Source: Candidatus Saccharimonas aalborgensis (GTDB lineage Bacteria; Patescibacteriota; Saccharimonadia; Saccharimonadales; Saccharimonadaceae). Taken from it: a stretch of DNA of 32,000 nt. The translations under genes were made by a program, and so were the position numbers. Below are positions 1-32,000 of the stretch, in pieces; within the stretch, counting starts at the first letter, position 1, and each line of letters starts with the position of its first letter. The stretch covers positions 630,001 through 662,000 of the forward strand of contig NC_021219.1 in assembly GCF_000392435.1 (NCBI RefSeq). The letters are read 5' to 3'. Under the pieces are notes generated by a model that did no database searches, was not told where the DNA came from, and saw nothing but the letters and a program-made list of their open reading frames with translations.

Positions 1-738
1 AAAAAGCCAATCATTGATACTATCCTGGCGAATCATCGTACCGAAAACCTTGATAGGATCGTCGACGCACTTTCTGATTCTGACGGATCGATACTGGCGC
101 TTGAAGCTGCTGGCGAAACGAAGGCAGAACGCGCTTGCATTGAGCGAGCACTCAATGCTTTTGTGGCGGGTAACCCCTGTCAAGAGGACATGGAGTTTCT
201 GATAGAGATAGGCGACGGCCTATTCGATCGAGTTGCGACGCGTTTTGAGGGTACAGGAAAAAAGCTTTACCTTGTTGATGCCTCCTGCGAGGACAGGGTG
301 TTTCGCTATATTCATCGCTCCGATCAACAGTTTGATTCGCTTGAAACCCTAATAAATAGGGACGCGGATATTGATCTCCTGAGGCATGTGATGCGATGCC
401 TGGTGGTAGTGGATGCGAGAGCAGTTGCACTGAGAGACCGCCTAGTGGCGCGCCAGGTGCGACAAATTATGCAGATATATCCTGGTGAAAAGATAACGCT
501 CTTTCAGGGTGCACTTCATAGCCGAGTGAGCCATGAACTTGCGCGGACCGCCAGTGTCTCACGGCTATTTGTACCGTCATTAGCGGAGGAGACAACGTAT
601 CATCCTCAAGTAAAGATGAGCTATGAAGGTTACGACCATGCATTGCGACAGCAACTTTTTCTCGGTAGTATAGCTGATGATGTGATTGACGAGTCATTAC
701 TTCAATTTATGCTCCTCTACGAACAGATACGGCCGTAA
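1..738 (+). CDS. hypothetical protein, 5' end lies outside the window
   Basis: Frame 1 is open from base 1 to the TAA at 736-738, so the track start at 163 is internal. I recognise no motif. Confidence 0.5.
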   Translation, partial: KKPIIDTILANHRTENLDRIVDALSDSDGSILALEAAGETKAERACIERALNAFVAGNPCQEDMEFLIEIGDGLFDRVATRFEGTGKKLYLVDASCEDRVFRYIHRSDQQFDSLETLINRDADIDLLRHVMRCLVVVDARAVALRDRLVARQVRQIMQIYPGEKITLFQGALHSRVSHELARTASVSRLFVPSLAEETTYHPQVKMSYEGYDHALRQQLFLGSIADDVIDESLLQFMLLYEQIRP

Positions 739-741
739 TGG

Positions 742-770
742 TTGCATTTCGTAAAAAATTGTGCTATACT
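742..770 (+). promoter_or_regulatory. sigma70-type promoter upstream of RNase J
   Basis: TTGCAT (742-747), 17-nt spacer ending in TGC, then TATACT (765-770). This is an extended -10 and leaves a leader of about 100 nt. Confidence 0.5.
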
Positions 771-875
771 GCAGGATAATTGTCAGAGGGGTAGCTCGTC
801 TTATCGTCGATACCAACCTCTCACACCTCATTTTGAAATTATTTTATACACAATAACAAGGAGAACAAATAATTT

Positions 876-3005
876 ATGGGTCAACGACGACTCTCAAAAC
901 CGCAGGCAGACGATGCCAGCAAGCGGCCAATGGTTGCTAAACAGAAATCAAATAATACAGTGCTCAACGCCACAACCACCCGCAAGGGCGAGGTGTTTCG
1001 GGCCCAACGACGTACCAGTGACAATGTCAATATGCAGGCGAGCCAGCATATGATCAATGTACCGGTCAACAAATCTATTTATAACGGCTATGGCGGCAAG
1101 CAATTTAGCCTTGTCGACCAGCCAAAACGGCCGCGGGCGCCCCGCCCAACCCTCAAGATCATCCCAATCGGTGGTGTTGGCGAGATGGGTATCGGCAAAA
1201 ACATGACGGCCATTGAGTTCGACAATGATATCATCATTATCGACATGGGCTTTCTGTTTCCGGGTGCTGATTATCCGGGAATCAACTATATTACCCCAGA
1301 TATCACGTGGCTTGAGGAGAACAAACATCGTATTCGTGGCCACGTGTTCACTCATGGACACCTCGATCACATCGGGGCGTTCCGCCACTTGGTGCCAAAG
1401 ATTCCAGCGCCAGTGTATGCCAGCAAGTTTACCCTTGGTATGCTACAGCGTACGATGGAGGAAACGGATGGGGCGTATACGCCTGATTATCGTGAGCTCA
1501 ACCCAGAAGCGCACGATATCGTACAAATCTGTGATTCATTTAGTATCGAACTAGTTCGCGTCAATCACTCGATTCCAGATGCGACTGCTGTGGTGGTGCG
1601 TACGCCTGTCGGAAACATTTTATCGAGTGGCGACTGGCGCATCGAGGAAAACCCGGTTGACGGAAAGAAGTTTGATCTACCTCGGCTGAGCGAAATCCAA
1701 CAAAAAGAAGGCTTTTTGGTTTTTCTGAATGAATCAACCAACTGTGAGAGTGATGGCACACATACCCACGGTGAATTTGATATCCAACACAGCATGGGTG
1801 AGGTGATGGAGAAATGGCCCAATAGCCGCGTCATTATTTCGAGTTTCTCAAGTCAGTTACATCGTATGCAAATGATTCTGGAAGAAGCGCAGCGCCATGG
1901 TCGCAAAGTCGCTTTTGCTGGCTATAGCATGATCCAAAACCTCGAAGTTGCCCTGCGCACTGGCGCAATCAAGGTCCCCAAAGATACTGTCGTAAAGATG
2001 GAAGATATCATCAAGCTTCCTGATGGCAAAGTTACCATTGTTTGTACCGGAAGCCAAGGAGAGTTTAGTGCCGTCCTCAATCGCATGGCGACGGGTGCAC
2101 ACAAGTATATCAAGATAAAAAATAGCGACGTAGTGGTCTTTAGTTCAAACCCCATTCCGGGTAACGAAAAATACGTTGTTCGAACGGTTGACGGGCTGAT
2201 GCGTGAGGGGGGAGAGATCATCCAAAACGGCAAAACACATCTCACCGGAGTTGGCCCGCTTCACCTCAGTGGTCATGGCTACTATGACGACCATGTTCGC
2301 GTTATCCAGGTCGTCAATCCGACGTACTATATTCCAAATCATGGTGAGTTCCATATGCTTGTCCACAATGCCCATCTTGCCGAAAAAGAATGCGGTATAC
2401 CGAGAGAAAATATCTTTGTGTGTGACGCAGGTGACGTGGTTGAGTTCGATCACGAGGGCGCGCGCAAAATCGGTCGCGTACCGGTCGGCGGCGTTATGTA
2501 TGATGATGCGGGAGAAGTCGTCAGCGAGGTGGTGCTGAAGGATCGTATCCACATGAGCCAAGAGGGCATGTTTGTAGTGGTACTAACAGTACAGCGTGGT
2601 ACCGGTCGGTTACTCACCAGCCCCGATATCATCAGTCGTGGATTTATCTATCTGCGTGATAGCGAGGAATTGATGGGGATGATACGAGCCTATCTCAAGC
2701 AAAAGGCGGCGCGTGCTTTTGCTGGCAGATACGATCTCGATGTTATCAAAAAAGAGATTAAGGATGAAGTGACACACATCCTCTACGATCAGACACGTCG
2801 TACTCCGATCGTGATCCCCGTCGTCAATGAAATTGGCGTAGTGAGTAAAAACCAACCACAGCCCCAAGTAAACAGCGGCCAACGGCCAGTGCAAGCTTCT
2901 CGTGCACCATTGCTACGCCCCGCTCGACGTCCGTTTCCGCCCAAGCAACACCCTGATTCAGAGGTGACCGAGCCACACATTCGGGTCGGTGGACACAGCT
3001 ACTAG
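876..3005 (+). CDS. rnj: ribonuclease J (metallo-beta-lactamase / beta-CASP family)
   Basis: Contains IIPIGGVGEMGIGKN and the HxHxDH motif (THGHLDHIG). AAGGAGA RBS at 858-864. Basic, low-complexity N- and C-terminal extensions. Confidence 0.9.
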   Translation: MGQRRLSKPQADDASKRPMVAKQKSNNTVLNATTTRKGEVFRAQRRTSDNVNMQASQHMINVPVNKSIYNGYGGKQFSLVDQPKRPRAPRPTLKIIPIGGVGEMGIGKNMTAIEFDNDIIIIDMGFLFPGADYPGINYITPDITWLEENKHRIRGHVFTHGHLDHIGAFRHLVPKIPAPVYASKFTLGMLQRTMEETDGAYTPDYRELNPEAHDIVQICDSFSIELVRVNHSIPDATAVVVRTPVGNILSSGDWRIEENPVDGKKFDLPRLSEIQQKEGFLVFLNESTNCESDGTHTHGEFDIQHSMGEVMEKWPNSRVIISSFSSQLHRMQMILEEAQRHGRKVAFAGYSMIQNLEVALRTGAIKVPKDTVVKMEDIIKLPDGKVTIVCTGSQGEFSAVLNRMATGAHKYIKIKNSDVVVFSSNPIPGNEKYVVRTVDGLMREGGEIIQNGKTHLTGVGPLHLSGHGYYDDHVRVIQVVNPTYYIPNHGEFHMLVHNAHLAEKECGIPRENIFVCDAGDVVEFDHEGARKIGRVPVGGVMYDDAGEVVSEVVLKDRIHMSQEGMFVVVLTVQRGTGRLLTSPDIISRGFIYLRDSEELMGMIRAYLKQKAARAFAGRYDLDVIKKEIKDEVTHILYDQTRRTPIVIPVVNEIGVVSKNQPQPQVNSGQRPVQASRAPLLRPARRPFPPKQHPDSEVTEPHIRVGGHSY

Positions 3006-3028
3006 ATAATCACACCAGACAGACTAGC

Positions 3029-3057
3029 TTGCATTTTGTAGTAATTTATGCTACAAT
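3029..3057 (+). promoter_or_regulatory. sigma70-type promoter upstream of ftsK
   Basis: TTGCAT (3029-3034), 17-nt spacer ending in TGC, then TACAAT (3052-3057). The spacer matches the rnj promoter at 12 of 17 positions. Confidence 0.5.
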
Positions 3058-3104
3058 GTAACTATACTCATCAGATAGCAAACAGAGTACAATAGATACC
3101 AGTT

Positions 3105-5336
3105 ATGGCAAAAAAATCGACGCGAAATAGGGGAAAAAAGAAACAACCAGATACTCCGCAACATACGTTGCCAACGGGGTTCTGGTCGCAAGTTGTCGCT
3201 GTCTTTTTGATCGCGTTTTCACTACTCCTTATCGTTTCATGGTTTGGCGCCGGCGGGCCGGTATTTAACTGGATACTGGATGCTTCGCTGCGGGTGATTG
3301 GCTACGCCACTTATGTATTGCCGTTTGTCGCTACCTATGTCGCCATACAGGTGTTCCGTGTCGAGGAAAGCCGTGTCCCCAGTGTTCTCAAGTTTGCGTC
3401 GTTGCTCCTGGTTGCCTGGTTTGCGGGATTATTTGGGCTGCTACGCAAAGACGGCGGTCCATCTACAGGCGGCACCGTTGGTGATGGACTTAACTCAGCG
3501 ATGTCGTCACTCGTCAACGCACCGGTGGCAGCGTTTATCTATGTACTACTTATACTAGTTACCAGTCTCTTTATGCTGCGGGTATCTCCCGGAACTCTCA
3601 TCAGGGGTATCTGGCGGCTGATTCGTGGCGACAAAACTGAAGACCAGGCAAATGGCGATATCATGCGTAAAGCAGCTGGGGATGACACAAAGTCTGGCTC
3701 AATGGCTGATTTCAAGCTCAACGCCGGTGTGCCGATGCTTACCCCCGCCGAACAAAAGAAATTATCCAGCCTCAAAAATAGTGTAAAACCTGACAAAGAG
3801 GCCGAAGAAAAAGCTGCCATGCTGGCGGTGAGTGACCCCAACTGGAAGTTTCCAGGTGTGGAATTGCTCGAGAAGAAACAGAGCCCGGCCGATGCCGGAG
3901 ATATCCAGCAAAATGCACATATTATTCAGGATACACTGCGCGAGTTTAGCATTGATGTCGAGATGGAGGGTGCCAACATCGGGCCAAAGGTGACACAGTA
4001 TACGCTTAAACCACCTGCGGGTATCAAGCTGAGTCGTATTACCGCGCTTGAGACAAATATCGCCCTCAACCTTGCGGCGAGTAGTTTGCGCATCGAGGCG
4101 CCGATTCCTGGCCAAAAAGCTGTCGGTATCGAAGTTCCAAATCGCAAAGCTGCCGATGTGCGACTGAGGGGAATCCTCGAGAGTAGTGATTGGAAGCGTG
4201 CGGACGAACCGCTGTCATTCGCGATTGGCAAAGATATATCGGGTGCACCGATGGTGGGTGAACTCAATAAAATGCCACATTTGCTGATTGCCGGTCAAAC
4301 AGGAAGTGGTAAATCTGTTATGATCAACACGCTGCTCTGCAGTCTGCTGTATCGGAGCAGCCCGAGTGATATGAAGCTGATTTTGGTTGACCCAAAGCAA
4401 GTTGAAATGGCTCCCTATGCCGATATTCCGCATCTCCTGACGCCAGTGATTGTGGAGCCGGAAAAAACGATTAGCGCGCTGAAGTGGGCGACAAACGAGA
4501 TGGAGCGTCGCTACACACTTCTTGCTGAGGAAAAAGTGCGAGATATCGCGAGTTATAACGAAAAAGTCAAAAACAAGCACGTCAGTATTGCTGACGAGGA
4601 CGGCAATATGCAGGAAGTCGACAGAGGTACGATGCCGTACATCGTTATTGTTATTGACGAGTTAGCCGATCTGATGATGGTTGCAGCTCGGGATGTTGAG
4701 GCATTGATCGTACGAATCGCGCAAAAAGCTCGTGCCGTCGGTATCCACTTGGTTTTGGCGACACAACGCCCAAGCGTCGACGTTATCACTGGTCTTATCA
4801 AGGCCAATATTCCGGCACGGATTGCATTTACGGTAGCCTCTCAGGTAGATTCTCGCACCATTCTCGACCAGATTGGCGCCGAGAAACTTCTGGGCCAGGG
4901 AGACATGCTGATGAAGACAGCAACCATGCCAAAGCCAAAGCGTGTTCAGGGTGCATGGGTGATGGATAGTGAAGTGCACAAAATAACTGATCACCTGCGG
5001 ATGCAGAGCGCCCCACAGTATAACGATGAGATTATCAGTCAACCGGTCCATCTTAATGGTAAAGGCGGTGTGGTCATGGACTTCGACCATGAGGGCGGTG
5101 ATGATATGTTCAGAGATGCGGTACAGGTTGTTATTCAGAGTCGCAAAGCCAGCACGAGTCTGCTGCAGCGTAAACTACGCGTCGGCTACGCGAGGGCTGC
5201 TCGCATTATCGAGGAAATGGAAGAACAGGGAATCATCGGCCCAGCCGACGGTGCGCGACCACGAGAGGTACTTATTAGCAGCATGGCTGATCTAGACAAT
5301 GATCCCATGGATCCATCACACGACTACGAATCGTAG
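3105..5336 (+). CDS. ftsK: DNA translocase FtsK/SpoIIIE
   Basis: N-terminal TM segments, Walker A GQTGSGKS, Walker B VIVIDELADL, and a C-terminal gamma wHTH (LLQRKLRVGYARAARIIEEME). Confidence 0.9.
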   Translation: MAKKSTRNRGKKKQPDTPQHTLPTGFWSQVVAVFLIAFSLLLIVSWFGAGGPVFNWILDASLRVIGYATYVLPFVATYVAIQVFRVEESRVPSVLKFASLLLVAWFAGLFGLLRKDGGPSTGGTVGDGLNSAMSSLVNAPVAAFIYVLLILVTSLFMLRVSPGTLIRGIWRLIRGDKTEDQANGDIMRKAAGDDTKSGSMADFKLNAGVPMLTPAEQKKLSSLKNSVKPDKEAEEKAAMLAVSDPNWKFPGVELLEKKQSPADAGDIQQNAHIIQDTLREFSIDVEMEGANIGPKVTQYTLKPPAGIKLSRITALETNIALNLAASSLRIEAPIPGQKAVGIEVPNRKAADVRLRGILESSDWKRADEPLSFAIGKDISGAPMVGELNKMPHLLIAGQTGSGKSVMINTLLCSLLYRSSPSDMKLILVDPKQVEMAPYADIPHLLTPVIVEPEKTISALKWATNEMERRYTLLAEEKVRDIASYNEKVKNKHVSIADEDGNMQEVDRGTMPYIVIVIDELADLMMVAARDVEALIVRIAQKARAVGIHLVLATQRPSVDVITGLIKANIPARIAFTVASQVDSRTILDQIGAEKLLGQGDMLMKTATMPKPKRVQGAWVMDSEVHKITDHLRMQSAPQYNDEIISQPVHLNGKGGVVMDFDHEGGDDMFRDAVQVVIQSRKASTSLLQRKLRVGYARAARIIEEMEEQGIIGPADGARPREVLISSMADLDNDPMDPSHDYES

Positions 5337-5344
5337 TGAATTAG

Positions 5345-5373
5345 TTGTTATCCGATAACACTAATGGTAGAAT
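5345..5373 (+). promoter_or_regulatory. promoter of the BNR surface-protein gene
   Basis: TTGTTA (5345-5350), 17-nt spacer ending in TGG, then TAGAAT (5368-5373). Confidence 0.45.
5346..5360. promoter_or_regulatory. 15-bp perfect palindrome, candidate operator
   Basis: TGTTATC-C-GATAACA (7-1-7). It overlaps the -35 box and the promoter spacer. Confidence 0.35.
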
Positions 5374-5437
5374 ATACCTAGTTTGGTGCGAGCAAACAAG
5401 AACAAATAGATTGTTGATAATGGAGGGTAGTTTTGAA

Positions 5438-7048
5438 ATGATACGTGTGGCTAATCCATTTGTTGGTATGTTTATACACACCAAGCGTGTAGGTCAACTC
5501 ATGTTGTTGTGTGTTAGCATTGCTCTTTGTAGCGGCACAGTAGCGTTTGCTACGCCTGATTACTATGTACTACGACAAGCGACGGTTGCGGGTGGCATTA
5601 GTAGTACCTGGGATGGGGTCGCATCAAGCGGTGATGGCACAAAGCTAGCTGTGATTATGTATGACGGCTATATCCACACCTCAACTGACAGCGGTGCGAC
5701 GTGGACTCAACAAGGAAGTTCAGGATCACGTAGCTGGCGCACTATTAGCTCAAGTACTGATGGTGCGAAGCTTGCCGCCGCCGCGTATGGTGGCTATATC
5801 TACACATCAACAGATAGTGGTGTGACTTGGGTAGAACAGACCGCTGCTGGTATGAGAAGTTGGCGCACTCTTGCATCGAGTGCTGACGGCACAAAGCTTA
5901 TCGCTGCTGACTACGGTGGCTATATCTACACTTCAACTGACAGCGGCGCGACGTGGACGGAACATACCGATGCCGGTTCTCAGGTATGGTGGTCCGTTGC
6001 TTCAAATGCGGACGGCACGGTTCTTGGTGCAGCGGCGATTAATGACTATGTTTATATCTCTACTGATGCTGGTGCTACCTGGACGCAGCAAACAGACAAT
6101 GGTCTTAATATGTGGTCATCACTTGCGATGAGTGCTGACGGTAATACAATTACCGCATCGGTCTACCAGGGAGGTATTTTTACCAGTTCAGATCGAGCTG
6201 CAACGTGGGTGAATCGCTCCAGCACTACTGGACCAAAAAACTGGTGGTATGTCACAGTGAACAGTGACGGCACCAAGCAAATAGCACTCGATACTGGTGG
6301 CTATATGTATACCTCAAATGACAGCGGTGCAACCTGGACTCAGCAAACTGCAAACGACATGCGATACTGGAACGCGGCCGCAATGACGAGTGACGGGAGT
6401 AAGGTTATACTCTCTGAGGAGATAGGGAATATTTATCTTGCGGCTACGCAGGGGTCTATTACTACAAATTTTGATATTGGCATGCTACCATCTTCGGGTA
6501 ATGTCCAGAGTACAATCGCCAATACGAAGCTCTCAGTTACTTCGTCAACTTGCTACACTATTGATAGTGGTTCAGTAACCCCCGTGGGGACATTGGGACT
6601 TGTGGTGCCAGATGCAGGGGTCTCTCTACTAGGTGGGGTTGCCTTCTCTATAAATTGTATGGTGCCTGGTGGCGTTGCGCCGTTCACGATCACCATGGGT
6701 AGTTATATACAAGATGAGTCATCACTTCATATTTATAAAAAAAATCCAGTCGATAACAATCTTGTCGATATTACGAGTAGCGTAATCGTAAAGAATGCTG
6801 TTATCAATGGAAAGCCAGTAACAACAGTTGAATACTCTCTCATGGACGGTGGTGCTTTCGATCAAGATGGAGTAAAGAATGGTATTATCGTCGATCCGAT
6901 ATACTTTGGGGTAGCAAGTACGCTTGCTGCTACTGGTGGGAATACTCAGCGTATTCTGATGATTGGCTGCTCTATGGTGTTGCTCGGTGTTATCCTACCC
7001 GCAACCATCTTTTTGTACAGAGGAAGAAGAATCCACGCTGCGAAGTAA
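5438..7048 (+). CDS. secreted BNR/Asp-box repeat (beta-propeller-like) surface protein with a C-terminal LAATG cell-wall sorting signal
   Basis: GGAGGG RBS at 5422-5427, 10 nt before the ATG at 5438 (the track start at 5345 is probably too early). Signal peptide ends in AFA. Six SxDxGxTW-type repeats at about 44-aa spacing. DGGAFDQDGVKNGIIVDP motif. Tail reads LAATG + hydrophobic stretch + RGRRIHAAK. Confidence 0.75.
   Translation: MIRVANPFVGMFIHTKRVGQLMLLCVSIALCSGTVAFATPDYYVLRQATVAGGISSTWDGVASSGDGTKLAVIMYDGYIHTSTDSGATWTQQGSSGSRSWRTISSSTDGAKLAAAAYGGYIYTSTDSGVTWVEQTAAGMRSWRTLASSADGTKLIAADYGGYIYTSTDSGATWTEHTDAGSQVWWSVASNADGTVLGAAAINDYVYISTDAGATWTQQTDNGLNMWSSLAMSADGNTITASVYQGGIFTSSDRAATWVNRSSTTGPKNWWYVTVNSDGTKQIALDTGGYMYTSNDSGATWTQQTANDMRYWNAAAMTSDGSKVILSEEIGNIYLAATQGSITTNFDIGMLPSSGNVQSTIANTKLSVTSSTCYTIDSGSVTPVGTLGLVVPDAGVSLLGGVAFSINCMVPGGVAPFTITMGSYIQDESSLHIYKKNPVDNNLVDITSSVIVKNAVINGKPVTTVEYSLMDGGAFDQDGVKNGIIVDPIYFGVASTLAATGGNTQRILMIGCSMVLLGVILPATIFLYRGRRIHAAK
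6923..7045 (+). other. tripartite sortase sorting signal (LAATG, TM stretch, basic tail)
   Basis: LAATG is encoded at 6923-6937. It is followed by GNTQRI, a 21-aa hydrophobic segment, and RGRRIHAAK. Confidence 0.7.
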
Positions 7049-7079
7049 ACAGGATGATGTTATGAAGCTGGCCGAGAGC

Positions 7080-7931
7080 TTATTCACCTGGATGTGTTGC
7101 GTCCATAAATAGCATATGGGATCTGTTATCTGCAACATATTCACCAAGCAGTGTTACCTGATGATCGCTTTTTTCGATCTGTTTTATCACGTGGTAAAGT
7201 TGCTCACCGGCTGCATCAACATCGATGAAGAACTTATAGTTCCATGGTTTACCAACAATGGGTTGTGACTGGAGTTTAGCGAGATTGATTCCGGCATCGG
7301 CAAACACCTGTAATACCTCGACAAGAGCACCGGGCTTATGACTGGTAGTAATCACCAGTGAGGATTTTGAGGCGTTTGCCTGGGCAGGTGTGGGCTCAAG
7401 GACGAGAAAACGCGTACTGTTGTCTTTGTGGTTTTGGATAGACCGTGCAATGATAGGGAGAGAGTGTAGCCTCGCTGCTTGAGCACCAGCGATCGCTGCC
7501 ATGTGCCGACCCTTTTCTGTTTTGATGAACTCGACCGCTCCTGCGGTATCAAAAAAATCGATCAACTCCGCGTTTGGCAGGTGTTTGGAAAGCCATTTGC
7601 GGCATTGTGCGAGAGCAACCGGGTGTGAGTAGACCTCAGTAATATCAGCTAGGGTAGCACCAGGGTTTACTACCAACATTTGATCGATGGCGAGCTTAAC
7701 CTCGCCAATAATGGGCGCTTCACACTCCTCGATAAGCTGATAGACTTCATTGATACTCCCAAAGATAGTGTTTTCGACTGCAGTGACGAGTGCGTCTGCC
7801 TCATCCGAGCCAAAGGCTTCGAAGGCATCGCGAAAACTAGTACAGGGGATGATTGTCACGCTATCGCCGTACCACTGCTTAGCTACTTGCTCGTGGAAAG
7901 ACCCGGCTTGGCCTTGGATTGCAACGTTCAT
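7080..7931 (-). CDS. pheA: prephenate dehydratase with C-terminal ACT domain
   Basis: Carries PDT-family motifs: VENTIFGSI, SHPVALAQC, NSTRFLVL, and an ACT region (KPGALVEVLQVFADAGINLAKLQSQP, YKFFIDVD). Confidence 0.85.
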   Translation of the reverse strand: MNVAIQGQAGSFHEQVAKQWYGDSVTIIPCTSFRDAFEAFGSDEADALVTAVENTIFGSINEVYQLIEECEAPIIGEVKLAIDQMLVVNPGATLADITEVYSHPVALAQCRKWLSKHLPNAELIDFFDTAGAVEFIKTEKGRHMAAIAGAQAARLHSLPIIARSIQNHKDNSTRFLVLEPTPAQANASKSSLVITTSHKPGALVEVLQVFADAGINLAKLQSQPIVGKPWNYKFFIDVDAAGEQLYHVIKQIEKSDHQVTLLGEYVADNRSHMLFMDATHPGE

Positions 7932-7939
7932 AAGCTCTT

Positions 7940-7947
7940 ATTGTACA
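7940..7947 (-). promoter_or_regulatory. possible -10 element for pheA
   Basis: The minus strand reads TG-TACAAT, then 8 nt, then ATG. No convincing -35 box. Confidence 0.3.
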
Positions 7948-7977
7948 TCAGGTCTAGTGTATGTCGCGAAAATGAGG

Positions 7978-7983
7978 TATAAT
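7978..7983 (+). promoter_or_regulatory. possible -10 element of the rpsF operon
   Basis: Perfect TATAAT 70 nt upstream of the rpsF ATG. The -35 is weak. Confidence 0.35.
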
Positions 7984-8003
7984 AGCACTGTTATTAACCT
8001 AGA

Positions 8004-8023
8004 GTTGTGTGAAACAGCACAAC
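8004..8023 (+). promoter_or_regulatory. hairpin in the rpsF 5' leader
   Basis: GTTGTGT/GCACAAC forms a 7-bp stem (one G-U pair) with the 6-nt loop GAAACA, about 30 nt upstream of the AAGGAGG RBS. Confidence 0.25.
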
Positions 8024-8052
8024 TATCCATACGGATTCCAAAGGAGGTTCCT

Positions 8053-8406
8053 ATGAAGGAATATGAACTTACTGTTCTTATTCATCCTGATCTCGAGGTA
8101 GATCTCGAGGCGCCACTCGCAAAAGTGCGCAAACTCATCAAAGATAATGGCGGATCGGTCACCAGTGAGGATAACTGGGGAAAAAAGCGCCTGGCATATC
8201 GTATAAAAGGCCAGGATTTTGCCGTCTATGTCGCGATGGATGTATCATTGCCTGCAGAAGCACCGCTTAAGATCTCAAATGTTCTCAATATTACTGATGA
8301 AGTGCTCCGCTATTTGTTAGTAAAAGTTGATGTAAAGGGCCGTGCCCTGCTAGCTGAAGCAAAAGCTCGCGCTGGTAGCGACGATCAAGAGAACAACGAA
8401 GAATAA
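8053..8406 (+). CDS. rpsF: 30S ribosomal protein S6
   Basis: AAGGAGG RBS precedes the ATG at 8053. Sequence MKEYELTVLIHPDL...WGKKRLAYRIKG is S6-like. The track start at 7750 is an upstream extension. Confidence 0.9.
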   Translation: MKEYELTVLIHPDLEVDLEAPLAKVRKLIKDNGGSVTSEDNWGKKRLAYRIKGQDFAVYVAMDVSLPAEAPLKISNVLNITDEVLRYLLVKVDVKGRALLAEAKARAGSDDQENNEE

Positions 8407-8434
8407 TTTAAAAAAATAGGTGGAGGAGGGCCAT

Positions 8435-8887
8435 ATGGCAAAGGGGTTCAACAAAGTAATCTTGATGGGCAATCTGACGCGCGATGTCGAAATGCGTACG
8501 ACCACGAGCGGGCAAACTGTTGCTAACTTTAGTTTGGCAGTAAGCCGTAGCTGGAAAGACCAAAACGGTCAAACCCAAGAGCAGACAAGTTTCATCAACT
8601 GTGTTGCATGGGGCAAAGCTGGTGAAATCATCGCACAGTACGTCAAAAAGGGCGACCCGCTGCTTGTCAGTGGCCGACTCGATCAGCGCAGTTATGAAGA
8701 CAAAGACGGTAATAAGCGTCAGGCTGTAGAGGTGAATGTCGAAGACTTTAACTTCATTGGTGGTGGCAATCGCGGAGATGATATGTCATCCGCTACGCCC
8801 GCCAAAAGCTCATCAAGCAAATCGAAGGACGTGGTTATTGAAGATATCGATGACAAACCAATTGATCTAAGCGAAATACCATTTTAA
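8435..8887 (+). CDS. ssb: single-stranded DNA-binding protein
   Basis: GGAGGAGGG RBS. MAKGFNKVILMGNLTRD OB-fold N-terminus. Acidic tail ending DLSEIPF. Confidence 0.9.
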   Translation: MAKGFNKVILMGNLTRDVEMRTTTSGQTVANFSLAVSRSWKDQNGQTQEQTSFINCVAWGKAGEIIAQYVKKGDPLLVSGRLDQRSYEDKDGNKRQAVEVNVEDFNFIGGGNRGDDMSSATPAKSSSSKSKDVVIEDIDDKPIDLSEIPF

Positions 8888-8899
8888 GGAGAATGTAGA

Positions 8900-9097
8900 G
8901 TGAAACGATTTAAGAAAGATGCACCGGTGTACTTTGACTATCGAGATGTCAAAACACTGATGCGCTATATCAATGTCTATGGTCAGATTGAACCAATCAG
9001 CAAGACTGGTCTTAGCGCAAAGCAGCAACGTCAGTTGGCGGTTGCTATCAAACGAGCGCGCCATCTTGCATTGATGCCATTTGTTGCACAAGGATAA
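8900..9097 (+). CDS. rpsR: 30S ribosomal protein S18
   Basis: GTG start after an [24 protein letters not shown]...[23 protein letters not shown] is S18-like. Confidence 0.9.
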
Positions 9098-9103
9098 CGA
9101 CTC

Positions 9104-9271
9104 ATGAAACCTGAGCGTCAAACGGTACCAACCTTTACGCTCGACGAGATTGCCGAGCGGCTTCAAGATGCGCTTGGTGTAGCAGCGGCCGTTACGGCTA
9201 TCGATGCACTTCAGCGCTACGCGCTCGGGAGGGATGAACGTCCCATAACAGTTGATGATGAGGACAACTAA
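9104..9271 (+). CDS. candidate small protein (55 aa), not on the ORF track
   Basis: ATG at 9104. Its TAA (9269-9271) overlaps the next gene's ATG as TAATG. It fills the rpsR-lysA gap exactly. Translation: MKPERQTVPTFTLDEIAERLQDALGVAAAVTAIDALQRYALGRDERPITVDDEDN. Confidence 0.3.
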   Translation: MKPERQTVPTFTLDEIAERLQDALGVAAAVTAIDALQRYALGRDERPITVDDEDN

Positions 9272-10548
9272 TGGAGTATACACTGCCGGTTCTTGACGAT
9301 CAGTTAAAAGTGATCATTGCTGAATACCCGACACCCTTTCATCTCTACGATGAGCGAGGGATTCGTGATCGTGCGCGACTGTTGCAACGAACGATGAATG
9401 AGGCGGGGGTACCGAGGTTCCAAAATTATTTTGCGGTCAAGGCACTGCCAAATCCTGAGATCCTTAAGCTACTCGTTCAGGAGGGAATGGGAGCGGATTG
9501 CAGCAGTCTCGCGGAACTGGCGATCGCCGAAATGTGCGGGCTGTCGGGTGAACAAATCATGTTTTCAAGCAATGATACAGCGCTCGATGAATTTCGGTAT
9601 GCCTCGAGCCTTGGAGCGATTATAAATTTTGACGATCTATCGATGGTGCAGCCCTACATTAATTCATTTGGTGCGCCAGAGGTCGGTTGTTGTCGCTTCA
9701 ATCCCGGTGATATCGAATTTGGGGGTGTGAACGTCGATATTATTGGCAATCCGCGAGAAGCAAAGTATGGTATGCCACTTGATGATATGATTGCTGCGTA
9801 CAAGCAGCTCAAAGAAGCGGGAGTGACTCGATTTGGTATTCACACCATGCTACTGAGTAATGAGCTCGATTGGCGTAATCATGAAGAAATTGCCGACGCA
9901 CTCTTTGGAGCGGCAACCGCTATAGCACACGAAGTTGGTATCAATTTTGAGTTTATCAACCTTGGCGGCGGAATTGGCGTACCGTACCGACCTACCGAGC
10001 ATGAGTTTGATCTCCGCGGGTTTGCTATTGCCCTCAAAAAACTCTATGATGCACATGATCTGGAGCGCATTGGTAGTCCGCGTATTGTTATGGAGAATGG
10101 TCGTTACATTACGGCCGATAGCGGTTATCTCGTTACGACAGTTGCCAATATCAAACGGACACATAAAGTATATGTCGGGCTGGACGCAAGTATGAGTGAT
10201 CTCATGCGGCCCGCACTCTATGGAGCCTACCATCATATGAGCGTGCTCGGTAAACAGCATGACACCGATCTTGAGGAAGTTGATGTGACGGGAAGCTTAT
10301 GTGAAAACAACGATAAGTTTGCGATTGATCGGATGTTACCTCATCTCGAAGTCGGGGATGTGCTTGTCATCCACACCACAGGCGCACACGGGCATGCTAT
10401 GGGATTTCAGTACAATGGCAAACTGCGTCACGCAGAGTTATTGTTTGATCCTGGGGGAGGCGTGCGAATGATACGTCGAGCAGAAACGCTCGAAGATTAT
10501 TTTGCAACACTTACTCAGAAAGGAAATTATCATGTACCAACCAACTGA
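9271..10548 (+). CDS. lysA: PLP-dependent group IV decarboxylase, diaminopimelate decarboxylase-like
   Basis: FAVKALPN (PLP lysine), GGGIGVPY, ENGRYITADSG, GSLCENNDKF and GAHGHAMGFQYNG match the Orn/DAP/Arg decarboxylase pattern. Confidence 0.75.
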   Translation: MEYTLPVLDDQLKVIIAEYPTPFHLYDERGIRDRARLLQRTMNEAGVPRFQNYFAVKALPNPEILKLLVQEGMGADCSSLAELAIAEMCGLSGEQIMFSSNDTALDEFRYASSLGAIINFDDLSMVQPYINSFGAPEVGCCRFNPGDIEFGGVNVDIIGNPREAKYGMPLDDMIAAYKQLKEAGVTRFGIHTMLLSNELDWRNHEEIADALFGAATAIAHEVGINFEFINLGGGIGVPYRPTEHEFDLRGFAIALKKLYDAHDLERIGSPRIVMENGRYITADSGYLVTTVANIKRTHKVYVGLDASMSDLMRPALYGAYHHMSVLGKQHDTDLEEVDVTGSLCENNDKFAIDRMLPHLEVGDVLVIHTTGAHGHAMGFQYNGKLRHAELLFDPGGGVRMIRRAETLEDYFATLTQKGNYHVPTN

Positions 10549-11092
10549 TCTCAAAAAAGGCACCGTCTGCCAGATTGATGGCAAGCCATATCGAGTCGTC
10601 GAGTATGCGCAAAAAGTCATGGGCCGCGGCGGCAGTATCGTCAATGTCAAGCTGAAGAACTTGATTGATGGCAGTGTCATCCCAAAAACCTTCAAGGGTC
10701 AAGATAAAATCGAGACAGCCGAAGTGCACAACAAAGCTGTCCAGTATCTCTATAATGACGGCGAAACCTTCTTCTTTATGGATCCGGAGAGCTTCGAGCA
10801 ATTCGAGTTATCGAGTGACGTTGTCGATGAAGCGAAGAGTTATCTCAAAGAAGGTGATGAACTCAGTCTCCAGTTTTTTGGTGATCGCGTGATCACTGTT
10901 GAGTTGCCAAAAAACCTCTATCTCGAAGTGACGTATACAGAAGACGTGGTGAAGGGCGACACTACCTCGAGTGTTCTCAAGGATGCAACGGTGGAAACGG
11001 GGCTTGTCGTCAAAGTGCCGTCATTTATCAAAGTAGGCGATATTATTTCGGTAGATACAGCAACTGGCGAGTATCGTGAACGCAAGAAGTAG
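10532..11092 (+). CDS. efp: translation elongation factor P
   Basis: ATG at 10532 overlaps the lysA 3' end by 17 nt. The sequence MYQPTDLKKGTVCQIDGKPYRVVEY...VKLKNL is EF-P-like. The loop residue is Arg32, not Lys. Confidence 0.9.
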   Translation: MYQPTDLKKGTVCQIDGKPYRVVEYAQKVMGRGGSIVNVKLKNLIDGSVIPKTFKGQDKIETAEVHNKAVQYLYNDGETFFFMDPESFEQFELSSDVVDEAKSYLKEGDELSLQFFGDRVITVELPKNLYLEVTYTEDVVKGDTTSSVLKDATVETGLVVKVPSFIKVGDIISVDTATGEYRERKK

Positions 11093-11095
11093 GAT

Positions 11096-11824
11096 GTGAA
11101 GCAGCGCCTTGATCAATTAATGACAGTCCGTGGACTTGTACCAACGCGCTCTCAAGCAGAGAGCTGGATTCGTCTCGGGCGGGTAAAGGTGAACGGTGCC
11201 GTCGTTACGAAGCCGGGGTCATTTGTTGATGAGGCTGCTTTTGTCTCGCTGGATGCTCCCGAACAGTATGTCAGTCGTGCTGGGTTGAAACTAGCCAGTG
11301 TGGCAAATGCGCTTGGCATTCGGTTTGCCGACAAAGTAGTGCTCGATGTGGGGAGTAGCACCGGTGGATTTACGGATTACGCGCTGCAACACGGAGCGCG
11401 GAAAGTCTATGCGGTCGATGTCGGCACCGATCAGTTGCACCCAAGTTTGCGGGGCAATCCACACATCGAACTACACGAAAAAACTGATATACGGAATTTT
11501 CAGCCCAAAGAGTGTCCTGATATCGTCGTCATGGATGTATCATTTATCAGTGTGCGAGAACTGTTGCCCTACATTGTGACGATTATCGGTGCACATACCC
11601 AGGTAGTAGTTATGGTGAAACCGCAGTTTGAGGCAGCACGAACCCAAATCGGCAGTAGTGGTGTGATCAAAAATGATAAGGTGCGACGGGAGATTTTGCT
11701 CGGCTTTGAGTCATGGATACGGTCATATTTTGTCGTACGAAAAAAGTCCGATAGTGAGGTGAGGGGGAGTCGTGGTAATAGGGAACGATTTTATTTACTA
11801 GCGCGCACAAAAACTTTACAATAA
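11096..11824 (+). CDS. tlyA: TlyA-family rRNA 2'-O-methyltransferase (S4 domain + FtsJ-like methyltransferase)
   Basis: GTG start. N-terminal S4-like RLDQLMTVRGLVPTRSQAESWI. SAM motif VLDVGSSTGGFTDYAL. Confidence 0.85.
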   Translation: MKQRLDQLMTVRGLVPTRSQAESWIRLGRVKVNGAVVTKPGSFVDEAAFVSLDAPEQYVSRAGLKLASVANALGIRFADKVVLDVGSSTGGFTDYALQHGARKVYAVDVGTDQLHPSLRGNPHIELHEKTDIRNFQPKECPDIVVMDVSFISVRELLPYIVTIIGAHTQVVVMVKPQFEAARTQIGSSGVIKNDKVRREILLGFESWIRSYFVVRKKSDSEVRGSRGNRERFYLLARTKTLQ

Positions 11825-11843
11825 TACTAGATTATGATATTAT
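11815..11843 (+). promoter_or_regulatory. promoter upstream of the first high-GC island gene
   Basis: TTTACA (11815-11820, overlapping the tlyA stop), 17-nt spacer ending in TGA, then TATTAT (11838-11843). Confidence 0.4.
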
Positions 11844-11897
11844 TCGTAAGACAATACTCTCGAGGTGGAAATCGATGAGTAGCGTTGTAGTACCACC

Positions 11898-11951
11898 GAT
11901 CGGGTTGTAGCAATCAAATGCTCCCCGCCGGGGCGCATTAACAATCCGATC
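11898..11951 (+). other. long imperfect stem-loop in the 5' leader, at the left edge of the island
   Basis: GATCGGGTTGT pairs with ACAATCCGATC (11 bp). AATGC pairs with GCATT (5 bp). CCCC pairs with GGGG around a 3-nt loop. There is an 8-nt bulge. Confidence 0.3.
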
Positions 11952-11987
11952 ATCTCATAAAGAACAACAGAAGGAAGTGATGATTAG

Positions 11988-13544
11988 GTGACTCTCGCCA
12001 CATCATGGCGGCGTCGGCTCGGTGCCCTTGTGGCATCTGTGCCGCTTGTCGCCGCGCTCGGTATGTCCTTCGGGGCTGCCGAGGCGCAGGCACACACCGG
12101 TGATCTCACCGGTGTGGCGGTCTGCCAGGCGGACGGGAGCTACAAGGCTCCCGTCAAACTGACGACCGCCAACGTTCCCGCTGGCAACAGCGGGTCGACC
12201 ATGTGGAAGCTGGGTACCCCCAGCTTCCAGGGCACGCCGACCAGCGCCGCTGGTATGGACCGCGGTCCCGTGGCGTCCGTGGGCAACACCACGGTCACCT
12301 TGGGGACGCTGACGTTCCCAGGCACCACCACGGGTTCACCGTGGGTGTATGCCTACACGAGCTGGACTCCGGACGGCTTCGCGCGCGGTTCGGATAACCA
12401 GATCACCGGCATGGACGGAACCTGCATCCCCGACAACCCCGGTCCCCGCACCGTCATCGGTACGGTCCAGAAGGGGACGGCCAGCTGCACGACCCACGAG
12501 GTCGAGCAGTTCCGGGTGGACACGGTCATCCCGCAGGTCTGGAGTGCCACCGCCAAGGCCTACATCGACGACCCCGACAAGAGCCACTGGACCACGGTCC
12601 GGGTCGACTTGCCGTCGCGTCCGATGACGGCCGACGAGGTCAAGGCCTGTCCGGTTCCCGACGTCAAGCAATGCGTCACCACCGTCGGTTTCCCGACCGA
12701 CGCGGTGGTGTACGCCGACGTTCACACCGCGGCTGACAGCCCGGTGGACAACGTCATCACGTCGGGCCCGTTCACCGTCAACACGCAGATCTCGGTCAGC
12801 GTGCCGACCACGAACTACAAGTTCACCGTCATCCGGATCGTCGCCAAGGACGGCACGGTGCTCAAGACCCAGCAGGTCACCAGCACCACCGCCTGCAACA
12901 CGGTGATCCCCGACAACCCCGGTCCCCGCACCGTCATCGGTACGGTCCAGAAGGGGACGGCCAGCTGCACGACCCACGAGGTCGAGCAGTTCCGGGTGGA
13001 CACGGTCATCCCGCAGGTCTGGAGTGCCACCGCCAAGGCCTACATCGACGACCCCGACAAGAGCCACTGGACCACGGTCCGGGTCGACTTGCCGTCGCGT
13101 CCGATGACGGCCGACGAGGTCAAGGCGTGTCCGGTGGACGTTCCCCCGAACCCGGGTCCCAAGACGGTCGTCGGGAACTGGCAGAAGATCGAGGGCTCCG
13201 GTGACTGCGTCACCACCTACTCGGTCTGGGAGCAGCAGGGCACCTGGTCGGTTCCGCAGATCTGGTCGAACGGCGCGTACGTCAACGACCCGAACACCGC
13301 CCACTGGACCTTGGTGAAGGTCGACAAGCGTTCGCGCCCGATGACGGTTGCGGAGCTCAAGGCCTGTCCCACCAGCTCCGACAGCGACCGTGGCATCGAC
13401 GCCACGCCGGGCCTCGAGGGAGCTGCCCACAACTGGGTGGCGATCCTGACTCCATCTGGCATCGTTCTCCTGGTCGGTCTGCTGGCCATCTGGACGACGC
13501 TGGTGCTCCGGCGTCGGCGCCAACCCATGGAGGAGGAGATCTAG
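11988..13544 (+). CDS. high-GC secreted protein with three Cys-bracketed modules and a C-terminal membrane anchor
   Basis: GTG start 7 nt after GAAGGAAG. Signal peptide ends in AAEAQA. G/C-ending codons. Two identical 77-aa modules and one diverged module. C-terminus reads WVAILTPSGIVLLVGLLAIWTTLVL + RRRRQ. Confidence 0.75.
   Translation: MTLATSWRRRLGALVASVPLVAALGMSFGAAEAQAHTGDLTGVAVCQADGSYKAPVKLTTANVPAGNSGSTMWKLGTPSFQGTPTSAAGMDRGPVASVGNTTVTLGTLTFPGTTTGSPWVYAYTSWTPDGFARGSDNQITGMDGTCIPDNPGPRTVIGTVQKGTASCTTHEVEQFRVDTVIPQVWSATAKAYIDDPDKSHWTTVRVDLPSRPMTADEVKACPVPDVKQCVTTVGFPTDAVVYADVHTAADSPVDNVITSGPFTVNTQISVSVPTTNYKFTVIRIVAKDGTVLKTQQVTSTTACNTVIPDNPGPRTVIGTVQKGTASCTTHEVEQFRVDTVIPQVWSATAKAYIDDPDKSHWTTVRVDLPSRPMTADEVKACPVDVPPNPGPKTVVGNWQKIEGSGDCVTTYSVWEQQGTWSVPQIWSNGAYVNDPNTAHWTLVKVDKRSRPMTVAELKACPTSSDSDRGIDATPGLEGAAHNWVAILTPSGIVLLVGLLAIWTTLVLRRRRQPMEEEI
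12426..12646 (+). repeat. intragenic direct repeat, copy 1
   Basis: 221 nt identical base-for-base to 12906-13126, at an offset of exactly 480 nt. This was checked line by line. Confidence 0.95.
12906..13126 (+). repeat. intragenic direct repeat, copy 2
   Basis: Identical to 12426-12646. The next 9-10 nt differ only at two synonymous positions (12647/13127 and 12656/13136). Confidence 0.95.
13137..13370 (+). repeat. diverged third copy of the same protein module
   Basis: Shares the skeleton PxNPGPxTVxG..QK..C..PQxWS..DPxxxHWTxVxVDxxSRPMTxxExKACP with copies 1 and 2. The similarity is at protein level only. Confidence 0.6.
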
Positions 13545-13577
13545 CCTTCTCCACACCGTGAGATGAACGGTATACCC

Positions 13578-13633
13578 AGGGGGTCTCTCTGGAGTGATGC
13601 ACGTTGTTCGTGTGTCCTCCAGGGAGGCCCCCT
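13578..13633 (+). terminator. long GC-rich stem-loop downstream of island gene 1
   Basis: 17-bp stem (15 Watson-Crick + 2 G-U): AGGGGGTCTCTCTGGAG pairs with CTCCAGGGAGGCCCCCT. The 22-nt loop can form a further 7-bp helix. There is no clear U tract. Confidence 0.4.
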
Positions 13634-13651
13634 TCTCACTATCTGAAATTA

Positions 13652-13680
13652 TTTACATTCATAGAATAATATGGTATTAT
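13652..13680 (+). promoter_or_regulatory. promoter of the sortase-like gene, inside an AT-rich patch
   Basis: TTTACA (13652-13657), 17-nt spacer ending in TGG, then TATTAT (13675-13680). These are the same hexamers as at 11815-11843. Confidence 0.45.
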
Positions 13681-13729
13681 ATATTTCAAGTTCTATTCAT
13701 AGGGCTGGTCTATTGGCACTGCCGGTACG

Positions 13730-14476
13730 ATGACAACTCGACGTATGAAAGGAGGTGTGGATTCGTCCATGCCACGCTACACAAAGCGCTACTGGGTATT
13801 GGCAATAATACTGTCGCTTCTGGTTTCGCTAGGAGTGGGGGTTTACTCCTACCTCCGGCAATCTGACGACGTGCCGCCACCGGTACGCGTCTCAGTACCC
13901 ACCGCCTCGGTCAAGACGACACTTCGGTCAGAAGCTACGCTGCCTGTTGTCGCCCGATCAGTGCCGAAGCGGGTGATGATTCCGGCAATCGGCGTCGATG
14001 TCGAGATCGACGAAGCTGTGCCGTGCCCGCTCAATGACGCCGGTATGGTCGAACCGGATTTTCGGTTCCCGATGAAGGCCTGCTACTACACGGCCCTCAA
14101 CAAGCCGTACCAGCTACCCGGTACCACTACTACCGACTTGTCGGTCATCGTGGGTCACACCTGGCGCAAGGGAGACGCTGCCTTCAACCCCATGTATGAC
14201 TGGCAGGCTGCAAACCCGCATGTCATGGTCGAGCTTGGTGATGAGCTGCTGCTCAAAACCCAGGCATCGGGTGAGCATGTCTTGGTCTACCAGGCGGTGC
14301 AGATCGACGAGGTCGACAAGTACGGTCCGGACCATCTGGGCCAGTCGACCAAGGTATGGGGGACGAAGCCAATTCCGAATTGGCTGGTGACGCTTGCTTG
14401 CTTGCAGCCGTCAAACAGCCTCGAACACTCCACCAAGGTCATTGCCATCGGCTGGAAGCTTGTCGGTGCGCGCTAG
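13730..14476 (+). CDS. sortase-family protein (resembles actinobacterial class F), N-terminal TM anchor
   Basis: RVMIPAIGVDVEIDEAV, VIVGHTW (candidate catalytic His) and LVTLAC (candidate catalytic Cys in a TLxTC-like motif). High GC. The start is uncertain: the ATG at 13769 lies 13 nt after GGAGG. Confidence 0.7.
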   Translation: MTTRRMKGGVDSSMPRYTKRYWVLAIILSLLVSLGVGVYSYLRQSDDVPPPVRVSVPTASVKTTLRSEATLPVVARSVPKRVMIPAIGVDVEIDEAVPCPLNDAGMVEPDFRFPMKACYYTALNKPYQLPGTTTTDLSVIVGHTWRKGDAAFNPMYDWQAANPHVMVELGDELLLKTQASGEHVLVYQAVQIDEVDKYGPDHLGQSTKVWGTKPIPNWLVTLACLQPSNSLEHSTKVIAIGWKLVGAR

Positions 14477-14499
14477 CCGTCCATCACTACGTCGAGGAT

Positions 14500-14543
14500 C
14501 CCCCTGAAACTGACGCATACCAGCGGCAGGAGTAGGGGGTTTT
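14500..14543 (+). terminator. weak candidate terminator at the right edge of the island
   Basis: CCCCCT pairs with AGGGGG (6 bp) around a 28-nt loop, followed by TTTTCTC. The long loop makes this doubtful. Confidence 0.25.
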
Positions 14544-14551
14544 CTCATATC

Positions 14552-15634
14552 TCATTTAGTGACATTAAACCGAAATTCAACAATATCGTTTGGTTGCATG
14601 ACGTAGTCGCGGCCCTCAGTACGAACTTTTCCGGCTGCTTTGGCAGCTACTTCGCTGCCTGCCGCGATGAGATCATAATAATCAACTACTTGTGCTGCGA
14701 TGAAGCCGCGCTCAAAGTCGCTATGGATCACACCCGCTGCCTGCGGCGCTGTCCAGCCTTGATGGATAGTCCAGGCCCGTACTTCTTTTTGGCCTGCGGT
14801 CAGATAACTCTGAAGTCCGAGTACATCGTAGGCAGCATGAATCATCTGCACGAGTCCCATCTCAGGTACATCATAACTCGCGAGGAGTTCAGCCGCATCG
14901 CTGGGACTGAGGCCTTTGAGTTCGTCCTCCAGTTTTGCACAAATAAGCAGCGCAGGGCTATCTCCGGCCAGATGGCGAAGACCATTTTTCGCATCGTCAT
15001 TAACGAGCATTTCCTCATTAACATTAAATACATAGATAACGGGTTTTGCGGTGAGGAGATGAAGGTCGTTAATGTATTCATGAATAATGTTTTTACTCAC
15101 TGAGAGCGGGATACCAGCCTCAAAATTACGCTTGATACCTTCGAGATAGTCCAAGGCGTCACGCACCTTTGGGTCAGCCTTTGCTTCTTTCTGAAGACGA
15201 CCTATACGCGTCTCGATGGTTTGCAGATCTGCGAGAATAAGCTCGGTGTTGATTGTTTCAATATCACGGCTTGGGTGCACTCCATTGTCGACATGGATGA
15301 TGTCGTTGTTTTCAAATGCCCTGACAATATGGATAATGGCATCACACTGGCGGATATTCGCCAAAAATTTATTGCCCAACCCTTCGCCCCTACTGGCTCC
15401 GGCAACCAGCCCGGCGATATCAACAAAGGTAACGCTCGCCGGAATAATCTTTTCTGAATTATACATTTTTGCCAATACGTCTAGGCGATCGTCTGGCACA
15501 GGTACTGCGCCTGTATTTGGCTCGATAGTGGCAAACGGATAATTGGCGGCCAAAATGTCGTTGTTGGTAAGTGCGTTGAAAAGTGTCGACTTGCCGACAT
15601 TGGGAAGGCCGACGATTCCGATAGATAAAGACAT
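14552..15634 (-). CDS. ychF: ribosome-binding ATPase YchF (Obg-family GTPase)
   Basis: GIVGLPNVGKSTLFNALT P-loop, DIAGLV, and a C-terminal TGS-like region. Confidence 0.9.
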   Translation of the reverse strand: MSLSIGIVGLPNVGKSTLFNALTNNDILAANYPFATIEPNTGAVPVPDDRLDVLAKMYNSEKIIPASVTFVDIAGLVAGASRGEGLGNKFLANIRQCDAIIHIVRAFENNDIIHVDNGVHPSRDIETINTELILADLQTIETRIGRLQKEAKADPKVRDALDYLEGIKRNFEAGIPLSVSKNIIHEYINDLHLLTAKPVIYVFNVNEEMLVNDDAKNGLRHLAGDSPALLICAKLEDELKGLSPSDAAELLASYDVPEMGLVQMIHAAYDVLGLQSYLTAGQKEVRAWTIHQGWTAPQAAGVIHSDFERGFIAAQVVDYYDLIAAGSEVAAKAAGKVRTEGRDYVMQPNDIVEFRFNVTK

Positions 15635-15640
15635 AAACCG

Positions 15641-15670
15641 ACTATATCACTAACAGGGGTGGTTTGTCGA
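15641..15670 (-). promoter_or_regulatory. ychF promoter, apparently leaderless
   Basis: The minus strand reads TCGACA, 18-nt spacer ending in TGA, TATAGT, then CGGTTT and ATG. Only 6 nt separate the -10 from the start codon. Confidence 0.4.
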
Positions 15671-15692
15671 TATCACCAGCTGCATGTAGTAT
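15664..15692 (+). promoter_or_regulatory. promoter of the 2H phosphoesterase gene, apparently leaderless
   Basis: TTGTCG (15664-15669), 17 nt, TAGTAT (15687-15692), then 6 nt to the ATG at 15699. No Shine-Dalgarno sequence. Confidence 0.35.
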
Positions 15693-15698
15693 GAGAAC

Positions 15699-16172
15699 AT
15701 GCAATATTCACAGAAGTATAGTCTTGTTGGGTTCCTTGAACATCAACCTAAAGGTTTCGAGTATAATATGTCTGACTGGCCGCTGCATATGACGTTTGCC
15801 GATGTTTTTGCTATAGACCGAAATAGCACAGATATAGACGAAAAGATGGAAAACGTCTTGCGTAGCCAACACGCAGTACTCGTCAAGCCGAAGCATCAAG
15901 CAAAACTAGGTGACACCACTGTAATATTAGTTGAGAAAACAGACGAGCTCGTCGAGCTTCACACCATGGTAGTTGATTTGCTCGAGCAAAATGGTGCCAT
16001 TTTTAATACACCAGCATTTACGAGGGAGGGGTTTCTGCCACATTGTACAATTCAAAAATCGGGTATGCTGCAAAAGGATGTGGTAATTGATGAATTAGCG
16101 CTTGTCGACATGTTCCCGAACAGTGATTGGCGGCAAAGGAAGATACTCGCGACGTTTAAGCTGGGTGGATAG
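15699..16172 (+). CDS. 2H phosphoesterase superfamily protein (2'-5' RNA ligase/LigT-like)
   Basis: Two HxT motifs at the expected spacing: PLHMTF and LPHCTI. Small size (157 aa). Confidence 0.65.
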   Translation: MQYSQKYSLVGFLEHQPKGFEYNMSDWPLHMTFADVFAIDRNSTDIDEKMENVLRSQHAVLVKPKHQAKLGDTTVILVEKTDELVELHTMVVDLLEQNGAIFNTPAFTREGFLPHCTIQKSGMLQKDVVIDELALVDMFPNSDWRQRKILATFKLGG

Positions 16173-16390
16173 ATACTGTGTGCGGGTAGAGAGGGTATCT
16201 CGCTATCTCGGACTTCTGCGAGAGCTAGAGACTAACTCGTTGATGTATTTATCAGAGCAACCGCGCATACCGCGGTCTGTCGGTGGCATGTCTAATTTTA
16301 GCTCGAAAGGCAATAGGGTTAAAATTTTTGTTTGCCTATTGATAAACCCATGATCCTATTTTATCAGACTATCAACTTATTGATGAGTGA

Positions 16391-16418
16391 TTGACCGAGA
16401 CAAACAAGCTGCTATAAT
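16391..16418 (+). promoter_or_regulatory. strong promoter of the 16446-19419 operon
   Basis: TTGACC (16391-16396), 16-nt spacer ending in TGC, then TATAAT (16413-16418). A 27-nt leader carries AGAGGG. Confidence 0.55.
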
Positions 16419-16445
16419 CATAAGCAATGTAAGAGGGTAGTAGGA

Positions 16446-16925
16446 ATGAAAACGACACAACCTGGGTTTGCAAAAAGTACGGTGGTGCTCCTTACCAGTG
16501 TGATAGCGCTACTTGGGTTGTTCGGACTCTCCGCTGTGATGGGGTATAGTTATATTGGTTTCAAAACTCCTCAGCAAAAACCTAGTTTTGGCGGGACTGT
16601 TTGTACAAAAGCTGATATTGATGGTTATATAGCTTTGCAAAAGAAAGCCCAGGACGTCGTTGCCCAAAAAGCGATGCTATCGACGATCGAAACAAAGAAG
16701 GACTATAAAACTGATGCCACCTGTGTCTTTATGGCCGTACAGACAGCTATTCGTATCAACGACCTTGCAAAAGCCAAGGAATTATATACTACACTCAAAT
16801 CACTCAACGACAATGGTCAATACGTGAACGGCTCTGTGCCCGATCTCGCAGGCAATGAACAAACAGCCAATCTCATTAAACTCTTGGAAAATCCTTCAAC
16901 AAAACGACCAGTGGGTGAGGGTTAA
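16446..16925 (+). CDS. small N-terminally anchored hypothetical protein
   Basis: One N-terminal hydrophobic helix (VVLLTSVIALLGLFGLSAVMG) followed by a helical, Lys/Ala-rich body. An RBS is present. Confidence 0.6.
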   Translation: MKTTQPGFAKSTVVLLTSVIALLGLFGLSAVMGYSYIGFKTPQQKPSFGGTVCTKADIDGYIALQKKAQDVVAQKAMLSTIETKKDYKTDATCVFMAVQTAIRINDLAKAKELYTTLKSLNDNGQYVNGSVPDLAGNEQTANLIKLLENPSTKRPVGEG

Positions 16926-16932
16926 ATAGCTC

Positions 16933-19419
16933 ATGAGAGTATTGCCGCGAGTTTATGTTATCGGCTTTGGTATCACGCTGTTTCTTGCAAGTTTACTAAA
17001 TAGTTCAACCGCTTATGCCTACACCGTGGGCGATCTGCCGCTTAATCGATCTTGGTACAACAACGCCGAGTATAGCGCATGGTATAAGTGTAATTATGAG
17101 AGCGGTACGCAATTTGGCACTCGCGGAGCGATTTGGTTTACCAATTCATGGGGCTGGTATTATAGCATGGGGGTAACTGTTGACGACGGCACCAACTCTG
17201 TTGCAGTCAATATCAACGGTTCTGCCTATGGATGCCGTGATGGCGCAGATGGTCAGCATATCTATGCAACGGACGTCGCGCCATCAGGTACAGAGGGGTG
17301 GCGACTGACATTGTTGAGCTCGACCACGCTGGACAGAGGAAGTTTGCCAAGTCCAGCGCAGCGAAACTACTCTGATGAAGGAGGCTCTATCGGTGCTACC
17401 CTAGACGTGTCTGGGTTGGCAACCAATAACGCGAGTGCAGATGACAGTCAAACGATCATCATCGACATTTATCGCTGTTTTTATGCTAATGGCACGACAG
17501 GTACATGCTATACCGATCCCGTGCCTGTGACAGTTACGAGACGCAAGAAACCAAACCCTTGGACATCGACATCAACCACGCAGGTGAAAGTAACAAGTCC
17601 CGTTGGCGCTGTTGTCGGTCCAACTCAAAATGTTACTGCCTATCCCGGTGATAGGCTAGATTGGTATCATTCAGTAACGGTGAGTAATTTTGCGGCGGGT
17701 TCGGGTGCGATTGAAATTAGTACATCTCAGCATCGTAGAAATGGTTGGTTCCAAGATCAGGTAGGCCCTACGCTGACGTTTTCAGGAAACAGTACGCAAG
17801 ATGTAGCTGACGTCTATGGGCAGTATACGGTGCAGGCAAGCGATGTGGGCAAAGTGCTGTGCGAAACAATGGTAAGGAATCCTTCAAGCTATGTCTCTGG
17901 GGCTGTCGATAATCCCCCGGCCTGTGCAACGATACGCTCAAACTATAGTCTGTATCCACAATCGATGCTCAATAATCAAGCATTGAGCACGTTATTTACG
18001 GGACAGTCATTGTCGCCCTCGAACCCCGCGCAGATATTGGAGCAAGTGATTAACATCGGTCCTGCTTCAGATGTGGATAACCAGTACGCAGTATATGATT
18101 TTAAAATACCAAGCGGCAGTGTTGGCAATGTGGCGTCGTTTTTTCAGACGACGGGAACTCCAGGTGCCAATGTCGGCGGGGTATTTGGTAGCAGTAATGG
18201 TCAACCAGCATTTACTATTGCTAATTACGCGTCTGGATCAGGATGTAGCTGGTTAGCAAGTCAGCCAGCATACAGTGGTAAAATAGTTTGTATAGGCACT
18301 ACGACATCTGGGACGGTTAAGTTCCCGGCGGGGGTCACATCACTCACATCATCTGCAAGCGGCATAACTGCTGACACAACTTCTATAAAAGCCGATGATT
18401 ATGCAATTGGCGATACGGTTTGTCGCATTGTAGCCGTGAGTGGTTATGACTATCTCCATACGTCATCTAGTGATCATCGCATTTCCTACCCTGGCTGTGT
18501 CACAATCGGCAAACGGCCTCTTGTCCAAGTGTGGGGGGGCGATATACGTGTTGGCGCAGGTGCTCTGTCTACGAGCGGCTATGCCAGTAGTAATTCCTCC
18601 ATCATTGCGCAGCCTCGAGTGACTGATGACGGTACCTATGGTAGTTGGGGGGAGTATGGTCTCCTGGTACCACTCAACGGACAGATTGACTCTGCTTCTG
18701 CCGCGACCACTTCAGGCAAAACGGGTGCCGCAATTTCGCAATCCGCTTCAAGTAGAAATGTACTTAGTTTTGCAAATACTACTATACCCTATGGACGCTG
18801 GGGGGCAACTGGTGCATTTCCGGGCATTGTCAACTCCCCCGTACTCCTTGGAACGGCTGGGGCTGCGGGGCCGGCAATAAACGTTGATACGTTACCAAGC
18901 GGTATAACAAATGCAGGTGCCTCAAACCTCACTCTGCAGGGGACACTGAGCTCGCCGCGAACGGTGGTTATTCGTACCACAGGAACAGTGACGATATCGG
19001 GTAATCTCGTCCTTGGTGCCTACCCAGCCTCAGGTGCGAACGTTGCGCAGATTGTGGTGATTGCGCAGAATATCATTATTCAACCGAGTGTTACAAAAGT
19101 CGATGCTTGGTTGATAGCCCAGCCCTCGTCTGCTACGACAGGGGGCACGATTAGCACCTGTGATGTGGCCCAAAACCCCTACTATCTCGGACTTTCGGCA
19201 AGTGTTTGTAACACACAACTACAGGTGAATGGTCCAGTAATGGCGAGGGAGCTTCAACTTCGACGAACCTATGGTGCAGAAAAAAACACTGGTGGCGTCA
19301 ACTACCCGGCAGAAATCCTGAACTTTCGTCCTGATGCGTTTTTGTGGGAACTAAACTATGGTGAATCTCAAGGTGATTTGACGACGGTGAGTACGCGTGA
19401 GCTGCCACCACGCTATTAG
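16933..19419 (+). CDS. large secreted hypothetical protein (828 aa), candidate adhesin
   Basis: Signal peptide ends in STAYA. Trp/Tyr/Cys-rich N-terminal region. Ser/Thr/Gly-rich body. The C-terminal region has alternating hydrophobic strands (TVVIRTTGTVTISGNLVLG, IVVIAQNIIIQPS). Confidence 0.7.
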   Translation: MRVLPRVYVIGFGITLFLASLLNSSTAYAYTVGDLPLNRSWYNNAEYSAWYKCNYESGTQFGTRGAIWFTNSWGWYYSMGVTVDDGTNSVAVNINGSAYGCRDGADGQHIYATDVAPSGTEGWRLTLLSSTTLDRGSLPSPAQRNYSDEGGSIGATLDVSGLATNNASADDSQTIIIDIYRCFYANGTTGTCYTDPVPVTVTRRKKPNPWTSTSTTQVKVTSPVGAVVGPTQNVTAYPGDRLDWYHSVTVSNFAAGSGAIEISTSQHRRNGWFQDQVGPTLTFSGNSTQDVADVYGQYTVQASDVGKVLCETMVRNPSSYVSGAVDNPPACATIRSNYSLYPQSMLNNQALSTLFTGQSLSPSNPAQILEQVINIGPASDVDNQYAVYDFKIPSGSVGNVASFFQTTGTPGANVGGVFGSSNGQPAFTIANYASGSGCSWLASQPAYSGKIVCIGTTTSGTVKFPAGVTSLTSSASGITADTTSIKADDYAIGDTVCRIVAVSGYDYLHTSSSDHRISYPGCVTIGKRPLVQVWGGDIRVGAGALSTSGYASSNSSIIAQPRVTDDGTYGSWGEYGLLVPLNGQIDSASAATTSGKTGAAISQSASSRNVLSFANTTIPYGRWGATGAFPGIVNSPVLLGTAGAAGPAINVDTLPSGITNAGASNLTLQGTLSSPRTVVIRTTGTVTISGNLVLGAYPASGANVAQIVVIAQNIIIQPSVTKVDAWLIAQPSSATTGGTISTCDVAQNPYYLGLSASVCNTQLQVNGPVMARELQLRRTYGAEKNTGGVNYPAEILNFRPDAFLWELNYGESQGDLTTVSTRELPPRY

Positions 19420-19439
19420 AATAGAAGCACAAAATAGAC

Positions 19440-19469
19440 TTGCGTAATCTGAAGACGCTTATGTATAAT
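19440..19469 (+). promoter_or_regulatory. pilM promoter
   Basis: TTGCGT (19440-19445), 18 nt, TATAAT (19464-19469), then only 10 nt (ending in AGT) to the ATG at 19480. Confidence 0.45.
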
Positions 19470-19479
19470 AGTCACTAGT

Positions 19480-20532
19480 ATGAATCTAAAGAAGGGGATG
19501 GGCGATTTCTTTGCACTCGACATCGGCACTAACGCCGTTCGGGTGGTGCAGTTATCGGCTAGCGGCGCCAATAACTGGATGCTTGTTGCTCATGGCTACG
19601 CACCCATTGATAGTAAGATTACTTCGAGTGATTCCCCCGAGGCTCGGCGGCGACTTGGCGAAGTGATTATCACAGCGCTAGGACAAAGTGGCATAAAGAC
19701 AAAAAACGTGGTGATCGGACTACCTTCGAATAAGACGTTTACGACGGTTATCGATGTACCATCGGTAGCCGAGTCAGAACTAAAAGCAACGATGAAATAT
19801 CAAATTGATCAGTATATTCCTATGTCAGTCGATGATGCAAAGGTTGACTGGGCTCTGCTTGGACCATCATTACACGCTCAAAATCAGCAGGAAGTGTTGA
19901 TCACGAGTACCGCAAAGGTTTATAGCGAAGAACGGCTAGAGATGATTGAAGCCCTTGGGCTCAATGTTATCGCTGCCGAGCCAGATCCTATCGCGATGGT
20001 GCGTGCTCTCGTACCAGAAGGCACGGCGAGTACGGCGATGATGCTGATTGATATCGGTGAGCAGTCGACCGACCTAGCAATTACCTACGGTGATACGCCG
20101 CGACTCGTGCGCACGGTCCCCACGGGGCTTGGATCATTGGTGAAGTCGGCTGTCCAAAACCTCAATGTCCAGGACGACCAAGCTCGTCAGTTTATCCTGA
20201 AATTTGGGCTTGCACCAGATAGGCTTGAAGGTCAAGTGCTCCACGCTATCGAAAACGTGCTTGATAGTTTCGCAGCCGAAATGACAAAATCCGTTAAGTT
20301 CTTTCAGACGAGGTATCCCAACATCGCTATAAGTGGCATTTTGCTCTCAGGATTTGGTGCAGTCATACCACGGTTTAATGAGTACGTCGCGACAAAGGTT
20401 GGTATCCAGACGGCACTTGCCAATCCATGGCAAAACATTCGTATGTCACAGAATGACCAGCAGCAGCTTGCTGCGATTGCCTCTGAGTTTACGACAGTGG
20501 TAGGTCTCGCGAAGAGGAAGAACTTGTCATGA
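19480..20532 (+). CDS. pilM: type IV pilus assembly protein PilM (actin-like ATPase fold)
   Basis: FFALDIGTNAVRVV N-terminus, about 350 aa. ATGA overlap with the pilN-like gene. Confidence 0.8.
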   Translation: MNLKKGMGDFFALDIGTNAVRVVQLSASGANNWMLVAHGYAPIDSKITSSDSPEARRRLGEVIITALGQSGIKTKNVVIGLPSNKTFTTVIDVPSVAESELKATMKYQIDQYIPMSVDDAKVDWALLGPSLHAQNQQEVLITSTAKVYSEERLEMIEALGLNVIAAEPDPIAMVRALVPEGTASTAMMLIDIGEQSTDLAITYGDTPRLVRTVPTGLGSLVKSAVQNLNVQDDQARQFILKFGLAPDRLEGQVLHAIENVLDSFAAEMTKSVKFFQTRYPNIAISGILLSGFGAVIPRFNEYVATKVGIQTALANPWQNIRMSQNDQQQLAAIASEFTTVVGLAKRKNLS

Positions 20533-21254
20533 TCGAAGTCAACTTGATTCCTGATGTAAAGCAAGAATTCATACGTGCTCAGCGTACACGCAATACGGTG
20601 ATCTCTTTCTCTATTATGGCAAGTATCGCGGCGGGTGTGGCAATTGTCATTTTCGCGCTGTTACTTGGTGGTCAGGGTGTTCGTGAAATTTTGGCAGACA
20701 ATAGCATTAAGGATGACTATGCAACACTCAAAAAAAATGAGAATCTCAGTAATTTAGTGACAATCCAAAACCAGTTGGCTCAAGTGTCAACACTAAACAA
20801 TGACAAAGGTATCAATTCGCGCCTATTTGACATTTTAGGTGGTATCAACCCGAAAGACCCAAATCACGTTCGGATTTCTACTGTTTCGTTGAATCCTACT
20901 GACAATTCACTGTCGATCGAGGGCTCGGCGGCAAATAGCTTTACTGCGACCGACGCGTTCAAAAAAACAATACTGAATACCAAGGTTGTCTATACCGACA
21001 GAGATGGTAAGGAGCAAACGATCAATCTCACCGATAGTGTTACGCTCAATAATGCTAGTTATGGAACCGATACGACTGGGGCAAAGGTATTACAGTTCAA
21101 GCTCTCCTTTGTTTATCCCAAGGAGCTCTTTGCCAACACCTCTACAAATGTTCGAATCGTTTCGCCCACGAAGGTAACCGACGTTACCGACTCTAGAACA
21201 CGAGTTCCCGACGATTTGTTCTCGTCGTCACCAAAGACAGGAGACACAAAGTAA
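20529..21254 (+). CDS. pilN: PilN-like pilus assembly protein
   Basis: MIEVNLIPD N-terminus, followed by a single TM helix. Positioned directly after pilM. Confidence 0.7.
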   Translation: MIEVNLIPDVKQEFIRAQRTRNTVISFSIMASIAAGVAIVIFALLLGGQGVREILADNSIKDDYATLKKNENLSNLVTIQNQLAQVSTLNNDKGINSRLFDILGGINPKDPNHVRISTVSLNPTDNSLSIEGSAANSFTATDAFKKTILNTKVVYTDRDGKEQTINLTDSVTLNNASYGTDTTGAKVLQFKLSFVYPKELFANTSTNVRIVSPTKVTDVTDSRTRVPDDLFSSSPKTGDTK

Positions 21255-21937
21255 TGGCTCAGAAAGATGTCAGTGCCAACAAACGTCAGCAAATAGCCAA
21301 ATCAAGTCGCATGATGTTCATCTGGGTGGCAGGTGCCTCTGTCTTGGTCGGGTTTGCGGCAGTAATTTGTTGGTTTTTGATTCAGCAAATTATGTTTAAG
21401 GAAAAGGTAATCACTGAAAAAAATAAAACTGTCTCAACCTTACAGCAGAACATCAAGGCGGTGCCCAAGCTGTCGGACAATATTCGGGTGCTTGAAACCA
21501 ATGTTGCTCTGAATTCGGCGAAGGCAAATTCAAACGAAAAGGCACTCCAGGTGATTTTGGACGCATTACCCGCCGACGAGAATACCTTGGCACTTGGGGC
21601 ATCACTACAGACAAAGTTAATTGGTAGTGGTGGTAATCTTACGATTGATTCACTTGATGCCACACCTGCAGTAGGCGCAAACGGTACGGCAAATAGCAGT
21701 ACTACTTCCGATGGGGTACAAAGGATGGCTTTCTCATTTACAGTGTCTTCATCTGACCCAAATGCCATCAAAGACCTTTTGAAACGTCTCGAGCGCTCGG
21801 TACGCATCATGGATATCGATACATTGAGGATCGAACAGTCTGAGACTCGTATGACAATGGTAGTTCAGGCACACGCCTATTACTTACCGGAAAAGAAGAT
21901 CGAGCTGAAAAAAATACCTGTGGGAGCGCGTAAATAA
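21254..21937 (+). CDS. pilO: PilO-like pilus assembly protein
   Basis: N-terminal TM helix followed by a coiled-coil-like segment. TAATG coupling on both sides. Called from position and architecture only. Confidence 0.55.
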   Translation: MAQKDVSANKRQQIAKSSRMMFIWVAGASVLVGFAAVICWFLIQQIMFKEKVITEKNKTVSTLQQNIKAVPKLSDNIRVLETNVALNSAKANSNEKALQVILDALPADENTLALGASLQTKLIGSGGNLTIDSLDATPAVGANGTANSSTTSDGVQRMAFSFTVSSSDPNAIKDLLKRLERSVRIMDIDTLRIEQSETRMTMVVQAHAYYLPEKKIELKKIPVGARK

Positions 21938-22170
21938 TGAAGAAAACAGATATAGCTATGATCGTTCTCATCGCCGGTCTTGCAGTGCTCACCGCTTTTC
22001 TCGTTGCGAGCAACATTCCTTTTTTGCAGGTTTCCGAAAAAGGGGTACAGGTGGATACAATCGAGAGTATATCTGATAGAGTTGAGCCACCTGATCAAAA
22101 CGTATTTAACAGTAACGCCATCAATCCCACGGTCGAAACGTTTATCGGTGACAAGACGCTACCGCAATAG
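21937..22170 (+). CDS. small single-pass membrane protein (77 aa) of the pilus cluster
   Basis: TAATG overlap with the pilO-like gene. Contains MKKTDIAMIVLIAGLAVLTAFLV. No family recognised. Confidence 0.5.
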   Translation: MKKTDIAMIVLIAGLAVLTAFLVASNIPFLQVSEKGVQVDTIESISDRVEPPDQNVFNSNAINPTVETFIGDKTLPQ

Positions 22171-22181
22171 GGATTGCTGAC

Positions 22182-23945
22182 ATGGCGTTAATGACAAATG
22201 ACATACAAGAAAAACTCGTAAAGCTTCTCACCGAAGAAGGCTTGGTGAGTACTGATGTGATACAAAGTGCGACTACTGAGGCAGCCGGGTCGGGTAAAAC
22301 ACTGCTTACGGTTCTTACTGAGCAAGATGCAATTGATGACGAACTGCTGACTCATGCGATTGCGCAAGTTTCGGGGGTCCCCTATGTCAATCTCAGCAAT
22401 AGCGTGATTGACCAGGGTATTCTGTCACTTTTGCCATCTGATATCGCTGAGCGCTTTATGGCGGTACCGCTCGCAGAGGTTCAAAACCGACTTGCAGTTG
22501 CAATGATTGATGCAAATAACGTGCAGGCAGTCGACTATCTCGCTAATCGCATCCAACGACCCTTAAAGGTATTTATGGCGTCGGAGGCGGGTGTGAGACA
22601 CGTGCTTGATCAATACAAGACCGACTTATCAAGTGTTGATGTGGCTGCTGAGGTATCTCAAAAAGAAGCAGCTCAAGAAGAAACCAAGGACATTAAGACG
22701 ATTGTTCAGGATTCTCCTATCAGCCGTGCACTCAGTACAATTTTGGAATACGCGGTAAAGTCTAGGGCAAGTGACATCCATATCGAACCATTTGAAAAAG
22801 CTCTCAAGATTCGCTGCCGCGTTGACGGTGTGCTTAGGGAAGTGATGCAGCTGCCAAAAAGTATCGAACCCGCTCTCATTAGTCGTATCAAGATTCTTTC
22901 TAACCTTAAAATTGACGAGCATCGCACACCACAGGACGGTCAGTTTGCCGTAAAAGTAGGTAACAAAGAAGTTGATCTCCGTATCGCCATCAGCCCAGTG
23001 GTGTGGGGGGAACAGGTGGTAATTCGATTGCTTGATAAATCAGGTAATAGCTTTGACCTCGAAGAGATGGGATATGCCGGCCGCGCCTTACGTACTATTC
23101 AAAAAGGCGTCAAAAAACCGAACGGGATGCTCCTCACCTCTGGACCTACAGGCTCAGGAAAGTCAACTAGCCTCTATGCTCTCATCAAGGAAATAAAGGA
23201 CGAGACTATCAACATTGTGACACTTGAGGATCCGGTAGAATACAAAATGGATGGTGTCAATCAGATTCAGGTTAACGCAGAGGTAGGGCTAACTTTCGCA
23301 TCGGGGCTGCGCTCGATTTTGCGTCAAGATCCAAACGTGGTGATGGTAGGTGAGATTCGTGATGGCGAGACTGCAAACTTGGCTGTGCAAGCAGCACTCA
23401 CTGGACATCTCGTATTTAGTACGTTGCACACTAATTCTGCGGCCGGAGTGCTACCGCGCCTTCTGGATATGGGTATTGAGCCATTTTTAATCGCGAGTAC
23501 CGTCAACACGATTATCGGACAGCGTCTTGTTCGCCGTGTGGCCCCTCAACGTGATGCCTATTGGTCGAGTCCACTTGAAACAAAAAGTATTCTCGACACC
23601 GTCGGTCACTTGTTACCAAAGACCAAAGAGGAAGTGGCACGGGTTTCTGCCGATCTCGGCTATAAGGACTTGCCACTTGCAGGTCAAACCGCTTATACTT
23701 TAGTAAAGGGACGTGACACTCCCTCGACACCCCGCGGTTATACGGGGCGGGCTGGACTGTACGAAGTGATGGATATTACAGAGGAAATACAAGACCTCAT
23801 TGTCGCACGCTCGACAAGTGCCGACATTCAACGTAAAGCAGTCGAGCAGGGCATGATTACAATGCGTCAAGATGGTTACCTGAAGGCGCTAACAGGGGTC
23901 ACGACACTAGAGGAAGTCAATCGTGTCGCGGCAGATACAGCATAA
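22182..23945 (+). CDS. pilB: type IV pilus assembly (extension) ATPase PilB/GspE family
   Basis: N-terminal T2SSE_N-like domain, Walker A GPTGSGKST, Asp box LEDPVEY, Walker B VVMVGEIRD, His box STLHTNSA. Confidence 0.9.
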   Translation: MALMTNDIQEKLVKLLTEEGLVSTDVIQSATTEAAGSGKTLLTVLTEQDAIDDELLTHAIAQVSGVPYVNLSNSVIDQGILSLLPSDIAERFMAVPLAEVQNRLAVAMIDANNVQAVDYLANRIQRPLKVFMASEAGVRHVLDQYKTDLSSVDVAAEVSQKEAAQEETKDIKTIVQDSPISRALSTILEYAVKSRASDIHIEPFEKALKIRCRVDGVLREVMQLPKSIEPALISRIKILSNLKIDEHRTPQDGQFAVKVGNKEVDLRIAISPVVWGEQVVIRLLDKSGNSFDLEEMGYAGRALRTIQKGVKKPNGMLLTSGPTGSGKSTSLYALIKEIKDETINIVTLEDPVEYKMDGVNQIQVNAEVGLTFASGLRSILRQDPNVVMVGEIRDGETANLAVQAALTGHLVFSTLHTNSAAGVLPRLLDMGIEPFLIASTVNTIIGQRLVRRVAPQRDAYWSSPLETKSILDTVGHLLPKTKEEVARVSADLGYKDLPLAGQTAYTLVKGRDTPSTPRGYTGRAGLYEVMDITEEIQDLIVARSTSADIQRKAVEQGMITMRQDGYLKALTGVTTLEEVNRVAADTA

Positions 23946-23957
23946 AAGGGAGAAGGC

Positions 23958-25028
23958 ATGAATAATCCAGAACTACGCATCGAAGTATTACTAGAAGAAG
24001 TTGTTCGCAAGCGCGCTTCAGACCTTCATATTCAGGTGGGGTTACCACCAATGCTTCGTGTTGATGGTGCGTTGATACCAATTGTCGGCTTCAATCCTCT
24101 TGATGAGCAGCAAGTTGAGTCACTTGTGTTTGCCATCTTGGACCAGGATCAGCAACAAATTCTTCTTAAAGACAAGGAGTTTGACTTCAGCTTTGCTTTC
24201 GGGACGTTAGGGCGGTTTCGCGTTAACGCCTTTCACGAACGTGGTAACCTGGCTGCTGCGCTACGTCTCATCCCAAATGAGATCAAGTCTGTTACTGAAC
24301 TGGGTATGCCGCAAGTAGTGCTCTCATTTGCTGACTATCCGCGCGGTCTTGTACTTGTAACAGGACCAACTGGGTCTGGAAAATCAACCACGCTTGCTGC
24401 TCTTGTAGACAAAATCAACAGTGAACGCGCTCACCACATTATCACAATTGAAGATCCAATTGAATTTACTCACAAGTCAAAGAAATCTGTTATTGTTCAG
24501 CGAGAAGTACATTACGATACCTACTCGTTCTCTGCAGCGCTGCGTAGCTCACTTCGTCAAGATCCTGATGTTGTGTTGATTGGTGAGATGCGCGATCTCG
24601 AAACGATTTCTGCGGCAATTACGATTGCCGAAACCGGTCACTTAGTCTTTGCGACACTCCACACTAACTCGGCCTCGCAGTCCATCGACCGTATGATCGA
24701 TGTGTTTCCCCCTCACCAGCAACCACAGATTCGCGCACAGCTTGCTAATATTCTGATGGCAATCTGTAGTCAGCGCCTTGTACCTGCTATTGGTGGGGGA
24801 AGGGTAGTTGCAGCTGAAATTCTTATTGCAAATCCTGCGGTGCGCAATGTTATCCGTGAAGGCAAGAGCCATCAGCTTGATGCCATTATCCAGACTGGTG
24901 CAGATCAGGGAATGCAGACCATGGATCGTACGCTTGTGAATCTGGTTCAGAGTGGAACGGTGACGTATGACAATGCTCGTGAGTTTGCCGTTGACCTGAC
25001 AGAGTTTGAGCGATTGATGAGAGGATGA
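23958..25028 (+). CDS. pilT: twitching-motility (retraction) ATPase PilT
   Basis: ASDLHI, GPTGSGKSTT, IITIEDPIEF, ATLHTNSA and the PilT-type AVRNVIREGK motif. 356 aa. Confidence 0.9.
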   Translation: MNNPELRIEVLLEEVVRKRASDLHIQVGLPPMLRVDGALIPIVGFNPLDEQQVESLVFAILDQDQQQILLKDKEFDFSFAFGTLGRFRVNAFHERGNLAAALRLIPNEIKSVTELGMPQVVLSFADYPRGLVLVTGPTGSGKSTTLAALVDKINSERAHHIITIEDPIEFTHKSKKSVIVQREVHYDTYSFSAALRSSLRQDPDVVLIGEMRDLETISAAITIAETGHLVFATLHTNSASQSIDRMIDVFPPHQQPQIRAQLANILMAICSQRLVPAIGGGRVVAAEILIANPAVRNVIREGKSHQLDAIIQTGADQGMQTMDRTLVNLVQSGTVTYDNAREFAVDLTEFERLMRG

Positions 25029-25034
25029 TAACAC

Positions 25035-26240
25035 GTGAAGAAATTTAATTACGAAGCACGTGACAAGAACTCCGACAAAATTATTAAGTCGATTGTTCAG
25101 GCTGATTCGGAAACCTCGGCGGCGAAAGCATTGGTTGAGCAGGGGTATACGCCCCTTACCATCAAGGAAGTAGACGAAAATGGTGGATTGATCGGCCGTC
25201 TGACCGGAAGGATTAAGACGAAAGATAAGATCGTATTTACTCGACAGCTTGCCACTCTGATCGGAGCTGGTTTGCCACTCGCACAAAGCATTCGGACAGT
25301 GCTTGATCAAACGCAGAATAAAAAACTCCAGGGAGTAATCCAAGAAGTCATCGCCGACGTCGAGGGTGGTAAGCAGTTATCGGAAGCATTTGGAAAGCAC
25401 CCCGAAGTCTTCGATAAGATTTTTTTGGCACTTGTGGCGGCCGGTGAAGTATCGGGAACACTCGATGAGGCACTCAAACGTGTTGCAGCACAGCAAGAAA
25501 AAGATGCAGCTATGATGAGTAAAATAAAGGGTGCAATGACGTATCCTATCATTGTAATGGTTGTTATACTGGCGGTGATGTTGTTTATGCTATTTACCGT
25601 GGTTCCACAGGTTGAAAAGCTCTATCATGATATGAAAAAGTCACTTCCTATGCTGACCGAAATCATGATAAACAGTGCAAACTTCATGATTCACTTCTGG
25701 TGGCTTGTACTTGTCGTTATGTTTATTGGCATTTATTTCTTGAGACAGTATATGCATACCGAAAACGGTATCAGGACATTCGATACCCTCAAACTCAATG
25801 CCCCGTTGTTTAAGGGAATGTTTCGTAAACTTTATATGGCACGCTTCACCCGTACAGGACAGACGCTACTGTCGACCGGTGTGGCAATGCTCGACATGCT
25901 ACGCATTAGTTCGGAGAGTGTAAACAATGTGGTTGTCAGCAAGAGTATTGATCGAGCGGCCGAGAAAGTAAAGGGGGGTAAGGCACTTTCAGCTGCTATT
26001 CAGTCGGAGGAGTACATCCTACCAATGGTTCCGCAGATGATCAAGATTGGCGAACAGTCAGGCAAAATTGATGAGATGATGGGCAAGACGGCCCAAGTGT
26101 TTGAGGATGAGCTTGACGAAGAGATCAAGGCGATCTCGACAGCGATCGAACCGATCCTTATGGTGGTTCTTGCTATCGTAGCTGGTGGAATGGTAGGAGC
26201 AATCCTCTTCCCAATCTATAGCCTCGTAAATGGCGTCTAA
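25035..26240 (+). CDS. pilC: type IV pilus platform protein PilC/GspF family
   Basis: GTG start. Duplicated GspF-type domains (FTRQLATLIGAGLPL and FTRTGQTLLSTGVAMLD) with three TM regions. Confidence 0.85.
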   Translation: MKKFNYEARDKNSDKIIKSIVQADSETSAAKALVEQGYTPLTIKEVDENGGLIGRLTGRIKTKDKIVFTRQLATLIGAGLPLAQSIRTVLDQTQNKKLQGVIQEVIADVEGGKQLSEAFGKHPEVFDKIFLALVAAGEVSGTLDEALKRVAAQQEKDAAMMSKIKGAMTYPIIVMVVILAVMLFMLFTVVPQVEKLYHDMKKSLPMLTEIMINSANFMIHFWWLVLVVMFIGIYFLRQYMHTENGIRTFDTLKLNAPLFKGMFRKLYMARFTRTGQTLLSTGVAMLDMLRISSESVNNVVVSKSIDRAAEKVKGGKALSAAIQSEEYILPMVPQMIKIGEQSGKIDEMMGKTAQVFEDELDEEIKAISTAIEPILMVVLAIVAGGMVGAILFPIYSLVNGV

Positions 26241-26244
26241 GTAC

Positions 26245-26273
26245 TAGACAAATAACACCGAGCACGCTATGAT
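26245..26273 (+). promoter_or_regulatory. pilin gene promoter
   Basis: TAGACA (26245-26250), 17 nt, TATGAT (26268-26273). AAAGGTGG RBS 9 nt before the ATG. Confidence 0.45.
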
Positions 26274-26319
26274 AGGCCTTAAGCATAAGTATTGTTCATA
26301 AGAAAGGTGGAACGAAACT

Positions 26320-26826
26320 ATGAGCATTCAGCAAAAACAACGGGGGTTTACAATCATCGAGGTGGTGCTCGTGCTCGCTATTGCGGCACTTATCTTCCTG
26401 ATGGTGTTCATCGCCTTGCCTGCTTTGCAGCGTAATCAACGCGATACCGCACGCAAGACGGTTCTCGGAAAGGTAAGCTCGGCCGTGACTACCTACCAGT
26501 CAAATAAGCGGGGAGCCCAGCCAACCAAGGGTGTTGATCTACAGGGCTATGTCGATGGTCGCACCGGGACTACGAGTGATAAAGGTGCCGCAGGAAGCTT
26601 CACTGCTTCAGCAAATGACACGGTCATTGATAACGATTACATCGTAACTGTTAAGGCGTATGCTTCTGGTGATACAGTAGGAAATGCCGACACAAACGTT
26701 GTTCAAGTTGTCACGGGTGCAACCTGCAACTCTACTGGCGATGCAGTAGCATCGGGTACAACACGCAATGCCGCGATTCTTATCAAGCTCGAAAACGGTA
26801 GCGCAATTGTCTGCCAAGCAGTCTAG
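26320..26826 (+). CDS. pilA: major type IV pilin (class III signal peptide)
   Basis: MSIQQKQRG|FTIIEVVLVLAIAALIF has Gly-1, Phe+1 and Glu+5. C-terminal Cys pair. It has its own promoter and terminator. Confidence 0.8.
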   Translation: MSIQQKQRGFTIIEVVLVLAIAALIFLMVFIALPALQRNQRDTARKTVLGKVSSAVTTYQSNKRGAQPTKGVDLQGYVDGRTGTTSDKGAAGSFTASANDTVIDNDYIVTVKAYASGDTVGNADTNVVQVVTGATCNSTGDAVASGTTRNAAILIKLENGSAIVCQAV

Positions 26827-26853
26827 GCATCTGTATATAGTCTGAGCATTCGA

Positions 26854-26882
26854 ACCGCGTCTCTTCCAGTGACGCGGTCTTT
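26854..26882 (+). terminator. hairpin terminator/attenuator after the pilin gene
   Basis: ACCGCGTC pairs with GACGCGGT (8-bp perfect stem, 9-nt loop), followed by CTTTG. The U tract is short. Confidence 0.5.
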
Positions 26883-26890
26883 GCTATACT
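26882..26890 (+). promoter_or_regulatory. extended -10 element before the prepilin peptidase gene
   Basis: TGC-TATACT, then 9 nt (ending in AGT) to the ATG at 26900. No good -35 box. Confidence 0.3.
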
Positions 26891-26899
26891 ATCTGGAGT

Positions 26900-27772
26900 A
26901 TGGATTATATTTTTGGAACGTTGATTGTTAGTATCGGGGGACTCATGCTTGGTAGCTTCGCAGGTGCTCAGGTGTGGCGCTTACGGGCGCGACAGCTTGA
27001 CGAGGACAGACAGGCCGGGGAAACTATTGATAAACAAGAACTTAGCCGCTTGAAACCTCTCATATCAGTTTCTCTTACGTCAGATCGCTCAGTCTGCTTA
27101 TACTGCCATCATCAGCTGCGTTGGTATGATATGATCCCTCTGCTCAGCTGGGCTGGTACAGGCGGCAGATGCCGTTACTGTCGGCAATCTATAGGCTCCC
27201 TGGAACCTCTTATAGAGCTTGGGCTAAGCGCTGCATTTGTTATCTCATATCTTTACTGGCCCACACCTCTTACATCAGGGGTAGCATGGGGAGCATTTGT
27301 CGTCTGGCTACTTTCTCTCACAAGTCTTGCGATTTTGGTTACATATGACATTCGTTGGCAGCTTCTGCCAGATATCGTTAGCTACTGCTATATGTTACTG
27401 GGAATTATATTTATTGTCCTTGGCTTTCATGGGGGGTGGGGTTCAATTGTTGAAGTAGTAGGGGCTGTGGCGGTACTCGGCGGTCTCTATGGCATACTTT
27501 ACATGCTTTCGGGTGGGAGATGGATTGGCTTCGGTGACGTTAAGTTAGGAGTCGGACTGGGACTTTTTCTGTCAAATTGGCGACAGGCGTTACTAGCGCT
27601 CTTTCTCGCTAACCTCATAGGTTGCATCGTTGTTATACCGGGTCTTATCAGTCGAAAGCTAACCAGTACCTCGCATATACCGTTTGGACCATTTCTTGTC
27701 GCAGGGATGATGCTGGCATTCTTCTGGGGCGAGTGGCTCATCTCGCGACTTTTGTCGCTTCAATTGTTCTAG
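26900..27772 (+). CDS. pilD: prepilin peptidase / N-methyltransferase (A24 family)
   Basis: CLYCHHQL...CRYCRQ zinc motif. GFGDVKLG and IPFGPFL aspartate/active-site motifs. Polytopic membrane protein. Confidence 0.9.
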   Translation: MDYIFGTLIVSIGGLMLGSFAGAQVWRLRARQLDEDRQAGETIDKQELSRLKPLISVSLTSDRSVCLYCHHQLRWYDMIPLLSWAGTGGRCRYCRQSIGSLEPLIELGLSAAFVISYLYWPTPLTSGVAWGAFVVWLLSLTSLAILVTYDIRWQLLPDIVSYCYMLLGIIFIVLGFHGGWGSIVEVVGAVAVLGGLYGILYMLSGGRWIGFGDVKLGVGLGLFLSNWRQALLALFLANLIGCIVVIPGLISRKLTSTSHIPFGPFLVAGMMLAFFWGEWLISRLLSLQLF

Positions 27773-27790
27773 GTGTCTTGTTGCTGCTTA

Positions 27791-27799
27791 TGCTATAAT
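27791..27799 (+). promoter_or_regulatory. extended -10 element before the pseudopilin operon
   Basis: TGC-TATAAT, then 10 nt (ending in AGT) to the ATG at 27810. No Shine-Dalgarno sequence. Confidence 0.4.
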
Positions 27800-27809
27800 C
27801 ATCTCAAGT

Positions 27810-28529
27810 ATGATTGGGAATAAATCGGCTGGATTCACTGTTATTGAAACCATTCTTTATCTTGCCGTTACCGGTCTTCTTGCGGTTGGAGTGCTTGCAG
27901 GAGCGACAACGGCTATCAACCAGCAGCGCTACAAAGATGCCACGAACTCTTTTGTCGATTATCTCCAGTCGGGATATGACCAGACCATCAACGTTCAGAA
28001 TGACCGGCCAGTAGAAAAAACCTGTGACAGTGCTTCTCAGATTACTGACTCTCCAAATCCTGCAGCAGAGGTGAGAGGAGCGACAGAGTGTTTCGTGATC
28101 GGCCAACTGATATCGACTGACGATGGACGGGCTTTTACCATGACAGTAGTATATGGTTCCCAAGATGGTTCGAAAAAGACGAATGATGCAGACGCCTTGA
28201 CATCATCAAACCTTTTTTTGGGTACAACCTCTAGTACATATACACTTGAGTGGGATACGAGGATTGTCCAACCGGGCACTGCAACACCAATTCTTCCGAC
28301 AAGTATTTTAATTGCTCGCTCGCCTTCGAGCGGCGTGGTGCGAACCTACATCGGTGCCAAAGCGTTAACATTGTCAGCACTCATTACCACAGGCGCGGTA
28401 TCAGCTGATACTCTCTTTTGTGTTGATCCCTCGGGGTGGACGGGAGCAACTCGTGATGGCGCTGTGGTGCGTCCTGACACGACAAACAGCAGCGGGGTGA
28501 AGCTTGCTGGTCCAGGAGGCGGTTGCTGA
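27810..28529 (+). CDS. minor pilin / pseudopilin
   Basis: MIGNKSAG|FTVIETILYLAVTGLL is a class III signal with Glu+5. Confidence 0.7.
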   Translation: MIGNKSAGFTVIETILYLAVTGLLAVGVLAGATTAINQQRYKDATNSFVDYLQSGYDQTINVQNDRPVEKTCDSASQITDSPNPAAEVRGATECFVIGQLISTDDGRAFTMTVVYGSQDGSKKTNDADALTSSNLFLGTTSSTYTLEWDTRIVQPGTATPILPTSILIARSPSSGVVRTYIGAKALTLSALITTGAVSADTLFCVDPSGWTGATRDGAVVRPDTTNSSGVKLAGPGGGC

Positions 28530-29122
28530 TGCGTTTTAGTAAGGGCGATACGATTATCGAAGTGATGTTTTCATTCGTCGTCTTTAGTATGGTTATCGTA
28601 GGCGCCTTTATTTTGATGAATCAAGGTATCGCCTCGGCGCAGCGTTCCCTCGAAATTACCCTGGTTCGCGAGCAGATAGACGCGCAGATTGATATGGCTC
28701 GGTATGTCCAGAAATACGAGAGGACCACCTGGGAGAGCCTGATTAAACCAGCTCCTACGGGCAAACTGGTGTCGTCAGTTTCCGAGTTTGGCACAGATCT
28801 CAGCTGTCCCACTTCTGCATCTCTATCAGATACGTTCTTTTTTGGGCGTACTTCGGATGCAAAGACGGTCACTCTCTATAGTGTTGGCGCTGCGTCTTAT
28901 GGGCTCGCTCCTACCTATAGCCTTGTTGACTACCTTGCGACAACCCCCAAATCATACGGGATATGGCTCATGATTGTGCCTGCGGAGACCAAGTCAGGGG
29001 GTCCTGCTGACTCGGCTACCAACAAAGCGTATGATCTCCATGTTCGATCGTGTTGGAACAGCGTTGGATCAAGTCAACCAATGACCATCGGAACTGTTAC
29101 GAGGTTTTATGATGTCAAATAG
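28529..29122 (+). CDS. atypical minor pilin (Asp at +1)
   Basis: AGGAGG RBS 9 nt before the ATG at 28529, with a TGATG overlap. MRFSKG|DTIIEVMFSFVVFSMVIV has Glu+5 present but Asp instead of Phe at +1. Confidence 0.6.
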   Translation: MRFSKGDTIIEVMFSFVVFSMVIVGAFILMNQGIASAQRSLEITLVREQIDAQIDMARYVQKYERTTWESLIKPAPTGKLVSSVSEFGTDLSCPTSASLSDTFFFGRTSDAKTVTLYSVGAASYGLAPTYSLVDYLATTPKSYGIWLMIVPAETKSGGPADSATNKAYDLHVRSCWNSVGSSQPMTIGTVTRFYDVK

Positions 29123-29822
29123 AGCTTGTAGTAAAGGATTTACTCTAATCGAACTTATGATCTCGATGACTTTTTTGTCAATTTTATTGATTGCGATTAC
29201 CGTTGCGACCCTTCAAATCATGCACCAGTATTCCAAGGGAATGACGGTAAAGTCAATCAATCAAATAGGCCGAAATCTTGCTGATAGTATACGACGCGAT
29301 GCGCGGTCACTGAGCACCGTGGGTGGTGGTAAGTATGTCGCACCAAATACTATCGGAGCAGGGGGGTTGGGACGTCTTTGCCTCGGCTCGGCGAGCTATA
29401 TCTGGAATACCGATTCAGCTCTTAGAGACGGTACGGGAGTGAAATATACAGGGGTACCGAGCCCTCGGATGATTGCGATGGCACGAGTAAACGACCAGGG
29501 CGGACAGTACTGCCTGCCTGTTAGTGGTAACTATCGCATGGATGTACCTGCAACCCTTGCTACCGAAATGCTGAGTAATTCTCTCGATACGACGACAGCG
29601 ACAACGGGTACCTTCACTGAGCTTGCACTCTATGAAATGACGCTGACGCCGATGGTGACTAATAATCCAGGGGTACTTTACACGCTGCAATTCACTCTTG
29701 GTACAAACCAATCCGGTACTATCGATACTGTTGACCAATCATGCCTCAACCAATCTAACACAACCTCAAATTATGATTTTTGCGCAGTAAATAAGTTTCA
29801 AATCGTCTTACGTATGGGATAA
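29109..29822 (+). CDS. minor pilin / pseudopilin
   Basis: MMSNRACSKG|FTLIELMISMTFLSILLI is a canonical class III signal. Confidence 0.7.
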   Translation: MMSNRACSKGFTLIELMISMTFLSILLIAITVATLQIMHQYSKGMTVKSINQIGRNLADSIRRDARSLSTVGGGKYVAPNTIGAGGLGRLCLGSASYIWNTDSALRDGTGVKYTGVPSPRMIAMARVNDQGGQYCLPVSGNYRMDVPATLATEMLSNSLDTTTATTGTFTELALYEMTLTPMVTNNPGVLYTLQFTLGTNQSGTIDTVDQSCLNQSNTTSNYDFCAVNKFQIVLRMG

Positions 29823-31057
29823 TGATAAGTATGAGCACCATTCGAGAACAGCAACGGGGAGCAGTATCACTTTTTATCGTTATATTTGCAGCGCTACTAA
29901 TCATGGTACTAACGATAGGATTTATCCGTATGATGATACAGGAGCAAAAACAAGCACTCAACGACGATCTTTCTCAAAGCGCATACGACTCTGCCGTCAC
30001 TGGTGTCGAAGATGCCAAACGAGTCTTGCGGGCATGCCAGCAAGACTCTACCTCTGTAGCGTGTACTGCTCTCGATGCGCACAAGTGCAGCACTATCACA
30101 GATGCTCAAGTCGTCAGTGGCAGTGGCGAGACGACCATTAAGACAAACGGCTCGAGCGATACTAGTCTCAACCAAGCCTATACGTGTGTCAAGATATTTC
30201 GACAAACCGACGATAATATAGGGGATCTGACTGCGGGCACAAGTAAAGTTATTCGCATGAAAGCGACAGCCCCGTTTTCTTATTTCACCGTTGAGTGGAT
30301 GCTAAAGGGCAAGCCAGGCGGTGAGGATTCATCTGATCTTACAGCTCCTACCTCGAGCGTCCCTGTTATATCGTTACCGCCACGCTCAGGTTGGTCATCA
30401 AACTCGCCATCACTCTTGCGTGTCCAAGCTCTTCTGCCCCCAAATGCCAGTTCGGTGGATAGGGCGGCGATGGACGGAGCAATGCCAGATCCAGCAAATC
30501 CAGGTAATAGTATCTATATCGCGTCAACAACATTCCTGAGGCCATCAAATGTAAGCGCCTCTCAGAATGCGCTCGGTACGACTGCTTCGATAGGCTCTCA
30601 ACCACGTGCACCAGCTGATCTCAACGCTCATGTCGAATCGCTGAGTCCGATTGCGGTATCGTGCTCGAAAGCTGGCTATCTTGGCGGTGCATACGCCTGT
30701 AAAGCTGCATTTAAAGTATCATATACGGTCCCCGCGGGCTCGACAGTTGCTTTTCTGCGATTAAGTAGTATCTATCGAGATACCTCATATCGAGTAGCCC
30801 TTTATACATCAGAGCTTGATCAAACGCTCGTACAGTTTGATGGTGTCCAGCCTCTTGTTGACTCAACAGGTCGGGCAAATAATGTCTATCGGCGGGTTGA
30901 GAGTCGTATTGAACCAGGGGTTGCTGGTACAGGAGCACTTCCGTATCCTGAAAATGCGGTCGATGTAACCGGCAGTTTTTGCAAAGATTTTTATATTACT
31001 AATACAGTGGGGAGCACGGGAGTGCCTGCCTGCTCCACCATTCCCGTCATTCCGTAG
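29822..31057 (+). CDS. large PilX-N-like pilus-associated protein (411 aa)
   Basis: EQQRGAVSLFIVIFAALLIMVL N-terminus (QRG followed by a hydrophobic helix, no Glu+5). ATAATG coupling to the preceding pseudopilin gene. Confidence 0.55.
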   Translation: MISMSTIREQQRGAVSLFIVIFAALLIMVLTIGFIRMMIQEQKQALNDDLSQSAYDSAVTGVEDAKRVLRACQQDSTSVACTALDAHKCSTITDAQVVSGSGETTIKTNGSSDTSLNQAYTCVKIFRQTDDNIGDLTAGTSKVIRMKATAPFSYFTVEWMLKGKPGGEDSSDLTAPTSSVPVISLPPRSGWSSNSPSLLRVQALLPPNASSVDRAAMDGAMPDPANPGNSIYIASTTFLRPSNVSASQNALGTTASIGSQPRAPADLNAHVESLSPIAVSCSKAGYLGGAYACKAAFKVSYTVPAGSTVAFLRLSSIYRDTSYRVALYTSELDQTLVQFDGVQPLVDSTGRANNVYRRVESRIEPGVAGTGALPYPENAVDVTGSFCKDFYITNTVGSTGVPACSTIPVIP

Positions 31058-31994
31058 TAGAGTTCTCGCTATGGTATTGATCGTATACCTGCTTGAGGTG
31101 GGTATCTGTCACATGGGTATACACCTGGGTAGTACTAATGTTGCTGTGGCCTAGCATGGATTGTACACTACGGATATCTGCCCCGTTCATCAGCAGGTCT
31201 GTTGCGAAACTATGACGCATAGTGTGAGGGCTGACGTGTTTTGTGATACCGGCAAGTTTTGCGTATTTACTGACGAGGCGCTCAATACTTCGAGGAGTCA
31301 GTCGTCTGTACATTCCAGATCGATCGGCGCCGCAGTTACGACTATAGTTTAAAAATAGGGGAGGCAGTGAGTCGGTTCGTGTAGACAAATAGGCCTCAAC
31401 ATGCGCAGCTGCCTCTCGACTCACAAAGACTGGTCTATCTTTTTGGCCTTTACCGCGCACCATAAATTCTCTGCGTTTGGTATTGATATGGTCCCTGTCA
31501 AGAGCGGTGAGTTCGGATATTCGTAGCCCACTTGAAAAGAGTAGTTCGATTATCGCACGGTCGCGCAGGTGCTGCTCTTTGCCGGTTGATGGGATAGATT
31601 CGATGAGGCGTTGAAGCTCCTCGAAATGGAGAAATGTGACTTGCTTGCGGTGTACCTTTGGGAGTTCAATTTTATCAGGGCTCAGCGAGGCAATGTTCCT
31701 TTTAGAAAGGTAGGATAGAAATCCTCGGAGCGCAATCAAATGATAACTCTGTGTGATGAGTGCGAGGTCCTCTCCAGAAATATCTGAAGTATAGCGATTA
31801 AGCCATAACCGATATTTTCTCATCAGCTCCGATGAGATATCTGCCACTAATATATCTCCGGCAAATTCAATAAAGCGTTCGAGATAACGGCGGTAGTTTT
31901 CGGCAGTTTTTGCTGAGCGACCACGTTCTACTTCCATGTGTTCAATAAAATCAATGATGAGCTCAGACATGTACATATACCTAGCATAGCGCAT
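31047..31994 (-). CDS. tyrosine recombinase, XerC/XerD-like
   Basis: Core-binding N-terminal domain (FIEHMEVERGRSAKTAENYRRYL). Catalytic region HTMRHSFATDLL...LGHSNISTTQVYTHV. The start may be the third Met, at 31970. Confidence 0.85.
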   Translation of the reverse strand: MRYARYMYMSELIIDFIEHMEVERGRSAKTAENYRRYLERFIEFAGDILVADISSELMRKYRLWLNRYTSDISGEDLALITQSYHLIALRGFLSYLSKRNIASLSPDKIELPKVHRKQVTFLHFEELQRLIESIPSTGKEQHLRDRAIIELLFSSGLRISELTALDRDHINTKRREFMVRGKGQKDRPVFVSREAAAHVEAYLSTRTDSLPPLFLNYSRNCGADRSGMYRRLTPRSIERLVSKYAKLAGITKHVSPHTMRHSFATDLLMNGADIRSVQSMLGHSNISTTQVYTHVTDTHLKQVYDQYHSENSTTE

Positions 31995-32000
31995 TATTAA

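Follow-up and report, generated by a model that had tools for sequence, protein, structure and literature searches.

A GC-rich surface-protein and sortase-like gene pair between tlyA and ychF in Candidatus Saccharimonas aalborgensis, plausibly a cell-wall display cassette of actinobacterial origin

To our knowledge, how ultrasmall Saccharibacteria recognize and hold on to their hosts is largely unknown, and we know of no established host for Candidatus Saccharimonas aalborgensis, whose genome was the first to be closed in this group. In this tiny episymbiotic bacterium of wastewater origin, a pair of GC-rich genes (A and B) sits between housekeeping genes in the 32-kb stretch of DNA that we analyzed (the window). 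Where did this pair come from, and what might its products do? We consider it probable that A and B truly belong to the chromosome, where they are fixed, and form a surface-display cassette of actinobacterial type that was acquired horizontally, is old, and serves in interaction with the host.

The initial annotation described the coding sequence from 11988 to 14476 as conspicuously GC-rich, and our counts bear this out. In 500-nt windows, the GC content is 66-68% over 12001-13500 and 54-59% over 13501-14500, compared with 42-54% elsewhere in the 32 kb. Relative to the 26 other genes of the window, whose GC content at third codon positions (GC3) is 0.473 +/- 0.037 (range 0.41-0.545), both A (GC 0.665, GC3 0.879, z = 10.8) and B (GC 0.581, GC3 0.699, z = 6.0) stand out. 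The jump is confined by the gene boundaries, and the spacer between A and B has 24-46% GC, being AT-richest (24-26%) at 13630-13700. Each gene is preceded by a sigma-70-like promoter candidate with the same hexamers (Table 1), set in AT-rich, native-looking DNA of 28-34% GC upstream of A and in 24-26% GC upstream of B; the region holds seven sigma-70-like sites where 1.1 are expected. None of 200 shuffled sequences folds as well as the hairpin past the A stop codon, which is followed by a weak U-tract. The flanking genes are indeed tlyA and ychF, and the 406-aa antisense ORF is the artefact it had been taken for: its translation is of low complexity and rich in Arg, Gly and Asp. At the related locus L001, an automatic gene call picked the equivalent antisense ORF (GC3 0.56), where the sense ORF has a GC3 of 0.82.

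Table 1. Features of the tlyA-ychF region, in window coordinates.
Feature	Position	Strand	Basis or remark
FtsJ/S4 'TlyA' methyltransferase	11096-11824		upstream flank of A
Sigma-70-like promoter candidate for A, TTTACA-17-TATTAT, extended TG	11815..11843	+	consensus match only, 10/12
Gene A, 518-aa modular surface protein	11988..13544	+	ORF and composition
A signal peptide, aa 1-35, ...AEAQA / HTGDL	11988..12092	+	read from sequence; cleavage site inferred
A conserved N-terminal domain, aa 36-146, Cys46-Cys146 bracket	12093..12425	+	similarity to LPXTG/LAXTG proteins
A module X, copy 1, about 77 aa, Cys-bracketed	12426..12655	+	arm of perfect 230-nt repeat; GC3 0.93-1.0
A module Y, about 83 aa, Cys-bracketed	12656..12905	+	between the two identical X copies
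A module X, copy 2, same as copy 1	12906..13135	+	perfect 230-nt repeat
A module X, copy 3, diverged	13136..13370	+	75% nt identity over conserved 95 nt (13275-13369)
A candidate sortase recognition motif RGIDATPGLEG, aa 468-478	13389..13421	+	counterpart of RGIGANTGVD upstream of other B-family sortases
A hydrophobic helix, aa 483-507, and RRRR stop-transfer tail, aa 508-511	13434..13520	+	read from sequence
Antisense ORF, 406 aa	12336-13556	-	artefact of high-GC coding strand, no gene
Long, nearly perfect hairpin past A stop codon, likely A terminator	13578..13633	+	centroid -47.6 kcal/mol, z = -6.6
Sigma-70-like promoter candidate for B, TTTACA-17-TATTAT, extended TG	13652..13680	+	consensus match only
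Gene B, 248-aa membrane-anchored sortase-fold protein	13730..14476	+	fold model and relatives; alternative starts 13745, 13769
B His143, predicted catalytic	14156-14158	+	VIVGHT
B Cys224, predicted catalytic	14399-14401	+	LVTLAC
GC-rich hairpin then UUUUCU, probable shared terminator	14494..14546		between B and ychF 3' ends; -27.6 kcal/mol, z = -1.8 (weak)
YchF	14552-15634	-	flank beyond B; 3' ends of B and ychF convergent
Xer-like tyrosine recombinase	31047-31994		sole recombinase in window

A composition that shifts sharply at gene boundaries could also arise if actinobacterial DNA had been wrongly joined into a Saccharibacterial contig during assembly or binning, and high-GC Actinobacteria with related genes do occur in activated sludge (the label of one metagenome match, L022). 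Such a chimera, raised in the initial annotation, is ruled out at the assembly level, as the tlyA-A-B-ychF junctions recur in at least six independent assemblies. We see the same gene order in CP065017, a 936-kb contig with 99.9% identity, in a JGI contig at 95.6% and, at 87-94%, in several ENA contigs derived from other samples. The divergence of the island equals that of its flanks, and the promoter-like sites in the AT-rich spacers upstream of A and B also argue against a misjoined fragment, to which we give practically no credence.

Implicit in the initial annotation was a recent, strain-specific island brought in by a mobile element. Consistent with recent arrival, A is unameliorated, its GC3 being as high as that of actinobacterial cassettes (0.78-0.85), and a serine-recombinase element adjoins ychF in some strains (L002 and L007). 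This element, however, sits past the 5' end of ychF, on the side away from the cassette, and its GC is native. The absence of mobility features from the island, noted at first reading, was upheld: we found no tRNA in the 32-kb window and, on either side of the A-B region, no flanking direct repeats exceeding about 17 nt, and the sole recombinase in the window is 16.5 kb off, so that the island shows none of the hallmarks of a mobile element (an integrase or recombinase within 16 kb, a tRNA, flanking direct repeats). Nor is the cassette strain-specific, since the same site holds a pair of surface-protein and B-type sortase genes in at least five Saccharimonas-like lineages with YchF proteins 65-78% identical. 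The cassette is GC-rich in every lineage found, and its mosaic surface protein differs by lineage. Among strains, dS of A and B (0.25-0.46) matches that of tlyA and ychF (0.30-0.53); between lineages, synonymous sites are saturated (dS at least 1.5). Judged from these comparisons, the cassette is not a recent island, and its locus has a long history in the Saccharimonas lineage; we regard a recent mobile insertion as very improbable.

What does the cassette encode? For A, closer reading agreed with the earlier description of a signal-peptide surface protein with Cys-bracketed modules and a transmembrane segment followed by an RRRR tail. The product has the same sequence (100% identity) as P0005, a hypothetical protein from Candidatus Saccharimonas aalborgensis, and matched no Pfam family. 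Its signal-peptide junction, A-H-T-G-D, is invariant in nine A-family members. No solved structure was retrieved for the N-terminal domain, which shares 46-61% identity with LPXTG/LAXTG proteins on other contigs; the contigs checked have 59-71% GC and include two filed as viral (L030 and L031) and one that is phage-like (L010). Compared with strain variants, the dN/dS of A is 0.19-0.41. The tail (...DRGIDATPGLEGAAHNW...) contains neither LPXTG nor LAXTG and did not match PF00746; read from the sequence, A has the signal peptide, C-terminal hydrophobic segment and positive tail of a PF00746-type architecture. Within the modular region, a perfect 230-nt direct repeat with a period of 480 nt escaped the initial annotation. 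The copy number of this 480-nt X-Y unit differs among strains, with one extra copy in CP065017.

In B, a transmembrane helix (aa 18-43) is joined through a linker to a catalytic domain (aa ~74-248). When its AlphaFold2 model (pLDDT 89.6) was compared with the PDB in Foldseek, the top 50 matches were all sortases (SrtE, SrtA and SrtC) with a probability of 1.0, E-values down to 3e-7 and TM-scores, normalised by target length, of up to 0.72. The predicted catalytic residues His143 and Cys224 are near-invariant (at least 90%) across 51 relatives, and in alignment with S. aureus SrtA, their GHT and TLxC motifs fall on H120 and C184. No Pfam family matched B itself, including Sortase (PF04203), which matched 16 of the 51 relatives (best E = 7.8e-14). 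Because B has no match of its own to the Pfam HMM, its place in the sortase superfamily rests on transitive homology together with the fold. With the model as our basis, we are confident in predicting the eight-stranded beta-barrel fold of sortases, with a catalytic His and Cys. In the sequence alignment of the 51 relatives, no conserved Arg follows the Cys as counterpart of the conserved sortase catalytic Arg on strand beta8; the family has a near-invariant Asn at Cys+13, where the window enzyme has Lys236-Val237. By its sequence, B belongs to a separate, uncharacterised sortase subfamily. The initial annotation had proposed a class F-like sortase, of which the sortase-like part is sustained by the fold and the His/Cys pair, and the class is not: the class F model (NCBIfam NF033748) scored 22 bits against a cut-off of 166 (E = 1e-4) and covered residues 74-160 only. 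This model matched 13 of the 51 relatives, all weakly (best E = 5.9e-12).

Enzyme and surface protein appear to be coupled. At all 12 loci with upstream sequence kept, the same-strand ORF directly upstream of the B-type gene ends in one conserved type of non-LPXTG motif, with the consensus RG-I-G-A-N-T-G-V-D (RGIDATPGLEG in the window). The 12 loci comprise six Saccharibacterial contigs from four lineages (the window, L012/L013, L001, L018 and L029) and six high-GC loci, with L026/L027 counted once; L024 and L028, whose upstream sequence was unusable, lie outside this count. In Saccharibacteria, a membrane helix and basic tail come after the motif; the layout of the A tail recurs in L001, L018, L029, L021, L023 and L027. 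At Dermatophilaceae-type loci, unlike in classical sorting signals, the substrate stops about 5 residues past the motif, without a membrane helix. LPXTG/LAXTG-type signals occur in 11 A-family proteins that have no adjacent B-type sortase or whose neighbourhood fell outside the comparison; a further member, P0011, has no such motif. In strains without B (L007 and L011), homology to the window stops at about 13140-13170 and restarts only at 14554, and the tail is swapped for LPHTG, which the sister-strain proteins P0007 and P0008 carry. That the tail is exchanged when B is lost implies that the old tail depends on B. The pattern of these C-termini marks the A tail as a likely sorting signal with a non-LPXTG motif specific to the B sortase subfamily.

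The motif in the window has Pro at the position of Thr in the 'TG' of its relatives (T-P-G vs. N-T-G), and because of this substitution the activity of the S. aalborgensis pair may be altered or lost. Taken further, B could be a sortase homologue that has degenerated or been repurposed and has ceased to anchor A, leaving A as a plain C-terminally membrane-anchored protein. Besides the altered motif, this would fit with Val237 in place of the near-invariant Asn, with the lack of a Pfam match for B itself, and with sister strains that live without B. Yet B has a dN/dS of 0.17 and retains His143, Cys224 and about 30 more family-invariant residues, and strain variants with 86% protein identity keep the motif RG[IV]DATPGLEG (as RGVDATPGLEG), with changes in the residues that follow it. 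The exchange of the tail for LPHTG on loss of B also speaks against degeneration, which we judge to be distinctly unlikely.

The actinobacterial character first ascribed to both genes is supported by their nearest outside homologues and by codon usage. Outside Saccharibacteria, the nearest homologues of B (44-45% identity) come from one Dermatophilaceae MAG and one Actinomycetales MAG, in cassettes that have the same gene order as the window and a native GC content of 67%. Relative synonymous codon usage (RSCU) correlates with that of these loci at r = 0.90 for A and r = 0.70 for B, and with that of the window genes at r = 0.06 and 0.10, respectively. Both genes are therefore off the recipient and like the candidate donor in composition, as horizontal acquisition predicts. 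The B family is also much broader among sequences with a high-GC-type amino-acid composition. In a neighbor-joining tree with 200 bootstraps, in which the majority of family members are without a taxon label, the Saccharibacterial sequences fall into two clades (141/200, 70%, and 178/200, 89%) with high-GC sequences interspersed; the deep nodes have no support, and Saccharibacterial B is jointly monophyletic in 7.5% of replicates. The direction of transfer is thus read from composition and from how widely the family occurs, rather than from a resolved tree.

The two clades parallel core-gene relationships. Within each, B looks vertically inherited across saturated synonymous divergence, yet it is GC-rich, with a GC3 of 0.61-0.70 in every lineage. 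A single old transfer does not explain this persistence. Could the high GC be made locally? An old resident cassette might owe it to GC-biased gene conversion at a recombination hot spot or to codon selection, with transfer once long ago or from Saccharibacteria to Actinobacteria. The agreement of the B clades with the core genes favors this, as does a GC3 that is uniform despite saturation, as an equilibrium would give, and the identical 230-nt repeats and copy-number variation point to active recombination inside A. However, the rise in GC ends at the gene boundaries and spares the A-B spacer, which is unexpected under gene conversion, and codon usage resembles that of actinobacterial loci in detail, beyond GC alone. 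The breadth of the family among high-GC-type sequences also counts against local origin, as do the surface genes, which are non-homologous along their length between lineages and have modules in common with high-GC-contig proteins: the surface proteins of the four lineages compared have no common N-terminal domain, and their best module matches are proteins from high-GC contigs. We rate a locally made GC content as rather unlikely. In our favored reading, the horizontally acquired cassette had its surface-protein gene rebuilt over and over from actinobacterial modules, and such rebuilding would also preserve its foreign composition.

The cassette is thus plausibly an actinobacterial, host-derived wall-display module, transferred from high-GC Actinobacteria akin to Dermatophilaceae or Actinomycetales, which would be plausible hosts. 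A would be a Sec-exported modular surface protein made up, in order, of a signal peptide, the N-domain, tandem Cys-bracketed modules in strain-variable number and a tripartite sorting signal, and would be tethered in the membrane by its own tail. B, as a membrane-anchored cysteine transpeptidase of sortase fold, would cut A at the motif via Cys224 and His143 and then move it onto the cell wall, where the displayed protein would work as an adhesin towards the host bacterium. We infer both this adhesin role and the identity of the host. The initial annotation had suggested a link to an actinobacterial host, and it gains plausibility from the relatives of B in the Dermatophilaceae and Actinomycetales MAGs and from a 2026 preprint that pairs Saccharimonas with Tetrasphaera_A, by CRISPR spacers and HGT alike (bioRxiv 10.64898/2026.09.16.751625); Actinobacteria are plausible hosts of S. 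aalborgensis. A bolder version, which we hold to be possible but doubtful, is that tlyA-ychF is a long-lived 'host-surface' locus in which naturally competent cells keep installing Dermatophilaceae-type host modules with a private non-LPXTG His-Cys-Asn sortase; continued import would then hold the GC content host-like, and the protein would set the host range or disguise the symbiont.

The initial annotation knew of no described system of this kind. The general kinds, sortase-substrate cassettes and host-to-Saccharimonadia transfer, are in fact known; for the B subfamily, its motif and the tlyA-ychF locus, we found no description in the literature, and the subfamily and its sorting motif are apparently undescribed. 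The class E/F actinobacterial sortases, such as S. coelicolor SrtE1 and Thermobifida fusca SrtE, which are both among the best PDB fold matches of B, share with it an N-terminal membrane anchor, a beta-barrel fold and the His/Cys motifs, and class F is the only NCBIfam model that B touches. In contrast to them, B has neither a class F-level score nor its own Pfam Sortase match, and its family has the Asn and no conserved Arg. Signals like those of their LAXTG/LPXTG substrates are found in more distant A-family proteins, whereas the cognate motif of the B family has no Leu-Pro/Ala and reads G-A-N-T-G, and some of its substrates have no membrane helix.

Gram-positive bacteria possess dedicated sortase-substrate cassettes, such as those of pilin-specific class C sortases and of the class B sortase with NPQTN substrates. 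In general terms, these resemble the A-B pair in having an enzyme beside its private substrate, a variant motif unused by the housekeeping sortase, and a modular repeat substrate. Unlike pilin-type cassettes, the A-B pair has one substrate gene only, no sign of pilin polymerisation, a different motif and a Patescibacterium as its host. Rib/alpha-like Gram-positive adhesins have tandem repeats that are identical at the DNA level, much like the strain-variable repeats of A, but A has no sequence similarity to them (no Pfam match, and no solved structure for the N-domain). Gene transfer from host to episymbiont has been reported for Ca. Lutisaccharimonas and Ca. Phosphoribacter (bioRxiv 10.64898/2026.09.16.751625), and generic CPR-host HGT in activated sludge (PMC10031880), with actinobacterial donors, Saccharimonadia as recipients and activated sludge as the setting, as proposed here. 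Those transfers are recent, near-identical fragments (above 90-99%) that carry regulators and unknown genes beside recombinases. A and B, in contrast, are 44-61% identical to any donor found, lie among housekeeping genes at a conserved site that has no mobility genes, and would encode a surface-display system.

As a candidate determinant of host interaction in S. aalborgensis, the cassette is concrete and open to testing. It also provides a genomic pointer to the Dermatophilaceae as donors, and perhaps as hosts; this family includes bacteria that are important for phosphate removal in wastewater plants. That a foreign composition has lasted over saturated divergence is a small evolutionary puzzle, and the apparently undescribed sortase subfamily with its motif would be relevant to cell-wall biology and perhaps to the development of protein-ligation tools.

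The gene for a 518-aa modular surface protein (gene A) and that for a 248-aa sortase-fold protein (gene B) stand side by side between tlyA and ychF, among typical Saccharibacterial core genes (RNase J, FtsK, S6/SSB/S18, EF-P, TlyA-type FtsJ/S4 methyltransferase and YchF). The GC-rich, two-gene anomaly seen in the initial annotation holds up and is large, with GC of 66-68% at 12001-13500, 54-59% at 13501-14500 and 42-54% elsewhere in the window, and with GC3 of 0.879 in A and 0.699 in B (z = 10.8 and 6.0), compared with 0.473 ± 0.037 (maximum 0.545) in the 26 other window genes. The rise coincides with the coding sequences, the spacer 5' of A having 28-50% GC and the A-B spacer falling to 24-26%. 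The reported 406-aa antisense ORF is present and is an artefact, and our search likewise found no integrase, tRNA or flanking direct repeats at the cassette, and no nearby recombinase. A chimeric assembly, which had been raised as a possibility, is excluded because the tlyA-A-B-ychF junctions recur in CP065017 (99.9% identical to the window), a JGI contig (95.6%) and several ENA contigs (87-94%). The product of A has a 100% identical counterpart in P0005, annotated as hypothetical and encoded on a 1,013,781-bp contig of Candidatus Saccharimonas aalborgensis. Between strains, synonymous divergence in A and B (dS 0.25-0.46) is on a par with that in tlyA and ychF (0.30-0.53), and dN/dS values of 0.17 (B) and 0.19-0.41 (A) show both genes to be under purifying selection.

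Protein A starts with a signal peptide ending in AEAQA, then an invariant HTGD, and has a conserved N-terminal domain of 111 aa closed by two invariant Cys. The A-H-T-G-D at the predicted signal-peptidase site is invariant in 9 of 9 N-domain members of our alignment (A4). Given this predicted cleavage site, mature A would begin with His, as histidine-brace copper proteins do, which for A is a resemblance only. Cys-bracketed modules follow one another in the order X-Y-X-X'; two of the X copies match perfectly over 230 nt, and how many copies are present depends on the strain, A of CP065017 carrying one more 480-nt X-Y unit (a third copy) than window A. The C-terminus consists of DRGIDATPGLEG, a 25-residue hydrophobic segment and RRRR-QPMEEEI. 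LTPSG, which lies within the hydrophobic segment, was rejected as sorting motif, since strain variants have IFGPAG there. A has no match among Pfam and NCBIfam models, a profile search of PDB sequences with its N-domain gave no match, tblastn of A against plasmids found nothing, and a homologue search restricted to the N-domain recovered nothing beyond the query's own cluster. In CP065017, the gene call splits A into three overlapping pieces, through either assembly indel errors or a real frameshift. At locus L001, the automatic call took an antisense Arg-rich ORF in place of the sense surface protein, indicating that high-GC inserts in such genomes are prone to mis-annotation.

Protein B comprises an N-terminal transmembrane helix, a linker and a catalytic domain. 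A word-indexed search gave three relatives, and an exhaustive HMMER search 115 cluster representatives, with E < 1e-10 for 60. With a 3-sequence alignment, AlphaFold reached a pLDDT of 37; with a 51-sequence HMMER-derived alignment, AlphaFold2 reached 89.6, and the top 50 PDB fold matches of the B model are all sortases (classes A, C and E). His143 and Cys224, at least 90% conserved in the 51 relatives, correspond in alignment to H120 and C184 of S. aureus SrtA. The family shows no conservation of the catalytic Arg, and Asn at Cys+13 is nearly invariant (Val in window B). Pfam Sortase is matched by 16 of the 51 relatives and the class F model, weakly, by 13. B had been described as a class F-like sortase: the sortase fold holds, but class F membership does not (22 bits against the NCBI class F model, cut-off 166, which is B's sole Pfam or NCBIfam hit), and the protein is 'class F-like' at best. 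Nothing was found with the B family in a profile search of PDB sequences or in a search of viral contigs. We therefore place B, as a sortase-fold enzyme, in a distinct and uncharacterised subfamily.

At 12 of 12 B-type sortase loci with upstream sequence, the adjacent same-strand upstream ORF ends in a conserved motif (see table). These loci are 6 Saccharibacterial contigs from four lineages and 6 high-GC ones, with L026/L027 counted once and L024 and L028, which have no usable upstream sequence, left out. Substrates of the Dermatophilaceae type have no membrane helix, and the window pair departs from the family consensus in both partners, at the Asn of B (Val) and in the motif (T-P-G for N-T-G). 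LPXTG/LAXTG-type signals occur in 11 proteins with the A N-domain, where a B-type sortase gene is not adjacent or the neighbourhood lies outside the comparison; P0011, with the same N-domain, has no such motif. In S. aalborgensis-like strains without B (L007, L011), the tail of the A homologue is LPHTG, and homology to the window stops at about 13140-13170 and restarts only at 14554; the last module, the tail and B thus behave as a unit. The co-occurrence of enzyme and motif is our main argument that B would process A at the motif, with catalysis itself something we infer. Our literature search, including the motif string with 'sortase', found no paper describing the motif or the B subfamily.

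Features of the A-B cassette, its surroundings and related loci (L numbers; L005 is CP065017), with C-termini of substrates encoded upstream of B-type sortase genes (TM, transmembrane segment)
Feature	Locus and position	Content
tlyA	window 11096-11824	
Leader of A	window 11850-11987	140 nt, promoter-like site to A GTG start
Gene A	window 11988-13544 (+)	
Predicted signal-peptidase site	window 12093-12104	aa 36-39
A modules X	window 12426-12655, 12906-13135	
A module Y	window 12656-12905	
A module X' (X copy 3)	window 13136-13370	
Gene B	window 13730-14476 (+)	
ychF	window 14552-15634 (-)	
Type IV pilus cluster	window 19480-27772	PilM, two unassigned genes, PilB-type and PilT-type ATPases, PilC, N-methylation-motif pilin, prepilin peptidase
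A in pieces	L005 7406-9402	235, 353 and 136 aa
Antisense ORF	L001 6973-7845 (-)	290 aa, GC3 0.56
Sense surface protein	L001 7003-7848 (+)	281 aa, GC3 0.82, signal peptide and sorting tail
Serine-recombinase unit	L002 9914-12715; L007 3072-6029	Large serine recombinase (Resolvase, Recombinase, Zn ribbon), 66-aa gene, AAA_25 gene
PG_binding_4 + Beta-lactamase2 gene	L001 5072-6781; L018 156-1835	After tlyA (L001); before tlyA (L018)
Substrate C-terminus	L015, L019, L020	GRGIGANTGVDDAR, stop
Substrate C-terminus	L016	TRGIGANTGVDSAS, stop
Substrate C-terminus	L022	TRGIGANTGIESSSSP, stop
Substrate C-terminus	L025	PRGIGADTDADQR, stop
Substrate C-terminus	L021	DRGIGVDTGITG...TM...RRR, stop
Substrate C-terminus	L023	LPGVDTGIPDD...TM..., stop
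Substrate C-terminus	L026/L027	SNYDTGVDEG...TM..., stop
Substrate C-terminus	L001	SRGTGANTGPDE...TM..., stop
Substrate C-terminus	L018	GDGANGGMDT...TM...RRRRSA, stop
Substrate C-terminus	L029	SRGVAANTDGEAGG...TM..., stop
Substrate C-terminus	Window and strain variants	DRG[IV]DATPGLEG...TM...RRRRQP, stop

The same promoter-like element (TTTACA-17-TATTAT) stands 5' of both A and B, so the two genes are probably separate transcription units; a strong hairpin lies 3' of the A stop codon (-47.6 kcal/mol, z = -6.6). The leader of A folds at -42 kcal/mol (z = -2.9 vs. shuffled sequence) and contains the GC-rich hairpin GCUCCCCGCCGGGGCGC. Rfam matched no family across 11000-16000, which takes in this leader.

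A pair of surface-protein and B-type sortase genes occupies the tlyA-ychF site in the window clade, L018, L001-L004 and L029, and in L028 at least B adjoins ychF. We therefore reject the implied picture of a recent mobile island, as the site is common to lineages whose YchF proteins are only 65-78% identical. In every lineage with comparable flanks the pair is GC-rich relative to them, with GC3 of 0.67-0.71 for B and 0.76-0.88 for the partner gene against backgrounds of about 0.35-0.60 (one gene 0.72); B of L028, on a short contig without a usable flank, has a GC3 of 0.61. Synonymous sites between cassette-bearing lineages are saturated (dS at least 1.5), so that a single ancient transfer should be ameliorated by now, which contradicts the persistently high GC. 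GC might instead be kept high by codon selection, by GC-biased gene conversion at a recombination hot spot or by repeated replacement from high-GC donors. The partner surface proteins are lineage-specific mosaics, the best module matches of each lying in proteins from high-GC contigs, and for this gene we favor repeated rebuilding; for B we prefer none of the three explanations. In a neighbor-joining (NJ) tree, the B sequences fall into two clades (bootstrap support 70% and 89%) that follow the relationships of the core genes, suggesting vertical descent within the clades.

Outside Saccharibacteria, B finds its closest homologues (44-45% identity) in a Dermatophilaceae MAG and an Actinomycetales MAG, where the same two-gene order is surrounded by DNA of uniformly 63-70% GC. 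Other metagenomic relatives of B lie on contigs of 65-71% GC, one labelled activated sludge. Codon usage correlates better with actinobacterial loci than with window genes, both for A (0.90 vs. 0.06) and for B (0.70 vs. 0.10), and LPXTG/LAXTG proteins encoded on other contigs (59-71% GC in those checked) share 46-61% identity with the A N-domain. A 2026 preprint describes an epibiotic association between Saccharimonadia and Ca. Phosphoribacter, and backs the pair Saccharimonas-Tetrasphaera_A by both CRISPR spacer matches and horizontal gene transfer (bioRxiv 10.64898/2026.09.16.751625). An actinobacterial source for the cassette, plausibly host-related, is thus well supported. The direction of transfer, which the NJ tree does not settle, is one that composition and family distribution would indicate. 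The observation in the initial annotation therefore stands and its interpretation is supported in part: the actinobacterial affinity is borne out, the recent, strain-specific island that it implies is not, and the identity of the host is one that we infer. The contigs that encode A-N-domain proteins with LAXTG-type anchors include phage-like or viral ones of 59-71% GC (L010, 71% GC with holin, RecT and YqaJ genes; L030 and L031, from IMG/VR). The protein on the phage-like contig also matches Microbacterium phages; for the A-family protein P0014, the match lies in the central domain and is to hypothetical proteins of such phages. A-type surface-protein modules may be spread by actinobacterial phages.

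Downstream of the cassette, at a distance of 4-13 kb, is a complete type IV pilus cluster, and a PilM-type gene is also found downstream in L001, L005 and L006. In L002 and L007, a serine-recombinase unit with native-like GC (39-49%) adjoins the ychF 5' end and looks like an integrative element targeting the start of this gene; in L007, the ychF call runs into the recombinase gene and is only 304 aa long. A gene for a PG_binding_4 + Beta-lactamase2 protein adjoins tlyA in L001 and L018 and is absent from the window, so the neighbourhood varies between lineages in cell-wall-related genes. In L008 (GCA_964642275.1, about 55% GC), the gene for the A-family protein P0010 (LPATG anchor, GC 0.67, GC3 0.855) lies ~3 kb from ychF, with a Y1 transposase and an M14 peptidase between them and no B-type sortase.

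A and B most likely form a private sortase-substrate module for surface display. Our data show how the genes are built, the fold with its catalytic His and Cys, the co-occurrence of enzyme and motif, purifying selection on both genes, and their compositional affinity. A would be exported and then held by its tail; B would cleave it at the motif and link it to the wall, by putative transpeptidation to a presumed acceptor; and the exposed, modular A may act as an adhesin or in interaction with a presumed host. Dedicated sortase cassettes and host-to-episymbiont gene transfer are already known, and this cassette is a variant of both. It raises a real evolutionary question and gives a lead on host attachment that can be tested.
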